DNA from: a virus
Reading direction: 5' to 3' (one strand)
DNA length: 64,000 bases
IMG/VR virus record: IMGVR_UViG_3300028197_001229
Location: 21,106 to 85,105 of that record
This document shows positions 1-64,000 of this stretch, piece by piece. Position 1 is the first letter of the stretch, and every line of letters begins with the position of its first letter. The notes below the pieces were generated by a model. That model did not search any database. It was not told where the DNA came from and saw only the letters and a list, made by a program, of their open reading frames with translations. A program made the translations under genes and the position numbers.

Positions 1-306
1 TTTGTTACAGCTAATTCTAATACTGGTTGTTTGCGATCCAGGATATTTAGTACTGCAAAGTTAGAACCTAACGGAGATGTTGTAGATTCAAAAATAACAT
101 TTTTCTTTAGAGTTACATCTGACAATGAATTAGAAGGAACATTTTTTCCAGAAAGTTCTAAGATTTATTATTTAGGACTTGCCGCAGCTAGAACAGTAAG
201 TGACCCATCACAGGATCTAATGATGTCATTACTTTTAGCGGATGGTTTGGAAATTCCTACAAATGGGCAGCTGGCTATAGACTACACGCTTAAGTTAGGA
301 GTATAA
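1..306 (+). CDS. Partial (5'-truncated) probable tail/baseplate structural protein
   Basis: Frame is open from base 1 to TAA at 306; beta-rich C-terminus ('IPTNGQLAIDYTLKLGV'); abuts the next structural gene. Confidence 0.45.
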   Translation, partial: FVTANSNTGCLRSRIFSTAKLEPNGDVVDSKITFFFRVTSDNELEGTFFPESSKIYYLGLAAARTVSDPSQDLMMSLLLADGLEIPTNGQLAIDYTLKLGV

Positions 307-2415
307 ATGAGTAAACAACCAATACGTCACGTACAACCACTAGATGCACTGTCTAGTGATATAGTATCTACCCCAACTAAAGAACTTGAGGAGCGACTTA
401 GATTACTAGAAAACTCAGTAGCAAATTTGGCAACCAAAGGGACGCTGACAAATGTAATAATAAAGAATAAAAAAATACACAGTTCGGTAGAGTTGTATAA
501 TACTGTCTATTACAACAATAACTCAGGACTTTATGAACAAACTTTAGCACGTGTTGAGTTTACAGGTAACACTTACAATACTTTACCCACAGCTATGGTT
601 GTTGGTATAGTAGTTAAAATTTTAGGTAATACAGCAGATATCTTAGTAGATGGTAGTTGGCCTTCCGCAGTATTTCAATCGAGTAACAAACTTTTAGAAC
701 CGGGTGAGAATTATCAGGCAGGTAAGCCGTACTACATAAGCTCTGAATATTATGGTAGGATAACCGCAAGACCCCCTGCACTAGCTGTACAAGCTATACT
801 AGCTACAGGTGACACTATACTTATGAACAAAGTGTACGGTACACCTGAAGGGTTTGAGAAAACAGCAAAGTTTGAAATGAGCATGCGCCCGGTTGGTAGT
901 ACACGCACTGTCGGTAATGAAAGTAGGATAGTAGGATTTGATGGTCTAGAATCAAGTTCACTTACAGGTGAATGGACATCGACTAAAGATAGTTCTACAT
1001 TTTCACAATCAGGATTCATGGTAGCTGAGGGTCAAGCTTTAGGGTTACCTCCCAGTTCATTGTGGGTGGAGTTTATAATCGGAACAGACGGTCACTTAGT
1101 TGTAAACACCGCTAGTAGCTTAGCCCAGTTAGGTGAGCCTGACATTAAGAGTGAAACGTTTACGTCAGGAGTTTACGAAGCTGAAGATAGGCCGTTTGCG
1201 GTTACACTAGATAACCACGAAGACTTAAGAAGTTATGTAGTTAGCGACCAGAACAATGTAGCCATACAGCGGATTTACTTTAAATTTATTTGCAACGAAG
1301 GTGAAACATTTAACTTAGACAAATACAGATCTGTAATATTTAAAGTACCTGACTCACTAAAGGGTTGGAAAGAATTAGATGCATCGAATATTGAGCCAGG
1401 TGCAGCAGGTTCCAAATACCAAATACAACCTTATTATTCAGAAGGTCTAAACAGTGATTACCCTGAGTATGAACATGTTCCTAATGATGTTAAAAAGTAT
1501 TACGATACAAAGTCAGACTTTGGATTTGTTCAAAATTGGCCAGCCGAACCATTAAACAAAGCAATAGTAATGGTTAATGGTACTGAAACTAATTTGTCTG
1601 AAATGAGCGAGTTAGGTCTAACATCAAATTTCGGTGATGAGTACTATGATATGGGTATCTCTATAAAAACTCTATACTGGGGTACATCTTATGTAGAGAC
1701 GCAACCATGGGACATAAGTTACGATAGGGTTATAGAATCCGGGGAGGATACACACAACTCAAACGCAAAGGTAGCGCATAGGGGTGCAAGCTCAGGTTCT
1801 AGTTGGTACTGGCAAGAAAGTCTATACAGTTTTGAGCCACTACTGAATCGTGGTTGGGTTTACACAAACAAACTGAGTGTATATCACAAGTCATCTAGGG
1901 TATTAGGTGTGGGAGTATTATCACCACTTAAGATAAAAGATTCTATAACTGGATTAGAACCCTCTTATGAAGGTGAACCTATTTCAGGGAATTTATTACT
2001 TTGGTCGGAGGATCAGGAGAATGTATCACATACGACACAAGACATACATTTAGGTAGGTTTAGTACTACACCTATATACACTAACAACACTAAGTTTAAT
2101 GTAGTTTTACGAGAGTTGATATTTATAGTACGTTCACAAAATAATTCAGAACTAAGCAACCAAGAGCTGGGTCAAACATTTGATGAATCAGACTACGCGC
2201 AAGTTGATGTCGGTACCGGAACAGAAGGGCATAGTGTGTATAACATACTACAAAGAGCACCCGTAAAGGTACTGGAATATAATACATCTTGTGTATTAAC
2301 TTTAAATGAAACAGCCGCAATAATTCCACCTAATGGAGTAGTTCGTATAAATGTCTGGAGACCATTTGATGTAGAACAACGGGTGTCAGTAATAGTTACT
2401 GGTAAGGTATTCTAA
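307..2415 (+). CDS. Probable virion structural protein (fibre/baseplate-associated)
   Basis: 702 aa; N-terminal 'VGIVVKILGNTADILVDG...G..YYIS....G.IT..PP' resembles the capsid-cement/DUF2190-like module common in phage fibres; S/T/G-rich beta composition. Confidence 0.5.
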   Translation: MSKQPIRHVQPLDALSSDIVSTPTKELEERLRLLENSVANLATKGTLTNVIIKNKKIHSSVELYNTVYYNNNSGLYEQTLARVEFTGNTYNTLPTAMVVGIVVKILGNTADILVDGSWPSAVFQSSNKLLEPGENYQAGKPYYISSEYYGRITARPPALAVQAILATGDTILMNKVYGTPEGFEKTAKFEMSMRPVGSTRTVGNESRIVGFDGLESSSLTGEWTSTKDSSTFSQSGFMVAEGQALGLPPSSLWVEFIIGTDGHLVVNTASSLAQLGEPDIKSETFTSGVYEAEDRPFAVTLDNHEDLRSYVVSDQNNVAIQRIYFKFICNEGETFNLDKYRSVIFKVPDSLKGWKELDASNIEPGAAGSKYQIQPYYSEGLNSDYPEYEHVPNDVKKYYDTKSDFGFVQNWPAEPLNKAIVMVNGTETNLSEMSELGLTSNFGDEYYDMGISIKTLYWGTSYVETQPWDISYDRVIESGEDTHNSNAKVAHRGASSGSSWYWQESLYSFEPLLNRGWVYTNKLSVYHKSSRVLGVGVLSPLKIKDSITGLEPSYEGEPISGNLLLWSEDQENVSHTTQDIHLGRFSTTPIYTNNTKFNVVLRELIFIVRSQNNSELSNQELGQTFDESDYAQVDVGTGTEGHSVYNILQRAPVKVLEYNTSCVLTLNETAAIIPPNGVVRINVWRPFDVEQRVSVIVTGKVF

Positions 2416-3293
2416 TGAAAGCTGCAGTTACACTAGAAAAGTTTACAGCTGAGTACAATTTCGATCCAGACCAAAGAAAAGGTTGGGCACTTATGGTGCG
2501 TGCAACAAATGCAGTTAATATGGACCCGGAAATATTTGTGTATCACAGGATGTTAAATACAGATGCCTATACAGGTGACTTGTTTGAAGCTGTAGCGTCT
2601 GTAAATCAATATTACGAAATACCAAAAAATGCTCCTAAGATCATAAATGAAGATGAATTGATTCCGTACTATAAAAGAAATCAATTAGAGGTATTTGCAA
2701 GAACCCCCAGCGAATTAGAAGAAATTTGGGAGTATATAAAAATAGATGTAAGTAGGTTGGTAGCAGATATAAATTCTACAGATATACTTACTGCATTCCA
2801 AGGAGCTAACATAGCTGACGATGGTGGTTTAGAAACTTACGAAATATCGGAAAATAGAGTGTCCCTGGCTTTAAATTTTATGCCGGCTGGAAACTGGGAC
2901 GGAGAGACAATAACCGATCCCAGCCACGATAAACAAGGTTGGTTACCAGTTACTGAGTTTGAAAATGGAATAGCCGAGCCTATAGACGCTATTCCGGAAC
3001 ATGCTTTGTTCTACTATAACATAGATGCTGACAAAGACTTTAAATTATTTTTTAAAAAATATATCAATAAACCATACAACAATAACATACTGGAACTGAA
3101 TGGGATGATGCTGTTATATGGTAGTGCAGGTGCATACAGCGTGACTAAAGATACAGTGTTCTGGTTAGAAAATAAAAACTGGACAATAGAGGGTACACAA
3201 CAAAATCCTTGGCCGGATGATTATATAGATGGTCTACCGTTATCTTACCTACCACAGTTGCGCCTAATCATGCCTGATTCTCAAAAGACTTAA
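2415..3293 (+). CDS. Hypothetical phage protein, probably structural
   Basis: 292 aa ORF coupled (TAATG) to the upstream structural gene. Confidence 0.5.
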   Translation: MKAAVTLEKFTAEYNFDPDQRKGWALMVRATNAVNMDPEIFVYHRMLNTDAYTGDLFEAVASVNQYYEIPKNAPKIINEDELIPYYKRNQLEVFARTPSELEEIWEYIKIDVSRLVADINSTDILTAFQGANIADDGGLETYEISENRVSLALNFMPAGNWDGETITDPSHDKQGWLPVTEFENGIAEPIDAIPEHALFYYNIDADKDFKLFFKKYINKPYNNNILELNGMMLLYGSAGAYSVTKDTVFWLENKNWTIEGTQQNPWPDDYIDGLPLSYLPQLRLIMPDSQKT

Positions 3294-5514
3294 TATCTAA
3301 GTCGGAAACCTCAATGGGCCCACTACGGCTCTCGTATGTAAACGCTTTTAAATCTAGAGCCAGCCTAATAAATTGAGCTCCAGAATAAGCTAAGTTTTCC
3401 ACATTATTTTCGGTTATTGTAAAGTCAGTACACTCTGTACGTATTATGTGATTTATAATCTTAGGTAGTAGTACTTTGAAGTATATAACATAGTCGTAGT
3501 TTAAACTAAAGTTACTAACGTCTAAACCTTCATCACAAAATATAAAAACTCCATGTTTGTAAAAATCGTGACAGTTGTCCTCACTAAAACAAACTACTGG
3601 GTAACCTTCTATCTCTTCTATTTTAGTACCCTTAGATCGAGTATTAGTATTTAATTCTAATACAGAAGTTTGTCCGAAAACTTCGAACAACTGTATTAGT
3701 AACTTTCTAGATTTTGTACTATCTACCAACCTTACAGTTGGAATATCCCACTTCATATAGGACCGACACAACATACCTACTAATAAGGACAATATAAGAT
3801 TTAATTTTGAATCAAACTTTAGCTTATTAGACTTAGGTAGCATACTGTAATCATAGTTACTAAAAAAAGAACGCTCCGGATGTGGCGTAGCAGTTCGTTC
3901 GGTTACAGTAAAACCAGAAGCTTCCCAAGCAAAACTACGAAAACTAGATCTATCGTCAGACCAACCCAACCTAGCTAGTCCGAATTCTGCTTTGGCAGAA
4001 TTAGCTTCCTGCAGTAATATGTTGTTTAAATATTTGGCGTACCTTGTATCGTAAATTGTGGGTAGTTTAATATTCTCGTTAGTGTCACTAGTAAGTGCTT
4101 TCGTTAAAACTTTTATGACTTCGTAAGGCTGCTGTAAAGTTCTCTTAGAAAACACTACATCTTTAGCGACATCAGATATGTAGGCCGTGCCTTTATAAAA
4201 AACATCTGAACTATTTTTAAACACTAATGTCCTCTTAAGTATTATTGTGAAATTAGTAATAGGTATAGACTCACCATTAAGATCTACATGGTAACCATCC
4301 ACAGTACTCCCCACTTGTTTACCTAATGCTCTGAAGTTTTTATTACTCCGTATAATCTCCTGCCCTGCTAACTCGAGAACTTGTTGTCGTCCAGATTGTT
4401 TTAATTTTTCTATAATCTCAGATCTTATAAGTGCATCTGTAAAAGCGTGACCCATAAATTTAGTTATAGATTCCGTATCTTCTGATTTTTTAGTCAATAG
4501 ACTAAAGAAACTATTAACAACTTTTGCCCTACAACACTTACTTAGCTTAAATGGTTCTAAATAAATATCGTTAGTAATACGTACTCTACTGGCATACTTA
4601 AAATAAACCATCATGCTAGCCAATACTTTACAGTTTTCTGCCGAAACAAGTAATGTCGGTAGTCTGTCGGGCTGTAGTGAGTAACTAAAACTTTTACCCT
4701 TCCTTACACTATTCTTCCTAGACAGTAAAGTGCCGTACCCATTTCGGCTATGTTTCACCATATTATGCCTAGCGTGAGCGAGTTGTGTTATATCATCACA
4801 TATTACGCATATTTGATTATCAGGAGGCATAGTGTGGTAACCTAAGTACCCATGTGCAAATTCTGATTCATAAACTAGTATAAATTTACCAGATACAATA
4901 TCTTCTACAACTACAGAAGCTAAGGTGTGATAACTTGTGTGGTATGTATAAACTAGATAATCACTGCTCGTTGCTACTTTACAAATTTCTTTGGTAAAAT
5001 CTTTAGACTCCCATAAACTTATAAGCTTTTTAAGAGAATCCCCAGACATATAAAACAAAAATTGAGGAATGTTCCCCTGTAACATGTTCTTATTAATTAA
5101 ACTCTCTTTTACAGTTGTAGGTATTTTGATACTTTTCGAACACTTAGCGAACACTCTATTAGCCAAACTAAGGTCTTTCAGATATAGTGCTATATCGTTT
5201 TTCCACCACAATAACGTAGAAGCAACAGTAGGATCAGCACTATCAGAGCTTGCATCTAAGATAGACTCTACAGACTCTAAGTAACTTAGACCCTTTACAT
5301 AAACAATTAGATCAACTATATTGCCATACTGAAACTCAGGATTATAAAACTGTGAAACCAATTCCTTACTTAATACATAAAACGAATTACCAGGATTCTT
5401 TGGATCTTGGAAAACTGGTATGTGGTTTACACTGTTTAGTTCTACTAAACCCAACTCCTTACACACAGCATAGGGCGACCGAAGATCAAAAAGCATATTG
5501 ACTTTAGTGCGCAT
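3268..5514 (-). CDS. Degenerate primase/helicase-like protein (CHC2-finger-like N-terminus, DUF927-like middle)
   Basis: 748 aa; 'YGNIVDLIVYVKGLSYLESVESIL' matches the post-zinc-finger helix pair of DnaG-type primases; 'PITNFTI...GLARLGW..F' is DUF927-like; no intact Walker A. Confidence 0.4.
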   Translation of the reverse strand: MRTKVNMLFDLRSPYAVCKELGLVELNSVNHIPVFQDPKNPGNSFYVLSKELVSQFYNPEFQYGNIVDLIVYVKGLSYLESVESILDASSDSADPTVASTLLWWKNDIALYLKDLSLANRVFAKCSKSIKIPTTVKESLINKNMLQGNIPQFLFYMSGDSLKKLISLWESKDFTKEICKVATSSDYLVYTYHTSYHTLASVVVEDIVSGKFILVYESEFAHGYLGYHTMPPDNQICVICDDITQLAHARHNMVKHSRNGYGTLLSRKNSVRKGKSFSYSLQPDRLPTLLVSAENCKVLASMMVYFKYASRVRITNDIYLEPFKLSKCCRAKVVNSFFSLLTKKSEDTESITKFMGHAFTDALIRSEIIEKLKQSGRQQVLELAGQEIIRSNKNFRALGKQVGSTVDGYHVDLNGESIPITNFTIILKRTLVFKNSSDVFYKGTAYISDVAKDVVFSKRTLQQPYEVIKVLTKALTSDTNENIKLPTIYDTRYAKYLNNILLQEANSAKAEFGLARLGWSDDRSSFRSFAWEASGFTVTERTATPHPERSFFSNYDYSMLPKSNKLKFDSKLNLILSLLVGMLCRSYMKWDIPTVRLVDSTKSRKLLIQLFEVFGQTSVLELNTNTRSKGTKIEEIEGYPVVCFSEDNCHDFYKHGVFIFCDEGLDVSNFSLNYDYVIYFKVLLPKIINHIIRTECTDFTITENNVENLAYSGAQFIRLALDLKAFTYESRSGPIEVSDLDIKSFENQA

Positions 5515-5542
5515 CTAATTAAGAATTGAAAGATCAAACATC

Positions 5543-6595
5543 ATGGACTTTGTAAAAGATAATAACCCTAAGCATTTGTTGCAAGTTTCTGCTATGATCG
5601 GGAATTTCCCGGCATATGTCAAGGAAGCTTCAGCTAATGAGCGACAAGAAGAAGTAAAGAATTTAGTGAAATCAGCATTTGCTGATCAACGCACTAAAGA
5701 GTTCCCGCTTAACACTAAGGAGAACACTTACTTAAGTTATGCTTACTACAAGTCAGCAAACTGTGAAGATGTTAATATTCTAAAAAATATAGAGACTGCG
5801 GTAGGGTTACATGGTATAGGCGAAGACGTGGAGCCTATAGACAGCGTCTTTAATGATTTAGATAAGCAAGCTTCGACTGATGTGTTATCTGAAAATTTTG
5901 CATTATCTATAAATTACGGAGATTCTGTAGGTGTAAAGTACTACTACCCTGTCAATGATCAGCAAACCATAACTAAGTCAGCTAGAGATTTGTCAAATGA
6001 TTTTGCAAAGATGCCTATAGAAGCATTTAGACATGCATCTAAAAACTTAGTAAAAGCTGCAAGAAAAATAAATTTAGAAGTATCAAGTTTGCCCGACCGA
6101 ATAAGGCGTAACGGTATAGATCGGGAGTTTAACTATTCAGGTGCCAAAGTTGCATGCAAACAACGTTCAGAACTTTTAGGAGAGGGTGCTGGAAATGTAT
6201 ATGAAGAAATTTTAAAGTCAGCGAGTATTGATGTTGAGAACATTGAAGATTACATAAACTTGTTCACAGATATGGATCGTATGAATGGTGTAAAGTATAG
6301 CTCAACACTACTAAACCCTTACGAATCATTCTTTTCTGGAATTGACAAATTAGCATTAGAAAAGGTTGCTAACGCATACGTAGTAGTTTCTGATGCTCCA
6401 ATTCCACTAGATGATTTCACTAAAGCTGCTAGGAAAGCTATTGAAGAAAATTTCTGTAGTGAAGATCAAGAAAAGCTATTAGGAATAGTTAAAGCAGCTG
6501 AAGACCTTGGCGGGTTATCAGCTAGCGAAAAACTAATACAGTTTCCAGAAGAATTACAAAAACAATTCCTAGGTAGCTTGTTGGATAGAAAATGA
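5543..6595 (+). CDS. K-x-A-motif-rich putative head/internal virion protein
   Basis: 350 aa with 12 K-x-A tripeptides (KEA, KSA x4, KQA, KAA x3, KVA x2, KLA). Confidence 0.55.
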   Translation: MDFVKDNNPKHLLQVSAMIGNFPAYVKEASANERQEEVKNLVKSAFADQRTKEFPLNTKENTYLSYAYYKSANCEDVNILKNIETAVGLHGIGEDVEPIDSVFNDLDKQASTDVLSENFALSINYGDSVGVKYYYPVNDQQTITKSARDLSNDFAKMPIEAFRHASKNLVKAARKINLEVSSLPDRIRRNGIDREFNYSGAKVACKQRSELLGEGAGNVYEEILKSASIDVENIEDYINLFTDMDRMNGVKYSSTLLNPYESFFSGIDKLALEKVANAYVVVSDAPIPLDDFTKAARKAIEENFCSEDQEKLLGIVKAAEDLGGLSASEKLIQFPEELQKQFLGSLLDRK

Positions 6596-6894
6596 ATAAC
6601 AAAGAAAAATTGTTACTAGTTAAATTGGCAGAAACTGTAGTACAAGACAGTATGCCTACACCTAGTGGTGACGGTGAAATGAATATGGAGCAACCAGCAA
6701 ACATGTTCCAAAACAATTCATTTAATCTATTTCCACAAAATAAAAACTTTGGACCAAAGATATTACCAAATGCTGGAGGTGTTCAGCCTAACTTAATGTT
6801 GGGAGGAGATCCGCAAAATATGGGAGCGCCTAGCACAATGAGTATGACAGCTCCCGGAGGCGGGAAAGGGACTACTCCGAATATAGGTGTATGA
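6592..6894 (+). CDS. Small low-complexity putative virion protein
   Basis: 100 aa, ATGA overlap, 'VKLAE' followed by a G/P/M/N-rich tail. Confidence 0.55.
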   Translation: MNNKEKLLLVKLAETVVQDSMPTPSGDGEMNMEQPANMFQNNSFNLFPQNKNFGPKILPNAGGVQPNLMLGGDPQNMGAPSTMSMTAPGGGKGTTPNIGV

Positions 6895-7757
6895 AACTGC
6901 CTGTAATAGGCGCTAGCTTAGGTGGACTTATAGGTTACCTAAAGTCTAAAAAGAATAAAAAAGACGAAAGAGAAAATCCCCTAGAAGATTCGCTACGTGG
7001 TAGTGCAGTGGGAGGTTTGACCGGATTAGGTGCTACGCTAGGAGATACGTATGGTTTAAAAGGTGGTTACGCATTAGGGGAGATGGTAAGTGATGACTTA
7101 CAAACTAAATCAAACTACGCAAACATAGCCCGTATAATCGGCTTACTAAGCGGTGGAACTTTAGGTTATATGGGTGGTAAAAAACTTGTAGATAAAGAAG
7201 AAGGGCCTGAAGAGGAGAAGTCTGCAATGCTAGGAACTACATTAGGTGCAGTCTATGGTTCAAATGCCGCAACTGAGAGTGAAGTTTACAAAAGAAAAAC
7301 TAACCCCGATGTAGCAGAAAGATCTGGAGCTTTGCGAGGAGCAGGGATTGGTGCTATAGCAGACATATTTGCTGCATTGGGTTTAACCGGCGGAAAATCT
7401 CTAGGTACTGAAACTGCTAGGCAATTAGAATTTTCAAACCTTGGTCCGATGCGTGGACTGGGAGGACTTCTTGGGGCTGTAGGTGGTGGTGTAGCAGGTT
7501 ACGGTCTAGGTAAGAAGTTACTATGGCCAGAAGAGTGGTCTGCTGATAATACTGCTTCTGAAATAGAAGTTATAGAAAAAGATATGGGCAGGTTACTAAA
7601 TAGACCGTGGTCAGAATCAACTGAAAATGAATATTTTGCTTTGGAAGGAGAGTTAAAAGACTTGAAAGAAGAGTTGAGCGAATATGAAATGCCCAAGGCA
7701 GCAAGTCAAGAAGCACCGTATAAGGACACTTTGAGTGTATTAGGCTATGGGGACTAA
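6891..7757 (+). CDS. Glycine-zipper putative membrane/internal virion protein
   Basis: Repeated GxxxG helices (GASLGGLIG, GSAVGGLTGLGA, GLGGLLGAVGGGVAGYG); 'EKSAM' and 'PKAAS' motifs. Confidence 0.6.
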   Translation: MKLPVIGASLGGLIGYLKSKKNKKDERENPLEDSLRGSAVGGLTGLGATLGDTYGLKGGYALGEMVSDDLQTKSNYANIARIIGLLSGGTLGYMGGKKLVDKEEGPEEEKSAMLGTTLGAVYGSNAATESEVYKRKTNPDVAERSGALRGAGIGAIADIFAALGLTGGKSLGTETARQLEFSNLGPMRGLGGLLGAVGGGVAGYGLGKKLLWPEEWSADNTASEIEVIEKDMGRLLNRPWSESTENEYFALEGELKDLKEELSEYEMPKAASQEAPYKDTLSVLGYGD

Positions 7758-8310
7758 ACTAGACAAGAAAGAGGTTTTTAAGGCCCTGTCTGACGACGCA
7801 ACGTTTGGTACTACAGCACATGTAATTGCAATTGCTACGTTTGGTGAGGAAGTTTACCAGATGGACCCACTAGAATTATTTATGAATCTAGAGGATGAGT
7901 ACAAGATGGAAATTTCAGATGAAGTTTGTGAAAAGTTACAAGCTATACTACTGGCAACTACAACAGACGCATTCTATGAAGATGCTACGGCTTTCCGCGC
8001 AATAGCTAATACGCTAATTGAAGGTAACCCAGGATTCGAAGGTTTCGACAATTTAACTGTACCAGAGATATTGTGGTCAATATATGAGGTAGAACTAAAT
8101 CACGAACCAATAGAGTTTTCAGCTAGTGTTAACAAATTGATAGCAACAGAGCTTGAAGAAGAAGTAGAAGACATGGATGAGATAAGCGAAGCCATGGAAG
8201 TACCTTATTACCAGCGTGCTGTTAGAGATTTACGAGGTGAATTAGCCGAACAGCTTGTGGCTATAGGCTTCGAGCAACATAACTTACCATCTGTAGACAG
8301 TCTGCAATAA
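7747..8310 (+). CDS. Hypothetical acidic protein next to terminase
   Basis: 187 aa ORF overlapping the previous stop. Confidence 0.6.
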   Translation: MGTKLDKKEVFKALSDDATFGTTAHVIAIATFGEEVYQMDPLELFMNLEDEYKMEISDEVCEKLQAILLATTTDAFYEDATAFRAIANTLIEGNPGFEGFDNLTVPEILWSIYEVELNHEPIEFSASVNKLIATELEEEVEDMDEISEAMEVPYYQRAVRDLRGELAEQLVAIGFEQHNLPSVDSLQ

Positions 8311-8320
8311 CGACACGTAT

Positions 8321-8338
8321 TGTGTCATATATTATTGG
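8321..8338 (+). promoter_or_regulatory. Variant of the recurring intergenic motif (TGTGTCATATATTATTGG)
   Basis: Similar to consensus YGTGTTATATATAWTTGR seen at six other intergenic sites. Confidence 0.45.
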
Positions 8339-8396
8339 TAATCCAGAAACTATCGTAAGATAGTTTAAAACGAAAAACTATTTTTTTCCCTATTGG

Positions 8397-10247
8397 TCAC
8401 ATACTAAATGAAGTACCAACGTTTCCTATAATCTCTTCTCGGGCAATGAGGTTTCCAGCATTGGATGTCATTGACAATTTCATTCTGTTTAGTAGCGCAG
8501 TATCTTCAACTAGATTTTCTTGTAAAAATACACGCCCAGTAATGTAAGCAAAGTTTAAAGCGTGTAAGAAGTCATCAGACCGAGCGCCATGCTTCCTATA
8601 CAGAAACCCGGTACCACCGCCTGAGGTCTCCTGTGGTATACGTATTAGGTTTAGACATTCGGAAAGATAATCACCCATACGCTCCCAGTGTAACGATCGT
8701 ATTCTTAAATTCTTCATACCGTAATATAATGCTGTAATACTTTCCGTACGATTAAGAGAAAACATATTAAACATAGTTTTACTCTCTTGTATAACTTGTG
8801 AATTAGGTCCGGAATACTTATATATAAAATGATTTTCAGGCGCCATCTGTTCCCTCAATAACATATTGTAGGCATAACCAACACCGTAATCAGACCCTAG
8901 TGCCATTCCGTGAAACTCGTTGTGTCTAGCAAGTATATCAGAAGCTATCGCTCTATAAGACATGCCCTCGTAACGCTTACCATGTATCAAATCAAATGTA
9001 CCATCCCTGTTTAAACCTATAATTGCGTGAGTAGTATATGAAAGTTTTGTTTTGTTAGACACATCATAGTCCGAGCCGCCCCAGTCGCATCCTGAAAATA
9101 CTGCATAGTACTCACCGCTTTGAGCCTTAGCTAAGTAAGGTGCGTTAGATTCTCCTAAAATACACATTCTACGTAAATCGCCTTCTGTGATTTCACGCTC
9201 ACCTTCTTGTGTTGGTATTCCTAAATTTTCCTGCAAAAATTTTCTAGGATCTTGGTGTAGTTTTTTTCTATATATTTCGTCCCACCGTATGTGGTTATTA
9301 ACAACTGCAGGTACAATAATCTGAGGAATGTGAAAACCGAATCTACCAATCTTAAACTTATCTTCGTCTAAATGTACGAATCTACCTTTAGTAACATCTA
9401 GCCTAGCACCACACTTACAACAACAAACTCCCTTGGGTTGTATCATATCCAAAACGCCATCTTCGGGTGTAGGAACATTTTCGTGATTACAACTATCACA
9501 TTTCATAATCCATACGCCTTGAGAAGAATCTGCGTACTTACCTTCTAACGCAGTATCTGTGGTCAATGACGTACCTGCATATATAGTAACAGGCATATGC
9601 GACGCTCGTTGGATTTCGTCAATTTCAGGTTCAAAACTTGGGTCAAAGTTTTGATACTCATCGTATAGCAGTTCATCGGTAGACATACCACGTGCACTAG
9701 AAACCTGCGTATCAACATTAATTAGCTGTATACTAGACCCGTTAGGATACTCCTTATACTGTAGGTTCTGCCTATATTTGTGACTGGTAGTCGGGAAACG
9801 AAATGCAGTTTCCAAATCTCGCAACCTATTAGCATATGTCTTAACTTGATCAGCCTTAGGTGCTATGTACAAACTTTTTAATTTGGGTATCATGTGCGCG
9901 TTCAACCTTTGTCTCGCTGCAAAAGTTGTAGACTTTGCTATTTGTCTACTACCACGAATAACCATAAACCCACCAATGTTTATAGGTAATAAATGATAGG
10001 CAAACGGAAAGTCCCTAAGACTCATTGGCTTGTTTTTAGGATACTGCGGGTAATAGTACGGAAGTAAAAACGCAGGATTGTATTTGCAAAACCTAAGTAT
10101 CTCTCTCAGTATTTCCTGAGCGAGTTGAGTGTGGTATCCACTACTTTCAGCTTTATGAGTTAATACTTGTAACTCATTTGTCAATTTAGTAAGCTTGTCT
10201 CTAAATTGACCATTAGTCCTAACAGTATATTCTAAATCAAAATACAT
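8397..10247 (-). CDS. terL: Terminase large subunit (lambda gpA-like)
   Basis: Walker A 'GSRQIAKST', Walker B 'LLYDEYQ', 'AGTS' coupling motif, Cys pairs CDSC/CCKC, nuclease acidic residues 'GCDWGG' and 'DDFLHALNF'. Confidence 0.85.
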   Translation of the reverse strand: MYFDLEYTVRTNGQFRDKLTKLTNELQVLTHKAESSGYHTQLAQEILREILRFCKYNPAFLLPYYYPQYPKNKPMSLRDFPFAYHLLPINIGGFMVIRGSRQIAKSTTFAARQRLNAHMIPKLKSLYIAPKADQVKTYANRLRDLETAFRFPTTSHKYRQNLQYKEYPNGSSIQLINVDTQVSSARGMSTDELLYDEYQNFDPSFEPEIDEIQRASHMPVTIYAGTSLTTDTALEGKYADSSQGVWIMKCDSCNHENVPTPEDGVLDMIQPKGVCCCKCGARLDVTKGRFVHLDEDKFKIGRFGFHIPQIIVPAVVNNHIRWDEIYRKKLHQDPRKFLQENLGIPTQEGEREITEGDLRRMCILGESNAPYLAKAQSGEYYAVFSGCDWGGSDYDVSNKTKLSYTTHAIIGLNRDGTFDLIHGKRYEGMSYRAIASDILARHNEFHGMALGSDYGVGYAYNMLLREQMAPENHFIYKYSGPNSQVIQESKTMFNMFSLNRTESITALYYGMKNLRIRSLHWERMGDYLSECLNLIRIPQETSGGGTGFLYRKHGARSDDFLHALNFAYITGRVFLQENLVEDTALLNRMKLSMTSNAGNLIAREEIIGNVGTSFSM

Positions 10248-10256
10248 AATAAAAAT

Positions 10257-10619
10257 ATGGATGAATTAAACATTTCGGGATCTGGATCTGGTTCATTAAC
10301 TGACCCAGACATACATAACCCAGACCACAAAATAAGTAAAGCAAAACCAACTATAAACAAATCACCGGTATTGTATTTACGGAGAAGGAGAAATAACGAC
10401 TTCCCCAGAGCAGGTGATAGTGGAAGATCAGTAGACAGTAGTATTTGGTACACGGGTAAAGATGGAGACCCGCGTAACGTACAACGTGTAGATGATGGAA
10501 GTATATACCCTAACCACAGCAGTGTTGGTAGAGTAGGTGAGCAAGAGTGGGTAAAGTTTAGAGATTACAAACGACAATTACCAAAATGGGTAAAACAGTT
10601 AGAGTTAAGGATTGACTGA
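10257..10619 (+). CDS. Hypothetical protein
   Basis: 120 aa ORF divergent from terL. Confidence 0.55.
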   Translation: MDELNISGSGSGSLTDPDIHNPDHKISKAKPTINKSPVLYLRRRRNNDFPRAGDSGRSVDSSIWYTGKDGDPRNVQRVDDGSIYPNHSSVGRVGEQEWVKFRDYKRQLPKWVKQLELRID

Positions 10620-10648
10620 ACATAAGCCCAAAGTTTATAAATTTTAAA

Positions 10649-11008
10649 ATGTCCGAAGAAGAAAATAAAGATCCCCAGGAAGAAAATAAAGATCCTCAGG
10701 AAGAAAATGACGAGAGAACATATAGACTCTTGGTTAAACTTTCATTAAAACCTGAAGGGGAAAACGTAAAACCATTTTCTATGGTAGAAACAGAAATGCC
10801 TATACCATTTTTATTAGATAAAGATCAGTTGTTGTTAGCAGAGCCTAGATTTAGGCAGTTACTAGATTCTGTAGTAGAATCTTTTACACTTAAGACTAGT
10901 ATTGAAATTAACAAACTAATTGAACTTAATAAAGATGAGGATGACCAACCGGTTCAAAACCAAGGTCTAGGTATGTCAGATATAGATGAATTAGAAATAG
11001 ATGAGTAA
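10649..11008 (+). CDS. Hypothetical acidic protein
   Basis: 119 aa, A-rich leader, EENKDPQ duplication. Confidence 0.6.
   Translation: MSEEENKDPQEENKDPQEENDERTYRLLVKLSLKPEGENVKPFSMVETEMPIPFLLDKDQLLLAEPRFRQLLDSVVESFTLKTSIEINKLIELNKDEDDQPVQNQGLGMSDIDELEIDE
10658..10708 (+). repeat. 21-bp tandem duplication (about 2.4 copies) encoding EENKDPQ
   Basis: gaagaaaataaagatccccag gaagaaaataaagatcctcag gaagaaaat. Confidence 0.9.
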
Positions 11009-11013
11009 ACAAA

Positions 11014-12126
11014 ATGAAAATTTTATCAACCGCCGACAACCATCTAGGGTTTCGGCAATATGGTTTAATCCAGCGAGAACTGGATATAGAGGATAGTTTT
11101 AGAGCTATTTTAGAATTAGGCGTAAAAGAAAAAGTAGATGCGATAACAGTAAGTGGAGACATACTACATAGTGTACGTCCTACATCACATACAATACAAT
11201 TCCTGAAGAATTGTCAGGAATACTTAAAATACAATAAGTTACTGTGCCTGGTTAGTATAGGTAATCACGATAACTCCAAGCCACACTGGATACGGAATTT
11301 ATCTGAATCTAGTATAGACTACGGGTTTAAGGTTCTTAACGACGAGACTTATGTAGTTGAGAACGTAAGTCAAAAGATAACTGTATACGGTAAAACGTTT
11401 TGTAGTAGAGAAGAGTTTGATACGGGTAACTGTTTGCCGAAGTCGGTGGACATGTTACTAATGCATCAATCATTCAATGAAATAACTACTTTCCCAAATG
11501 AAAAAAGTTTTGGGGTAAGTGATTTTGAAAACGTAACAGCTAAGTTAGTTGTAGTGGGTGATACACACATTCACCGTAAAGGATTGTACACTTTGGATAA
11601 CGGGGGCGAAATAGAAATATGCTCTCCCGGATCTTCAGAACTAATGAGCGAATCAGAAGAGGTGGAGAAGTTTGTCTTCATACACACTTTTTGCGAAGGA
11701 GAACTCAATACAGAATCAGTAGCAATTGATACTAGAAAAGTAGTAAAATTTGAGGTACGAACAGAAGAAGAAGCTGAAAATGCTTTGATTGTTCTGGAAG
11801 AAGTTAAAAAATTAAAGCCACTGGTCTTCTTAAAGTTTGATACTGATATTAAGGATATACTACACAGGTGTAGAAAACAAGTAGACGCGGGAGAGGTTAT
11901 AATCCGACCCAAGCCTATAATGAAAAATATAGACGGTTCTGTAGATCAAGAAAGTAAACAAGATCTTACGTTTTCTGATATATTGAAATCACTTATCCCA
12001 GATAAACCGTCTCAATTTGAACTTGTATCTCAGCTCTTGAATCCCGAGGCTGATGTTAACTCATTAATAGATAACTATGTCGAAACAAGGTTAAAGTATT
12101 TTGACACAACTGAGGAACAGTCATGA
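11014..12126 (+). CDS. sbcD: SbcD/Mre11-like metallophosphoesterase nuclease
   Basis: Motifs 'ADNHLG', 'GDILH', 'IGNHD', 'MHQ', 'GDTH', 'PGS'. Confidence 0.9.
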   Translation: MKILSTADNHLGFRQYGLIQRELDIEDSFRAILELGVKEKVDAITVSGDILHSVRPTSHTIQFLKNCQEYLKYNKLLCLVSIGNHDNSKPHWIRNLSESSIDYGFKVLNDETYVVENVSQKITVYGKTFCSREEFDTGNCLPKSVDMLLMHQSFNEITTFPNEKSFGVSDFENVTAKLVVVGDTHIHRKGLYTLDNGGEIEICSPGSSELMSESEEVEKFVFIHTFCEGELNTESVAIDTRKVVKFEVRTEEEAENALIVLEEVKKLKPLVFLKFDTDIKDILHRCRKQVDAGEVIIRPKPIMKNIDGSVDQESKQDLTFSDILKSLIPDKPSQFELVSQLLNPEADVNSLIDNYVETRLKYFDTTEEQS

Positions 12127-12767
12127 GCGTTCAAGAACCTGTAACCCCCATAAGGATTTATCAAAAAATACCAAACGACGTACTGACAAGACAAAGAACG
12201 TACGCCCGTTACCACCCGTATGGTGGACATAGAGCATTCACAGACTCAAAGTATGGTGACCTAGAAGAAGCTAATGGTCTAAGGATTTTGGGAGAGTGTA
12301 TTAACGCTAACGGTCAAACATTCAATTATTTGTATGACGCACTTAGTGGACATTACCAACAAATTTATGATCCTAGGTTTATACTTACAGTACAGCCCTG
12401 TGAGGGGTGGTTTGATCTTTTTACTCCAGCGTATTTTGGTTTTTATATTGAGTACGAAGACTTAATGACGGAATCTGTAGTAAACATTATATATAGGATA
12501 TACAAAAAAATTATATCGAAATCTAAAAAAACAATTGAGTTTAAAAAACTAAAAAAAGCTGTCACAACAAGTGGTGTGGGTGTCGCAGGTGCTTTAATCG
12601 ATATGTTTAATGTTCGCGTGTTAGAGTATACTGCTACAGACACAGATCGTCTACGGCATGAAAAAGTAAAAGCGTATGAAGTTCATAGTGATTCAACTGA
12701 AGTGCTACGAGAAGCAGCAAACATTCTTGCTATGATGAAGTATGGAGTAGATCCAGTTAAGATATGA
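12123..12767 (+). CDS. Hypothetical protein between sbcD and sbcC
   Basis: 214 aa with ATGA overlaps at both ends. Confidence 0.65.
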   Translation: MSVQEPVTPIRIYQKIPNDVLTRQRTYARYHPYGGHRAFTDSKYGDLEEANGLRILGECINANGQTFNYLYDALSGHYQQIYDPRFILTVQPCEGWFDLFTPAYFGFYIEYEDLMTESVVNIIYRIYKKIISKSKKTIEFKKLKKAVTTSGVGVAGALIDMFNVRVLEYTATDTDRLRHEKVKAYEVHSDSTEVLREAANILAMMKYGVDPVKI

Positions 12768-14992
12768 AAATTAAAAAAATAACACTTAATAATTTCGGTA
12801 TACATCGAAATTTATCATTTGAGATTGGAGATGCTCCAGTTGTTGGTTTACTCGGCAAGAACGGATCTGGTAAAAGTACAATACTAGATTCTGTAAAGTA
12901 TGCACTTACAGGTGAGATCGAGGGAAAAATAGAAGATTCAGTAACAATAGGTGAGAAGAAAGGTTTTGTTGAATTACTAATAGAAAAAGACGGAGCTAGT
13001 ATACGCATAAAGCGAGAGGTAGGTAAAACACCCAAAAAAGAATTCGAGAAAGACGGTAAAGTAGTAACTAGCTCAAAAGAAATTGAGAGCGAAATACAAG
13101 GAATGTTATCTGTTGATAAAAAAGCATTGTCCAATGCCTGTTTTCTAAAACAAGGTAGTTTAAATGACTTGTTGTTTGGTACAGAATCCTCGCGTGAACA
13201 GTTGTTTATAAAGCTAGTCAATCTCTCGTTCTGCGAGAGATATGCAGCAGTAGTAGATACAAAGCTAAAGTCATTACAGGCAGGTGTTGAAGATTTACAA
13301 GGCTTGACTGACGAAATAAACATTCAGCGTATGGACTCTATTGTAGAGAAAGAACTGCTTGAAAAACAACTAGCTAGAGTAACTGACTACAAACCTATAA
13401 CATCTGTCGTTTACGAACAGATCAGGCTTTCGGATGAAAACGAAAGACTATCTAGAGAGATAACACTGATAGGGTCCGATGATAAACTTACTAAAACTAC
13501 AATCGGTACTATTAACCTTAGGTGGAATACTGTGGACAGAATACAACTTGAAGATAAGTTAAAAGAATCCAGAAATAGTTCAACAGAGTTATTGCAGAAA
13601 AAATCTAATGTAATTAGTGAAAAAAATGCAAAAATACGGTATGAAAATACCCTACAAAAAATAACAGAAACTAAAAATGAAATCGAAGACCTAGAAAAGT
13701 TAATTACTAGTAACGATACTAGTCTAGAGCAGTTAGTTATACCAGATACTAATATAGAAGTTTATAAAAAAGAACTAGACGATGCTAAAGACTCAATAAA
13801 AAAACTAGGTATGTTACTATCAATATATCATACGTGTGACAGTGAGTCTGCAACGTGCCCTACATGTGGGTCAGATATATCCAGTAAATTAAATTCTGGA
13901 GATGTCGAAACTTGGAATAAAGAACTAAAAATAGCAGTTGCAGATAAAGGATCAGTAGAAGTTAAAATAGCAAAAGATACCGAACGGTTCAGTAACTATG
14001 AACTCACCAAACACAACCTGATGTCGGAAAACCAAATAAATAAAATACGTTTGGAACATATGACTAAGGATTTTCACCGATACACCGAAAGTATGGTGAG
14101 CTTAATGGATGGTGCCAACATAGGTAGTAAAGAAAAAGAATTAGAAACTATAAACCAAGCTATAAATGAACAAGATGCTACTGTAAAACTATTGGAGCAA
14201 GATCTGTATAGAGTTATCGAGGCCGAGACAAAGCTTGCAAACAACAGCAGCTTTGTAGTTAGTAAGAAAGCTATGCTAGACTCAAATCACACAAAAAGTG
14301 TAACAAACTCAAAAAACATACCTGAGTTTTTAGAGTCTCTAAACCTTAGTGATTTTATAGGACTAGATAATGAAAAATTAATAAAAGAATTAGAATGCTT
14401 ACAGTTACAACGGTCGGAGGCTGAGGGTAGGTTAAAACAAGCTAGTGAATCATTTGATAAGATAAATAACAGGTATGCTGAGGTACAAGACAGAATGACT
14501 AAAAATAAAAGTCGACTGGCTGTTGCTGAAGAGTTACGTGAAATAAAAGAAATTTTATCAAAAAAAGGACTACCTAGCGCTTACATAGCTCACAAGTTTA
14601 CGATACTAGCAAAACTCACATCAGAAAACCTGACGATTCTAAATGCTGATTTTACAGTAGATATAGATCCAGACGCTTTTCTTTCATTCGTTTTTGAAAG
14701 ATTTGACGGAAAAGATATGGTGCGGTTGCCTATGAACAGACTGTCAGGTGGACAAAAAGTACGATTGTGTATTGCATTCTTACTGTCCGTACAACAAGAG
14801 CTCGTACCAGATATAGGTTTCCAGACATTTGACGAACCGTCTACGCATTTAGACGAAGATGGCGTCGAAAGACTATGTTCTATGTTTAAGAGTTTACAAG
14901 ACTTGTTAAGGTGTATAGACCATCAAGTGTGGGTGTGTGATCATAATCCTTTACTTGAAGAATCTTTTAGTACAACCTTAAATCTGCAGTGA
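12764..14992 (+). CDS. sbcC: SbcC/Rad50-like SMC ATPase
   Basis: Walker A 'GKNGSGKST', Q-loop 'FLKQG', coiled coils with zinc hook 'CPTCG', signature 'LSGGQ', Walker B 'FDEPS', H-switch 'CDHN'. Confidence 0.92.
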   Translation: MKIKKITLNNFGIHRNLSFEIGDAPVVGLLGKNGSGKSTILDSVKYALTGEIEGKIEDSVTIGEKKGFVELLIEKDGASIRIKREVGKTPKKEFEKDGKVVTSSKEIESEIQGMLSVDKKALSNACFLKQGSLNDLLFGTESSREQLFIKLVNLSFCERYAAVVDTKLKSLQAGVEDLQGLTDEINIQRMDSIVEKELLEKQLARVTDYKPITSVVYEQIRLSDENERLSREITLIGSDDKLTKTTIGTINLRWNTVDRIQLEDKLKESRNSSTELLQKKSNVISEKNAKIRYENTLQKITETKNEIEDLEKLITSNDTSLEQLVIPDTNIEVYKKELDDAKDSIKKLGMLLSIYHTCDSESATCPTCGSDISSKLNSGDVETWNKELKIAVADKGSVEVKIAKDTERFSNYELTKHNLMSENQINKIRLEHMTKDFHRYTESMVSLMDGANIGSKEKELETINQAINEQDATVKLLEQDLYRVIEAETKLANNSSFVVSKKAMLDSNHTKSVTNSKNIPEFLESLNLSDFIGLDNEKLIKELECLQLQRSEAEGRLKQASESFDKINNRYAEVQDRMTKNKSRLAVAEELREIKEILSKKGLPSAYIAHKFTILAKLTSENLTILNADFTVDIDPDAFLSFVFERFDGKDMVRLPMNRLSGGQKVRLCIAFLLSVQQELVPDIGFQTFDEPSTHLDEDGVERLCSMFKSLQDLLRCIDHQVWVCDHNPLLEESFSTTLNLQ

Positions 14993-15474
14993 TACTTGAA
15001 GTTAAAATAATTTTAACAACAAACTACTTAGGTGGTGGACCCCGGGTAAATGGGGTCCGCCAGTTAAGACGTACTCACGACAACAGACTTGCTGTTAACG
15101 AAAAAGAATGGAAAGAAGATATGGCGGCAGCAGCAGCAGATTTAAAGTTAGACTTTAATAAGAACAGTGTAAGTTTAGAGCCGGGTATAGACTTCCCAGA
15201 AGTTAATGTACTAAAACGAGTATATAATAAAACAAATGTAGATCTGTTTGAAGGTGTATCAGCGGGTAATGAATTAGTATTCTCTGTGCGAATTAATGAA
15301 AATTTAGACAACTCACCAACAAAAGAAGATTTAATAAAAATATTTACCGTAGTTGGTAAGTTTATAGGTATATCCCAATTCGGTAAAAAGTTCCATTGCG
15401 GGAGGTTCACAGTTAAAACAATAATCATTTTAGGAGAAAAAGATTTTAATGTTGATAAAGATATTCTGGTTTAG
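14989..15474 (+). CDS. Stand-alone RAMP (Cas7/Csm3-like RRM-fold) protein
   Basis: N-terminal strand 'VKIILTTNYLGGG', helix 'EKEWKEDMAAAA', 'FEGVSAGNELVFSVRI' (E-x3-G-x3-F strand) and C-terminal G-rich loop 'GKFIGISQFGKKFHCGRFTV' follow the RAMP pattern. Confidence 0.6.
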   Translation: MILEVKIILTTNYLGGGPRVNGVRQLRRTHDNRLAVNEKEWKEDMAAAAADLKLDFNKNSVSLEPGIDFPEVNVLKRVYNKTNVDLFEGVSAGNELVFSVRINENLDNSPTKEDLIKIFTVVGKFIGISQFGKKFHCGRFTVKTIIILGEKDFNVDKDILV

Positions 15475-16897
15475 CGGAAGCTTAACAGTAATGGGGTCTT
15501 TCAAAGAATTAGAAAAAGCCCTGACGTATACGAAAAAATCTTTAGATTGGAACCCAGCTAAAGGTAGAAGAGAAACAAAAAGAACAGTTGAAAAGCTGTA
15601 CAGCATAGTACATCCAGGCCCTGAGAACAGGACTATTATGACTATGCAGGGTTTTAAAAACAAAGTTTTAGAAATATGTAGAAAACATAATAAAGCTATT
15701 GAGTTTTATGATCATCGACGAGTAATGCCGGATCCTAAGCTTAATTTAGCTGGAAGCTTTAGATTCAGTCAAAAAGAATTGTTTAATGAACTAATGTCTA
15801 AGGGAGAGTCAGGATTACTAAAAGCACCTACTCGTTACGGGAAGACTGTTATGATAGCAAATGCAGCTAGAGTATTTCCTAGAACTAAGACAGTTGTAGC
15901 AGCCCCGGGAGTTGATTTACTTAACCAGCTAGTAGTACAGTTAAGAGAATGGTTACCAAACAGAGAAGTTAAAGGAATATTTACCGGATCTAGAAATAAA
16001 ATACCATCAAATGATATTACTGTTTGTTCTTTTGATAGTTTGCAAAAACTAAACGCTGAAGATGTACATTTACTACTTATAGACGAGCCACACGCAGCGG
16101 TGTCAGAAAGTAGGGCTCCGTTACTAGCTAGGTTTAGGAATGCTAGGATTTACGGATTCGGAGCAACACTAGAAGGTAGGTACGATGGTGGTGATAAGCT
16201 AATAACCGGTTTGATAGGACCTATACATGCTAGTAGATCATTTACAGAAGCTGTAGAAGAAGGTGCTATTTGTCCTATCAAAGTTTATTTCTTAAAAGTA
16301 CCATTCGAAGCTTGGCCTTGTTCTACTAGAGACGCTGCTTACAGGAAACTTGTATGGAAAAATACTTATCTGTTTGAGTTAGTAAGAGAATTAACTCGAT
16401 CTGTAATACCAACTGAGTGGCAAACCTTGATATTTATAGATCAAAAGAAACAAGCCGATATGTTATCAGAGTTTGTGGACGATAGTGAAGTAGCAATAGC
16501 TGGTCGTATGAAAGCTAAAGATCGTAAAGCTTTGTTTGAAAACATGGCGGCTGGTCATATAAAGCGCTGCATAGCGACTAGCATATACGCCCAGGGAGTT
16601 ACATTTCCAGATCTTAGGGTCATGGTTAACGCATCGGGAGGTGGTGGATCGATATCATCTATACAAAAGCCCGGTCGTCTAGCTCAAGTCATAGATGGGA
16701 AGTCTAAGGGTTACCTTATAGATTTCAAGCTAGAGTGTGTGAATGACCCAAGAGAAAATAGTAACGAAGCTATATCCGAAAACTCTGTTATGTGGCAGCA
16801 GGTGGTTACAGATTGTGACAACAGAATGCGTACTTACAGAAAAATGGGTTACGAAGTTGAAATAGTAGAATCTATAAATGATTTAGAATTAGTTTAA
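15449..16897 (+). CDS. Superfamily 2 DNA helicase (UvsW/XPB-like)
   Basis: Motif I 'APTRYGKT', II 'DEPH', III 'GAT', V 'AQGVTFPDL', VI 'QKPGR'. Confidence 0.85.
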   Translation: MLIKIFWFSGSLTVMGSFKELEKALTYTKKSLDWNPAKGRRETKRTVEKLYSIVHPGPENRTIMTMQGFKNKVLEICRKHNKAIEFYDHRRVMPDPKLNLAGSFRFSQKELFNELMSKGESGLLKAPTRYGKTVMIANAARVFPRTKTVVAAPGVDLLNQLVVQLREWLPNREVKGIFTGSRNKIPSNDITVCSFDSLQKLNAEDVHLLLIDEPHAAVSESRAPLLARFRNARIYGFGATLEGRYDGGDKLITGLIGPIHASRSFTEAVEEGAICPIKVYFLKVPFEAWPCSTRDAAYRKLVWKNTYLFELVRELTRSVIPTEWQTLIFIDQKKQADMLSEFVDDSEVAIAGRMKAKDRKALFENMAAGHIKRCIATSIYAQGVTFPDLRVMVNASGGGGSISSIQKPGRLAQVIDGKSKGYLIDFKLECVNDPRENSNEAISENSVMWQQVVTDCDNRMRTYRKMGYEVEIVESINDLELV

Positions 16898-16898
16898 T

Positions 16899-17483
16899 AT
16901 GATAGATTATGACCTGTTAGAAATTGAAAACACAGCAACAAAATTAAGAACGTTATTCATTGATAAAAAAACAAAGCAACTAGGTCGTAGTTATAGACCT
17001 AGCAGAAAAATTGATACAAAAGAAAATTGGAATAAAGCAGCTATAAAGTGTGAAGCATTAGACGCGCGCCCGGAAGATTTTATAAACTCAGTATTTGCAT
17101 CTGAAGTTGGTAAAAAACATGGAGGACCCTACGTTAACCACCTACACGGTATCATGTGTGAAAAAGCATATGAGAAGTATGAGTTAGCAGGTGGTCACTT
17201 AATAGAAGAAAATAAATTGTTGTCAGAACTAAAATCTGCAACAAATCAGTGTTTTTCTGCACTTAAATATCAAGGTATTACCGCAGAAGAATATTTGTTA
17301 AAAGACACAGTACCAATAAGTTCTTGGATACGTTTGTACTTTTGTCAGGGTTCTAAGCGAATATGGCGTAAGTATGTAAGCTCTACTAAAAAAGAAATGA
17401 TTGTAAATAGCGGTATTGAAAAACTGCTACGTAAGTTTAAATTTAAAATAGAAAAGATTTATGAGTTTGATAAGTACGGTTAA
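16899..17483 (+). CDS. Hypothetical basic protein (possible helicase loader by position)
   Basis: 194 aa overlapping the start of the DnaB-like gene. Confidence 0.55.
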   Translation: MIDYDLLEIENTATKLRTLFIDKKTKQLGRSYRPSRKIDTKENWNKAAIKCEALDARPEDFINSVFASEVGKKHGGPYVNHLHGIMCEKAYEKYELAGGHLIEENKLLSELKSATNQCFSALKYQGITAEEYLLKDTVPISSWIRLYFCQGSKRIWRKYVSSTKKEMIVNSGIEKLLRKFKFKIEKIYEFDKYG

Positions 17484-18855
17484 AGAAAACCCAACTATTG
17501 TTGAAAACCAGATTATAGCAGCGTTTATAGGATCCAAAAAGTTCTTTTATGACTATGGAGAAAGTATACGAAACCTATCATCTGAGTTAGGACCCAGGCA
17601 CAGTAAATTTGATAGTTATATCAATAAGATAATCTTTGAAGCAATATGTGAATTCAGAGATAAAGCAAAAGCCGAACTCGTGCCTATGGAGTTTATTACA
17701 GACTACATTGACGGTTGTAAGGTAGGAGGCAGGTTATTACCCGAAGAAGCGGAAAATATAAGTACATACCTTTCGGGTATATATACTAGGGCTAATACAG
17801 ACACAGCCAGTTTCATACGTGGCGATTTATTTGACGCTTGGTTCGATGCTGGAATGGTAGATAGTATAATGCAGTTATCTCAATCCGCAGATACAGCTGT
17901 AACTATAGATGACTTAGAAGTTAAGTTACGTAGAATAAAAATTGCCAAATCAAGACAAGAGAAGAAATCTTTGTCGTTTATTGAGGGTATGCAGACTGAG
18001 CATGACGATGGCTTTGTAATACCAACAGGTATACATACGTTAGACGACAAGTTAGCTGGTGGCTTTAGACGTGGAGAATCCACAGTCTGTGCAGCTACCA
18101 CTGGTGGTGGTAAAACTGTACTAGCTTGTCAGTTTGCAGCTCAATGTGCAACTATGGGTCGTAAGGTAATATTTGTTACTACAGAGCAGCCTCCATCCGA
18201 GCTAACACCTAGGTTTTTAGCAAATCAATGTGCTATACCTTTTAATATGTTTACACAAAACCCAAATCCGGGAAACTCGGTTATACCACCGGAAGTATCT
18301 AATGTTAGGAAATATAGTTTAAAAATTATAAGTACAATTTCTGCTATGAATGCTAACATTAAATTTCTAGATTGGTCACAAGGTGGCGGACAATCAATAG
18401 AAAATGATTTAGATGCAGCTATAGAGGCAATAATGGAAGATCCAGAAGATGAGTTTCCGGCGGAGGTTATAATATTTGACTGGTTAGGTGGCGCACTAAA
18501 AAAAGATAGTAATAAAGATTTGCGTATTATGTACTTAGAAGGTGCCGAACACTTGCATGCTATGGCTAAACGAATGCGTTTGTCTGTAATATTGTTTGCT
18601 CAGCTTAATAAAGTAAAAGCTTACAATAAATGGAGATGTGATTCATCAATGCTAGCAGAGTGTACATCCATCCCGGATAAAGCCTCTAATGCTATATATG
18701 TAAGTACAAAATTAAATGATGACCTATCGGGACCAAACATAGCGCAAAAGTTTAACGTAGATAAAGCACGTAAGGGAACTGGGGGTATGATAGATATGCT
18801 CCGAGACTTTGGTTACCAGCGTTTTATGGTACCATCTGGAACTAACAGTGTTTAA
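17461..18855 (+). CDS. dnaB: DnaB-like replicative helicase
   Basis: 'IPTGIHTLD', Walker A 'ATTGGGKT', 'FVTTEQ', Walker B 'IIFDW', 'FAQLN', arginine finger 'KARKG'. Confidence 0.85.
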   Translation: MSLISTVKENPTIVENQIIAAFIGSKKFFYDYGESIRNLSSELGPRHSKFDSYINKIIFEAICEFRDKAKAELVPMEFITDYIDGCKVGGRLLPEEAENISTYLSGIYTRANTDTASFIRGDLFDAWFDAGMVDSIMQLSQSADTAVTIDDLEVKLRRIKIAKSRQEKKSLSFIEGMQTEHDDGFVIPTGIHTLDDKLAGGFRRGESTVCAATTGGGKTVLACQFAAQCATMGRKVIFVTTEQPPSELTPRFLANQCAIPFNMFTQNPNPGNSVIPPEVSNVRKYSLKIISTISAMNANIKFLDWSQGGGQSIENDLDAAIEAIMEDPEDEFPAEVIIFDWLGGALKKDSNKDLRIMYLEGAEHLHAMAKRMRLSVILFAQLNKVKAYNKWRCDSSMLAECTSIPDKASNAIYVSTKLNDDLSGPNIAQKFNVDKARKGTGGMIDMLRDFGYQRFMVPSGTNSV

Positions 18856-18857
18856 CT

Positions 18858-19865
18858 ATGGAAACTAATAATACGGAAATGGAACTTTGTGTTATAATGA
18901 ATAAATTTTTTAAAAGAGGAGATTGGATACCTGATGCTTTTAAGAAAATATTTAAACTAAGATCCGGGACAGATTTACCAACATGTGTGGTATTTAGTAA
19001 AATAGTATATTGGTTATCTCCTAAAAAAAATGGTAAGAAACGATACTATGGTAAACAGTTAAAATTAAGTGTATCCAATATTTCCGAGCAGACCTACTTG
19101 TCAAAAAAACAAGTTAGTCATGCTATGGAAAAGTTAGAAAAAAAATATAAGTTTATTAACAGAACAGTAAACGGTACGACAGTTTATGTTAGTCTAAATG
19201 TAGAGATAATAGAAAAAGTTTTAGAAAATAGCTTTCCAAATATGTTTAGCAAAAACGAAGTAGCTATACAAATTTGTAACACTCATATACATAAAGAACA
19301 GCATAGACCATTTCTTTCTAAGTTTCCGAAGGGAGTAACTGAACTTAATTATTGTGACAAAGATCAAATTATCGAAGAGGTTGAAAAATTAGAAATTGCT
19401 TTGAATACGAAGCAAAATGAAAAGTCTATGTACTCAATGTCCGAAGATAAATTTTATTCAATATGTAGAACTACAAAATACGCTTTAAGAGAAAAGCTAA
19501 ACTATATGTCTGAAGCTGAATTAATAGAGGCTTTTATAGTTGATGACGAATCGTCTTATCCAGCTTTCTCTAGATTTGTGTTTTTGTACAATAGTTTGTA
19601 TGAGCATTACGTAGGTTATCTTACAAGTAATGACGCTGAGTTTAAAAACTTGTTACAAACTGTGTCAGTAGAGTGCATATCAAATTTAGATGTGTACAGT
19701 AATTTATTAGTAGCATGTAGGGGTTTGGACGTAAAGTTGTTATCCGTTACTAGTGTAGCCGATTTAAAGTTAAAAAATAATTTAAAATTAACTACGCTAG
19801 AATCAGAGATAAAAACTTACGAACAAACCCTGTGCTCATTACGACAACATTTAACGTCGATTTAA
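18858..19865 (+). CDS. Winged-HTH DNA-binding protein, possibly a replication initiator
   Basis: 'VFSKIVYW...LSVSNISEQTYLSKKQVSHAMEKLEKKYKFI' resembles the N-terminal wHTH of phage initiators; lies directly after dnaB. Confidence 0.5.
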   Translation: METNNTEMELCVIMNKFFKRGDWIPDAFKKIFKLRSGTDLPTCVVFSKIVYWLSPKKNGKKRYYGKQLKLSVSNISEQTYLSKKQVSHAMEKLEKKYKFINRTVNGTTVYVSLNVEIIEKVLENSFPNMFSKNEVAIQICNTHIHKEQHRPFLSKFPKGVTELNYCDKDQIIEEVEKLEIALNTKQNEKSMYSMSEDKFYSICRTTKYALREKLNYMSEAELIEAFIVDDESSYPAFSRFVFLYNSLYEHYVGYLTSNDAEFKNLLQTVSVECISNLDVYSNLLVACRGLDVKLLSVTSVADLKLKNNLKLTTLESEIKTYEQTLCSLRQHLTSI

Positions 19866-19869
19866 AAAA

Positions 19870-20259
19870 ATGGGATTCTTTTCATGGAATTGTGTGGCCT
19901 GCAATAAGGCCTTTATAAGTGCGTGTAACTTTGATGAAAAAACAAAGTGGGCAGCAGAAGTAACAGTAGCTCTCTACTGTAAAGCTTACAGATCAACACC
20001 AGCTACTATTATACATGGTATATATGACGGTTACGGTGACGTTGGTTCTGGTGAATTTAACTTCCTTGATTGGGATACATCTCAGTATCCTGACTACAGA
20101 GCATTTCATACTACTTGCTGGGAGTTACTAGATGAGCCTGAGTTAGTAAAAGACTTGTCTTTTTACAAACCCAATCAATCGGCAGATAACCAAGGTTATT
20201 TTTTATCCGAAAGTGAGTGGGTAGACTTAGAAGACCAGCCACGACTAATACTTCACTAA
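19870..20259 (+). CDS. Hypothetical phage protein
   Basis: 129 aa, 'MGFFSWNCVAC...GIYDGYG'. Confidence 0.6.
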   Translation: MGFFSWNCVACNKAFISACNFDEKTKWAAEVTVALYCKAYRSTPATIIHGIYDGYGDVGSGEFNFLDWDTSQYPDYRAFHTTCWELLDEPELVKDLSFYKPNQSADNQGYFLSESEWVDLEDQPRLILH

Positions 20260-20260
20260 G

Positions 20261-20515
20261 ATGTCTGCAAATATACTACCAAACCGGAGATCACGACCTG
20301 GTTGCTTCAGATTCTTCTTTCACTACAACAAGCATAAACAATGCATGACTGTACACTGGAAGGGTAGTTGTCTGTTAGTTGATGAGTTAGTGTGTAATGT
20401 TCCTGTAGAAACAAAAACTTCTCAAAAACAACCACATTACGTCCTGCAAGGTTGGGCCGAGGGTGTAGAACTAGAGTTAATAAAAAATGGAAAAACAATG
20501 GCATTAATAACATGA
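20261..20515 (+). CDS. Small hypothetical phage protein
   Basis: 84 aa; its stop overlaps the primase ATG. Confidence 0.6.
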   Translation: MSANILPNRRSRPGCFRFFFHYNKHKQCMTVHWKGSCLLVDELVCNVPVETKTSQKQPHYVLQGWAEGVELELIKNGKTMALIT

Positions 20516-21696
20516 GTCAAAGTGTAATAACTTATAGCCCATCACTAGATGAGGCTACACGAGCTGGTATCAGTAGAGATGCACTGAGGTTAGCTAGAGA
20601 GCTATCTATACGACATGGTAACATCCGTATAACTAAGGAGGCGAGTGGGATTCATTTTTATATGGCTTCGCCTGTTTGCTTACAACAATACGGTCCTAGT
20701 GAACTGTATAAAATGCATCTAGCAGTAAACGTCGATAAATATGAATCTGGCGTAGATTTGTGCGGTATGTGTATGAAAACAAATACACCATATTCGGTAG
20801 ACGATTTACGTACTATGACAAACTTAAAGCGTAGGGGTTTTACCGATGCCCAACACACTATAACTATTAAACGTAATGATAACTACTTAGAAAAAGATAA
20901 AAATGGAAACTCTATACCAAAGCCTCCGGGAGATGTTACTCCTGTTATAGACTTACCTGATGGGCATCCTGTAGTGGCTTATATAAAATCACGTGATTAC
21001 GACCCACAGAAACTATATGATCAGTTCAAAGCAGCCTACTGTACTACTGCACGCGCTGATTACCCTACTAAAAGGTTATCAGGCGGTTTTTCTATTACAC
21101 CCCAGTGTAGGCTTATATTTTATATATACGTAGATGGTGTTCGTTTAGGTTGGCAGGGTCGTATCCTTGATTTCTCGGAAGATGGTACTAAACATTATTA
21201 CCACCCTACTTACGAAAAATGGGTTCCTATGGAATCAAAAAATGCTAGTGGTAAATGGGTACCACTACAAAATGTCGCAGATGGTTGGAATCCGGCTAAG
21301 TATATTCATGCCCCTGGCACTAATACTACTTTAGCCTTAATGGGATTTGATGCAGCCGTTGAATTTAACAAAGATAGAAATGTCAAAGTCATAGGTTTGA
21401 CCGAGGGCCCGCTGGATTCAGCGCGTCTTGGTATTCCTTTTTGCGCAGTTATGGGTAAACATTTTAGCCCAGATAAAGCAAAATTGTTGAGAAGGTTTGA
21501 CAAAGTAGTACTAGCTATACAAAATGACGATGCTAGTAAAACGTTACTAGATGAAGTAACTTCGGTGTTGTCAATCTACGGAGTTTCTTTGAAAGTTATC
21601 AAACCACCAAAGCAATACAATGACTACGGAGATATGCCACAGCATATTGTTGACTCCGTTGTAAAACCTGAGATAAACGAATACTTAAGCTTATGA
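20512..21696 (+). CDS. DNA primase (TOPRIM)
   Basis: 'GWQGR', TOPRIM 'TEGPLDS', 'AVMGK', 'QNDDA', 'NDYGD'; start moved to ATG 20512 (ATGA overlap). Confidence 0.75.
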   Translation: MSQSVITYSPSLDEATRAGISRDALRLARELSIRHGNIRITKEASGIHFYMASPVCLQQYGPSELYKMHLAVNVDKYESGVDLCGMCMKTNTPYSVDDLRTMTNLKRRGFTDAQHTITIKRNDNYLEKDKNGNSIPKPPGDVTPVIDLPDGHPVVAYIKSRDYDPQKLYDQFKAAYCTTARADYPTKRLSGGFSITPQCRLIFYIYVDGVRLGWQGRILDFSEDGTKHYYHPTYEKWVPMESKNASGKWVPLQNVADGWNPAKYIHAPGTNTTLALMGFDAAVEFNKDRNVKVIGLTEGPLDSARLGIPFCAVMGKHFSPDKAKLLRRFDKVVLAIQNDDASKTLLDEVTSVLSIYGVSLKVIKPPKQYNDYGDMPQHIVDSVVKPEINEYLSL

Positions 21697-21917
21697 ATAA
21701 ATTGGAAGACGAAATAGTTAAATTGAGCTACACAGCTAACATGTTGCAATCAATAATCGATAGATTAAATAAATGCTCTATAAACCTAGATTCGGATCCC
21801 GATCTTTCCTTAAGACTAAAAAGTATTCTTTATTACCAAGGTTGTGGTGATTACAATCGTACTTTGTTTGAAACTATTGATCTAGATAAAAATATTACAA
21901 AAAAGTGTCAGAAATAA
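21693..21917 (+). CDS. Small hypothetical protein
   Basis: 74 aa coupled to both primase and polymerase. Confidence 0.5.
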   Translation: MNKLEDEIVKLSYTANMLQSIIDRLNKCSINLDSDPDLSLRLKSILYYQGCGDYNRTLFETIDLDKNITKKCQK

Positions 21918-24900
21918 AACGTCAGCTGGCAAAAGGCGAGTACCCTGAGTGGTGCAAGTCTAGCCCGCCAAATTCGTTAAATAAAAATAGAACTATAGAT
22001 GGTGTACTTCACTTTGCAGGTGTGGGTAAAAAACCTGCAGATGTTATGTTTGTTGCCCCATGTGTATTATTCGAGGAGGCTAATGATCGGACATCTCCGG
22101 CAAGACTATTAAAAGGTCCAGCATCTAATCTGTTTTTACGGAATCTAAAAAGAGTTGGTTTTAACACCGACGAAATATATTATACAACATTATGTAAATA
22201 CACACTTCCAATGGGTCGTAACATGCGCCCAAAGATGGAAGATTTACGTTGGAGTCAAACAATAATTGAAAAAGAGATTGAAGAAGTATCTCCTAAAATA
22301 ATTGTTTGCTTGGGGAAACAAGTTTTTGATTTCTTTGTTGATTTCAAAGCTACATTTAAAGACGTACACGGTGGGTTTTTCCACAGTACTTATTATGACT
22401 GTTTGGTTTATGTTACGGATCAGCTTACTACTTCTTTCCTTAAGCCTGAATACATAAGTCGTTCCATAACCGATTTAGCTTGTGTAAAGCGACATCTAGA
22501 CGATGTAGCTGGAGTAGGTATACCCACACACCCAATAGACTATAAAACAGTCTCTACACGTACTGAGTTAGTTAAACTGTTTTCTGATATTGAAGCTCTT
22601 AAGCCCTCTGTACTAAGTGTAGACTGTGAGTGGGCAGGTGATACCTATATTAGTGGTACACTAAGATCTATTCAGCTATGTTGGGCACCGGGTAAAGCAG
22701 CTTACATAATGTTCAGGGACCAAGCCGGTTTATGGGTTTGGGATAAGCCGCAACCAGACATCTATAAACAAGTTGGTAACTTTCTTAACAAAGGTTATAA
22801 GTTTATAGGTCATAACTTGTGTGCTGACTTTATGTGGATGCATCATTGTTTAGGTGTTGATACTTATCAGAAATGTGCGTTTGACACTATGTATGCTGAG
22901 TTCTTGTTAGATGAGTATGCAGACTTAAAGTTAGAACGTTTATCACTTAAGTACACGGACCTCGGTCGTTACGACACAGAGTTATTCTTAACTAAGAAAA
23001 AATTAAAAATAACATCTGATGAAGGTTATGGTCGTATACCAGACGACGTACTTATACCTTACGCTTGTAAGGATGTGGATGTTGTAATGAGGGCTTATCC
23101 CATTTTACTACAAAAGCTTTATGCGGAAAAATTAAATTCATATTATTTCGATATAAACTTACCATATGTTGCCGACTCGTTTTTTGAAATGGCTCTTGCC
23201 GGGTTACCTATAAATAGATCTTATCTAGATGTAATGCGCTCGGTGTTCACAAATAATGAAACTCTGCTACTGCTCGAGCTTAGGATGAGTCTTAAAGAAG
23301 AAGCTAATCTCTTTCTAGCAGAAAAGCTCTACAAAGCATTCGGCCAAGCTGGTTACACTCTGTTTAGTGAATTGGTTCAACTAGACAATCGTAGATTTGA
23401 ACTTAGAGAACAACTGTATACTTACCCAGAGTTAGATACAACATATGTTCCTTGGGATTCTGCTAAATATTCTTCTGCAAAAATTATTGCGATGTATTCT
23501 GAACCACTTGAAATAAAAGAAAATTTATCTTCAAGTGAAAAATCTGAATGTATTAAAGAACTAACAGATGTACATAATAAATGTTTAACTAAACTTAAAA
23601 GCCTAGTAAATCCGGAATCGTTTCCTGAATTTCTACCTTTGTTTGAGCATTGGTGGGACGCAAATGAGTTTAAAATAAGAAGTGATGCTCATAAACGACG
23701 TTGGTTATTTTCTGTAAAAAAGTTTGAACCTGTAAAGACTACTAAGAAAGATGGTGTCCAAATGCCCTGGGAGTCTGTTTTGAAGTTGGATAAAGCTAGA
23801 CAATTAGAGCATTCACCATCTACTGATAAGGAAACTATACAAATACTATCTGAGAAATGTATTTTAGTTTCTCGGGTCTTGGAGTTAAACTCTGTAGGCA
23901 ACATTGTGAAGATGTTTCTTAAAGGTCCAGATGCTAATGGTAAAGAACAAGGTCTACATAAATGGATACAATCTGATGGTAGGCTTCACTGTAATTTTGC
24001 TACAACAGAAACTGGTCGTCCTCGTACTTGGAATCCTAACGTATTGAACTACCCAAAAGCTATTACACGTCCGATCGAAGCAGCTTTCAAGCGGTTAGGT
24101 CAGGACAAACCTTACAGCTTACGATCATGTGTAGAGGCTCCAGAAGGTTGGTGTCTTGTTGACGCTGATTTGGAAACTGCAGAGGTGCTTGGATTAGCTT
24201 ATATATCTGGGGATGATGAGATGATAGATGTCTGTTCTTCCGGAGATAAGAACTTCGTACAGATAAACTCGGATAAAGCAGAAGAATATTCCATACCGTG
24301 GATTCGCTTTAAAGGAATTGATTGTGCCAGGTTAGAAAATATAGCCGATCACGACGATTGCTTGATACTTGATAACTCTGGTGAGTACATACGACCGCTT
24401 AGGGATATGCACTGGGAGATGGCCGAGACAATGCACAGTAAATCTAGAGAAGAACTAGATGCGGATATAGATAGGCTTGCTGGTAAGATAGGTATGTTTT
24501 CTATACCATATGGTGCGTCACCTAAGTTACTCGAAAGAACCATTGAGAGTATCACAGGTATAAAGCCTGATCCGGATATTGGTGAAAAGTTAATAGATGC
24601 TTATGAAACTAAGTTTCCTGTAGCTGCAGCTTTTCTGAAAGCACAGGAAGCTTGCGTAGAGGAGCCCGGTTACTATAGATCGATATCAGGTAGGGTTCGT
24701 CATTTTCATACACATGGGTTATCTACAGAAGGTTTATCGGAACGAGCCCGAAAGTCTCTAATGGCTCCACTAGCTAGGGAAGCTAGGAACTATCCTATGC
24801 AAGAGATTGTTGCTGCTACTATGGCTAGAGCTGTTAATTCTTTAGTTGCTGAGTTTAAAGCACGCGGTATGAGTGCTAGACCTATGATACTACTACACGA

Positions 24901-25090
24901 CGCATTGACTGTACTTAGTCCTATAGAAGAAAGATGGGAAGTCCGAAAACTTTTGCAGAAATGTATGAGTGACGGTACAACCTGGGATGTTAATAGTAAA
25001 ACACTTCAGTTTGCTATAGATGTTGACTTTTCATTTAGGTGGGGTATGAAACCATCTAAAGAAGAATCATTATTACTAAACACACAATAG
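21905..25090 (+). CDS. polA: Family A DNA polymerase with N-terminal UDG-like domain and 3'-5' exonuclease
   Basis: UDG family-4-like N-terminus ('ADVMFVAP..EE', 'EIEEVSPKIIVCLGK'); Exo I 'VDCEW', Exo II 'GHNL..DF', Exo III 'YACKD'; Pol motif A 'DADLETAE', B 'K...FSIPYG', C 'HDAL'; 'TGR'. Confidence 0.9.
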   Translation: MSEIKRQLAKGEYPEWCKSSPPNSLNKNRTIDGVLHFAGVGKKPADVMFVAPCVLFEEANDRTSPARLLKGPASNLFLRNLKRVGFNTDEIYYTTLCKYTLPMGRNMRPKMEDLRWSQTIIEKEIEEVSPKIIVCLGKQVFDFFVDFKATFKDVHGGFFHSTYYDCLVYVTDQLTTSFLKPEYISRSITDLACVKRHLDDVAGVGIPTHPIDYKTVSTRTELVKLFSDIEALKPSVLSVDCEWAGDTYISGTLRSIQLCWAPGKAAYIMFRDQAGLWVWDKPQPDIYKQVGNFLNKGYKFIGHNLCADFMWMHHCLGVDTYQKCAFDTMYAEFLLDEYADLKLERLSLKYTDLGRYDTELFLTKKKLKITSDEGYGRIPDDVLIPYACKDVDVVMRAYPILLQKLYAEKLNSYYFDINLPYVADSFFEMALAGLPINRSYLDVMRSVFTNNETLLLLELRMSLKEEANLFLAEKLYKAFGQAGYTLFSELVQLDNRRFELREQLYTYPELDTTYVPWDSAKYSSAKIIAMYSEPLEIKENLSSSEKSECIKELTDVHNKCLTKLKSLVNPESFPEFLPLFEHWWDANEFKIRSDAHKRRWLFSVKKFEPVKTTKKDGVQMPWESVLKLDKARQLEHSPSTDKETIQILSEKCILVSRVLELNSVGNIVKMFLKGPDANGKEQGLHKWIQSDGRLHCNFATTETGRPRTWNPNVLNYPKAITRPIEAAFKRLGQDKPYSLRSCVEAPEGWCLVDADLETAEVLGLAYISGDDEMIDVCSSGDKNFVQINSDKAEEYSIPWIRFKGIDCARLENIADHDDCLILDNSGEYIRPLRDMHWEMAETMHSKSREELDADIDRLAGKIGMFSIPYGASPKLLERTIESITGIKPDPDIGEKLIDAYETKFPVAAAFLKAQEACVEEPGYYRSISGRVRHFHTHGLSTEGLSERARKSLMAPLAREARNYPMQEIVAATMARAVNSLVAEFKARGMSARPMILLHDALTVLSPIEERWEVRKLLQKCMSDGTTWDVNSKTLQFAIDVDFSFRWGMKPSKEESLLLNTQ

Positions 25091-25105
25091 AATTATTGCT
25101 AATTT

Positions 25106-25123
25106 TACGTTATATATAATTGG
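25106..25123 (+). promoter_or_regulatory. Recurring intergenic motif (TACGTTATATATAATTGG), putative phage promoter
   Basis: Upstream of the SSB-like gene; followed by hairpin ggtacca-caca-tggtatc. Confidence 0.6.
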
Positions 25124-25203
25124 TACCACACATGGTATCATTCCTTTTTGTTATGTATTCACAAGATACTGAATTAAACTAACCAAATAAAAAAATATAC
25201 ATT

Positions 25204-26487
25204 ATGTTAATAGGTGGATCCCAAGCAGATAGTTCCCGGAGTTTTACTCACGGGTTCTTTCACGATGGTGTTAAAAGCACCCAGTTTAAAGCGTCGTCTC
25301 AATATTTCTTGAGACTATTGCCGGCATTTGATCAGGACAAACAAGGTACTCCTGATTTTGAAAGTTCACACGTACCTTACCGGAATAAAGAGCTTCCGGA
25401 AGATTGGAAAACCAAAACTCCTGGCTTTAGTAGCTGGTTTTTTGTGGTTCAAGGTTATACGTTCTTTGGAAAAGGAAACGTATCGCTATTGTCTCCGTTG
25501 TCCGCTGTTCACGGTGGTCACAGTAAAGTTGGTAAGGATCCTATACTGGACATCCGTAACTTTGCTGAGAAATCTGACGATCCGTTGGTACGTCAGCTTA
25601 CAGAGGATAAAAGTTTCAAAGAGCGTGCAGCAGCACCAACTCCGCGTTACTTTGTTCTAACTAACGTACTGTTGATGACAGATCTTAATAGTAAGCGTAC
25701 TGAGAATCAAGTCGGGATTTTCACAAATGCTGCTTGGACAGATCTTAAGGGTAAGCTTGCTGGACGTGCTGGACGTAACGACGAAGTTATTTCCCGCGAC
25801 TGGGAAGATTTCTTGTATGGCGACGTCACGCATCCATCGGAGGGTCTTGCTGCAACAGTAAGGGAGACTTCTGCTGAAGCTAATGAATCTATACGATTTG
25901 CTGGCATTCATTTTGCAGACGCACCCGGTCGTCTTGATGGTCATCAGAAGTGGGATATTACAGATAACCCTGGTGCTTTGACTAATCGTTACAGTATATC
26001 TGATGACGAAAATGTTACTAGAATTTGGTCTTATGACGAGATACTAGAGTATCTTGTCCAGGATGGTATTGTTCCTTATGACATTATTGAGCGCGCTTGC
26101 TCTCAGTACGCTGAAAATGACATACCAAAGCAATCAGGCCAAGCAAAGGAAGCAACATACTCCATACCTAGTCAAACTACGGTAGAAAGTGATGTGGAAG
26201 AAAACGCTCAGGAAGCTAATACCTTAGGTACTAGTAGTACACCAACACCACCAGCCGAAAAGGTTGCTGAAGTTGCACCTACTCCACGTGTACCCGTAGA
26301 AGCATCCGTAGGTAATACCACTGAACCGGAAGTAGGAGCTGCTACTGAAGCAGATTCTAGTCCCGACGTAGCTCGTTACAATGACTTGGCTGCTAAGTTT
26401 AAGGATAATCCAAACAACTTAGCAGCGGAAGAACTTCCAGAGTTTTTTGACTTATGTGCAAAACTCGGAGTTTCTCCTAACAGCTAA
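25204..26487 (+). CDS. Putative single-stranded DNA-binding protein (gp32-like)
   Basis: 'FLRLLPAF' N-terminal motif, aromatic core, long acidic P/T/E-rich tail; lies between polA and recA with its own promoter and terminator. Confidence 0.55.
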   Translation: MLIGGSQADSSRSFTHGFFHDGVKSTQFKASSQYFLRLLPAFDQDKQGTPDFESSHVPYRNKELPEDWKTKTPGFSSWFFVVQGYTFFGKGNVSLLSPLSAVHGGHSKVGKDPILDIRNFAEKSDDPLVRQLTEDKSFKERAAAPTPRYFVLTNVLLMTDLNSKRTENQVGIFTNAAWTDLKGKLAGRAGRNDEVISRDWEDFLYGDVTHPSEGLAATVRETSAEANESIRFAGIHFADAPGRLDGHQKWDITDNPGALTNRYSISDDENVTRIWSYDEILEYLVQDGIVPYDIIERACSQYAENDIPKQSGQAKEATYSIPSQTTVESDVEENAQEANTLGTSSTPTPPAEKVAEVAPTPRVPVEASVGNTTEPEVGAATEADSSPDVARYNDLAAKFKDNPNNLAAEELPEFFDLCAKLGVSPNS

Positions 26488-26500
26488 AACTTGAATAATT

Positions 26501-26530
26501 AAGTCGGGGGTCATCTGGCCCCCGACTTTT
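26501..26530 (+). terminator. Rho-independent terminator
   Basis: aagtcgggggtc-atct-ggcccccgactt followed by a short T run. Confidence 0.75.
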
Positions 26531-26546
26531 ATACCAACAAAATATA

Positions 26547-27821
26547 ATGCCAAGAAAGAAAAAAATAGTTGAAACTCCTAGTTGTGAGTTCAATCTTTTG
26601 GAAGACAATAGTTTTTCAGATCAAGTAAAAGAAACAATGTTGGCTATGGCCAGCAAACGAAAGTCAGCATCCTCTGTTACAGCTATGTCTGATCTACAAC
26701 GTGAGTATGTAACCTTAGACAGTTTTTACATGCAGGCAACCCTGGGTATGTGTGGTCTCCCGCATGGTACACTGTTAGAGATATTAGGACAAGACGGTGT
26801 GGGTAAGAGTTCTTTGATATTTACCATAGCAGGCAATGCTATGGCACAAGGTTCTCCATTTTTTTACGTGGAGACAGAAGGTAAGCCAATGAATGATGAA
26901 CGTGTTCGTAGGTGTCTACATCCCGACCCAACAGCTGCAGAAAACATTTTTTCTAAAATTACTATGCAGACTTGCGATGACATACCAAGTATGGTTGCAG
27001 CGTTAGAAGATTTTGTAGAAGTTTGTCGTAACCAGATTGGCGTGCCTAAAAGTACTCCACTTGTTTGCGCTGTAGATTCTTTTTCAAAGCTTATGTCTCC
27101 TAACGAAGCTATGGGTAGATCGTTCTATGCTGAGGATGCTAAAAAGAAAGAATTTGGTACTGACAAGGTCAATTTTGGACATAGTAAATTTGCTCATCAG
27201 TGGTGTAGAATACTTCCATCTTGGTTAAAGCAGAACAATGTTGTGTTAATGATTGTATCGCACCAGAATCAGCAAGTAAGTACAGGTTTCGGTGGTGGCA
27301 GTTTTATGTCACCTGAGGTTGCTGCAAGCTATAACCGTACAAAGATTGGTGGTAATGCTTTTAATCAAAACGCAGCATTGCAATTAATACTTACACGTAA
27401 GGGTGTGGCAAAACGTGGTACAGAAAAAGTGGGTTCTATAATAAAGGCAACTGTGGCAAAAAACTCTTACGGGCCGGAAGGCGGATTCTTTGAGTTTGAA
27501 GTAGTAGGTCGCCCATACCTCGATACTGAGACATGGAAACAACCTTCTCTTTATATGGGAAACACTACAGCAGCTTGGCTAGCTACTAACAAGCACTGTG
27601 GTGTAGTGGAAACCCGAAAACGTTATTCGTGTGAAGAGTTGAATATAGTTGGTGAAACAGCAGAAGACTTTTATCCAAAATTTATGGATAGTCATCTCAA
27701 GGACGAACTTGGTTCTCAACTTAACATTGTTGGTTACACTGTTACAGACACTGCTAACGACGAACTTGAAAAATTAGAAGATGAAACTGAGCAAGTACAA
27801 TCTGAAACTGACACTGAGTAA
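26547..27821 (+). CDS. recA: RecA/UvsX-like recombinase
   Basis: 'GLPHGTLLEILGQDGVGKS' Walker A, 'YVETEG', 'AVDSF', 'IGGNA', 'KNSYG'. Confidence 0.85.
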   Translation: MPRKKKIVETPSCEFNLLEDNSFSDQVKETMLAMASKRKSASSVTAMSDLQREYVTLDSFYMQATLGMCGLPHGTLLEILGQDGVGKSSLIFTIAGNAMAQGSPFFYVETEGKPMNDERVRRCLHPDPTAAENIFSKITMQTCDDIPSMVAALEDFVEVCRNQIGVPKSTPLVCAVDSFSKLMSPNEAMGRSFYAEDAKKKEFGTDKVNFGHSKFAHQWCRILPSWLKQNNVVLMIVSHQNQQVSTGFGGGSFMSPEVAASYNRTKIGGNAFNQNAALQLILTRKGVAKRGTEKVGSIIKATVAKNSYGPEGGFFEFEVVGRPYLDTETWKQPSLYMGNTTAAWLATNKHCGVVETRKRYSCEELNIVGETAEDFYPKFMDSHLKDELGSQLNIVGYTVTDTANDELEKLEDETEQVQSETDTE

Positions 27822-28278
27822 ACTGAACATAGTCATAGATTCTGACTCGGATTGGGAAGCTATACTTGATACAATATACGAACGGATTGACGTAACAGTA
27901 GGTCCTTTTTATAGGGAAATAGCGAATAGAGATTTCCTTTTAGTTTACGAAGATAGATACCCCCTATATGCAGATATGCATAGGGGGGTTAAGTCTTCTT
28001 TTGTGTCGCGTATAGTAAACAATGATTTGGAATGTTTGGTACTAGTACATGACTCAGTTTTATCTGGGTTGGACGGGCTTTACATAGCATATGCTACTGA
28101 AGAAAGGAACAACATGGAGCTGTTATTTGCAGCAATTAAATTTGATTTAAACTTTTACTGCAAACAGTTAAAAGTTAAATCTAGTATAGGACATGGTGGG
28201 GATAATGATATAAACTTAGCAATAGTGCCTGTAGCATCCCTATTAAGTTCGGACAAAGAATATCAATACGAGCCGTAA
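27781..28278 (+). CDS. Hypothetical protein
   Basis: 165 aa ORF in operon. Confidence 0.55.
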   Translation: MKLSKYNLKLTLSKLNIVIDSDSDWEAILDTIYERIDVTVGPFYREIANRDFLLVYEDRYPLYADMHRGVKSSFVSRIVNNDLECLVLVHDSVLSGLDGLYIAYATEERNNMELLFAAIKFDLNFYCKQLKVKSSIGHGGDNDINLAIVPVASLLSSDKEYQYEP

Positions 28279-28722
28279 GTGGATAATATACACTACCCTT
28301 TACAAGGAGTAGCTTATTATTTTCTTCGCCGCAGACGTAAGCCAGAAATTTGTTTCTGGCATTTAAATCATACTTCGTACGAAAAGGTCATAGGACCGCT
28401 ACCTACCAAGGAGTTTGACAGTGAAGGTTCAGTTATCTTCGAGGACATACACAGTTATTTAAATCAATTTAACAAACACATGTACGTAGATAGAGGAAAC
28501 CCTCCTCGTCTAGGTGATATGATACTGTATATTCCTGATGACACTGCAACTATCTATGACAAGATTATAGGAGCGTTCTTCGTTTCAAGAAGTTTGTTTG
28601 ACAGTTTTCAAGTCGAATGTAGTTTCGTAGATTTTACACCTGATGACAGATATGGATTTGTCTTAGTTGATCACAAATTTATGAACAAAAATATTATTCA
28701 CGAAATAACCCAATCACTATGA
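28279..28722 (+). CDS. Hypothetical protein
   Basis: 147 aa, GTG start abutting the previous stop. Confidence 0.55.
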   Translation: MDNIHYPLQGVAYYFLRRRRKPEICFWHLNHTSYEKVIGPLPTKEFDSEGSVIFEDIHSYLNQFNKHMYVDRGNPPRLGDMILYIPDDTATIYDKIIGAFFVSRSLFDSFQVECSFVDFTPDDRYGFVLVDHKFMNKNIIHEITQSL

Positions 28723-29270
28723 CAACCAATCCCGGTACACCATCACCACCAGATCCGTTTTACAACAAACATGTTGTTTACGTTTATCCTGCAATAGATG
28801 CTTATACCAATATGCATCCACGGCATCCTGATACTCCTTGCACTCTTGTACTTGAGCACACCAAAGGCTCTGAAGTTTTAGATCATAAAGTTTACGAGTT
28901 ACATACAACACTAGTCTCGGCAAGAGATTGGGATCCTGTTATAGAAACTATAAACGTATACTATAATGTTTCTGGGCCTAGTACATACATGGTGAGTATA
29001 CACAACTTGTCTCTTATACAGAGGGCTGCCTGGTGGTGGTCTAGGCGTTGTATGCTACCCGATCCAACATGGAACAGTAATCATGTCCAGAAGGACATTG
29101 TGAATCATTATAATGGTCCTGCTATAATTACAGCAGAGGAGCGTTTTAATTTTAACGTAAACTTAGCTTGTTTGTCACTAGGTGAAGATGTTATGCAATC
29201 TAATGCATACAAATCTATTGACGATCAGTTTTTAAATTTTAAAAAATTATGGCAATTAGTGCGAAGTTAA
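28719..29270 (+). CDS. Hypothetical protein
   Basis: 183 aa, ATGA overlap. Confidence 0.55.
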   Translation: MTTNPGTPSPPDPFYNKHVVYVYPAIDAYTNMHPRHPDTPCTLVLEHTKGSEVLDHKVYELHTTLVSARDWDPVIETINVYYNVSGPSTYMVSIHNLSLIQRAAWWWSRRCMLPDPTWNSNHVQKDIVNHYNGPAIITAEERFNFNVNLACLSLGEDVMQSNAYKSIDDQFLNFKKLWQLVRS

Positions 29271-30895
29271 AACCTAGAGAAGTTAAATCCTGTGGAGACA
29301 GCTACTTAAAGGGGTGTCAGAAAATAGAAGAAGTTTTAAAAGAACTAAATTTTGGCTCATTACGAGAGGGTCAAGATCAAGCCGTTATGAACTTATTAAT
29401 GAAGCGGGATACACTTTGTGTATTACCCACAGGCTTCGGTAAGTCTGCTATATACATTGTACCTACTCGTGCACTAGAATGGAAAGCTCTTATATTTAGT
29501 CCCTTAGTATCACTTATGAAAGATCAAGTTGAGTCACTTTGGGATAAAGGTTATAAGGCTGGTCAAATATCCTCTGGACAAACTGCTTCTGAAAATAACG
29601 CAGTTATAGCTGATTGGGAGCGAGGTGATCTTCAATTTTTGCTTGTTGCACCCGAACGTTTGCAAAACGAGCAGTTCGTTGACATGATGCGTTGTTATAA
29701 ACCTAACATGGTTGTAGTAGATGAGGCTCACTGCGTTTCACAGTGGGCACATAGCTTTCGCCCAGACTATGTAAAGATAGGAGATTTTGTTTCTGACATT
29801 TCTCCGGAAGTTGTTTTAGCGTTAACTGCAACATTGACTCCAGACATGGAAACTGATGTAAGAGATACATTAACAATAACTGGGGCTGAGAGGATAACAT
29901 TTTATCCACAACGTAGGAATCTTACGTTTGAAAGATATCCTTACAGTATAGATGTGTTACGTTCTACACTTAACAGTATGAGTGGTAGCACTATTGTTTA
30001 CTGCTCTACACGTAAGAAAACACAGGAGTTATATACTACACTAAAGGGTCAGATAACAGGAGACTGTTTAGTCTACAACGGCGGTATGAGTTCTGACGAG
30101 CGAACAACTAGTCAAAACTTGTTTATGAGTAATGACGTTAGGGTTATGTTTGCTACGAATGCATTCGGACTAGGTGTTGATAAGGGTGACATACGTTGTG
30201 TCGTACATGTTGATATTCCAGGCTCGGTCGAGCAATATGTACAGGAAACTGGACGTGCTGGACGTGATGGTGGAGATTCTAGGTGTATACTATTAGAGGA
30301 CGTTAGATCTATATCTACACAACAGTGGTTCTTAGAAACTACATATCCTGACGAGCAAACTATCCGATCAGTGTACACTATATTCTCAAATGTTGCTGAC
30401 TCTAACGGAGTAGCCCGGTTAACTAATGTTGACGTTGCTAAAAAATTAAATCTCAATGCAGCATATGTTACTTCTGCTAAATCAGTGCTTATAGCAAATA
30501 ACGTTATAGAATCAAAACCCTCAAAAACAAAAATATGTAAAGTTAAAATTATTGACAAGGAATCTACCGAAGACTTACTAGAAAGTGTTCAAACATATGG
30601 TCATCCAGTTAATGATTTCTTTGAAGTAAATATTGAGTTTCTTTCTGAGCAGCTTGGTATAGCCCCGCCCACACTTAAGTCTAAACTTTCAAAGTTGGAT
30701 AAAGAAGGCGTAATCATTTACATAGCTCCATTTAGGGGGAATCCAGTTACACTGTTGGGTGACATAACTTTGGTGGATTTTAAATCCTGTGATTCTAAAA
30801 GAAAGATTGCTCAAAACAAACTTGTAGATTTACTAGAGTTTTTAAAACTCGAAAATAATGAGAAACATGAATATCTAACAGAATATTTTTCATGA
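29249..30895 (+). CDS. recQ: RecQ-family DNA helicase
   Basis: 'LREGQ', 'LPTGFGKS', 'SPLVSLMKDQ', 'DEAHCVSQWAHSFRPDY', 'ALTAT', 'ATNAFGLGVD', 'QETGRAGRDG'. Confidence 0.93.
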   Translation: MAISAKLKPREVKSCGDSYLKGCQKIEEVLKELNFGSLREGQDQAVMNLLMKRDTLCVLPTGFGKSAIYIVPTRALEWKALIFSPLVSLMKDQVESLWDKGYKAGQISSGQTASENNAVIADWERGDLQFLLVAPERLQNEQFVDMMRCYKPNMVVVDEAHCVSQWAHSFRPDYVKIGDFVSDISPEVVLALTATLTPDMETDVRDTLTITGAERITFYPQRRNLTFERYPYSIDVLRSTLNSMSGSTIVYCSTRKKTQELYTTLKGQITGDCLVYNGGMSSDERTTSQNLFMSNDVRVMFATNAFGLGVDKGDIRCVVHVDIPGSVEQYVQETGRAGRDGGDSRCILLEDVRSISTQQWFLETTYPDEQTIRSVYTIFSNVADSNGVARLTNVDVAKKLNLNAAYVTSAKSVLIANNVIESKPSKTKICKVKIIDKESTEDLLESVQTYGHPVNDFFEVNIEFLSEQLGIAPPTLKSKLSKLDKEGVIIYIAPFRGNPVTLLGDITLVDFKSCDSKRKIAQNKLVDLLEFLKLENNEKHEYLTEYFS

Positions 30896-31380
30896 TACCA
30901 CAAGAACATCCAAAGTTTAAGAAACATGTAAGCTATTTAGTAGACATGATACAACGTACTAAGGGTATGACACCATACTTTACTCGTACTGAAGAGTTTG
31001 AAAACCCAGAAGATATAGCTGCATCTGAATGGGTTACATGTGGTAAATGTTCTAAGCGCGTCAGTGTTTCGGATGAATGTAAATGGTTAGATACTGGTTC
31101 CGTCAAGTTTTTAGAAAATGTAAAATATACAAAATGTTGTGGTAGAACGTTAGAACCGGAAATGTGTACATTTGTATGCGTTTGCTGTGAGCGTCCTGCT
31201 GTTTACATAACTCCGCACTCTAACGAAACTGGATTCGAATACAAGCCAGGTCAAATCTACCATATAGACGCATGTAGCGAATGCGACGGAACGGGTGGAA
31301 TGAAATCAATGATTATAGAACAAACTGTTCACAACAAGTTAAATAATACTAAATCACAAGATAGTACAACGTCACAATGA
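30892..31380 (+). CDS. Cys-rich putative zinc-binding protein
   Basis: CGKC, CC, CVCC and CSEC motifs. Confidence 0.55.
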   Translation: MIPQEHPKFKKHVSYLVDMIQRTKGMTPYFTRTEEFENPEDIAASEWVTCGKCSKRVSVSDECKWLDTGSVKFLENVKYTKCCGRTLEPEMCTFVCVCCERPAVYITPHSNETGFEYKPGQIYHIDACSECDGTGGMKSMIIEQTVHNKLNNTKSQDSTTSQ

Positions 31381-31577
31381 TAGATCTAAACATAATAGCA
31401 TATATCCTGTTAGGCTTTTACCTCGGAGTTTATTGCTCTGAGAAAATGGAGCTGAAATTTAAAACAATAACATTCCCAATCACAGTATTTTGGGGATGGG
31501 TATCAAAACTAATAAATAAAACAAACAACAAAGATGAAGAAAACAACAAAGAAGAAAACATCAAAGGCAAACTTTGA
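31377..31577 (+). CDS. Small membrane protein
   Basis: 66 aa with hydrophobic N-terminal helix. Confidence 0.5.
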   Translation: MIDLNIIAYILLGFYLGVYCSEKMELKFKTITFPITVFWGWVSKLINKTNNKDEENNKEENIKGKL

Positions 31578-31884
31578 GACTTACAACTGCTCACGTATTA
31601 ACGAACCTTACCTCACAGATGAGGGACAAGCTTACATAGAGTTAATAACTAGTGATGGGGACTGTACTACTCTAGAGTGTACACTCGATCTTTACCGGGC
31701 TCTTATGAAAAATAATATAAACGCTAACAGCCGTGTAGATTTTTGTTTTTATAAAAGTAAAGATACAGATCTAGTTGAGTATGTTAGTAGTACACCTAAA
31801 AACGAGTACCGTGCTTATCAGGTAGAATATGAAGATTCTATAACTCTTCCTAAAGAAACTGTGTTTAAGAATCCGGAGGAATAG
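31534..31884 (+). CDS. Hypothetical protein
   Basis: 116 aa ORF. Confidence 0.55.
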   Translation: MKKTTKKKTSKANFETYNCSRINEPYLTDEGQAYIELITSDGDCTTLECTLDLYRALMKNNINANSRVDFCFYKSKDTDLVEYVSSTPKNEYRAYQVEYEDSITLPKETVFKNPEE

Positions 31885-31894
31885 CCGTATACTA

Positions 31895-31912
31895 CGTGTT
31901 ATATATATTTGG
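31895..31912 (+). promoter_or_regulatory. Recurring intergenic motif (CGTGTTATATATATTTGG), putative phage promoter
   Basis: Full consensus match, 31 nt upstream of ATG 31944. Confidence 0.65.
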
Positions 31913-31943
31913 TACTCTTTTAATCTTATAATAAAAAACAAAA

Positions 31944-32849
31944 ATGACTAATAATAATAATCAAAAAGTTACAATTGAAAAGACACCTATGTATATGACT
32001 ACTTCGAAACTAAAGTTTATGGACAAAGTTGTACGTCCCGAGACATGGGTTCCGTTGGAGACTTCTAAACTGTATGTTGAGACTTATAACATACAGTTTA
32101 CATATGTTCGTTCTACAAAACAAGGCACATCAACAATAGGTCGACCGACCACAACCATTAATGAAAAGTTTGTTTTTAATCTGGCTACAGGTCCTAAGCT
32201 TACTATTGTGGTAGGTGCAACGCCAGCCGAGTTAGATGAAGCCTTTATACCAGGCGCTTGTCTGGATACATTGGACTCGTCTTCGGCAATAACCAGGAGT
32301 TGGATTTCTGCTAATGGTGGCGCCGGTATGGAACTTGGTTCTGTACAGGGCTGGGATAGGGCTGGATCGGATCACTTCCCAGTTAAAGTTTCAGACCTCA
32401 GACGTATGTTTACATCTAACAATGATAGATATTACTACAATGGTGAGTCTCGTGTTTTCACTTGCTTTGCTGATATAGACACTCCTACACAAAACAAGGA
32501 ACATCTATATTACAAAAGTGGAGAAAATGGTACAGCTAGGCTGCTTCCCTGTTTCTCATATTACACATTTGAGGAATACGTCTTCGGATCTGACATCTGG
32601 GAGGATCAACCTTCCTCTGTCGACATGGGCCCAGCCCCTTACATTCAGTGGAACCCACTTGATTACAGTCCATCCTGCAGATTCTCTCAAGATGAACTGA
32701 CACCGAGTGGTTCGTTACTTAACAATTCAGCTGCATTGTCAAAAATTCCTATAAATTTTTCTTTTCATACTAAAGAAACTCCGTGGGAGTTAGACTCAGA
32801 TGCACTGGCTTATTACAGCCCTGATCGTAAGTTCATAACAAAGCCTTAA
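31944..32849 (+). CDS. Hypothetical protein (monocistronic unit)
   Basis: 301 aa flanked by the motif and a terminator. Confidence 0.65.
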   Translation: MTNNNNQKVTIEKTPMYMTTSKLKFMDKVVRPETWVPLETSKLYVETYNIQFTYVRSTKQGTSTIGRPTTTINEKFVFNLATGPKLTIVVGATPAELDEAFIPGACLDTLDSSSAITRSWISANGGAGMELGSVQGWDRAGSDHFPVKVSDLRRMFTSNNDRYYYNGESRVFTCFADIDTPTQNKEHLYYKSGENGTARLLPCFSYYTFEEYVFGSDIWEDQPSSVDMGPAPYIQWNPLDYSPSCRFSQDELTPSGSLLNNSAALSKIPINFSFHTKETPWELDSDALAYYSPDRKFITKP

Positions 32850-32860
32850 TTAACTACCTT

Positions 32861-32896
32861 AAAAAAAACACCTTGCAATGCGCTGGTGTTTTTTTT
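32861..32896. terminator. Bidirectional Rho-independent terminator
   Basis: A8-cacc...ggtg-T8 hairpin. Confidence 0.7.
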
Positions 32897-32907
32897 AACT
32901 CTCAACT

Positions 32908-33249
32908 ATGACTAAAGTAAAAACTATAGAAGATATAGAAGTTTTAGAAAAAAATACTAGCGTTATGCTAGCCGTTAGCTCAGAGCAAGGAGTTGTTTTT
33001 ATGTCACAAATTGGTGGCGACAATTTAGCTCGCTTGTTAAAAGAAGCCTCTAATATTCCAAACATTCCAATTCACAGTCAGGAAAATCAACTTGATATTA
33101 TAGGTCAGGAAATTTTAGTAACCTCGGACCGTTCTTACTTTAAACGTATAACAGGTTTGTTTACTTATTTAGATTGGTCAGATATGTCCACTGTTGAAAA
33201 ATTATTGTCTAGGGAGCAGTACACTTATTCTTTTGTATTGTCTTACTAA
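32908..33249 (+). CDS. Hypothetical protein
   Basis: 113 aa ORF. Confidence 0.55.
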   Translation: MTKVKTIEDIEVLEKNTSVMLAVSSEQGVVFMSQIGGDNLARLLKEASNIPNIPIHSQENQLDIIGQEILVTSDRSYFKRITGLFTYLDWSDMSTVEKLLSREQYTYSFVLSY

Positions 33250-33329
33250 TATTTTTTAATTGACTAAGTAACGTATTTACTTAATAATTTTATTTAACTT
33301 TCAAGACTAACTAACCTAGAATTATACTA

Positions 33330-33596
33330 ATGAGCAAAAATCAAGAACTTACTCAAGAAGAAGCACAGCTTCGTTTCAAAAAAGCAAATGCACAAGGATT
33401 CATCAATCAGATGATTTCTGGTTCTGGTGCAACTGCAGAACAAGCAGTTGAGCTTTTCAACAAAAGCGACGCTAAAGCAGACCGGATGATATCAAAACAA
33501 GCAAGCATAAGAGAATCTATTCTAGCTGAGGTTAATAACCAGGTTAGCCCAGATACTCAAAACTTGCCTGAGAATCTGAGACAAGCTGCTTCGTAA
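33330..33596 (+). CDS. Small helical putative head protein
   Basis: 88 aa with 'SKQAS'; followed by a terminator. Confidence 0.55.
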   Translation: MSKNQELTQEEAQLRFKKANAQGFINQMISGSGATAEQAVELFNKSDAKADRMISKQASIRESILAEVNNQVSPDTQNLPENLRQAAS

Positions 33597-33645
33597 CTTT
33601 ATTTCTCGCGCCACACGCTGACAAAAGACTGGAGCAATTCAGTCT

Positions 33646-33677
33646 AAAACCCACGGTTTTATCGCTGTGGGTTTTTT
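33646..33677 (+). terminator. Rho-independent terminator
   Basis: aaaacccacgg...ctgtgggtttttt; preceded by GCAA-tetraloop hairpin agactgga-gcaa-ttcagtct. Confidence 0.7.
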
Positions 33678-33715
33678 GTCTTTACAATTAACTTTTAATC
33701 TATCATTTATATATC

Positions 33716-34315
33716 ATGGAACGATCATTACTCCAAGAAAAGTTGTCAGAACTTCTTGAATTCAAGCGTATAGAACACGGATTCAGCTGTCATGACATGG
33801 CTTCATTTTTAGGTGTCTCATACTTACAATACCACAGGTGGGTTACTAAAAAAACTTTACCTCGTATGAAGGCACTACAAGACGTATGCACTCGTTGCAG
33901 TGTAGACTATTTATCGTTTATAAACACTACAACTAACTGTCTAAGTCCGGTCACATTTGATTCTATATGTAGCATGTATACTAGATCGGATTTGGATGAC
34001 ACTACATTTAAAACGTTCTTAGTTGCTGTCAGTTTACTATTTAAAGAATTAGTTTCTGAGTACAGCATATCTCCAAGTATGGTTTTAGCTGACATTGCGG
34101 CACCTGACATTAGAAATTTAAGCCGTTTTTCTGTTCAAGCTTTTTACTCTTGTGGACCAGACTGGGGCAACCTAACAGTTATAGGTGGTAAGAAGACTAT
34201 TCTATTTCGTGCATCTAAGTTAGAAACTCCTACTTCGCAGTATGGCTTTGAAGCTCTGAGCGCGGCATCTCTGAGTCGTGTTATAGAATTAACTAAACTG
34301 AAACATAACCTTTAA
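33716..34315 (+). CDS. XRE/Cro-C1 HTH domain protein
   Basis: 'RIEHGFSCHDMASFLGVSYLQYHRWVTKKTLPR'. Confidence 0.65.
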   Translation: MERSLLQEKLSELLEFKRIEHGFSCHDMASFLGVSYLQYHRWVTKKTLPRMKALQDVCTRCSVDYLSFINTTTNCLSPVTFDSICSMYTRSDLDDTTFKTFLVAVSLLFKELVSEYSISPSMVLADIAAPDIRNLSRFSVQAFYSCGPDWGNLTVIGGKKTILFRASKLETPTSQYGFEALSAASLSRVIELTKLKHNL

Positions 34316-34316
34316 A

Positions 34317-34739
34317 ATGTCTAAAACAAATATTGATACAGGTATACCACCTAGTGAGGTAACAAAAAGAAAACGTATACAAGATTTAATACTATCTGGT
34401 GAAGATCCAGGAGGTATTGATAATACTGAAGTAAAGACACCTCCGGAAGTAGCACCCAGGGTTGATAACATATCATACATTCGAGTCAAGATAAGGCACG
34501 ATCTTTATACGCTTCATCTTCCAGCTCTTGACGTTTCTGTTGCAGAACACCAGGTGGCTATACGGCTACCCAACAATGGTGTTAAATTTGAGCCTAGTGA
34601 ACTAAATGGAGATTTTGTAATAACGCACATGAACAGTGATTATAAAGTAGCTTACCTAGGTGGAATATTCGAGTTCCCGGGAGACAACTCTTGGGTTATA
34701 GCATTTATTAGGGACAAACGTGATGAGGAGGAAGATTAA
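34317..34739 (+). CDS. Hypothetical protein
   Basis: 140 aa ORF. Confidence 0.55.
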   Translation: MSKTNIDTGIPPSEVTKRKRIQDLILSGEDPGGIDNTEVKTPPEVAPRVDNISYIRVKIRHDLYTLHLPALDVSVAEHQVAIRLPNNGVKFEPSELNGDFVITHMNSDYKVAYLGGIFEFPGDNSWVIAFIRDKRDEEED

Positions 34740-34741
34740 TA

Positions 34742-34969
34742 ATGATTAAAAATTCTAAAATTGAAGTTGGTAAAACTCCGGCTGAAAACTCAAACGGTTC
34801 TAAGTGCGACGATATTGTAAACGGAAACCCGGTCAAAAAATCTGCTAGTTCAAATAATTGTTTTGATAAAGTATCTTCAATAGTCTTTAATATAGAAGAT
34901 CAAAATGATGAATCAAATACAGAGATACAAGATGGTAAAACTAGCGGGGTTAGACCCAAAAGTTCTTGA
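34742..34969 (+). CDS. Small protein with a K-x-A motif
   Basis: 75 aa, 'KKSAS'. Confidence 0.45.
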   Translation: MIKNSKIEVGKTPAENSNGSKCDDIVNGNPVKKSASSNNCFDKVSSIVFNIEDQNDESNTEIQDGKTSGVRPKSS

Positions 34970-35240
34970 AGCCTTGGTAAGTGCGGCAGCTGGTGCTACA
35001 GCCGGTGGTGTTATAGGTTCTACATCCGCTATGCTGATACCTCATAAGTATGATCCGAACAACCCTGAGTTTTTGGCTAGTAAGGATAATGACGATAAGT
35101 ACGTCAGAGATCCCGTAGGTCAGGGTTTGCGTAGTGCCCTTGTTGGTGCCTTAATAGGTGGTTCTAAGCCTTGGGTGGAAGATCCTATGCGTGATTGGAT
35201 GAAGGATCAAGACTGGTACAGTAATTTAACAAAGAAATAA
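34905..35240 (+). CDS. Glycine-zipper small protein
   Basis: 'VKLAG', 'AAAGATAGGVIG', 'ALVGALIGG'. Confidence 0.55.
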   Translation: MMNQIQRYKMVKLAGLDPKVLEALVSAAAGATAGGVIGSTSAMLIPHKYDPNNPEFLASKDNDDKYVRDPVGQGLRSALVGALIGGSKPWVEDPMRDWMKDQDWYSNLTKK

Positions 35241-35244
35241 TATT

Positions 35245-37044
35245 ATGGATGACTTGAAATTTCATTTCACAACAGATCAAGCTAAGAAATTTGATGATCC
35301 GTTCTTACTACCCTCTAGTGAGTATATACCAGACAACCTTGAATCTGCCTTAGATTTTTGTCTGTTTTTGTATTACCTAAACCCACAGTACAGACGAGCT
35401 TCTATGCGTGTTGTTAGGCACTTCATAACAGATTTTGAATTCCCTGGGGATGGTTCAGCTACTGAGAAAGACGAGGCAGATGAATATTTTACCCACACAC
35501 TTCGACTACCACAGGCAATGGCTGAAATGGGTGACGAGTGGGCTTGCTTCGGCAATTCTTTCTATAGGATTCATTTTCCTTTTGATCGCGTACTCATTGA
35601 TGATAGGTTTGACGCTGAGTATTCTCTTAATATGTTTTCTGAAAGTTCGATTAAGTTTAATATTAAAAAAATGAAATATGAGGTTCCAGACCCTAAGGAG
35701 CCAAAAAAGAAAATTGAACTTTGTTTTCGCGACATTCCCGTAAAAGACAAAGGTAGAATTAGATTAAGGAAACTTGATCCTAAAAATGTTTCTATTAGGC
35801 ATAACCCTATATCAGGAACTAATTCTTACATTTATAGTTTCGAGAAAGAATTAATAAAGGACTGTAAGGATGGTAAACCATACGTAGTTAACGAGGTCCC
35901 AATGGACATGCTCAAAGCTATATCTGATAGTAAAGATTTTTTATTTTACGAAGATGAGATTTTTCATTTTAAATCTCCAACTATTTCAGGGATAAGTAAT
36001 AGGGGTTGGGGTCTTCCAGAAACAATAGCTAACTACAGGTCTCTCCATATTTTGCAGGTTTATCGTAAAATAGATGAAGCTATTGGTTTAGACTATATGG
36101 TTCCGTTTAGAATATTTACCCCGGAACCAGGTACTAATGAAACTGGTATTGTTAAAAATTTAATACTTAGTCAGTGGCGTGGTCAGGTTGAGAACATAAT
36201 TAAGAACCGTAGGAAAGATAAATTTGCAATGCATGCTTTTCCTTTTCCTTTAAAATATGAAGAGTTTGGTGCTAGTGGTAAGAATTTGGCGCCAAAAGAT
36301 TTAATTGAGTATCAAACTAATAGTATGCTTGATGCCATGGGCTACCCTGCTGAATTGTTTAAAGGTTCCCTTGCTGTTCAGCAGGTTCCAACTGCAGTTC
36401 GTCTTTTTGAGAATAGTTTTATGTTTGTACATTTGGGCTTTAATGATTTTGCCCAGTGGGTGTCTAAAAAGGTTTCTAAATTTATGGGTGAGCCTTACAT
36501 GCACCTTAAGTTGGAACGTCCTAGTTTGGCTGATAATATTGATAAACAAAATGTTATCATGCAGCTTTCTTCTGCTGGTGAGATTTCACGTAAGAAAGCT
36601 TACAGCTGGCTTGGAATTACCGATGCTGTTGATGAGCGGAAAGAACGTCTTGAGGAAGATGCTGAAATTCAAAAAGTTCAGATGCAGAAAGAAGAAGAAC
36701 TTCGCAGGGAGATGGAGCAAGGTTCTATTGACAAACAACTTGACGCACAAGCTCAGGCACAACAGCAACAGGGTGGCGGAGGAACACCTCCAGGTGGCCC
36801 ACCACAACAGGGTGGAGGCGGTGCAGGTGGTGGAGTTACACCAATGGATGTGCAAGGTCAGGCTCAAGAGTTAGCCCAGCAATGGGCATCAATGCCTGAA
36901 GGTGATCGTAGGAAAAATATGCAACAAATAAAAGCTAGTGATCAAACTTTGTATTCTTTAGCTAAACAGTTTTTAGAAGATATGCGTAGCAGCGCTAAGT
37001 CACAAGGTGTACAGCAAATGTACGATCAAGCTGGTGGTCAATAA
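35245..37044 (+). CDS. Portal protein
   Basis: 599 aa; 'GDEWACFGNSF', 'RLRKLDPKNV', 'IFHFKSPTISG..GWGLP' follow portal wing/clip patterns; Q/G/P-rich disordered C-terminal tail. Confidence 0.65.
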   Translation: MDDLKFHFTTDQAKKFDDPFLLPSSEYIPDNLESALDFCLFLYYLNPQYRRASMRVVRHFITDFEFPGDGSATEKDEADEYFTHTLRLPQAMAEMGDEWACFGNSFYRIHFPFDRVLIDDRFDAEYSLNMFSESSIKFNIKKMKYEVPDPKEPKKKIELCFRDIPVKDKGRIRLRKLDPKNVSIRHNPISGTNSYIYSFEKELIKDCKDGKPYVVNEVPMDMLKAISDSKDFLFYEDEIFHFKSPTISGISNRGWGLPETIANYRSLHILQVYRKIDEAIGLDYMVPFRIFTPEPGTNETGIVKNLILSQWRGQVENIIKNRRKDKFAMHAFPFPLKYEEFGASGKNLAPKDLIEYQTNSMLDAMGYPAELFKGSLAVQQVPTAVRLFENSFMFVHLGFNDFAQWVSKKVSKFMGEPYMHLKLERPSLADNIDKQNVIMQLSSAGEISRKKAYSWLGITDAVDERKERLEEDAEIQKVQMQKEEELRREMEQGSIDKQLDAQAQAQQQQGGGGTPPGGPPQQGGGGAGGGVTPMDVQGQAQELAQQWASMPEGDRRKNMQQIKASDQTLYSLAKQFLEDMRSSAKSQGVQQMYDQAGGQ

Positions 37045-38548
37045 GAAACATATACCGCAACAACCTAAGGCACCCTTGATACGGTCTGCCTCAGATAACT
37101 ACAACCCAAAATATAAGGGTAAATCGGGCAAGCATGGCAAGCCCGAACATATGGGTAGTTCGTTGCCAAACAATAAATCAAAAAAAGAAATGAATGAACA
37201 AGATGCAAGCCATAACGACTCCGCAGAACGTAAAGAAAAAGCCGATTCTGCTTTTTCAGAAAACCCCAACACTGTTGTCAGTGCTTCCCCTAAAGATACT
37301 CCAAAAGATAAGGGATTCAGCGATGATGATAAGTATATGGAGTGGAAGGGCAAAAGAGTATTGCGTGACCAGTCATCCTACCAAGCAGATTCTGAAGAGA
37401 AAAAGCCTGAAGAGAAAAAGCCTGAAGAGAAAAAGCCTGAAGAGAAAAAGCCTGAAGAGAAAAAGCCTGAAGAGAAAAAGCCTGGTTCAGAGGATACGGC
37501 TAAGCTGACACGGGTTTTGGCACGAGAAGCTTTGGACACGTGGGTACAGACGAAGAAGCATCAAAAAAATACTACTAACTCAGTTGTTGGCTCGTTTTCT
37601 TACATATTAGGTATAAGTTCATTAGTCGTGGCTGGCTGTGCAGCTTTCTTTAGCGTAAAAGGTATAGCTCTGTTGTTTGCTGGATCATTTGTTGCTGTGA
37701 GTATAATGGCAGCAGGCTTAGAAGTAGCTAAGCTAGTGGCCGCAAGTTACTTATACCGGTACTGGCGTAGTACACCAACACTACTTCGGTGCTATATGTT
37801 TTCTGCTATAGGTATATTAATTGGCATAACATCTTTAGGTATATTCGGTTTTTTAAGCGATGCATTTGAGACCACAAAGACTAGGATAGATATTTACGAG
37901 ACTCAGATTGAAAACTTAGTTACTGAAAATCAAACTATAACTATTCAAATTGAAGAGCATCAATCGGCCGAAACCATTGCAAGCTCTAGATCTGAATCTG
38001 CAATTACTGACTACAAAGATATTTATGACTCTTTTGTATCGAGGAAGGGTACATCCAAAGGTCAGTATATAGATAGACTTTCAGCTTTAGACCAAGTAGT
38101 TTACGAGTTAGAAAATTCTCCTGGTGGGTTGTTTAGTAGTAAAAAGACTAAACTAAAAAACTTGAATATAGAACAAGCCGATGAAAGACAATCACTAGCT
38201 ATAGCTATAGCCAAGATTGATACAGACATAGAAACTGAATATAAATCTTTTCTAACTAAAGTTGAGAGTTACAAGGAGGAAAGTAGAAAGCTTGACTCTA
38301 GGGTAGACACGGCACCGCTATACGACGTTATAGCTAAGAACAATGACAGTATCTTAGTTTTAAAAGAACAAATAGCTAATACGGACATTGGTAGCTTTAA
38401 ATTTATTGCACGAGCTTTTGACACTGAATTAGACAGTGTTGTTAAGTATTTTATATTAATAATAGTTTTAGTATTTGATCCACTCGCTGTTACATTAGTT
38501 CTAGCTTATAACGTTACATTGGTTAACAAGCAGGATTCATCGGTATGA
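37007..38548 (+). CDS. Multi-pass membrane protein with long coiled coil (true start uncertain)
   Basis: TM segments 'AAFFSVKGIALLFAG', 'LEVAKLVAASYL', 'ITSLGIFGFLS', C-terminal 'IIVLVFDPLAV'; N-terminal charged repeats. Confidence 0.7.
   Translation: MYSKCTIKLVVNKKHIPQQPKAPLIRSASDNYNPKYKGKSGKHGKPEHMGSSLPNNKSKKEMNEQDASHNDSAERKEKADSAFSENPNTVVSASPKDTPKDKGFSDDDKYMEWKGKRVLRDQSSYQADSEEKKPEEKKPEEKKPEEKKPEEKKPEEKKPGSEDTAKLTRVLAREALDTWVQTKKHQKNTTNSVVGSFSYILGISSLVVAGCAAFFSVKGIALLFAGSFVAVSIMAAGLEVAKLVAASYLYRYWRSTPTLLRCYMFSAIGILIGITSLGIFGFLSDAFETTKTRIDIYETQIENLVTENQTITIQIEEHQSAETIASSRSESAITDYKDIYDSFVSRKGTSKGQYIDRLSALDQVVYELENSPGGLFSSKKTKLKNLNIEQADERQSLAIAIAKIDTDIETEYKSFLTKVESYKEESRKLDSRVDTAPLYDVIAKNNDSILVLKEQIANTDIGSFKFIARAFDTELDSVVKYFILIIVLVFDPLAVTLVLAYNVTLVNKQDSSV
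37392..37484 (+). repeat. Perfect 15-bp tandem repeat x6 encoding (P)EEKK
   Basis: (ctgaagagaaaaagc)6 + ctg. Confidence 0.95.
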
Positions 38549-39036
38549 ATTTAAGTTTTAGGGAACTACTACAAAATAGTGAGATTTGGTCGGAGGCTAT
38601 ATCTCTTTTGCAGACAAAGTATGCTAATGAGGGTTTTTCTGGTGAAACTATTTCTAGTGATGAGATACAACACACTTACATAAAGGTTATTATGAAGCTG
38701 TTGTCCCTACCATGCAACATAGAGGATTACTCTATCTATCTAACATTTATACCAAAAGATAGTTTCAACGAAAGCGAGTACATAGATGTTTCGGTTGTAG
38801 ATGAAATCACTGGTATTAATGAAGATTTTAATTCTTTAAATTGGTCTCGCCTTGTTGACTTACCCATAACGCTAGATGAAAATATAGCACATTTGGATGA
38901 TTCAGAATTATTGTGTGAGCTACTATGGGAACTTACTGTATGGGGTTTTAGCGAAGACATGTCGGTCTTTTCAGAAAAAGATAAGTTTACTACATTTGTG
39001 TCTGGTTTTTTAAGAAAAGATTTAGATCGTAATTAA
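38545..39036 (+). CDS. Hypothetical acidic protein (DUF6557-like)
   Basis: 'ELLCELLWELTVWGFSE' motif; family assignment from memory. Confidence 0.5.
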   Translation: MNLSFRELLQNSEIWSEAISLLQTKYANEGFSGETISSDEIQHTYIKVIMKLLSLPCNIEDYSIYLTFIPKDSFNESEYIDVSVVDEITGINEDFNSLNWSRLVDLPITLDENIAHLDDSELLCELLWELTVWGFSEDMSVFSEKDKFTTFVSGFLRKDLDRN

Positions 39037-39039
39037 TTA

Positions 39040-39068
39040 TTGCTAGGTTTAAGTAAATTCTTTATAGT
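39040..39068 (+). promoter_or_regulatory. Sigma70-like promoter
   Basis: TTGCTA-N17-TATAGT, 10 nt upstream of ATG 39079. Confidence 0.5.
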
Positions 39069-39078
39069 TCTAACCATT

Positions 39079-39429
39079 ATGAGTAGTAGTAACATTAAAG
39101 ACATCGCTAAATCAGTAGTTAAAAACTTAATAGAAAAACCGGCTGCTATCGATAAGCAAATCGGTGCAGAGTCTTCTACAGATCTGTTTGGTTCCGATGC
39201 AAAACCCGAACCAGCTTCTAAAGATTATTCAAACGTAGATTTATTTGGTAATGTTTCTGACCAAGCTGAAGAAGATCGTTCTGACTCGGCTTTACCTGAA
39301 AAAGTTGAAAATACTAATTCTGGTAACGAGGAATCCGAATCTAGTGCAGATTTAAACCAAGGTTATCAAGCATCTAGCGATAAGGCTGATAATATGTATA
39401 CTGGTAGTGGTAGTGGTCCCAAGATATAA
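39079..39429 (+). CDS. Acidic low-complexity protein
   Basis: ATG 39079 preferred over the TTG at 39040, which is the promoter -35. Confidence 0.55.
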   Translation: MSSSNIKDIAKSVVKNLIEKPAAIDKQIGAESSTDLFGSDAKPEPASKDYSNVDLFGNVSDQAEEDRSDSALPEKVENTNSGNEESESSADLNQGYQASSDKADNMYTGSGSGPKI

Positions 39430-40199
39430 TGCCAAGTATAGAACAGACTGCAGCTAATCGCTTAACAGATAAAGGCGATGTGGCTAATTCTAAAGCTAAC
39501 CAGTTTGGTTATTGGCTCCGTGGTAAAGTATTACCTAACTTAAAGTTTTTACACGACTCAACCAACGACAACAAATACATGCCTGGATGGGCAAGTGCTG
39601 GTATTACTGGCAGCGTACTTGGAGCTGGACTGGGTGGTCTGGCTGGTATGTTTACGGGTAGTCCAGGCAGAGGTGCTCTACTAGGTGCTGGCATAGGTGG
39701 TTTGGGAATGGGTGCGTTAGGATTTATGCGTAACAATCCTGAATGGGCACAAGACATGGGCATGGCATTACGTAGAGGTGAGAAAGCCGAATCCTATGAC
39801 GCTAAGAATCCACTCAGTGACCTTACTCCTGAAGAACAGGCCGAGGATTTACTAACTTTAAACAAACAATCTATGCACAAGATTGCTTACGGTCTTAATA
39901 GCTCTGGTGACGATGTCATACGTAAACTATATAGAGACACAGAATTAACATTGAGACAGAAACAAGAGCTAACAAATCAAGTTGGAAACTTGAATGCTAA
40001 CGAGCTACAACGCTTGAATCAAATGATTAGAGGTGCTGTTGGTGGCGGTGTAGGTTTTGTTGTTGCTAAGTATCTATTAGGTTTAGGTAAGTTTGGTACT
40101 GTACTAACTACTATTGTGTCAGGACTTGCGAGTGCTAGGTTCGGTTCTCCCACACCATCCCGCCCTACTGATAGTCTGGGACGACCTTACTATATGTAA
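39429..40199 (+). CDS. Glycine-zipper protein
   Basis: 'GSVLGAGLGGLAG', 'GALLGAGIGGLGMGALG', 'GAVGGGVG'; 'HKIAY' motif. Confidence 0.65.
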   Translation: MPSIEQTAANRLTDKGDVANSKANQFGYWLRGKVLPNLKFLHDSTNDNKYMPGWASAGITGSVLGAGLGGLAGMFTGSPGRGALLGAGIGGLGMGALGFMRNNPEWAQDMGMALRRGEKAESYDAKNPLSDLTPEEQAEDLLTLNKQSMHKIAYGLNSSGDDVIRKLYRDTELTLRQKQELTNQVGNLNANELQRLNQMIRGAVGGGVGFVVAKYLLGLGKFGTVLTTIVSGLASARFGSPTPSRPTDSLGRPYYM

Positions 40200-40201
40200 T
40201 T

Positions 40202-40795
40202 ATGTCAACTTCAGTTAAAAAGCAAAAAGGTGGTTCGGTCAAAGATGACAGTTCTTGGTTTGGTAGGTACATTGCACAGAAGACATTAAGGCAGGCTGCT
40301 AGGAACAATGCTCCAAACTCTGGATTAACTGCTGGTTTAGCCGCATTATCCGCACCCGCACTCGGCCCTGGTGCTTACGCTTTAAACGAAGTTACTCAGA
40401 ATAAAATGACATTACCTAACCCTAAGGAGGGTTACAAAAATCTGACAGATGCAGAGCGAGATATACTTGAACGTAGTTGGCCTGATCAATTGTTATCTGG
40501 TTTAAAACAGTCAGCAGGTTGGGGACTCGCATCTGGTTTGGCAGGAGGTCTGGCAAATGCTGGAATTTCAAAATTTAAAGGAGAGGATATAGATTTGTCT
40601 GATCTCGCTTTATGGGCAGCAGTTTCGGGAGGTGTAGGTGGTGCTGCTCCAATTGGATCAGCTGTTGTAAATAAATTCTTATTAGAAAAACTTACTACAA
40701 AATCCGATCGTAATACTGCAAAGAAAACAGTTTCTAATCACCCAGGAAAAACAGCACTTCCCTTTGGGGATGCAATAGGAGCAATTAATAGATGA
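40202..40795 (+). CDS. Glycine-zipper protein
   Basis: 'GWGLASGLAGGLA', 'SGGVGGAAPIG'. Confidence 0.6.
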   Translation: MSTSVKKQKGGSVKDDSSWFGRYIAQKTLRQAARNNAPNSGLTAGLAALSAPALGPGAYALNEVTQNKMTLPNPKEGYKNLTDAERDILERSWPDQLLSGLKQSAGWGLASGLAGGLANAGISKFKGEDIDLSDLALWAAVSGGVGGAAPIGSAVVNKFLLEKLTTKSDRNTAKKTVSNHPGKTALPFGDAIGAINR

Positions 40796-41358
40796 ATATA
40801 GAAAAACAAATAGGAAAAGACTTAGGGATATTCTACGGTGCTAAAGAGGCTGGTGTACATCCAGAGCATGCATACAAATCAATTGGTGCAACTGATGCCC
40901 ATGAGTTAAGTTTTAGAAAAAGAGCACATAAAACTGTAATGACTTCTATTCATAGGCTAATGACTAACGAAGGTCATGGTCACACCAAAGCAGCTCAGTT
41001 TGTAGCAGCAATATCTAACGTTGAGTGGGATCATGATCCTTTCGTGGAAAAAGCTAGTAATTTGATGTATGATACTATACACCAATCTACCAACGATTTT
41101 ATAAGATCATGTGGTTCAAATGTTTTATCAAAAACAGCAAGTGCACCACTTCTTGCTTCTGGCAGCCAAGGTTTGTTGTGGCTTCTCGGAACTTTTTCAG
41201 CTTTGGGCGGAGCAGGAGCAGGAGCACTAACTTGGAAAGCTAACCGTGACATAGATGAGGATCGCGCTGACAATGAAGCAATGAAACGAAAGCGTGATTA
41301 CTATAAAAAACTAACTGGAGATATTCAGTCAAAACTTAATAAAAACTACGATGTCTGA
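40792..41358 (+). CDS. K-x-A / glycine-zipper protein
   Basis: 'AKEAG', 'RKRAH', 'SKTAS' followed by TM 'ALGGAGAGAL'. Confidence 0.6.
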   Translation: MNIEKQIGKDLGIFYGAKEAGVHPEHAYKSIGATDAHELSFRKRAHKTVMTSIHRLMTNEGHGHTKAAQFVAAISNVEWDHDPFVEKASNLMYDTIHQSTNDFIRSCGSNVLSKTASAPLLASGSQGLLWLLGTFSALGGAGAGALTWKANRDIDEDRADNEAMKRKRDYYKKLTGDIQSKLNKNYDV

Positions 41359-41719
41359 GGTAAATTTAGAAGAAATTTTAGCAAAGTCTTTAGCTGAAAA
41401 CAACTTGATGTCTATGATGTCCACTAAAGAAGTTAACCTGGATGGTAAGTCTGTCTGGGACGAGCAAGCTTCTGTTGAAGGTCAGGCTAATAGGTCTGAT
41501 GCTTGGAAGATTGAAGATGTCACGACTCGTGTGTACGACATGTCTAACAGTAAAGATGCTAAAGCATATCAGCAACTACTTACAGACAGTTATAAAGAAG
41601 ATCCCCTTAGGGTAATTATAGAGCAAGAAAGAAAGTTTTGTTCTGAATTATCCAATTGGAAAATTTTTGTAATTAGTGCAAACTTATCTTATAAAAAATT
41701 AACTGGTGTTCCAAAATGA
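41351..41719 (+). CDS. Hypothetical protein in the head cluster
   Basis: 122 aa ORF in operon. Confidence 0.6.
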   Translation: MSEVNLEEILAKSLAENNLMSMMSTKEVNLDGKSVWDEQASVEGQANRSDAWKIEDVTTRVYDMSNSKDAKAYQQLLTDSYKEDPLRVIIEQERKFCSELSNWKIFVISANLSYKKLTGVPK

Positions 41720-43035
41720 ATAAAAAATCTAATTTAGATCTAGAATCTATCGCTAAGTGGGGATTGGGTGGTGCAGCTGGCGGAGCTGGTTTATCTGCAT
41801 TGTACCACTACATAAGGGATTACAAAAGATTACAAGAGGAAGAAACTGATAGTAGTTCAGACGATGATGTATTGTACATACAGGGTAAGAAACGAGAAGC
41901 TGGAGAGAAAGCTGCTAGTACACCTATAGACAATTCGGGTGTCGGTAAATTTTTAAAGCTAACAGCAGGAGCAGGTGGCCTTGTAGCAGGCTATAAAGGT
42001 GTTGCTAAGCTATATGACATTATTCGTGAAAAAAGCCTTCAAAAAGAATTAGATAATGCTCAATTCGCTTACGTTGACGCTCTTGAATCTAAACGCGAAA
42101 AAGAAAACAAGAAATATGCTTCTATAAATAAAGAGGCTATATTAAGTGACACCAAGGCAGGTATATATACATCCATGCTTTTGCTGGCTCTGGCTAGTGG
42201 TGTAGTATCTTACAAAACGCTTGATAAATCTTTCCCAGGACGTAAAGATTCAGATAAAGTTCGTGGTAAGAACAGACCTGTAGGTGGTAGGACTATTAAG
42301 AGTAGGAGATCAGAACATTTTCCAGAGGAAATAAAAGTTTTAGATGAACAAGGTCAAGTAACCGAAAGTATTGACACTACTTCTAACCCTGATGCTGACG
42401 CTATAGAGGGTATGATACGTACTACCAGTTCTGATCCAAAAATTAGTAAAGAGGCAGGATTTGACGATTTAATAGCGGCTGTAGCTGATGGTAGGACTAA
42501 TGAGATAAAAGAAAACTTACAGTATGGTATAAACCATACCTTTAATACTATAAAGGGTGCTTCTTATAAAAACCCATCTCCAGCAAAAGAATCATTTGCT
42601 ATAGGCTTGTTAGCTAGAGACCCAATGTTTAAAGAAGCTTTTCTTCCATTATTTGCATCTGAGTTTAGAGAGATGAGCCCGCATATATTTCACTCGGCTT
42701 CAGTTATGAATAAAGAAGCACAAGATGTTTTATGTAAGGTAGCTTCAAGTTATGCTCAAGCATTTAGATCCGAAAGAATATCTGCAGATAAAAAATTAGT
42801 ATCAATACTAAAGAACGCATCTACTCAAGAGAAACAAGCTGCAGCATTTCTCGGTGGCCCTTTAGCTCTAGAAGAAGTTCTTGATGAAGGTACTAGTTTC
42901 TTTTCACAAGGCGAGGACTCTGATGATGATGAAGAAGAATCTGAAGAAGAACCTGAAGAGGCTGTAGAGGAAGATGAACTAGATAGTTTCTTTGAATCAT
43001 CTATCACCGGAGACTACAAAAAAGAAAAGCAATAA
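41716..43035 (+). CDS. K-x-A-rich glycine-zipper putative virion protein with acidic tail
   Basis: About 10 K-x-A motifs (EKAAS, KKYAS, NKEAI, SKEAG, NKEAQ, CKVAS, LKNAS, EKQAA and others), three hydrophobic G/A-rich helices, D/E tail. Confidence 0.65.
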   Translation: MNKKSNLDLESIAKWGLGGAAGGAGLSALYHYIRDYKRLQEEETDSSSDDDVLYIQGKKREAGEKAASTPIDNSGVGKFLKLTAGAGGLVAGYKGVAKLYDIIREKSLQKELDNAQFAYVDALESKREKENKKYASINKEAILSDTKAGIYTSMLLLALASGVVSYKTLDKSFPGRKDSDKVRGKNRPVGGRTIKSRRSEHFPEEIKVLDEQGQVTESIDTTSNPDADAIEGMIRTTSSDPKISKEAGFDDLIAAVADGRTNEIKENLQYGINHTFNTIKGASYKNPSPAKESFAIGLLARDPMFKEAFLPLFASEFREMSPHIFHSASVMNKEAQDVLCKVASSYAQAFRSERISADKKLVSILKNASTQEKQAAAFLGGPLALEEVLDEGTSFFSQGEDSDDDEEESEEEPEEAVEEDELDSFFESSITGDYKKEKQ

Positions 43036-43045
43036 CACTTAAGTG

Positions 43046-43063
43046 TGTGTTATATATAATTGA
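43046..43063 (+). promoter_or_regulatory. Recurring intergenic motif (TGTGTTATATATAATTGA), putative phage promoter
   Basis: Consensus match at the start of the accessory block. Confidence 0.65.
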
Positions 43064-43121
43064 GAGTCGTACTTAATTATTTTGTAGACACTCACGTGTT
43101 TACCCTCTTTATATATATTCA

Positions 43122-43517
43122 ATGAGAGGTTTTAACAAATACAACGTGAGTCCAAAAAAGGACCGTACCGTTTACGGTATTGTTTTCGATTCAAAATGGG
43201 AGATGCAGGCATATCTTATACTTAAAGATAGCTTACCCTCAAATGCTCGTATGGAGTTAAGTCCTAAATATGAATTGCAACCAAAATTCCGGGACTTAAA
43301 TGGAAAGGCTGTTCGTGCAATACACTACATTGGCGACTTCCTGGTTACCCACAGGGGTAAAGTCTATCTCATAGACACAAAAGGTTTTGAAACAGATGTG
43401 TTTAAAATGAAAGAAAAAATGTTTAAGTTTAAAAACCAAGACATGGAAATAATTAAAATTAAATCTAAAAAGAGATTGAACGAATTAATCTCTATTATTA
43501 AATCTTATGAAAGTTAA
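43122..43517 (+). CDS. DUF1064-like PD-(D/E)xK nuclease
   Basis: 'GIVFDSKWE..Y..L', 'YIGDF', 'IDTKG'. Confidence 0.75.
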   Translation: MRGFNKYNVSPKKDRTVYGIVFDSKWEMQAYLILKDSLPSNARMELSPKYELQPKFRDLNGKAVRAIHYIGDFLVTHRGKVYLIDTKGFETDVFKMKEKMFKFKNQDMEIIKIKSKKRLNELISIIKSYES

Positions 43518-43722
43518 ATATAAATTAACTGTTGACGTAACTTTTGAGGTTTCTAACGAGGATCAATTTCCGATCCTCGAAAAGAATCTTGAATTGTTGC
43601 CGGAAATGGCTAAAGACCTTGGCCTACTTGTAGATGGTTTAGAAGAAGATTGTGAATTAGAAAGCATAAGTTCTTCGGTTAAAAAAGGCTCCAATAGGGG
43701 TCGTAAACGAAAAACTGCTTAA
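43507..43722 (+). CDS. Small hypothetical protein
   Basis: 71 aa ORF. Confidence 0.5.
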   Translation: MKVKYKLTVDVTFEVSNEDQFPILEKNLELLPEMAKDLGLLVDGLEEDCELESISSSVKKGSNRGRKRKTA

Positions 43723-43746
43723 TTAACAAATAACAACTTATTACAC

Positions 43747-43772
43747 AGAGCGTCCTATATGGGCGCTTTTTT
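43747..43772 (+). terminator. Rho-independent terminator
   Basis: agagcgtcc-tatat-gggcgcttt plus T tract. Confidence 0.7.
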
Positions 43773-43775
43773 ATT

Positions 43776-44498
43776 ATGAAAGACTTAGAAAAATTAAATA
43801 CTCTAGTTAGCGAGTATGTTACAGCTGGTCCTAGACGAGAACACTTACTTAGTTTTATCGAGACTATTGGTGAAAAACTTGAACAGGCTCCAGCTTCTAG
43901 TAAGGTATCATTTCATCATGCTTACGACGGTGGTTTGTTACTGCATATTGTAGAAACGTTTCACATTGCAAAAGATATGGTAACGCCTGTATCGGAATCG
44001 CTTAATGACACGTTTTCTATTGGAGAAGATGAGTACCATACTAGTGCATGTGTAGATGCTGAGAGTTTACTGATAGTTTCTATATTACATGATTGTCACA
44101 AAGCTTGTGATGCTTTGGGTAGCCCTCAGTATGAACCCAACATGTTAAAAAGTGGGTCACAATCTACAGCTATTCCATATAAGGTAAACAAAGAATGTTT
44201 TTCTTTTACGTTTCCTTATGACGGTCCAGATTCTCACGTGTCCTCTTTATCTTGGTTACTAGAAAACAATAAGATGAAAATAAGCAATGGTGGCGTAAAA
44301 TCTTTAGCATTAATTGCTGGCCTATCCCCGGTTTTGTTTAGTTTACTAACACCTTATGAGAAGGACGCCATTGAATTTCATGGTGGTGCTTACGAAACCA
44401 GCAAGTATGAGCTCTCTGGTACAGAGAATCCTCTTACAATAATATTCCACTGTGCGGACATGCTTTCGTCGCGTCACGGTAAAACAACAAAAAAATAA
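43776..44498 (+). CDS. HD-domain phosphohydrolase (YhaM-like)
   Basis: 'APAS...HHAYDGGLLLH', 'ILHD', 'HGG', 'HCADM'. Confidence 0.8.
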   Translation: MKDLEKLNTLVSEYVTAGPRREHLLSFIETIGEKLEQAPASSKVSFHHAYDGGLLLHIVETFHIAKDMVTPVSESLNDTFSIGEDEYHTSACVDAESLLIVSILHDCHKACDALGSPQYEPNMLKSGSQSTAIPYKVNKECFSFTFPYDGPDSHVSSLSWLLENNKMKISNGGVKSLALIAGLSPVLFSLLTPYEKDAIEFHGGAYETSKYELSGTENPLTIIFHCADMLSSRHGKTTKK

Positions 44499-44500
44499 TA

Positions 44501-45532
44501 ATGAGCCGATCAGACAGTTATACAAAATACAGTTGGTATAAACAAAAAATGGTAAAAGCAGTTACGGAACATGTAGCTGATGCACATATAGAATTAACCA
44601 CAGCCGGAACAAGACACGAAACATTTGTATTTGTGGACGCTCACGGTGGTTTGGGGTTATGGGTAGATTCTAACGGTAACCGATGCCTAGGTAGTCCTGT
44701 GTTGATACATCGTACCCTTGAGTCCAAGGGTGTACAATACCAGGGATTCGTGTTCGAAAAGCACGCTGGAAGGTTTGACTTAGTACGTGCTCACACGTCT
44801 TTCTCTCAGTGGCCTGTAAAGTGTTATAATTTGGACAATGCAAATGCTCCACAGATTGTAAGCGATTTCTTTGGGTGTAACTCATCAGCTTACGTACAGC
44901 AGCATGATCCTTATACAAATCAAAGTACTGCTCATGAGTTGGGTGGGTTGATTTACTATGACAACAAAGGTGTGGGTAGGGCTTCAGAAGTTGATGCCTT
45001 AACCAGAGATAACAGGATGGACGTACTATTACACTTCTCGGCGGGAAAACGTAATCGATACGCACATTGTAGGCATCCCGATAGTCATAGTTATGACCCA
45101 GATAGAGATATAGTGGGTAACATAGCTAGGTACAATCGTCCCTACTGGTATATATCTGACTGCGGCGCGGGTGATGGTAATAAGTGGAACTTCGTATTTT
45201 TATACGGATCTCACAGGGAATTAAATACAACAGTACAAGTGGATCCACTGCTAGGACGATTAGAGCCTATTGGTTCTCCATTAGGAATACAGCGACAGCA
45301 CAAAGTATTCTACAGTGAGGTAGACATGGCTTGTTACAGCTATGCAGAACAGTCTATGGATCCATCTTATAGAGAAACTATGATTAATAAACTTCCGTTC
45401 ACACCAGTGTTATCAGGAGTTGAAAGAGAATTGGTTTCTGAAGGAGAATATAGAACTAACGGAGATGACTCGCGAGCATTTATCGGAACTAACGATAATG
45501 ATGAAGATCGAGAAAATAATCCGTATATGTAA
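44501..45532 (+). CDS. TcmP-like (three-Cys-motif partner) SAM-binding-fold protein
   Basis: 'FVFVDAHGGLG...G...GSPV' and 'FVFEK' resemble TcmP motifs I/II. Confidence 0.55.
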   Translation: MSRSDSYTKYSWYKQKMVKAVTEHVADAHIELTTAGTRHETFVFVDAHGGLGLWVDSNGNRCLGSPVLIHRTLESKGVQYQGFVFEKHAGRFDLVRAHTSFSQWPVKCYNLDNANAPQIVSDFFGCNSSAYVQQHDPYTNQSTAHELGGLIYYDNKGVGRASEVDALTRDNRMDVLLHFSAGKRNRYAHCRHPDSHSYDPDRDIVGNIARYNRPYWYISDCGAGDGNKWNFVFLYGSHRELNTTVQVDPLLGRLEPIGSPLGIQRQHKVFYSEVDMACYSYAEQSMDPSYRETMINKLPFTPVLSGVERELVSEGEYRTNGDDSRAFIGTNDNDEDRENNPYM

Positions 45533-45558
45533 GTAAAACTAAAAAAATATAAAAAACT

Positions 45559-46533
45559 ATGAACGAAAATACGCAAGCCGAAGAGGCCGTTGAATTATCA
45601 CAAGATCACACTCAAACTCTTTACTGGTCTGGTAAACCCATACGGGTTACTAGGACCATGAGTGGTATACTAGCATTCTATGCACAAGACATTGTTGATG
45701 CGCTTGAAATATCTAGAGAAGACTATGGTAAAATTATGGAACTACGCCCGGAACTTGAATTTGCATTCCCAGAAAATGGGAGTCTTATCTTGGAACCTGG
45801 CATATACTTCTTAATGTTTACATCTGAAACTGAAGCAAGTAGGGAATTTGTTGTTTGGGTGACCAACAACGTACTCCCCGAGATTCGGAAGTTCGGGTCT
45901 TATGTAGAGAAGAAAGAAGATTCTCCAAGTGTTCTGTTAGAGCTTCGCAATGAAGCTGCTATGTCTAGAGAGTTACAAGAGTCACGCTATCAAGAAATGA
46001 GTGATCACCTTAGTGCAGTTACTCAGAAGTTGACTGACATGGCTACTATTATACATACATCGTCGTTTCCAATAGACGAGAATGTACAGTCTAGTAAAAT
46101 TAGGAAAAAACGTGTAGAGAAACCGTTTACAGATGAGCAGAATATTCTTTATAAGATACTGCACGAACAAGCAGCACAAACAATCGGCTCCCGGCGTAAT
46201 GCTGGTGCTAGTTTTGCTGCTAGTTTTTCAGCTCTGTTTTATGACCCTAACAAGCACCAAGACAAAAAAGTTGCAGGTGGTATACTAGGTAAATTAGGTA
46301 CTATACATAGGAACGGATTAGAGTCTGCTGGCGTTGAGGAATACCTAGACTGTTGTAGAAACGTTATAGGCATGTTTGGGCTAACCCCGGTAACCATTGA
46401 TATATGGGATGAGGGTTTGTCTATTGATTCTGATGACGATCGACTAGCTTTTATAGAGCTCCACAGTATAGGTAAGCCTGAGTTTAAATTTACACCGGTT
46501 GATGACATTGTACTCAAGGATATAAAAAAGTAA
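45559..46533 (+). CDS. BRO-N domain (antirepressor-like) protein
   Basis: 'IRV...FYAQDIVDALE', 'EPGIYFLMFTS...F..WVTNNVLPEIRKFGSY'. Confidence 0.8.
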   Translation: MNENTQAEEAVELSQDHTQTLYWSGKPIRVTRTMSGILAFYAQDIVDALEISREDYGKIMELRPELEFAFPENGSLILEPGIYFLMFTSETEASREFVVWVTNNVLPEIRKFGSYVEKKEDSPSVLLELRNEAAMSRELQESRYQEMSDHLSAVTQKLTDMATIIHTSSFPIDENVQSSKIRKKRVEKPFTDEQNILYKILHEQAAQTIGSRRNAGASFAASFSALFYDPNKHQDKKVAGGILGKLGTIHRNGLESAGVEEYLDCCRNVIGMFGLTPVTIDIWDEGLSIDSDDDRLAFIELHSIGKPEFKFTPVDDIVLKDIKK

Positions 46534-46943
46534 TGGATTTAGTAAAACGAAAGATATTACATTTTCTTAATAGTAGTCGTAATGCTGATAAAGTTTATAT
46601 TATCGAAGTTTTTCGATTTAAAGAAACTTGCGGCTATGTTGAGTCAGTAGTAGTAACTTGGGGACGTAGAACTAGTCAGCGACTTACCTCTCAAACAAGA
46701 CTACATAAAGTAAGTAGTCCGAGATCTGTCTTGAAAGAGTATAACGCTTTAATTAGAGAAAAGGAAAAGAAAGGTTATGCACAGGTCCCACTGTGTCGTG
46801 TACTGGATGGTAGTACAGAAATACCTGGGTACTACAGGCAACTTAGGAGTGATACTAACGACCAAGTCGCTTTTTCCACAGCAAACATTCCAGTTAGAGA
46901 AGCTATACACGTTGAACAAAATCTAACAAGAAACATAACATGA
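46533..46943 (+). CDS. WGR-domain protein
   Basis: 'ADKVYIIEV...VVVTWGRR...EYNALIREKEKKGY'. Confidence 0.75.
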   Translation: MDLVKRKILHFLNSSRNADKVYIIEVFRFKETCGYVESVVVTWGRRTSQRLTSQTRLHKVSSPRSVLKEYNALIREKEKKGYAQVPLCRVLDGSTEIPGYYRQLRSDTNDQVAFSTANIPVREAIHVEQNLTRNIT

Positions 46944-47248
46944 GCTATAAATATAGTATAAAAGACAACGAGTATTGTGGTATACTTGACAAAGACGGTT
47001 TGGTGTCTCTTGCTGTAAGGTCAGTTGCATCTGCAGCTGACTTGTACAAAGATGCTGAAAAACAAGGAGCATGTTACTTCGAAATAACTCTTAATGAGAA
47101 CGAAGCTGACATATTTACATCCTTACAAAAACAAAACGATGCACGGGGAGCGGCAAAAGCAGTAGTTCAGTTCGATCAAGGAACACTATCTGTGCCCGAG
47201 CATAAATCTGAAAACTGGGATGAGTTACTAAAAAAGTTAAATATATGA
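46940..47248 (+). CDS. Hypothetical protein
   Basis: 102 aa, ATGA overlap. Confidence 0.55.
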   Translation: MSYKYSIKDNEYCGILDKDGLVSLAVRSVASAADLYKDAEKQGACYFEITLNENEADIFTSLQKQNDARGAAKAVVQFDQGTLSVPEHKSENWDELLKKLNI

Positions 47249-47505
47249 CAAATCAAATACCAAAAAGCTTTACCAAGCAAACCATTGGCTCTGTAGAAAA
47301 ACAATTCGATTCAAAAGATACTGTTTTTATACAAGCAATTGAACGTTGTCGTGAAGGACAGGATATACTTCACAGGGGTGCAGTAGAGACCCATAAAACT
47401 ATTGAGAAACTACTAGACGAAGTAATAGACTTACGCAATGATGTTGATGATGTTAAGAAAACTAATCAACAAATACTTGCAGCTATTAAAGATCTAAATA
47501 AATAA
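47245..47505 (+). CDS. Small coiled-coil protein
   Basis: 86 aa, ATGA overlap. Confidence 0.55.
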   Translation: MTNQIPKSFTKQTIGSVEKQFDSKDTVFIQAIERCREGQDILHRGAVETHKTIEKLLDEVIDLRNDVDDVKKTNQQILAAIKDLNK

Positions 47506-47511
47506 AACCAA

Positions 47512-47588
47512 GCGGGAGTAGCTCAGCTGGATAGAGCAACGGCCTTCTAAGCCGTAGGTCCTGGGTTCGACTCCCAGCTCCCGTACCA
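47512..47588 (+). tRNA. tRNA-Arg (anticodon UCU)
   Basis: Cloverleaf GCGGGAG/CTCCCGT, D-arm GCTC/GAGC, anticodon loop CTTCTAA, TTCGACT T-loop, encoded CCA. Confidence 0.95.
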
Positions 47589-47595
47589 TACAATT

Positions 47596-47850
47596 ATGAC
47601 ACAAGAAAATACAGAAAAAGTATATGAGCTTCGGGGTAAAACCAAAGTTCAAGAGTTAAATATTCGTGATCAATTTATTATAAGCCAAGCTTTGTGCATT
47701 GCATCAAAAGCGATGGCTGATGAAAAATATCCCGAAGATAGTAATATTGCTGACATGGAAGAACTTATTACTAATAAGTTTCCATTGTATCGGTCTATTG
47801 AAGAAGCCTCTAAAATGATGAATACTGGATGTGGAACAACAGAATCTTAA
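47596..47850 (+). CDS. Hypothetical protein
   Basis: 84 aa ORF. Confidence 0.55.
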   Translation: MTQENTEKVYELRGKTKVQELNIRDQFIISQALCIASKAMADEKYPEDSNIADMEELITNKFPLYRSIEEASKMMNTGCGTTES

Positions 47851-48179
47851 AAGATACTGACGTAAACGGAACTACGTTATATAGCTTGTATGAAGTCTTT
47901 TATAATGAAGCTGGAGAAATTGCTGCACATAGTGAAGAGCCTGTAGGTATATCTCATTACGAAGACATAGATGGTCTTCTAGAGAGTTTACTTTTGATGG
48001 TTAGTGATGTGGAACAGCATATATCCGGTGAAAAAGATATACTGACTTTGAATAATATTGAATTTAAAAATTTTGAAGATGATGATGACAAAAATAATGG
48101 AAAAGAAAAAAGTGAAAACTGTGATGAAGAAAAACGAGACACTCCCACAGATAAAGGTTGTGGATGTAAAAAATGCTAA
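47829..48179 (+). CDS. Hypothetical phage protein
   Basis: 'MWNNRI...YSLYEVFYNEAG'. Confidence 0.6.
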   Translation: MWNNRILKDTDVNGTTLYSLYEVFYNEAGEIAAHSEEPVGISHYEDIDGLLESLLLMVSDVEQHISGEKDILTLNNIEFKNFEDDDDKNNGKEKSENCDEEKRDTPTDKGCGCKKC

Positions 48180-48324
48180 CGATTTAGTTCACCTGGACTT
48201 AGACTGTGAAGACGAAGCTTTCGAGCGAATGGTTGAACTTGGACAAGATAACGCTACAGAAGATGATTACTTCAAGATAGGTATGGATCATTTCTTCAAA
48301 GAGCTTGCTAATGAAAACCCCTGA
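48097..48324 (+). CDS. Hypothetical protein
   Basis: ATG 48097 chosen; start uncertain. Confidence 0.45.
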   Translation: MEKKKVKTVMKKNETLPQIKVVDVKNANDLVHLDLDCEDEAFERMVELGQDNATEDDYFKIGMDHFFKELANENP

Positions 48325-48571
48325 AACAAAAGACAAAGATCATCAAGCAAAGATGTATAATGATCTTTTGGGACGTTTGGAATCTTTTCAGGAATTACTA
48401 GCTGAAAAAGGTCCAGAACTGATAGACTTAGTAATATCTGAAATGAGAGAGATGGTCATACTGGGCGACTACAGTCGCGTAGGACTTGACGTAGACGAAG
48501 ATTACACAGTTGTTGATGTGGAAGATTTGCTAGATTCTGGTGTATGGACTCGGGTGCCAAAGAAAGAATAA
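48311..48571 (+). CDS. Hypothetical protein
   Basis: 86 aa ORF from ATG 48311. Confidence 0.5.
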   Translation: MKTPETKDKDHQAKMYNDLLGRLESFQELLAEKGPELIDLVISEMREMVILGDYSRVGLDVDEDYTVVDVEDLLDSGVWTRVPKKE

Positions 48572-48580
48572 TAACACGGA

Positions 48581-48656
<76 letters not shown>

Positions 48657-48807
48657 ACTTAATTAACAATCTTTTTAATAAAGATTTTTTCTTTTTGACA
48701 ATACGAGGACTAGGGAATCTACCCCAGTTCCCCATGCCATCGTAATCCATCGTGTCATGTTTATTGGTCATATAAATATAACGAATTATAACAACTACAG
48801 GTTCACT

Positions 48808-49041
48808 ATGAAAATATTAAAAGTAACAAGTGTTAGATACTTTGAGACTAATAGAGGGTTGGGGTATCAAGCAAAAACTAATGTACCAACTGTTGAGATA
48901 TTGAATGATGGCCACGGTGGCTGTACGTATCTCGAAGGTTCGGCAACTAATATAGCTCCTTACAAACAACTAGACTGGGATAATGAAGACCAACTGGAAG
49001 AGTTGATTAATCATTACGAAGGGATTAATTATGAAATCTAA
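48808..49041 (+). CDS. Hypothetical phage protein
   Basis: 'MKILKVTSVRYFETNRGLGY...NDGHGG'. Confidence 0.55.
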   Translation: MKILKVTSVRYFETNRGLGYQAKTNVPTVEILNDGHGGCTYLEGSATNIAPYKQLDWDNEDQLEELINHYEGINYEI

Positions 49042-49222
49042 AATAAAAAGCAACGATGTAGGCTACCAGTACATTAAGCTAGACGATACCGCAAAAACAG
49101 CTTTACGGTTACTCATACGCTGTGCTGAAGAAAAATTTGAACAGGCTAGAGTCGTACAGAAAGAAGATATAGCATGTCTCACTGCAGCCCAATACATAAA
49201 GGAACATATAAAAGATGAGTAA
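49031..49222 (+). CDS. Small hypothetical protein
   Basis: 63 aa in an overlapping gene train. Confidence 0.5.
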   Translation: MKSKIKSNDVGYQYIKLDDTAKTALRLLIRCAEEKFEQARVVQKEDIACLTAAQYIKEHIKDE

Positions 49223-49550
49223 ATTTAAACCTTACCAGGACATACTCCCGGTAGATGATGAGAGTCCTACTATTGAACTACCTAGTGGTAAAAGAATTTA
49301 TTACATAGAATATGTTAAAAATTATTACGTTACTGGTAATCTACGTGTTATTGCAGAATCTGACGAAGAAGCAGCTAGATATGCTCAAGATGAGTTACTT
49401 GTAGATTCAAATGGGCATATAACACATGATCGGGCTGATCTATGTGAAGACGATGATGAGCCATACATAGATACATGTAGAGAAGAAGATCCTACAAGAT
49501 TTAGTAAATCAGATTTCGAACACATGCATTACATGCTAACCGACCATTGA
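49215..49550 (+). CDS. Hypothetical acidic protein
   Basis: 111 aa, 'VIAESDEEA'. Confidence 0.55.
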   Translation: MSKFKPYQDILPVDDESPTIELPSGKRIYYIEYVKNYYVTGNLRVIAESDEEAARYAQDELLVDSNGHITHDRADLCEDDDEPYIDTCREEDPTRFSKSDFEHMHYMLTDH

Positions 49551-49551
49551 G

Positions 49552-49779
49552 ATGTCTGTATTTAGATATAAAAATATTGTGTTAGTATTACCCCACATTT
49601 CGGCTATAGAAAGTCATACAATGACTCAGTCTGGTTGTAGGAAGCCTTACAGGATTCTTATATACTCTGGGGCTAAAGTAATCTCCGCTTTTACTTTTGA
49701 AAATGAAGGTGAACGAGATGAAGACTTTACTTTTCTGACAAATCGACTTACAAAATACTACTGTAATGGCACAGTATAA
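49552..49779 (+). CDS. Small hypothetical protein
   Basis: 75 aa. Confidence 0.5.
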   Translation: MSVFRYKNIVLVLPHISAIESHTMTQSGCRKPYRILIYSGAKVISAFTFENEGERDEDFTFLTNRLTKYYCNGTV

Positions 49780-49990
49780 TTATTTAGCACTGTTATTATT
49801 GTTAACAGGCTGTCACACCAAACCACAAAACTTAGAACAAGTTAGTAGACCTCCACCATTCTGGCCACCCCACGAGCATATTGGTCCTGGTATAAATGTT
49901 AGATTTGGTGAAGATCCATTTAATGTAAACGGAACTCGTTTACGCTTTTTAAATGAAAACAACAAAAACATAACCGTAGACAATGAATAA
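49766..49990 (+). CDS. Small putative lipoprotein
   Basis: Lipobox-like 'LLLLLTGC'. Confidence 0.5.
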   Translation: MAQYNYLALLLLLTGCHTKPQNLEQVSRPPPFWPPHEHIGPGINVRFGEDPFNVNGTRLRFLNENNKNITVDNE

Positions 49991-50336
49991 GTATTACTTA
50001 CTGAATATTCTTAACGTATTGAATTTTAAATGGAACTGTTGGATTGGTTGGATCCATGATGTATCTGCTAGATGGGGTGTAGGACACACTACTGTTTGGT
50101 TTTACGATACGTTTACATGGTATTTACCTACCAGCTATAAACTTATAGGAGACAAGCCTTACAACGAATATTTGCTACAGTGTGAGTTGGACACAGCGAA
50201 TCATCAAATACGGTATTACTCAAACTTAGCATTTGAATATCAATTAGCTTACTTAGAAACCTTAATTTCAGATGAAAACTCTGAACTAATATACGAAAAT
50301 AAAACAACAATAAAAAATGAACACAAAATCAAATGA
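49983..50336 (+). CDS. Hypothetical protein
   Basis: 117 aa. Confidence 0.5.
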   Translation: MNKYYLLNILNVLNFKWNCWIGWIHDVSARWGVGHTTVWFYDTFTWYLPTSYKLIGDKPYNEYLLQCELDTANHQIRYYSNLAFEYQLAYLETLISDENSELIYENKTTIKNEHKIK

Positions 50337-50463
50337 CCCATTTGCTGCGAAGATTCGTAAAGCAAACCGTTTAGCTTCCAAAAATAAAACCGGAGGCGGA
50401 AAAGCAATTTTGAGGAAATTGCATAATAAAATGAAACTAGAAAGGAAACGAACAAGTGTATAA
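50317..50463 (+). CDS. Small basic protein (48 aa, not in ORF track)
   Basis: MNTKSNDPFAAKIRKANRLASKNKTGGGKAILRKLHNKMKLERKRTSV; fills the gap and overlaps both neighbours. Confidence 0.5.
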   Translation: MNTKSNDPFAAKIRKANRLASKNKTGGGKAILRKLHNKMKLERKRTSV

Positions 50464-50800
50464 TCCAGAAGAAGATGACGAAAATAACGAAGAAACTGAT
50501 ACTCCAATTCTAAAACGATGTGTTGTTGAATATGAGTTTCCTGAAAAGGGAGTGACTATTCGTGAAGAAATGACAATCACGCAGACAGGAGGTATTTTCG
50601 GGGAGAAAATTGCTGAGATCAAAGTTACCGAAGGTGACCAATCTGAGCCTAATGTATTTTGCAAAATGCCTGTACCTCAATGGGTGGGTAGGCTACTAGC
50701 TGTAGTTAGTAAAACATGTAACGCATCATCTCCAGAAAATATGAATTCAAAATCTTTGGAAGAAATTAAACCTATTCACAAATATATATTTAAACGATGA
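50456..50800 (+). CDS. Hypothetical protein
   Basis: 114 aa, GTG start. Confidence 0.5.
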   Translation: MYNPEEDDENNEETDTPILKRCVVEYEFPEKGVTIREEMTITQTGGIFGEKIAEIKVTEGDQSEPNVFCKMPVPQWVGRLLAVVSKTCNASSPENMNSKSLEEIKPIHKYIFKR

Positions 50801-51174
50801 AAAATACATATCCACAAGCCATACCTAACGATCCTCTACCTGACAACTTTTTACATCATATCGGGGGAGCTGTTCGTGGTAAAATGAAAACAGTTTATCA
50901 AGGCCGTGAAGCCGAGCACTATCCATACTACATTCATGATGTACGTATGCTGGTCCAGGGTACTAAGAACGTAGATAACCTTAGAAAGTTTATTGAAAAT
51001 CATAAACGTATCTATGGTTACGCTGACGGTCCGTTTCTTGGTATTTATAATTTAGAACAATACGAGATTACCGAGAACACTATTGGTATAGTTAATGACA
51101 AAGATCTGCGAAAGCATGTTAAGCAGAAAATGGCCGAAGGTGCCATGTCTGATATACCTAGAAATATTGTATAA
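50797..51174 (+). CDS. Hypothetical protein
   Basis: 125 aa, ATGA overlap. Confidence 0.55.
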   Translation: MKNTYPQAIPNDPLPDNFLHHIGGAVRGKMKTVYQGREAEHYPYYIHDVRMLVQGTKNVDNLRKFIENHKRIYGYADGPFLGIYNLEQYEITENTIGIVNDKDLRKHVKQKMAEGAMSDIPRNIV

Positions 51175-51177
51175 CAA

Positions 51178-51195
51178 CGTGTTATATATATTTGA
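51178..51195 (+). promoter_or_regulatory. Recurring intergenic motif (CGTGTTATATATATTTGA) preceding the ncRNA
   Basis: Consensus match immediately upstream of the long non-coding unit. Confidence 0.65.
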
Positions 51196-51755
51196 GTGAC
51201 ATCGTTCCCGGGGTTCTCTTTAGATATTATTTCCTACGTTGGTTCGTCTAATGACAAGACACGCTTATGGTTATTAGGTAAGAGCTATACTGAATGTGAT
51301 ATCGTTGACTACTAGAAAGGTAAAATAGTAGCTTACTTTATTGCACCATCTATACGAAATGAGATAAGGGTTGCACGGACTACAAATAAACTGGAGCCGG
51401 ACTTAAGCAATCAGGTTAACCGTAGTTCAACCCAGATTATATTCTACGGAATATAGTCAGGTGATAATGCAAGTAAGTCCATCCCTGTTCGACAATATCA
51501 ACAATCCTTCTGCACGCACAGAAGAACGTTGTGCGTTCGAGCATAATGTAAACTAGGCAACTAATCCCTCACCGACGTAAAGGGTGCTATCATACTTAGC
51601 TCGAACGCAAGACCAATCAGCGCGTGCGCGGTTTGTTTTGATTGTAGCACATAGTGTGTATAGCACCCTAAAATTTAAACAAAACTGATTTCTCATCCCC
51701 GAGAATACCTCGCGGGGTAGTAGGTCCTCATTATGCCTGCTACCCCGTTTTTTTT
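51196..51755 (+). ncRNA. Large structured non-coding RNA of unassigned class (~550 nt)
   Basis: No ORF of 60 aa or more in any frame; many nested helices, a cUACGg tetraloop and a GNRA loop; bounded by the promoter motif and a strong terminator. Confidence 0.7.
51713..51755 (+). terminator. Rho-independent terminator
   Basis: CGGGGTAGTAGG / CCTGCTACCCCG + T8. Confidence 0.85.
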
Positions 51756-51857
51756 AAATTTTTATATATTAGAAAAATTGTACATATGTACATGGTACTG
51801 ACAGTTAAATAAAAAGCTTGTCAGGATGTAAAAAATCGAACAATTATTAAAATAACT

Positions 51858-52517
51858 ATGTTAAATGAAAAAATAAAATTACCGTGTTATACTGCCACGT
51901 TTAAAATTCCATATAAAACTTACATGGCTACCTTACAATTGGGTATGTACGAAACTACATCCCGGCTAGTTAATAGCAATTTTGTATATAGGACTCAAGA
52001 ATGTGCTGGTGGTCGTAGGAAAGCATTGGATAAAGTGTGTAATTGGTACTGGGATAAGTACAAAGGAGCTTGGGGACAGGCTCACGAGATAATGGTTTTA
52101 AACGACCCTTATATGGAAGTTATGTACAATGACGATTTTAATTGTGCAGATAAACTCAATCGTTACTTAGATGATGAAACCATTGATAAGTTATTATCTG
52201 ACTGTAACGAAGAGCTAGTACGTGAGGACAACGATACGTTTGGTAAACACCACCCTCGTAATTCGGTAAAACGTAAAAAAAGGCGTAGAGTATATCTCGA
52301 ACATATTGGCGATGGTTTATACCAGCATCCCAATACTAAAGTTATGTACTTTAGGGACACTGTAATTCCGCAGATTACACATAATGGTTCTAAGGGTCAT
52401 CCTGGTGAATACATTCAAAAACGAAAAGTCAAAGACTTCAAGCTTATGTCTAAGAACATAGAAAAAGCTATAAACGAAGTACAAACAAGGTTTGGTCATG
52501 CAATTAGTTTGGGATAG
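51858..52517 (+). CDS. Hypothetical protein, basic C-terminal half
   Basis: 219 aa, A-rich leader. Confidence 0.65.
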   Translation: MLNEKIKLPCYTATFKIPYKTYMATLQLGMYETTSRLVNSNFVYRTQECAGGRRKALDKVCNWYWDKYKGAWGQAHEIMVLNDPYMEVMYNDDFNCADKLNRYLDDETIDKLLSDCNEELVREDNDTFGKHHPRNSVKRKKRRRVYLEHIGDGLYQHPNTKVMYFRDTVIPQITHNGSKGHPGEYIQKRKVKDFKLMSKNIEKAINEVQTRFGHAISLG

Positions 52518-52830
52518 TATACTAGGCGAATCTCGACCTTACGGTTCTCCCTCTACTAGTTATTCATACGTAGAGAATATAATTGCAAACGTAGTTGAAA
52601 TGAATCCTGACTCCTTGTTAATAGGAACTCCTGAGGATAGAGAAAGATATTACCCTGCCATATGCGGACACACTACAGACTGTAGATTCGTTTATTCGGT
52701 AGATAGGTTGTTAGAAATTTTATCTGAAGATATGCCTAGAGAAGAAGCACAAGAATTCTTTGACTATAACATAGAGGGTGCATTTGTAGGAGACAATGGC
52801 CCCATATTTATTTACACAGAATTTATTTAA
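52492..52830 (+). CDS. Hypothetical phage protein
   Basis: 'EEAQEFFDYNIEGAFVGDNGPIFI'; start uncertain. Confidence 0.6.
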   Translation: MVMQLVWDSILGESRPYGSPSTSYSYVENIIANVVEMNPDSLLIGTPEDRERYYPAICGHTTDCRFVYSVDRLLEILSEDMPREEAQEFFDYNIEGAFVGDNGPIFIYTEFI

Positions 52831-52845
52831 AAACTAAAAAAAATA

Positions 52846-53139
52846 ATGAGCAAAAAAACATACAAAGTAGCAATCTGGGAAGAAATTTCCGGATACATAA
52901 TGGTAGAGTCTGATAATGAATCAGAAGCAGAAGATAAAGCTGAAGAATTAATTAATCAATACGGAGTTGAGCAACTGTTATTTCCTAATCCTCAGTTAAA
53001 AGATGATTGGGAAGAAGACATAACTGCTTACTGCGGAGATCACACACATGGTGGTAGAGAGGTATTAAGTTGTGAGTACACCGGTGAGTCTGACTCTAAA
53101 CTAGACGAGTACAAACAAGGAGGTACAGAAGATGAGTGA
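52846..53139 (+). CDS. Hypothetical acidic protein
   Basis: 97 aa. Confidence 0.55.
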   Translation: MSKKTYKVAIWEEISGYIMVESDNESEAEDKAEELINQYGVEQLLFPNPQLKDDWEEDITAYCGDHTHGGREVLSCEYTGESDSKLDEYKQGGTEDE

Positions 53140-53335
53140 ACTTGAATACAAATCAATAATTAAGCAAAATGCTGTTATTGTGTTGGAAACTAAACTGTCA
53201 AACATTGACATGGATATGGGAATTGTTAAAACTAGGATGGAGAAGCTATTAAAAGAGCAGACTCGTTTACGTGAAAGACGAATCCAAATACTAACAGAAT
53301 TAAAACAACATAAAGAAGTAATAGAGAATATATGA
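53132..53335 (+). CDS. Small coiled-coil protein
   Basis: 67 aa; AAGGAGG upstream. Confidence 0.55.
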
Positions 53336-54297
53336 AAACTATATTGATAACAGGCGGTGCCGGCTTTCTAGGAAGTCATCTATGTGACAAGTTACTAACC
53401 TCATCCGGAGATATTCATATTATATGTATGGATAATTTATTTACGGGTTCAAAGGATAACATCAATCATTTACTTGGTCATCCTAGGTTTGAGTTCATGA
53501 GACATGACGTAATTGATCCATTTAGACTTGAAGTGGATGAAATATATAACTTGGCATGTCCAGCATCTCCTGTTCATTACCAGTACAATCCATTGAAGAC
53601 TGTACAGACTTCGGTAATGGGTATGATTAACGCTCTTGATGTTGCTAGTGAGACTGGTGCTAAGATACTTCAGGCAAGTACATCTGAGGTCTATGGTGAT
53701 CCTGATGTTCACCCACAACATGAATCATATAATGGTAACGTAAATCCTATTGGACCACGTGCATGCTATGACGAGGGCAAGAGGTGTGCTGAAACGCTTT
53801 GTTATGATTATTTTAGGGAGTATGAGGTAGATATACGTGTAATGCGTATATTCAACACGTACGGGCCTAGAATGGACCCTGATGACGGGAGAGTAGTATC
53901 AAACTTTATAGTTCAAGCTTTGAAGGGAGAAGAATTAACTATATATGGGGATGGTTCTCAAACGAGATCATTCTGCTATGTAGATGATTTACTGGAAGGT
54001 ATGGTAAGACTAATGAACTGTACCAGAGATGAACTACGTGAACATGCTAACAGTGGACCAGTTAACATTGGTAACCCTGATGAGTTTACTATAAAGCAAC
54101 TAGCTGAACTAATAACGGATAAGATCAACCCGGGTGCAATGGTAAAAGAACTACCGTTACCTGAGGATGATCCTACTCAACGACGACCAGACATCACACG
54201 TGCTAAAGACATGTTAGACTGGAAGCCAACTATCAATTTGAATGATGGCTTAGATAAAACAATAGCGTACTTTGAAAAACTATTAAGTAACGAGTGA
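53332..54297 (+). CDS. uxs: UDP-glucuronic acid decarboxylase (UDP-xylose synthase), extended SDR
   Basis: '[12 protein letters not shown]', 'LACPASP', '[10 protein letters not shown]', 'CYDEGKR', 'RIFNTYGP', 'GRVVSNFI'. Confidence 0.9.
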
Positions 54298-54546
54298 GCT
54301 CTGACACACTGTTTTTGTGTGCAATAGTACTCTTACTTGTATTGTACGCTATAGATGTAATAAGGTAAGCGTACTACTTAAGTAGTACTTTGCTTTGATA
54401 TGTATTGATATATCATTGTAGCTGTCTGTAATGATATGCTACAATGGTATGTTAGTATTATGATATTAAATGATATCTGTTATGATAGTATTGAGATATA
54501 CTATGATACTAATGATATGTTATGATATAGAAATTAACTAAATACT
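54298..54546. other. Non-coding tract of hairpins followed by ~10-bp-spaced TGATA repeats
   Basis: 18-bp palindrome GTACTACTTAAGTAGTAC (54371-54388), hairpin CATTGTAGC/GCTACAATG, nine exact and two variant TGATA copies between 54396 and 54527. Confidence 0.6.
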
Positions 54547-54795
54547 ATGAATAAAGGAAATAAAGGAATTACTATTAGTGAGTCTAGGTATTACGACCAG
54601 GGTGTTATAGACGCCAAGGATGCTATCGTTAGAAACCTAGATGATAAGATACGTAGGGAGATGGCTACCGCTGCTGATAAAAGTGGAAGTTCGGATTCAA
54701 GGTTGCTGGCCCCTGTAAGACTAAACTTGTTACTTAGTTTACAAGATGAACTAAATACTGTGTGTATTGACATATATAAGCCGAACAATGTATGA
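54547..54795 (+). CDS. Hypothetical protein
   Basis: 82 aa. Confidence 0.5.
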   Translation: MNKGNKGITISESRYYDQGVIDAKDAIVRNLDDKIRREMATAADKSGSSDSRLLAPVRLNLLLSLQDELNTVCIDIYKPNNV

Positions 54796-55090
54796 CTTAG
54801 AACGAATACAGTTAAACATGCTACGTTTAGGTTTACCCGATCCTCCCATCAACTTTGGTGTAGAAATTGAAGACATAAACTTTGTACACCATGTACCTTC
54901 TATGTGCATGGACTGTGGTGAAGAAAAACTCACACAGGAAGAAGGTGCCATAAGTAAAGTGTTTGATGACGGGGATGTTATAACAATAGATCCAGCTACT
55001 AGTTTCGTATGTGATTACTGTGGTTTTCGATATGTTCCTCACGAATACGATTCTGTATTCTTAAAAAAATATTCATTAACTAAATTTTAA
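54788..55090 (+). CDS. Zinc-ribbon protein (YgiT/MqsA-type CxxC...CxxC)
   Basis: 'CMDCG' and 'VCDYCG'. Confidence 0.55.
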   Translation: MYDLERIQLNMLRLGLPDPPINFGVEIEDINFVHHVPSMCMDCGEEKLTQEEGAISKVFDDGDVITIDPATSFVCDYCGFRYVPHEYDSVFLKKYSLTKF

Positions 55091-55091
55091 A

Positions 55092-55310
55092 ATGAAAGAT
55101 GCAAAAAACTTTCGTTCTTGGACTAAGAACCCTAATACTCCAGAGAGCGATAAAGAAGATAAAGTAATGCACATAGTTCGGTTTGAAGTACCGATTAATG
55201 TGACTGAAAATGACGGAAAGTCCGGTAATGAACTTATGCCTGTAGAGTATGAGGTTATGGCTAGCTGCCCGGTTGATGCAATTGAACATGTTAGAGAAAA
55301 CTGGTTATGA
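55092..55310 (+). CDS. Small hypothetical protein
   Basis: 72 aa. Confidence 0.5.
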   Translation: MKDAKNFRSWTKNPNTPESDKEDKVMHIVRFEVPINVTENDGKSGNELMPVEYEVMASCPVDAIEHVRENWL

Positions 55311-55600
55311 CAGATAAAAAGAAAACAATGAAAGATGTAGTGTTAGCATTTTGCTTACAGGTTGCCCAAAAACTAGGTAAAGATCCATTAGAAGCAGAAC
55401 TAGATGTACGAAACTATGTATTTCCTGCCATGAAAGATTTAGATAAAGAAATTAGTGAAGAACAATATCTAGTTGCTTTAAAGGATATGAAATTAGATTC
55501 TAATGCTGCTGTTAAGTGGGCAATGGAAAGTATTACTCTTCCTGATAACGATACTGACTCTGCTTTTAAAGATTTCCTTGAACGACCCAGTAGAAACTAA
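55307..55600 (+). CDS. Hypothetical protein
   Basis: 97 aa. Confidence 0.55.
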   Translation: MTDKKKTMKDVVLAFCLQVAQKLGKDPLEAELDVRNYVFPAMKDLDKEISEEQYLVALKDMKLDSNAAVKWAMESITLPDNDTDSAFKDFLERPSRN

Positions 55601-55842
55601 TGGACGACTTAGACTTAAGACTAGCAGTATTAAAATCAAAGAATCCTCCACCACTTACGTTGGAGGAGATAGCTGATTTTTGTGACATTACCAAACAAGG
55701 TGTGCAGCAGATACAACAACGTGCACTGCGTAAGCTTGCTAATGAGTTTTGGGACGATAGAAAAGTATTATTGTCTGAATTTAAAAATTCTGACTTCAAT
55801 ATGTTCTACGGTGATTGTTATGATTCGCCTAAGAATGTTTAA
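55600..55842 (+). CDS. Stand-alone sigma70 region-4-like HTH protein
   Basis: 'LTLEEIADFCDITKQGVQQIQQRALRKL' compared with sigma region 4.2 'TLEEVG..F.VTRERIRQIE.KALRKL'. Confidence 0.7.
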   Translation: MDDLDLRLAVLKSKNPPPLTLEEIADFCDITKQGVQQIQQRALRKLANEFWDDRKVLLSEFKNSDFNMFYGDCYDSPKNV

Positions 55843-55844
55843 AC

Positions 55845-56273
55845 ATGCAAACGTTCCTACCTAAACCTACGTATACTGAATCTTTTGCTTGTCTGGACAA
55901 CAAAAGACTAGGCAACCAAGTTTACCGAGAAGGCAAAACGCTACTAGGTGGCGGTTGGCCAAACCACCCAGCCTCAAAGATGTGGCGGGGCTACGAACAT
56001 CACTTGGCGCTTTATTGTTTTAGAGGGGCTCAAGAAATGGTACGTAGACGTACATGGAAGGAAGAAGTATGCATTAGATGGTTACATTACTTCCAAGATA
56101 AGATAACAGAACATGAAGATACTGGATACCCTCCATGGGTTGGTTTTCCACCACTTCATGCTTCCCATCGTAGTAATTTACTACGCAAGGACCCGGAATA
56201 CTATGGTCAGTTCGGTTGGGAAGAACCAGATGACTGGGCATATGTATGGCCCACAAACAATAACACACTATGA
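55845..56273 (+). CDS. Pyrimidine-dimer DNA glycosylase / endonuclease V family (MSMEG_6728-like)
   Basis: 'MQTFLP', 'LDNKRLGNQ', 'NHPASKMWRGYE', 'SHRSNLLRKDPEYY'. Confidence 0.8.
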   Translation: MQTFLPKPTYTESFACLDNKRLGNQVYREGKTLLGGGWPNHPASKMWRGYEHHLALYCFRGAQEMVRRRTWKEEVCIRWLHYFQDKITEHEDTGYPPWVGFPPLHASHRSNLLRKDPEYYGQFGWEEPDDWAYVWPTNNNTL

Positions 56274-56467
56274 CTAAACCAAATAAAGATTATGTTACTC
56301 GGGAACAGTTCGACGAAGTTGTTGATCTGTTGGACGAGTTGTTTCAACAAGCTGACGAAGACACTCCTGGTGATTGTCGGACTGAACACTTTCGTTCTGC
56401 AATGTACGATGTTGAGGAAACTCTGATACAGCTCAAACGTCGTCATCGCATTGAGACAGAAGACTAA
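56270..56467 (+). CDS. Small hypothetical protein
   Basis: 65 aa. Confidence 0.5.
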   Translation: MTKPNKDYVTREQFDEVVDLLDELFQQADEDTPGDCRTEHFRSAMYDVEETLIQLKRRHRIETED

Positions 56468-56470
56468 TAT

Positions 56471-56578
56471 GTGAAAATTCGAAGTACAGTCAAAGCTAAG
56501 CCTACGTCGATACACCGGCGTCTAAATAAGACGCTTCCGCGCAAGGCAAAGCATAAAAAACCTCCTCCTAGTGAGTGA
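56471..56578 (+). CDS. Small basic peptide ending RKAKHKK (35 aa, not in ORF track)
   Basis: GTG start 3 nt after the previous stop; MKIRSTVKAKPTSIHRRLNKTLPRKAKHKKPPPSE. Confidence 0.4.
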   Translation: MKIRSTVKAKPTSIHRRLNKTLPRKAKHKKPPPSE

Positions 56579-56588
56579 GGTTTTTTTT
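56555..56588 (+). terminator. Rho-independent terminator
   Basis: aaaaaacctc...gaggtttttttt. Confidence 0.65.
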
Positions 56589-56595
56589 AGCTATC

Positions 56596-56613
56596 TGTGT
56601 TATATATATTTGG
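56596..56613 (+). promoter_or_regulatory. Recurring intergenic motif (TGTGTTATATATATTTGG), putative phage promoter
   Basis: Full consensus match directly after a terminator. Confidence 0.65.
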
Positions 56614-56663
56614 ATAACCAAGTGTATTATTGCAATAAAACCACAAAAAACAAAAAAATAACA

Positions 56664-56834
56664 ATGAATAAAGCAATAGAATTATTAAAAGAGGCTGTTA
56701 GCCTCTTAAGGGAGATCAAACATCTCCTGGGAGCTGTACGTACAGCAACTGTACGAAAGTTACCAACTTCGTATTCTAGCCCGGGTTCCGGTTACAGAGT
56801 CATCATCGAAATGCCGGAGGTTGACAATGAGTAA
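56664..56834 (+). CDS. Small hypothetical protein
   Basis: ATG 56664 after an A-rich leader. Confidence 0.5.
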   Translation: MNKAIELLKEAVSLLREIKHLLGAVRTATVRKLPTSYSSPGSGYRVIIEMPEVDNE

Positions 56835-57852
56835 GTCAGGAAGAGTTTCAGCGTTTTACGATCGTTCAGTTGTGTACGGTGAAAACTATATGAACGGAGC
56901 GATCCAATACTGTAAGTGGGGAGAAACCCTCGGTATAGGTGTAGGACACTTACCTCCTGAGGATCGTGCTGATGTTAGTCAGGACATGTTTACTCATTCC
57001 AACATTCTGGATAATCCCAATCCTGCCGTTACCATAGACAGCATTCGCCCCTCCTCGGGCTTTTTCGCAATGGCCAACTTCCATCCCATGCAAATCCTGG
57101 AGAACGATTACTCCAACCTGACAATCCTCATGATAGAACAATACAATGAGGGTCAGTGGGGATTTCCTATGGGTGGAGTGGAAGAGGAGGATGCAAATCT
57201 TCTCGACACCGCCATTAGAGAGTGGGACGAGGAAACTGGTAGACAGCTACCACTCGAATCATCCCTCTGTAGCTACTCAAGAGAGTACAGCGATACAATC
57301 CATATGGAACCATTCCGGAGATTCAAAAATCAGGTCAGTAAGCCATATCAGGCTGTGGCTTTAGGAAAGTCGCTCCTGGATAACTTGTATAGGTGGACAT
57401 ACTACAGGAATACTGTAGCTGGTCCCAAGAAAATGAAATGTGTAAATCTCATTCCACTTATTACAGATTATCCTTCGGATATGGATTGCATGGAAGCACT
57501 CAAGAATCCTTCCACTCACAGTCCGGAAATACTGCAGAGTGCCTGGGTTCCTTACTACGAAGTCTTAGAGAGAGTTTGTGATGTAGACCGAGCGGTATTA
57601 CGTCACGGCATGAATGACTTAGCGTACGGACTTAAGGTTGCTTATCATAAAAGTGCTCGTGACTATCTTAAACCATTCCGCAAACGCCCGGATCAAACCA
57701 CAACTAATGGACGTATACGAAACATGTTCGAAAAGTTTGGTATGGCTCCAGAGTCATCGAATCTGTCGGCTTTGGCTGATAAGATTTATGAGGCTGATCA
57801 GAAAAGCGAGAATGACCGGATCGAAGACTGTCTTACTGAGGAAGAGTCATGA
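56827..57852 (+). CDS. NUDIX hydrolase domain protein
   Basis: Nudix box 'GGVEEEDANLLDTAIREWDEETG' preceded by 'GQWGFP'; GGAGG SD before ATG 56827. Confidence 0.8.
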   Translation: MSKSGRVSAFYDRSVVYGENYMNGAIQYCKWGETLGIGVGHLPPEDRADVSQDMFTHSNILDNPNPAVTIDSIRPSSGFFAMANFHPMQILENDYSNLTILMIEQYNEGQWGFPMGGVEEEDANLLDTAIREWDEETGRQLPLESSLCSYSREYSDTIHMEPFRRFKNQVSKPYQAVALGKSLLDNLYRWTYYRNTVAGPKKMKCVNLIPLITDYPSDMDCMEALKNPSTHSPEILQSAWVPYYEVLERVCDVDRAVLRHGMNDLAYGLKVAYHKSARDYLKPFRKRPDQTTTNGRIRNMFEKFGMAPESSNLSALADKIYEADQKSENDRIEDCLTEEES

Positions 57853-58109
57853 GAAAATCCAGAAGATATATACCTGAGGATCATGCCCGTCAGTATTGGT
57901 TGAATAATCATACCCGGGCAAAGGAGGCCAATCTATCCAGTGAATTCATTACCGCCTACAAACATAGGCGTCGTAATTATAATGACTCAATCATGGAAGC
58001 AAGCAGCCAAGCTCTGAACGATATAGGTTATTGGGATACACTTGACCCGTACAAGGCCAAGGATCCTTACACATATATTATGAGTACGTTAAAGGAGGGA
58101 TCATCATGA
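57849..58109 (+). CDS. Hypothetical protein
   Basis: 86 aa, ATGA overlaps. Confidence 0.55.
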   Translation: MRKSRRYIPEDHARQYWLNNHTRAKEANLSSEFITAYKHRRRNYNDSIMEASSQALNDIGYWDTLDPYKAKDPYTYIMSTLKEGSS

Positions 58110-58360
58110 GTGAGGTAACCTATCCGTTGCTCAAGACGTCTGCAGGCGAAGACTGGGAGTACTTTGTTATAATTGATGGTAAGAAAGATACTGGAATGGA
58201 GAGGAGGATTCCTATCCGTACTATCAACGATGGCAATGATACTATCTACTTATCTAAGGGTAAGCTCATAACGCTCCCCGCAGATGGCCGGTGGCAGACC
58301 TTGTCAAACGGAGAGCCACGATCAAAATGGCAACAACTACGAATGGAGGGATCATCATGA
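58106..58360 (+). CDS. Hypothetical protein flanked by 16-nt direct repeats
   Basis: 84 aa; GGAGGGATCATCATGA at both junctions. Confidence 0.6.
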   Translation: MSEVTYPLLKTSAGEDWEYFVIIDGKKDTGMERRIPIRTINDGNDTIYLSKGKLITLPADGRWQTLSNGEPRSKWQQLRMEGSS

Positions 58361-58722
58361 TTCTGTTCCACGAACATATCGAGTCGATATTCCGAGCTCA
58401 CAAGCTCAGCGTATCTGGCTTATGCGAAAAGATCGGATGCAGTCGTGCTTATATCTACAGTATCTGGAGACGGGAACATGTACCGACGATGCGTTTCTTG
58501 ATGAAGCTGTTCAAAAATCTAGAAATCTCAGAAGATTGGAAAGCTGAAATCTTCGAAGCCTTCAAAACTGCTGAAGCGGAGAAGCCCAAGAACCAAGGTC
58601 AGAGCCATTTAAAAGATCTCAAAGATATGGTGGCCCGCTTGGAGGAAAGAGTAAATATGTTGCACGACAAATTTAACATCGTTGTGCAACATATTAACAC
58701 CCAAGACAAGAAAGGAGGATAA
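58357..58722 (+). CDS. XRE-type HTH protein with C-terminal coiled coil
   Basis: 'FRAHKLSVSGLCEKIGCSRAYIYSIWRREHVPT'; start at ATG 58357 with SD. Confidence 0.7.
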   Translation: MILFHEHIESIFRAHKLSVSGLCEKIGCSRAYIYSIWRREHVPTMRFLMKLFKNLEISEDWKAEIFEAFKTAEAEKPKNQGQSHLKDLKDMVARLEERVNMLHDKFNIVVQHINTQDKKGG

Positions 58723-58726
58723 TAAC

Positions 58727-58837
58727 ATGCTGGATACTATATTCACTGCTGTCTTGTTACTACCAACTATGGCTATCCCGATCGTTCTCATTATTGATTT
58801 GTTTATGAGCGATCCGGACGAGTTGTTTAAAAAGTAG
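58727..58837 (+). CDS. Small membrane peptide (36 aa, not in ORF track)
   Basis: AAGGAGG SD; MLDTIFTAVLLLPTMAIPIVLIIDLFMSDPDELFKK. Confidence 0.55.
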   Translation: MLDTIFTAVLLLPTMAIPIVLIIDLFMSDPDELFKK

Positions 58838-58850
58838 TACCAGATAAAAT

Positions 58851-58880
58851 AAACCCCTAGTGACAGTAGGGGTTTTTTTT
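58851..58880. terminator. Terminator between convergent genes
   Basis: aaaccccta...taggggtttttttt. Confidence 0.75.
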
Positions 58881-59121
58881 ACTTATAGCTCATAGTTTCT
58901 ATTTGTAATCTTTTAAGCCTTATTCTTTCTTTTAACAGCTCTACTGTAAAGAAGTTCCATGCGTCCTTATCTTCATTAGCTACAGCCGTCATTATTTCCC
59001 TTTCGTAAACCTTTATCCAATTTATTTCGGATTGTTTATGAGTTTTCTTATTTATTTGTTTTGCTTTTATATTACAACCATGGGTCAGCATACTTATTAT
59101 TATAATTATTACATATTTCAT
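58879..59121 (-). CDS. Small putative lipoprotein
   Basis: 'MKYVIIIIISMLTHGC' signal/lipobox-like N-terminus. Confidence 0.5.
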   Translation of the reverse strand: MKYVIIIIISMLTHGCNIKAKQINKKTHKQSEINWIKVYEREIMTAVANEDKDAWNFFTVELLKERIRLKRLQIETMSYK

Positions 59122-59187
59122 ATTTGTGGTATGTTATAATATAGCTGAGGTATCAAATGCTGGCAATCATGCAATTCTAGGGGTTTT

Positions 59188-59205
59188 TGTGTTATTAATA
59201 TTTAG
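59188..59205 (+). promoter_or_regulatory. Variant of the recurring motif (TGTGTTATTAATATTTAG)
   Basis: Near match upstream of ATG 59238. Confidence 0.4.
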
Positions 59206-59237
59206 TCCACACTAATAACAATTAAAACAAACTTATT

Positions 59238-59582
59238 ATGAAAACTCACAACATAACAATCGTAGTGTGCTTGATCGCTTTATGCTACATCGGTATAAGT
59301 CGGGTAACTGGACCTCAATACGTAGGTTACAAGATCCAGCCACTTTATAAGGAAACTGCCTGTTCATACATGACCAGAGCAAATTCTATTATAATGAACA
59401 ATTTAGATCTGGAAACTGAGGACAAAACTATTCTCAGAGAAAGATATGAAATAGTTAAAAAGGTAAAGAAACTGGTCGGGATATATTCGCCCAGTAACCT
59501 TGGTATAAGTCAGAAACTTCCAATTGATGAAGTAACTGAACTACACCGAAAATCAATACTAATAAAAGAGAGGATAAAATAA
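59238..59582 (+). CDS. Hypothetical membrane-anchored protein
   Basis: 114 aa with an N-terminal hydrophobic helix. Confidence 0.55.
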   Translation: MKTHNITIVVCLIALCYIGISRVTGPQYVGYKIQPLYKETACSYMTRANSIIMNNLDLETEDKTILRERYEIVKKVKKLVGIYSPSNLGISQKLPIDEVTELHRKSILIKERIK

Positions 59583-59781
59583 TGTTCCATAACATCCCAT
59601 ATAAACTTGAAAATTACATACCACAAATGGCGGATGTGCAGTTTTGCACGTGTTCGACATTTCAGTTAGAGCGGAGAAGGCAATTGACTACCAATAACGG
59701 TTTACCCGATGCTCTACTAGGCATGTGCTTATAACAGTACAAAAAAGAAATCTCATATTTGAGGTTTCTTTTATATATGGG

Positions 59782-60030
59782 ATGTCTATACTTACACACA
59801 TGAACCACCAAGATAGAATTTTTTTAGGTTGTATTGCAACAGCCATAAGTGAGAAGACTTACTTAGAATTTGTTAAGATGTTATCAACTAACAATTTAGA
59901 ACACCTCATACACCCAAAAGATGTACAGTTCATGAATGATGCATGCGAGTTGTATGTTAACAGGAAAGCGACTAAGACGTTGCATGAGTTAGGTTCTATG
60001 TTACAGAATCACACTGATATCGCTGACTAG
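59782..60030 (+). CDS. Hypothetical protein
   Basis: ATG 59782 (or 59800). Confidence 0.5.
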   Translation: MSILTHMNHQDRIFLGCIATAISEKTYLEFVKMLSTNNLEHLIHPKDVQFMNDACELYVNRKATKTLHELGSMLQNHTDIAD

Positions 60031-60075
60031 ATTTATTAGTTGACGCATACGGTTACTAACCTTAGAAACAAGCTT

Positions 60076-60252
60076 ATGAGTAATAACCAATTAGCAAAAT
60101 TATCGCTAACAGTATTGATAACAATGTTCAGTATAGGTTTCTATTCTGGGTTTACACAGACAAACTTGTCAGGATTAATAACTATAGGTAGTTTAATATC
60201 CTGTATAGTACAAGTATTCTGTATTACTAGATTGTGGAAGTCTAAAGAATAA
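60076..60252 (+). CDS. Small two-TM membrane protein
   Basis: Two hydrophobic helices; ATG 60076. Confidence 0.5.
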   Translation: MSNNQLAKLSLTVLITMFSIGFYSGFTQTNLSGLITIGSLISCIVQVFCITRLWKSKE

Positions 60253-60302
60253 ATTTATTAAATAACATGGGCCACTATTGCCCGGTTGTTTGAGTTGGAA
60301 AG

Positions 60303-60337
60303 AAAGCTCATCTCGCATCTGAGGTGAGCTTTTTTTT
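60303..60337 (+). terminator. Rho-independent terminator
   Basis: aaagctcatctc-gcatct-gaggtgagcttttttt. Confidence 0.8.
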
Positions 60338-60371
60338 ACTTATGAGCTCCTGTGTGACTGACTTTTATTGT

Positions 60372-60400
60372 TTGACGAAAATCTATATATTTGGCACAAT
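60372..60400 (+). promoter_or_regulatory. Sigma70-like promoter
   Basis: TTGACG-N17-CACAAT with TGn extension; the spacer contains TATATATTTGG, half of the phage motif. Confidence 0.45.
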
Positions 60401-60492
60401 TAGTGTTATGACGGTGGATTGACCGTTAATGTTACTACATAAGAATAGCGTACTTATGTCGCAGAAAAAATAACAATATAAAAATAAAGAAT

Positions 60493-61302
60493 ATGGCTAC
60501 AATAAAACTAATGCAACGCCCTGGTAAGGGTTTATTAAAAGCAAGAGGTACAACTACAGGCATGTATATTACCTCCAATATAAAACAAGATGGTAAAAAC
60601 TGGGGTCAAACGACTAATCAAACTAATTGGTTTGCCGGTGTTCCACGTGAATATATGAAAGGTTATCGTCTAGTATATAGGGCTATTACAATACCAACAG
60701 CTAATGTTAGCGCTCACTATACTAACCATATGGGTTCAGCCGGTGGAATGAAAGCTAATGCCGCAGATATGGTATTTACAACGCCACACTTTATAACCAG
60801 GAAAGAAAGTTATACTTTGTCTCCTAATGGTTCAGTTAGTCGAACTGGTAGTTACACTTACGGTTTTAAACAGGGAACCAGTAGTATTGCTTCTAGTAGT
60901 GGTTTTGACTACGGATTAAGCGATGGACAAAATGGATATAATACATGGGATGATTCTTCCAATGGTTTAGACGATGGAGCACTAAGTGCACCACAAGCAC
61001 CTAGTAGGCTTGATATGTCAGGAGACAGTCGCAAATTACAACGTGTTGTTGAGATTTGGACTAATGACCTATTTCACGGAGGTTACTTGAGTGACGTTAT
61101 GTGTGATTCAGCTGAACAAGACTGGAAATTCGGGCGATACAGTACTACTAATACATCACAAAACTGGCACCTAAAAGGTTCCTATATATTCAATACATCT
61201 CGTAGAACTGGTAGAAAAGTTACCTATGAAGATGGTAGTACAGTCAACAATACATTCGATGGAACTGCTGAAGATGGAACTGGTTCAGTAAATCCTGGTT
61301 AA
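60493..61302 (+). CDS. Probable virion (decoration/fibre) protein, paralog 1
   Basis: G/T/S/N-rich; shares motifs with the next gene. Confidence 0.55.
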   Translation: MATIKLMQRPGKGLLKARGTTTGMYITSNIKQDGKNWGQTTNQTNWFAGVPREYMKGYRLVYRAITIPTANVSAHYTNHMGSAGGMKANAADMVFTTPHFITRKESYTLSPNGSVSRTGSYTYGFKQGTSSIASSSGFDYGLSDGQNGYNTWDDSSNGLDDGALSAPQAPSRLDMSGDSRKLQRVVEIWTNDLFHGGYLSDVMCDSAEQDWKFGRYSTTNTSQNWHLKGSYIFNTSRRTGRKVTYEDGSTVNNTFDGTAEDGTGSVNPG

Positions 61303-61338
61303 TATATCATACACACTAAACTATTTAAAAAATAAATT

Positions 61339-62295
61339 ATGGCACATACAAAAATTATACATAAGAGAGTAACAAGTAATGGAAATGGTACAACTCAGTA
61401 CGCTGTTAAAGAATTAACTGAAGCTCCTAACGGAGATTCTGGAAGATGGTGGAAGAACATGGGTGCTGGTGGACTTACTTGGTCTAGTAACTTTCCAGAT
61501 GCTGCTTTGGCAGAAAATTTAACTAATTACAGGTTGAAGAAACGCGTAGTTGTTAAAACAAATGTAACGGCAGGTAACTACAGAGCTACTAAAACATGTA
61601 CCTTTGGTTATACAGCCGGTGGTACTGGTACTGAAGCTAAGGCTTATAAGTCCTTAGACATGACTGCTGAAGCACCTAGACCGGACATGGGTAACGTTAC
61701 TAACGACCAAACCTGGGAAGACTATTCTGGAAACTTAGTAAATGTAAAAGAGGTATGGGAAAAGCTTTACCAAGGTGACCCACATGGTAGTGGAGCTAAG
61801 GATTTAAACGATGTTCTTAGGACAGATATGTGTTTAGATTCTGACGCAGAGTTTTATCATGGTAACGATACTGTGTTCACACCACCTGCTAATTCATCCA
61901 CTTATAATTTTGCCGAAGTGGAGGCTATGATGCTTACCGCGATGCGTCAGATCTACTCTCCAGTTCCCGGGTTCCCAGAGGATGGTGACGACAGTATTAC
62001 AGTGCAAGGTAATAATAATGGTTACATTCCTGAACAGAACGGAAACGTTACATTTACAGGGTCATCCGGAGCTAATCTAACTGAAGAGATTTACGCCTTG
62101 ATATTTAGCGATACTCCTGGTTCGTCTTCGTATACAAGTAATAGTACTTACATGCTAAAGGTTCGTGAGGAAACATTTACTCATAACGGTACAACAGAAA
62201 CGAAAAAAGGGTTGTTTGCATATGATGCCAATTCTAGTCTAAGTGGACCAATATTTATCTTTGCCGAGCCTGGTGCTGATGGTACTTATCTTTGA
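61339..62295 (+). CDS. Probable virion protein, paralog 2
   Basis: G/T/N-rich; shares motifs with the previous gene. Confidence 0.55.
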   Translation: MAHTKIIHKRVTSNGNGTTQYAVKELTEAPNGDSGRWWKNMGAGGLTWSSNFPDAALAENLTNYRLKKRVVVKTNVTAGNYRATKTCTFGYTAGGTGTEAKAYKSLDMTAEAPRPDMGNVTNDQTWEDYSGNLVNVKEVWEKLYQGDPHGSGAKDLNDVLRTDMCLDSDAEFYHGNDTVFTPPANSSTYNFAEVEAMMLTAMRQIYSPVPGFPEDGDDSITVQGNNNGYIPEQNGNVTFTGSSGANLTEEIYALIFSDTPGSSSYTSNSTYMLKVREETFTHNGTTETKKGLFAYDANSSLSGPIFIFAEPGADGTYL

Positions 62296-62300
62296 TAATA

Positions 62301-63695
62301 ATGAAAAAAGAACCAGAACTTAGTTTACCAAAATACGAGGTTAACGAAACTGTTTCTTCCCTCAGTCAGAAAATTGACTGGGGGTTGAAGCAACTTAACG
62401 TACCCGATACTTGGAAAGTAACCAGGGGTGAAGGTATAACTGTTATGGTTATAGATACTGGACACCCGAATCATCCCGATTTAAATGATAACACTAAACC
62501 CGGTAGAAACTTTATTGATGGTGAATCTATGTTCGATGATAATGGTCATCAGACTCACTGTACTGGGATAATATGTGCACAGGACAATGCACACGGTATG
62601 GTTGGTGTAGCTCCTGAGTCTAACTGTTTATCTGTTAAGGCGTTATCACGTAGTGGTAGTGGTTCTTATGCAGGTTTGGCAGCAGCATTAGACTACGCGA
62701 TTGAAGTTCAGCCTGATTTAGTATCTATGAGTTTAGGTGGTTCAATGCCTAGTACTGAAATGGAGTCTAGGATTAAAAAACTATACGCTATGAACATACC
62801 CGTCATATGTGCTGCTGGTAACACAGGAGAAGGTGGTGTTAACTGGCCTGCTGCTTATGACGAGACTATTGCTGTCGCAGCTTACGACAAGTTTGGAGAA
62901 ATTGCTTATTTTTCATCTAGAGGAGACACTGTTGAATGGGCAGCCCCGGGAGTTGATATTTACAGTACTTATCTAAATGGTACTTATGCTTCATTGAGTG
63001 GCACATCTATGGCTTGTCCGTTCATAGCTGGTGTTATAGCACTAATGTTGTCTAAACATAAGAAACAAGAAGAAGCTACTGGTATGAACGACTGTAAGAC
63101 GGTTGAAGACATACGGAATCACCTGTTAAAGTATACTAAGGATAAGGGTGAGTCGGGTAAGGATAATTCTTGGGGATATGGTACCATAGACGTTAAAGGT
63201 CTTATACTAAATGATCCTGTTGAGGAAGAAGATCCTTTTACTCCACCACAGCCTGAACCAGAGCCTGAAGAAGATCCTGAAGAAGATCCTTTTACTCCAC
63301 CACAACCTGAACCAGAGCCTGAACCAGAGCCTGAACCAGATCCCAAATGCCCCTTACCTAATCCGTGCCCTGAAGCGCCTTGTCCAGATTACCCTAATTG
63401 TAAGCCTGAACCAGAGCCTGAAAAGCCTAATGAGGATTGTCCGTTTCAGGATCCATGCCCATGGCCTAATCCGTGTCCACCATGCCCTGAATATCCAGAA
63501 AAAATTGAACCTCCTAAAAAGGATAAGAATAAACTGTATATGATCCTGGGTATAGGTTTTGTAGTCGTCTCCGCTCTTATAATCTATATGTTTACTACTG
63601 AGGATTCATTTGAGATACCAAACCCGCCATACATTGATGAGAACGGAAATGTAAATTGGGACGATAAGTACGAACATGATAGATCCGGGAAATAA
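62301..63695 (+). CDS. Subtilisin-like serine protease (S8) with Pro/Glu/Cys linker and C-terminal TM anchor
   Basis: Catalytic triad 'VIDTG' (D), 'NGHQTHCTG' (H), 'SGTSMACP' (S); oxyanion 'AAGN'; TM 'MILGIGFVVVSALIIYMF'. Confidence 0.92.
   Translation: MKKEPELSLPKYEVNETVSSLSQKIDWGLKQLNVPDTWKVTRGEGITVMVIDTGHPNHPDLNDNTKPGRNFIDGESMFDDNGHQTHCTGIICAQDNAHGMVGVAPESNCLSVKALSRSGSGSYAGLAAALDYAIEVQPDLVSMSLGGSMPSTEMESRIKKLYAMNIPVICAAGNTGEGGVNWPAAYDETIAVAAYDKFGEIAYFSSRGDTVEWAAPGVDIYSTYLNGTYASLSGTSMACPFIAGVIALMLSKHKKQEEATGMNDCKTVEDIRNHLLKYTKDKGESGKDNSWGYGTIDVKGLILNDPVEEEDPFTPPQPEPEPEEDPEEDPFTPPQPEPEPEPEPEPDPKCPLPNPCPEAPCPDYPNCKPEPEPEKPNEDCPFQDPCPWPNPCPPCPEYPEKIEPPKKDKNKLYMILGIGFVVVSALIIYMFTTEDSFEIPNPPYIDENGNVNWDDKYEHDRSGK
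63225..63339 (+). repeat. Duplicated EEDPFTPPQPEPEPE block and PE-coding repeats
   Basis: gaagaagatccttttactccaccaca(g/a)cctgaaccagagcctgaa twice, plus a (cctgaaccagag)n run. Confidence 0.85.
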
Positions 63696-64000
63696 GTGTT
63701 TATTTGTACATGTACCTAAGTCAGCAGGTACTTTTATAGAGCATACCTTGATGGGTAACCGCTCATCTTACACTTTGGACCTTAAAGATACGTATACAAT
63801 GTACACATCCCGGGACAAGGGTTGTAACGCCATAGATTTTACGTGTAAGAAATCAGGTAAATATCATATGCCAGCTAAACACTGGTCTAATTCTGTATAC
63901 AAGCAATATATGCATCCTGGTATGTATAAAAACTTTTACAAGTTTACATTTGTAAGAAATCCATGGGTTAGGATGCATTCTTTGTATAATTACATGAAGT
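63676..64000 (+). CDS. Sulfotransferase family 2 protein (3'-truncated by the window; not in ORF track)
   Basis: 5'-PSB motif 'LFVHVPKSAGT' and 3'-PB motif 'FTFVRNPWVRMHSLY'. Confidence 0.85.
   Translation, partial: MIDPGNKCLFVHVPKSAGTFIEHTLMGNRSSYTLDLKDTYTMYTSRDKGCNAIDFTCKKSGKYHMPAKHWSNSVYKQYMHPGMYKNFYKFTFVRNPWVRMHSLYNYMK

Follow-up and report, generated by a model that had tools for sequence, protein, structure and literature searches.

A small Vipr-like gene between the Rad50-like and helicase genes of large uncultured phages

A gene of an uncultured marine phage, lying between the genes for a Rad50/SbcC-like ATPase and an SF2 helicase, encodes a 161-aa protein (ORF161) of a conserved family, which shares a local profile similarity with the viral protein Vipr and whose loci carry no pentanucleotide guide array. 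The family is probably a guide-independent, Vipr-like nucleic-acid-binding subunit of a recombination/replication module, a reading to which we give a probability of roughly 0.5 and which is drawn from sequence comparisons. That the family represents a miniature RAMP outside guide-RNA systems, serving as a core guide-independent nucleic-acid-binding subunit of the phage Mre11-Rad50-helicase machine, is put forward more tentatively.

ORF161 is a genuine, conserved gene, far beyond chance. Its GTG start lies within the sequence GTGA and overlaps the TGA stop of the SbcC-like ORF, and a GTG start that abuts or overlaps the sbcC stop is also found in two relatives (L002 and L003). At the other end, the ATG of the helicase gene lies 26 nt inside ORF161, and this start is backed by residues 2-14 of the helicase, which are conserved in L002. 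Both neighbours thus overlap the gene, and an intergenic flank is absent on either side. The protein features an N-terminal strand (residues 5-12), a helix with the conserved W41, an R77/E88 hairpin motif and, in its C-terminal part, a glycine-rich loop (G123-G138) followed by the last strand (R139-V142). The preliminary description of this DNA had proposed a 161-aa ORF coupled to sbcC and the helicase, with RAMP hallmarks in a fixed order; the gene is real, the motif order holds (residues 5-17, 41-49, 88-102 and 123-142), and the four motifs coincide with the most conserved columns of the family. The stretch at 12-18 kb is contained at ≥99% in an independent marine DNA run, and marine metatranscriptome contigs cover parts of it outside 14989-15474, which indicates neither transcription nor its absence.

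Table 1. Features of the gene block and its surroundings in the 64-kb stretch of DNA analysed (the window)
Feature	Position	Strand	Size	Basis or remark
Mre11/SbcD-like phosphoesterase	11014..12126	+	370 aa	Pfam Metallophos, E 1.2e-7
ORF with no assigned function, flanked by the Mre11-like and Rad50-like genes	12123..12767	+	214 aa	no Pfam/PHROG match
Rad50/SbcC-like ABC ATPase	12764..14992	+	742 aa	Pfam AAA_23, SMC_N; PHROG 77
Vipr-like (putative minimal RAMP-like) protein	14989..15474	+	161 aa	ORF, family, Vipr profile match
SF2 helicase	15449..16897	+	482 aa	Pfam ResIII, Helicase_C
Conserved ORF with no assigned function, flanked by the helicase and DnaB-like genes	16899..17483	+	194 aa	no Pfam/PHROG family
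DnaB-like replicative helicase	17461..18855	+	464 aa	Pfam DnaB_C, E 2.8e-16; same gene block
Family A DNA polymerase, 3'-5' exonuclease and UDG-like N-terminus	21905..25090	+
Possible recombinase	26547..27821	+	424 aa	weak Pfam RecA, E 2.2e-6, 27.8 bits (cut-off 27)

The genes around ORF161 form a long co-oriented block (Table 1), which is taken as a replication module because a family A DNA polymerase is present. In the PDB, the Rad50/SbcC-like protein matches archaeal Rad50 (E 4e-19), and the closest solved relatives of the SF2 helicase are archaeal XPB/Rad25 proteins (E 3e-10). A 414-aa ORF at 20452-21696 gave no Pfam match. The two ORFs of unknown function were considered as paralogues of the Vipr-like protein and rejected (hhalign probability 0.1% each against the family alignment); the 194-aa ORF is BLAST-detectable in most related loci. 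Between positions 10000 and 22000, promoter-like and terminator-like sites are no commoner than in shuffled sequence.

The order of sbcC, Vipr-like gene and helicase recurs in related phages, with a Rad50/SbcC-like gene upstream and an XPB-like SF2 helicase gene downstream of the family member in 13/13 viral loci, which range from 25 to 65% identity to ORF161 and from 37 to 62% GC, and with a BLAST-detectable Mre11-like gene in 12 of them (the exception being L009). Among 21 metagenome loci, SbcC is found upstream in 16 and the helicase downstream in 16; the exceptions have an upstream flank of ≤430 nt or a downstream flank of ≤610 nt, and the order holds wherever the flank suffices. Across divergent genomes the family gene thus keeps its place beside the Rad50-like and helicase genes and shares their orientation, as looked for in an accessory subunit, although the related loci all belong to one broad phage lineage (with related TerL), so that the gene order may be largely inherited rather than independently selected.

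In total, 13 proteins match ORF161 at 44-100% identity, and 105 cluster representatives were retrieved at E≤1e-3 from a library of 1.84 billion proteins; in the searches made, the family occurs only in uncultured phage and metagenome data. No match was obtained when three family members (tblastn) or the 6.5-kb gene block (blastn) were compared with GenBank phages, when the SF2 helicase was compared with the GenBank phage collection at 1e-10, or when one peptide pattern was scanned across 185,579 prokaryote genomes. Searches of Pfam, PHROG, NCBIfam and PADLOC with ORF161 and its family returned no fitting family, and in PHROGs only 2/88 members weakly match phrog_4652, of unknown function. Family proteins are about 150-160 aa long and mostly basic (median pI 9.2; pI >8 in 70/88). 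Near-invariant positions are L14, G15, R77, E88, G123, G127, S129, an aromatic residue at 131, G132, G138, R139 and F140; E88, kept in 87/88 members, is the sole near-invariant acidic residue, the other conserved positions being glycines, arginines, serine and aromatics.

VIPR (Viral Interference Programmable Repeat) systems, whose effector Vipr is a minimal phage RAMP of solved fold, were described in 2026 preprints. Their authors suggest that CRISPR RAMPs descend from VIPR. A type II example is known from Escherichia phage SUSP1 (PDB 36pp; 10.64898/2026.04.26.720920, 10.64898/2026.04.26.720927). The solo viral RAMPs mentioned in the preliminary description do exist (10.64898/2026.04.26.720920). 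As presented in the VIPR reports, the cryo-EM structures of Vipr comprise an RRM core with G-loop and thumb, plus an alpha-bundle; intergenic DNA beside vipr encodes the vrRNA as tandem YNNGG or related pentanucleotides, at least four and usually 9-16 of them; and the minimal locus contains vipr and one vap gene with long intergenic flanks. Unlike such a locus, the gene studied here sits inside a replication/recombination block. In the literature searched, no paper was found on a Vipr- or RAMP-like gene in a phage Mre11-Rad50-helicase operon.

When the profile of 88 family members was searched against the PDB, the SUSP1 Vipr protein (36pp) appeared at E 0.055, which on its own is noise level, because the top row of the same search was HIV gp120 (E 0.038). 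Direct comparison by hhalign gave a probability of 84% with SUSP1 Vipr and of 94.1% (score 54.1, 55 C-terminal columns) with an alignment of 38 SUSP1-clade Vipr homologues, as against scores of 12.2 for reversed alignments and 19.9 for the best of 30 column shuffles (probability ≤1.5%). Three separate subclades of the family reproduced the match (84%, 94% and 89%), reciprocal hmmsearch placed 126/129 Viprs and 109/118 family members above the best reversed control, and a low-stringency alignment of the family with Vipr is collinear from residue 1 over the whole length. The matched segment is the C-terminal strand-helix-glycine-loop-strand of SUSP1-type Vipr. The similarity is local, spanning 55 columns, and is seen with a single Vipr clade. 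With a second Vipr type, taken from the relative G001, the family alignment reached 0.9%; between the two true Vipr types the probability is 98.1%, over 175 columns. A plain Vipr HMM had no match at E≤10 in the record that holds the window (G000) or in the relatives G003 and G004. In a language-model atlas, two family members lie near PF03787 RAMP clusters (0.81-0.82), which has the strength of a lead. The proposal of a RAMP-like protein is partly supported: an above-null similarity to Vipr falls exactly in what had been called the terminal glycine loop, and this similarity does not extend to the second Vipr type.

Most of the residues by which SUSP1 Vipr reads the GGY motif (H17, R138, D177, W178 and R179; 10.64898/2026.04.26.720927) are not conserved in the family. 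The column equivalent to D177 holds P in 45, Q in 35 and D in 1 of the 88 members, that equivalent to R179 holds G in 87 and H in 1 and never R, the H17 column is variable, with His absent from its six commonest residues, and R138 is not alignable; only the aromatic residue at W178 is kept (87/88). Judging from protein length and the low-stringency alignment, the family appears to have no counterpart of the alpha-bundle segment of Vipr (residues ~18-60).

The searches for a guide RNA were negative. In the window, an exact regular expression found no YNNGG x4, and the exact YNNGG/NNNGG expression found one 5-unit NNNGG match, at 32346-32370. Throughout the 85,105-bp record, which CheckV estimates to be 48% complete, counts of GG and of single bases at period 5 revealed no run, and a general two-fixed-column period-5 scan returned only 15 windows, all A/T-only low-complexity sequence; Tandem Repeats Finder likewise found no guide array. 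In G003, a complete relative of 196.5 kb, the gene is present without a period-5 array of any base pattern, and a pentanucleotide array adjoins the gene in 0/34 related loci (13 viral and 21 from metagenomes); as positive controls, the four SUSP1 vrRNA arrays and the array of G001 were all recovered by these scans. The preliminary description had placed a guide acting in trans in one of three regions, none of which has a period-5 pattern: 51196-51755 encodes a terminator-ended structured RNA of ~550 nt, for which BLAST gave no match in five relatives (a search run without a positive control, which shows little), 54298-54546 is an ATGATAT iteron tract with ~10-nt spacing, and 48700-48760 is a short gap after a tRNA-Met gene. 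At gathering thresholds, Rfam reports two tRNAs only.

As to CRISPR itself, the label Cas7/Csm3 is not supported, as ORF161 has no Pfam RAMP match and only 1/88 family members has one, at E=0.12; the PDB profile search with the family listed no Cas protein. A six-frame search of the 85,105-bp record with PF03787 gave no match, compared with matches in 8/14 control genomes, and the window lacks a repeat-spacer array, its only direct repeats being coding repeats of period 12-21. The statement that there is no CRISPR locus therefore agrees with the array search of the window and the PF03787 search of the record, which is 48% complete.

In the reading favored here, the family is a fixed member of the block Mre11 - Rad50/SbcC - Vipr-like gene - XPB-like SF2 helicase - DnaB in a lineage of large uncultured phages, and most likely a stripped-down relative of Vipr. 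It may have retained the first strand and helix 1 together with the C-terminal strand-helix-glycine-loop-strand, while the alpha-bundle, the greater part of the thumb and most GGY-motif readers may be gone. The loss of these parts is why it is read as a guide-independent binder, and since guide-RNA repeats are absent, nucleic-acid binding for DNA recombination is considered likelier than an RNA-guided system. We infer a RAMP fold, nucleic-acid binding and a partnership with Rad50 and the helicase: through a RAMP-type surface formed by helix 1 and the G-loop, the protein might bind single-stranded nucleic acid (ssDNA or an RNA/DNA hybrid), translational coupling would tie its synthesis to that of Rad50 and the helicase, and it could act with both in end processing and recombination-dependent replication.

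The strongest competitor, which we regard as possible though doubtful, is a small non-RAMP protein whose glycine-rich C-terminus resembles Vipr by convergence and which would serve either the Rad50-like ATPase or the XPB-like helicase as a protein-protein adaptor or regulator (loader, cofactor). Strict adjacency to and overlap with sbcC and the helicase gene would fit an accessory subunit of either enzyme, and the shortness of the Vipr match, its failure with the second Vipr type, the miss of ORF161 by the Vipr HMM and the lack of a RAMP Pfam match all agree with convergence. Convergence accounts less readily for a similarity well above the reversed and shuffled nulls that three subclades reproduce, for a low-stringency alignment collinear with Vipr over the whole length, for the independent placement of two members near RAMP clusters in the atlas, or for invariant loop glycines, arginines and aromatics such as are found in nucleic-acid-binding G-loops. 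A small nuclease that works with Mre11-Rad50 and the helicase, for example as a junction resolvase or as a functional substitute for archaeal NurA, is very unlikely. Resolvases are typically of about this size, and the gene lies between that for the Rad50-like protein and that for a helicase with possible branch-migration or DNA-opening activity, but E88 stands alone as a near-invariant acidic residue, and searches of Pfam, PHROGs, NCBIfam, PADLOC and PDB sequences matched no nuclease family.

Very improbable, in our estimate, is a true VIPR-type RNA-guided effector that polymerises on a guide RNA encoded elsewhere and directs nuclease and helicase to a target, as the preliminary description had suggested in proposing an RNA-guided module with a guide in trans. 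Some VIPR types are reported to carry nuclease or helicase accessory genes (10.64898/2026.04.26.720920) and non-canonical pentamers have been published (10.64898/2026.10.21.760802); the C-terminus is Vipr-like, about half of the G000 genome is missing, and in the relative G001 (64% identical) a Vipr gene and a 1.08-kb GnTnn array lie ~60 kb away. That array, however, adjoins G001's own, different, full-length Vipr, the like of which was found in none of G000, G003 and G004. The genes flanking the G001 VIPR locus have no tblastn match in the 48%-complete G000, which speaks neither for nor against such a locus in its missing half. The array-free complete G003 and the 34 loci without an array beside the gene speak against an effector, as do the near-complete replacement of D177 and R179, with only the W178 aromatic retained, the apparent absence, by length and alignment, of the alpha-bundle and much of the thumb, which set the gapped code of Vipr, and the proposed guide regions, which have no period-5 pattern and of which the 550-nt RNA was not found in five relatives.

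If the more tentative reading of a miniature RAMP outside guide-RNA systems is true, the RAMP fold used for RNA guidance by VIPR and later by CRISPR may have had its origin, or found a second use, in a housekeeping protein with which phages replicate and recombine their DNA, and the family would be the simplest known form of that fold. Were the fold confirmed, this would be a RAMP-type protein with a non-defence role, fixed throughout a phage lineage among the genes for replication and recombination. It could then root the RAMP tree, as an outgroup or an intermediate, and its minimal scaffold would help to find the parts of Vipr responsible for handling guides in a sequence-specific way. Should the fold not be confirmed, phage Mre11-Rad50-helicase modules would still have gained a new and well-delimited accessory gene, whose conserved residues are clear.

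Among known systems, the family is like Vipr in being phage-encoded, small, single-domain and outside any cas operon, in its N-terminal strand I-x-(I/L)-T-x-x-P-x-L, and in the C-terminal strand, helix and glycine-rich loop with an aromatic residue, followed by G-R-F-x-V. Unlike Vipr (~190-290 aa), it is shorter, appears to lack the alpha-bundle and to have a shortened thumb region, and has Pro/Gln and Gly in place of D177 and R179; unlike the two-gene vipr-vap locus, its loci have neither an intergenic flank nor a pentanucleotide array, and the gene is embedded by overlapping frames in the Mre11-Rad50-helicase-DnaB block. With the CRISPR RAMPs (Cas7/Csm3/Cmr4, Cas5 and Cas6; PF03787) it shares a glycine-rich loop before the last strand and a weak language-model proximity, in contrast to which there is no PF03787 match for ORF161 and no CRISPR array, and the protein is far smaller than Cas7-type subunits. 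Mre11-Rad50 operons are known to include accessory genes, as in archaeal HerA-NurA and the partners of phage T4 gp46/gp47. Although the family has no sequence similarity to these (PDB, Pfam, PHROG) and its residue pattern is not nuclease-like, it resembles them as a small gene kept beside a Rad50/Mre11 pair and a helicase, a placement that suggests a role in end processing or recombination.

The 161-aa ORF (ORF161) starts on the GTG of a GTGA tetranucleotide, the TGA of which is the stop codon of the 742-aa SbcC-like ORF, and the ATG of the 482-aa SF2 helicase at position 15449 lies 26 nt inside ORF161. The latter overlap is real, since the helicase N-terminus from this ATG is conserved in one relative. 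Promoter and terminator sites in positions 10000-22000 are no commoner than in shuffled sequence, hence the region fits a single long transcription unit. Among the 16 proteins of the block, Pfam detected no OB-fold single-strand-binding protein, nine of the 16 being without a significant match. The solved structures nearest to the SF2 helicase are of the XPB/Rad25 and XPBII types rather than UvsW or RecG, and an XPB-like helicase beside Mre11-Rad50 is in itself unusual in a phage. In the family A DNA polymerase, a segment of the uracil-DNA-glycosylase (UDG) superfamily at the N-terminus (Pfam UDG, E 1.2e-7) precedes the 3'-5' exonuclease domain. In structural-region ORFs, perfect 15-nt x 6 (37392-37484) and 12/54-nt (63225-63343) coding tandem repeats encode Glu/Lys/Pro-rich peptide repeats. 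The source record is a linear IMG/VR virus contig of 85,105 bp (48% complete by CheckV); a protein identical to ORF161 sits on a 175,442-bp contig in the protein database, and an independent marine DNA run contains the 12-18 kb stretch around ORF161 at >=99% identity.

Features of the ORF161 block and of the apparent VIPR locus in the closest relative phage record, G001 (L012 is G001:C1:94000-101000)
Feature	Position	Strand	Details
Mre11/SbcD-like phosphoesterase	neighbour of ORF161
214-aa ORF	neighbour of ORF161		function unknown
Rad50/SbcC-like ATPase	directly before ORF161		archaeal Rad50 in PDB, E 4e-19
ORF161	14989..15474	+	161 aa, GTG start
SF2 helicase	15449-16897, directly after ORF161		nearest solved relatives archaeal XPB/Rad25, XPBII; E 3e-10 (about 1e-10)
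194-aa ORF	after SF2 helicase		conserved, function unknown
DnaB-like helicase	after 194-aa ORF
Family A polymerase	21905-25090, further along block
RecA-like protein	further along block		weak
DEAD-box helicase	further along block
G001 Vipr homologue	L012 4134..4994	-	286 aa; E 1.3e-11 with the Vipr HMM; 98.1% by hhalign (175 columns)
G001 repeat tract	L012 3052..4133, after Vipr ORF	-	non-coding, 1,082 nt, period-5 repeats

A word-indexed protein search returned 13 proteins of 150-161 aa with 44-100% identity to ORF161 (alignment A1). Among 1.84 billion cluster representatives, searched exhaustively with HMMER, 105 match the family at E<=1e-3; 43 of these reach <=1e-10 and 3 reach <=1e-30, and almost all have lengths of 130-220 aa. 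Leaving out fragments and partial matches, 88 members were aligned (A2), in which conservation (counts out of 88) extends from L14 (87), G15 (81), R24 (76) and W41 (71) in the N-terminal half, through R77 (82) and E88 (87) in mid-protein, to G123 (88), G127 (87), S129 (85), an aromatic residue at 131 (87), G132 (87), K134 (65) and G138 (88) in the glycine-rich loop, and R139 (80) and F140 (87) in the last strand. The four motifs on which a Cas7/RAMP-like assignment had been based are indeed present, at residues 5-17, 41-49, 88-102 and 123-142. The family is basic (median pI 9.2; pI >8 in 70/88). ORF161 has no match in Pfam, PHROGs, NCBIfam or PADLOC, and scans with all 88 members gave nothing beyond sporadic rows at chance level, among them PF03787 RAMP once (E=0.12) and phrog_4652 twice, weakly. 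As neither tblastn of three members against 50,697 GenBank phage records nor a search of 185,579 prokaryote genomes with one peptide pattern gave a match, the family is so far seen, in the databases searched, only in uncultured phage and metagenome data.

Fourteen viral loci were fetched with three family sub-alignments, and 13 were retained after removal of L016, the same record as L010 (identity to ORF161 65% to 25%; GC 37% to 62%; contigs of 34 to 204 kb; near-duplicates L007/L008, L014/L015 and L004/L005). In all 13, the family member lies between an SbcC-like ORF and an SF2 helicase on the same strand, with at most one small ORF between; its placement in L014 and L015 was taken from tblastn coordinates, as the ORF filter had removed the ORF, and Mre11 was not detectable by BLAST in L009. 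Among 21 metagenome loci (L029 and L031 repeat viral records; L035/L036 are near-identical), SbcC is directly upstream in 16, the other five having <=430 nt of upstream flank, and the helicase is downstream in 16, the other five having <=610 nt of downstream flank. The terminases of all these phages are related, so the conserved sbcC-family gene-helicase order is a property of one broad uncultured phage lineage. Its kinship to cultured phages is distant, with ~24% TerL identity to Salmonella phage Arash and to some Vibrio phages.

The VIPR systems named in the preliminary description do exist and are thus already known: Vipr is reported as a minimal RAMP of ~20 kDa, mainly in phages, with guide RNAs (vrRNAs) that consist of 9-16 YNNGG repeats and a 3' tail and are specified by intergenic sequence next to vipr, with accessory vap genes, and in seven types, some with nuclease or helicase partners (10.64898/2026.04.26.720920). 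The SUSP1 vipr gene and four vrRNA arrays were located in the GenBank record; there were 529 Vipr homologues at E<=1e-3, and 38 out of 120 listed were aligned (A3). Against all PDB sequences, the A2 profile placed SUSP1 Vipr (36pp) second (E 0.055), a result at noise level by itself, as HIV gp120 ranked above it (E 0.038). In profile-profile comparison, A2 matched a single Vipr at 84% and A3 at 94.1% (E 1.3e-7, score 54.1, 55 columns), against a score of 12.2 for reversed alignments and <=19.9 (probability <=1.5%) for 30 column shuffles; the subclades A1, A4 and A6 matched A3 at 84%, 94% and 89% in the same region, and A2 matched two neighbouring ORFs at 0.1% each. The 55 columns run from the strand preceding the last helix, through this helix and the glycine loop, to the last strand. 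With hmmsearch in both directions, the A2 model scored above the best reversed control for 126/129 Viprs (median 10.9 bits, top 23.7) and the A3 model above its control for 109/118 family proteins (median 8.6 bits, top 23.3). A low-stringency A2-A3 alignment is collinear from residue 1: the first strands of the two pair with each other, the W41 helix pairs with helix 1 of Vipr, and a gap coincides with the Vipr bundle. For two members, PF03787 RAMP clusters were among the nearest named in a protein-language-model atlas at 0.81 and 0.82 (values <0.9 being leads only); for the second, 8 of its top ten hits that carry a family assignment agreed.

Guide arrays were sought with four scans, all controlled on SUSP1: an exact YNNGG regular expression, GG at period 5, G at period 5, and a general search for runs of ten pentamers with any two columns fixed. 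All four arrays of SUSP1 were recovered, with zero false positives in 50 kb, and so was a 1.08-kb array in G001. In the 85,105-bp record, the general scan yielded nothing but 15 low-complexity windows, isolated and A-only or T-only (2-8 in mononucleotide shuffles), the complete 196.5-kb relative G003 had five such low-complexity windows and no array, and nothing array-like adjoins the family gene at any of the 34 loci (13 viral, 21 metagenomic). The one G-rich window, in L042, lies within a gene of 65% GC and is coding. In the complete 204-kb relative G004 (L011), a single 37-nt stretch (G004:C1:75826-75862) resembles GGT-NN repeats, with eight units and three mismatches, and falls below the period-5 thresholds. 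G001 (167 kb, 94% complete) carries an apparently complete VIPR locus ~60 kb from its own ORF161 homologue; the consensus of its tract, GnTnn (252/281 qualifying windows), with a 7-nt punctuation motif recurring seven times, is a non-canonical pentamer. Non-canonical pentamers and orphan vrRNAs have been reported (10.64898/2026.10.21.760802; 10.64898/2026.10.15.759431). The Vipr and flanking genes of this locus have no homologue in the 85-kb record.

A genuine VIPR effector, directed by a guide RNA in trans, is the least probable reading of ORF161, and none of the three regions put forward as guides is vrRNA-like. Positions 51196-51755 are gene-free and correspond to a structured RNA ending in a strong hairpin and T-run terminator, with no BLAST counterpart in the records of five related phages, the 94%-complete closest relative among them; 48700-48760 is the short interval that follows tRNA-Met; and 54390-54530 is a non-coding tract in which an 18-bp palindrome precedes about ten iterons of the ATGATAT type at intervals of roughly 9-12 nt (~10 nt), and which looks like a replication origin or an operator/protein-binding array rather than a pentanucleotide guide. 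A small nuclease is improbable as well, because only one acidic residue is conserved in the family. More tenable, if still doubtful, is a non-RAMP protein that serves Rad50 or the helicase as an adaptor or cofactor. The preferred reading, with a probability of about 0.5, is that the family would be a subunit that binds single strands (ssDNA or an RNA/DNA hybrid) independently of any guide, as suggested by the position kept down to 25% identity, the start-stop coupling to Rad50, the basic character and the Gly/Arg/aromatic loop. Production of this subunit would be coupled to that of the Rad50-like protein through the start-stop overlap, the invariant Gly/Arg/aromatic residues would form a putative loop contacting the nucleic-acid backbone, and the putative binder would join Mre11-Rad50 and the XPB-like helicase in processing DNA ends and in recombination-dependent replication.

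An array-less, reduced Vipr-like protein fixed in a phage recombination/replication block was not found described in the literature searched, which could change with the VIPR preprints' supplementary lists, outside that search; its novelty would depend on confirmation of the fold. In the cryo-EM report, Vipr comprises an RRM core, helix 1, a G-loop, a thumb and an alpha-bundle, and the GGY readers of SUSP1 Vipr are H17, R138, D177, W178 and R179 (10.64898/2026.04.26.720927). Among the alignable readers, only the aromatic of W178 is kept in the ORF161 family (87/88), whereas the D177 position is Pro or Gln in 80/88 and Asp in one, the R179 position is Gly in 87/88, and the H17 column is variable; ORF161 is also 30-130 residues shorter than the Viprs examined. 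A second genuine Vipr type from G001, aligned with seven homologues (A5), gives 98.1% against A3 across 175 columns, whereas A2 gives only 0.9% against A5, and a plain Vipr HMM that detects SUSP1 Vipr (E 3e-83) and G001 Vipr (E 1e-11) finds nothing at E<=10 in the 85,105-bp record, G003 or G004. Owing to these differences, the sequence comparisons would make the ORF161 family at best a distant, reduced Vipr relative, with a putative Gly/Arg/aromatic loop like the backbone-binding loop of Vipr and other RAMPs.

Follow-up and report, generated by a model that had tools for sequence, protein, structure and literature searches.

A predicted stand-alone gene for a structured RNA of about 550 nucleotides in an uncultured marine phage

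The DNA analyzed in this study is a stretch of 64,000 nt (hereafter, the window) from an uncultured lineage of marine phages. It covers positions 21106-85105 of a virus record in IMG/VR that is 85 kb long and has an estimated completeness of 48%. A search of IMG/VR with its DNA polymerase revealed three family-level relatives, sharing 72, 60, and 44% identity, and no match was found among 50,697 GenBank phage records when the polymerase and the protein encoded upstream of the RNA described below were used as tblastn queries. Contigs from three further marine metagenome runs, which come from two other studies, match the window DNA perfectly wherever they cover it. These contigs leave parts of the stretch uncovered and contain no variant. 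Because identical DNA occurs in three further metagenome runs, the phage is real and recurrent, an observation that is silent on the RNA; none of the five listed runs containing the stretch is an RNA run.

A gene on the + strand (50797-51174) encodes a protein of 125 aa without a Pfam or PHROGs family, and its stop codon at 51174 is followed by the largest non-coding gap in the window, as a preliminary description of this DNA had noted. The gap (51175-51857) spans 683 nt and has no ORF of at least 50 aa in any of the six frames; the next largest ORF-free gaps measure 305 nt (at the window end), 249 nt, and 240 nt. It contains the predicted RNA (51199-51755, + strand), about 550-557 nt long from its inferred start to a run of eight T residues (T8), which is oriented like all neighboring genes and occurs as a single copy within the 85-kb record. 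The GC content of the RNA is 0.42, compared with 0.38 for the genome. Genes for tRNA-Arg and tRNA-Met are located 2.5 kb upstream of the RNA and are the sole Rfam matches in the window at gathering thresholds.

All six frames of the gap contain TAA, TAG, and TGA, and the sparsest of them, a minus-strand frame, has one TAG, two TGA, and 10 TAA. Since every frame is blocked by all three stops, the recoding of one stop would open no frame, and coding under an alternative genetic code was rejected. A small conserved ORF at the start of the RNA was rejected as well, because the 39-aa frame from 51196 is shortened to 18 codons in L011, the related metagenome contig described below.

Directly after the upstream stop codon lies a 19-nt promoter motif, GTGTTATATATATTTGAGT (51179-51197, + strand), in agreement with the promoter assigned earlier to the start of the unit. 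With up to three mismatches, this motif has four copies in the window, all on the + strand (31896, 43047, 51179, and 56597), whereas shuffled sequences contain 0.5 copies on average and none of 100 shuffles reaches four. The enrichment is a property of the 19-nt motif only; the short word CGTGTTATA alone is not enriched (21 matches versus 18.5 expected), and a second promoter-like copy of it is present at 51883, ahead of the next gene. Inside the motif, the octamer TATATTTG (51187-51194, + strand) is a -7 box of the Bacteroidota type, TAnnTTTG. Bacteroidota sigma-A promoters are described as having a TAnnTTTG consensus at about -12 to -5 (PMC9723704). The octamer agrees with this consensus in a comparison that covers the -7 box. 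This type of -7 box points to a marine member of the Bacteroidota as the probable host, and from its position we infer that transcription would start near 51199.

At the other end, the unit is closed by an intrinsic terminator (51713-51755, + strand) with a 12-bp stem, an 11-nt loop, and T8 (51748-51755). Its arms (51713-51724 and 51736-51747) are 92% complementary, the lone exception being a U-G pair on the + strand, and 8 of the 12 base pairs are G-C; the GC-rich stem and U tract are those of a rho-independent terminator. A scan for hairpins followed by at least six T residues gave six sites in 64 kb, among which this terminator has the lowest energy (-23.1 kcal/mol), so the 12-bp terminator with T8 of the preliminary description is well founded. 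A separate terminator scan with a loop limit of 8 omits it, as the loop comprises 11 nt. An ORF-free unit with its own promoter and terminator, as found here, is what is generally expected of a gene for a structured non-coding RNA.

The predicted RNA can be divided into a 5' leader, a central domain, and a 3' domain. The leader (51199-51291, + strand) is the sole part with sequence conservation beyond this phage. It has no local fold, and its predicted pairing is distant, consisting of a 9-bp helix and an end-to-end closure. The closing helix, P1, pairs 51204-51218 with 51697-51711 (+ strand), immediately before the terminator. In the MFE structure, P1 consists of GUUC/GAAU and CGGGG/CCCCG with pair probabilities of 0.8-0.9, and it is weak in the window (about -10 kcal/mol). 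The 5'/3' closure proposed in the preliminary description thus falls in the same two places, but its register does not coincide with that of the MFE structure: the proposed pairing GGGGUUCUC/GAGAAUACC is the register that is mirrored in L011. P1 doubles as an imperfect terminal inverted repeat. The long-range 9-bp helix (51235-51243 with 51571-51579, + strand) connects the leader to the 3' domain with pair probabilities of 0.83-1.0; 51571-51579 is the best duplex partner of 51235-51243 in the entire RNA (-13.4 versus a mean of -3.8, sd 2.0).

The central multi-helix domain (51292-51506, + strand) is closed by 51298-308 and 51489-499, where the previously proposed helix is present in the MFE structure as GAUAU.GUUGA/UCGAC.AUAUC with 10 of 11 positions paired. 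Within this domain, the MFE structure includes a 10-bp hairpin with a UACG loop (51435-51458, + strand), which had been recognized by eye together with the helices GGGUUG/CAACCC, CUUACUU/AAGUAAG, CUACUA/UAGUAG, and CUUCUG/CAGAAG and the hairpin UAG-GCAA-CUA, all of them likewise found in the MFE structure. The proposed CAAUCAG/UUGAUUG helix is absent from it, the stretch being paired in another register. The 3' domain (51507-51672, + strand) comprises a hairpin at 51507-24, the GCAA-loop hairpin at 51554-63, and two interleaved perfect helices, of 11 bp (51532-42 with 51599-609) and 10 bp (51581-90 with 51660-69). Both perfect helices had been proposed and lie exactly where they were placed. 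Two perfect Watson-Crick helices of at least 10 bp compare with an expectation of 0.14, and two or more occur in 0.9% of 2000 dinucleotide shuffles (P = 0.009). As isolated duplexes, the two helices have energies of -19.1 and -15.8. The nested MFE structure holds the 10-bp helix, and the 11-bp helix, if forced, costs 8.7 kcal/mol. Because the two helices interleave, they must be part of a pseudoknot or represent alternatives, and in the folding model they are a candidate for either a pseudoknot or a switch.

Folded from 51196, the + strand has an MFE of -172.6 kcal/mol (z -6.05), and none of 100 shuffles is as low. The - strand gives a z of only -3.92, and the U-G pair of the terminator exists only on the + strand, in line with the strand that had been assigned from G-U pairs. 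The central domain (51292-51506) alone has a z of -4.24, with none of 200 shuffles folding as well, and the 51525-51672 stretch of the 3' domain has a z of -4.15. In contrast, the first 105 nt alone have a z of +1.77, i.e., they are without local structure, and the leader of L011 has a z of +0.23. Native sequence was used as a further control. Compared with 156 windows of 560 nt from the same phage, the RNA has a GC-corrected residual of -27 kcal/mol (z -2.5) and ranks third of 157, with the windows starting at 54001 and 19601 scoring equal to or better than it. Hence, the folding energy is clearly lower than that of shuffled sequences but is not outstanding among native windows, and the description of this RNA as highly structured holds as a prediction with this reservation.

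The perfect 10- and 11-bp inverted repeats would serve equally well in DNA as in RNA, and P1 has terminal arms that form an imperfect inverted repeat. A DNA-level element, i.e., a transcription-activated origin or a packaging or recombination site in which these repeats act as DNA hairpins or dyads, would also suit a non-coding region headed by a promoter. Such a build recalls the origins of T4 and T7, which are transcription-primed. Nevertheless, we regard this explanation as very improbable, since the region has no direct repeats, iterons, or tandem repeats, no AT-rich unwinding stretch (its GC content of 0.42 exceeds that of the genome), and no turn in the cumulative GC skew, while the strand asymmetry due to G-U pairs and the UACG and GCAA loops are of the RNA type. 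A replication origin was rejected on the same features, namely the lack of a GC-skew turn, an AT-rich core, direct repeats, iterons, and tandem repeats.

An Rfam search, which the preliminary description had called for, yielded no family. Over 51000-52000 and at E ≤10, seven weak matches were obtained, none of which is GOLLD, ROOL, OLE, HEARO, or raiA, and the best of them reaches 20.1 bits, where the gathering score is 60. With no meaningful Rfam match, the RNA is not GOLLD, ROOL, OLE, HEARO, RNase P, tmRNA, an intron, or a known ribozyme. The reported lack of tmRNA, RNase P, and intron hallmarks therefore stands, as no such model matches; the suggested membership of the ROOL or GOLLD class does not, as neither model matches over 51000-52000 at E ≤10. 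An intron was also rejected because all five aligned homologues of the upstream protein end at a conserved RNI(V/T/I) C-terminus, and the gene for a 219-aa protein downstream of the RNA, which would have to flank such an intron, was not found in G001, a related phage genome that holds the upstream gene. Antisense regulation of the phage's own genes was rejected, as the longest complementary run found anywhere in the 85-kb record has 13 nt, a length at chance level. Finally, it had been suggested that the RNA is the partner of a solo RAMP protein. The 161-aa ORF in question (14989-15474) matches no PADLOC family at E ≤0.01 and lies 36 kb away, so that this suggestion was abandoned. In Pfam at E ≤1, the same ORF matches no Cas family and only FSH1 (E 0.24), and a search for CRISPR-like repeat-spacer units found no direct or tandem repeats inside the RNA.

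Homologues of the RNA are scarce. A blastn search with 51150-51800 gave no match among 50,697 GenBank phage records, IMG/VR scans with both flanking proteins gave none, the exact leader pattern is absent from IMG/VR, and profile scans revealed no relative other than G001. The leader pattern has two matches in 185,579 species genomes, in a terminator palindrome of a Dehalococcoidia bin and in a GC-rich stretch of a Planctomycetota genome, both of which were judged to be due to chance. A 2023 catalogue lists more than 10,000 viral structured RNAs, and its IMG/VR motifs measure 29-151 nt and each occurs in at least three unique IMG/VR regions (PMC10690425). No prior description of the RNA was found in the literature searched; a fragment of it could be among the motifs of PMC10690425. 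Judged by its sequence, the predicted RNA is outside every catalogued Rfam family and, in kind, one more orphan large phage RNA.

The protein encoded upstream of the RNA has three homologues in a set of 5.8 billion proteins, with 94% (P0001), 78% (P0002), and 56% (L011) identity. The contigs of P0001 and P0002 measure 1117 and 581 nt, respectively. L011 is an 8-kb metagenome contig and was the only match of the metagenome scan; it is from this one partial homologue that conservation of the RNA is judged. Gene order in L011 follows that of the window to either side of the slot, with 13 ORF pairs detected by BLASTP at 18-60% identity, and it also carries tRNA-Arg and tRNA-Met genes upstream. The promoter motif follows the upstream-gene homologue in both L011 and G001. 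In the alignment of L011 with the window, the promoter and first transcript bases contain a single difference, and the leader shows 74.6% identity over 130 nt (E 8e-19), or 79% over query positions 5-99 (E 1.9e-16). The similarity covers the first ~110 nt of the RNA, beyond which the interior is unalignable.

A closing helix is also predicted in L011, CCCGGG-GUUCUCU/AGAGAAU-UCCGGG, with 13 pairs, probabilities of 0.6-0.99, and the 3' strand AGAGAAUAUCCGGG at 4429-4442. The 3' strands of P1 in the window and L011 have the core GAGAAUA in common, and a weaker copy of this strand exists in L011 at ~3822-3832. Between the two sequences, two G-C pairs of P1 become G-U or the reverse; these changes are one-sided and compatible with pairing but not compensatory. 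The consensus fold of the two leaders amounts to only -4 kcal/mol and includes one pair changed on both sides. The leader block of L011 has several good partners, the third at ~4018, so the choice of its closing helix is ambiguous, as is its counterpart of the 9-bp long-range helix. A 13-bp perfect hairpin with a U tract (3844-3915) resembles a first terminator, and the weaker copy of the P1 3' strand is found just before it. In view of this early terminator and the additional partners, L011 is read as encoding a first RNA of ~400 nt followed by a second non-coding module. The unit from the promoter to the first terminator (3513-3918) has a z of -4.52, and the further module has a z of -2.37. 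In L011, the homologue of the 219-aa gene is separated from the RNA by a further non-coding stretch of ~600 nt and by a 407-aa ORF.

The second relative, G001 (IMGVR_UViG_3300009103_000004; 167 kb, 94% complete), is the only one of the three polymerase relatives that holds the slot. Its upstream-gene homologue shares 32-35% identity, and the same promoter motif lies directly behind it, followed by an ORF-poor region of ~545 nt that ends in a 12-bp hairpin with a U tract. This 548-nt unit has a z of -4.65. A second non-coding module follows, which folds no better than chance (z -1.39) and opens with a 93-nt element that is 98% identical to an element of L011 and absent from the window. The downstream 219-aa gene is not present in the record of any of the three polymerase relatives, including G001. 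The island of G001 resembles the RNA of the window in its slot, its promoter, its length of ~545 nt, its terminator end, and a fold below chance, but differs from it in the second module and in sequence. Indeed, BLAST between the window and G001 revealed only the promoter, with no sequence likeness beyond it. Two covariance models were built from the window sequence alone, R1 for the central domain and R2 for the 3' domain. Neither has a match at the corresponding position of L011 or G001, and the best matches (E 0.04 and 0.23) both lie elsewhere. In the window, L011, and G001 alike, the GC content of the unit is 3-4 points above that of the flanks.

An interior that cannot be aligned even though the flanking proteins are 56-60% identical is what fast-evolving filler would look like, i.e., an operon-end spacer or decayed genes caught between a conserved promoter and leader on one side and a terminator on the other. 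The variable length to the first terminator (about 400, 545, and 557 nt), the extra, poorly folding modules of L011 and G001 (z -2.37 and -1.39), and the native-window z of only -2.5 fit such an origin. However, despite the tight packing of these genomes, all three lineages have retained a unit at this slot that starts with the promoter and is free of ORFs, all three units have z values of -4.5 or lower, two perfect long-range helices are present (P = 0.009), and the closing helix recurs in L011. On balance, we consider filler a rather unlikely explanation. The RNA modeled here is probably genuine, i.e., a structured phage RNA that stands alone and represents a new family.

The orientation of the unit, which is the same as that of all its neighbors, and the lack of a terminator between the upstream gene and the RNA are also compatible with a cis-acting element, which could be a long leader, an attenuator, or a 3' UTR belonging to the upstream operon. 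The two long helices, which are incompatible in a nested fold and give alternatives differing by 8.7 kcal/mol, would then be mutually exclusive, with the 11-bp helix opposed to both the 10-bp helix and the long-range helix, and would switch between termination and read-through into the 219-aa gene and those following it. Yet, the terminator is a very strong one, no other segment competes for its stem in the fold, and the next gene has the promoter-like CGTGTTATA at 51883 ahead of it. The insertion in L011, where ~600 nt and a 407-aa ORF intervene, and the absence of the 219-aa gene from G001 indicate that the RNA is not tied to the downstream gene. To our knowledge, 550 nt is also far above the size of known attenuators. 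A cis-acting element is thus an improbable reading of the locus.

Taken together, we consider it reasonably probable that a stable and highly structured non-coding RNA of ~550 nt is encoded here by a stand-alone gene, which would represent a small new family, known to date from one uncultured marine phage lineage. In such a gene product, the transcript would close on itself via P1 and the 9-bp long-range helix, and this closure would frame two compact domains, one a multi-helix junction and the other containing a possible pseudoknot of the 11- and 10-bp helices. Many stable trans-acting RNAs protect their ends in this way, by pairing the 5' end with bases beside a terminator hairpin, and it is not the build of an mRNA leader. 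During infection, the RNA may act in trans as a folded particle, with the two compact domains doing the work. It might function as a scaffold, or as a decoy that binds a host or phage factor, and could self-assemble like GOLLD and ROOL. In this picture, the leader and P1 would stay constant, whereas the interior domains could be exchanged. The binding role is a best guess by analogy, proposed because the GOLLD and ROOL analogues form cages, no antisense target is seen in the 85-kb record, and the interior changes fast; it carries at most about a third of the confidence placed in the stand-alone gene. The conservation of the leader could also serve a DNA-level or leader function rather than a folded particle.

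To date, two large phage RNAs offer the closest comparison. GOLLD (RF01998) exceeds 500 nt and contains many helices and pseudoknots. Its genes are carried by phages and prophages and are often close to tRNA genes; an example from a marine metagenome lies downstream of tRNA-Met (10.1101/2024.12.08.627333). The same source reports covariation and a cryo-EM structure of a 14-mer cage for GOLLD, and gives its function as unknown (10.1101/2024.12.08.627333). The RNA described here is likewise a large multi-helix phage RNA, with tRNA-Met 2.5 kb upstream, although its pseudoknot is only a candidate. GOLLD has one conserved and one less conserved part, the conserved one being the 3' region, whereas here the conserved part is the 5' leader (and P1). 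Furthermore, the GOLLD structure is founded on covariation and cryo-EM, whereas that of the present RNA is predicted from its sequence. ROOL (RF03087) is encoded by phages and prophages in the neighborhood of tRNA islands. It contains several pseudoknots and is reported to have no known protein partner or function (10.1101/2024.12.08.627333). The present RNA is also phage-encoded and located near tRNA genes, and its size is similar. ROOL measures ~580 nt. Unlike the widespread ROOL, however, the present RNA is matched by a single partial homologue and a single positional counterpart, and the Rfam models of both GOLLD and ROOL give no match to it at E ≤10.

Large phage RNAs are among the least understood, and the cages of GOLLD and ROOL were solved only recently (10.1101/2024.12.08.627333); a new family would offer another way in. 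The RNA is compact (~550 nt) with clear ends, so it could be made in vitro without the uncultured host. The scarcity of relatives limits its value for now. A conserved frame with a variable interior, if real, would be an unusual evolutionary route for a large RNA. More tentatively, and with less likelihood than the stand-alone gene itself, the RNA may be the first representative of a new class of large RNAs in phages. In this class, a constant frame, formed by the conserved leader and a closing helix set against the terminator, would receive different folded interiors in related marine Bacteroidota phages, here a junction domain and an 11+10-bp pseudoknot domain. If this were true, a modular, fast-changing RNA would fit an arms race, in which it could sequester a host defence or translation factor as a decoy or sponge or form a self-assembling shell like those of GOLLD and ROOL.

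In both the 8-kb metagenome contig L011, which is collinear with the window, and the related 167-kb phage G001, a second non-coding module of ~550–600 nt sits behind the first RNA, i.e., the unit running from the promoter to the first terminator. The module lies at L011:3905–4500 and, in L010 (a stretch of G001), at L010:7940–8495 on the minus strand, and its fold is weak (z values of −2.37 and −1.39 in L011 and G001, respectively). The ORF next after it encodes 407 aa in L011 and 289 aa in G001. The two products show a faint likeness to each other (31% identity over 51 aa, E value of 5e-4), and no family was matched by either in Pfam or PADLOC. The window carries neither the module nor its following ORF.

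A 93-nt element (L011:3908–4000; L010:8413–8505, equivalent to G001:C1:120413–120505, minus strand) starts directly 3′ of the first terminator-like hairpin in both relatives. Its two copies are 98% identical, and the neighboring proteins of the two phages share just 30–66% identity. The element is missing from the window’s record, had no match in Rfam, and, when folded alone, was no better than chance (z values of −1.6 and −1.2). It could be a mobile or a strongly constrained element.

Two other 560-nt windows of the phage, 54001–54560 and 19601–20160, have folding energies that undercut the GC-corrected genome trend by as much as that of the RNA, with residuals of −31.8 and −28.2 kcal/mol, respectively; the former includes a 249-nt non-coding gap (54298–54546). 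Besides the terminator of the RNA, convincing + strand intrinsic terminators were present only in the short gaps 33597–33715 (T run at 33672) and 60253–60492 (T run at 60330); both terminators probably sit at operon ends. The 161-aa ORF at 14989–15474, previously read as a stand-alone Cas7/RAMP protein, matched neither a Cas nor a RAMP family when compared with PADLOC and Pfam; the sole Pfam match of this ORF was FSH1, with an E value of 0.24.

Downstream of the RNA, a second exact CGTGTTATA word (51883–51891) falls within the 5′-terminal part of ORF 51858–52517 as listed; therefore, this gene probably starts at the ATG at 51925, behind its own promoter. The 16–19-nt promoter motif GTGTTATATATATTTG(AG) recurs on the + strand at window positions 31896, 43047, 51179, and 56597, and is also found outside the window, in G001, G002, and L011. 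The Bacteroidota −7 box TAnnTTTG forms part of this motif, which hints at a marine Bacteroidota host for the phage and at a single class of co-regulated genes.
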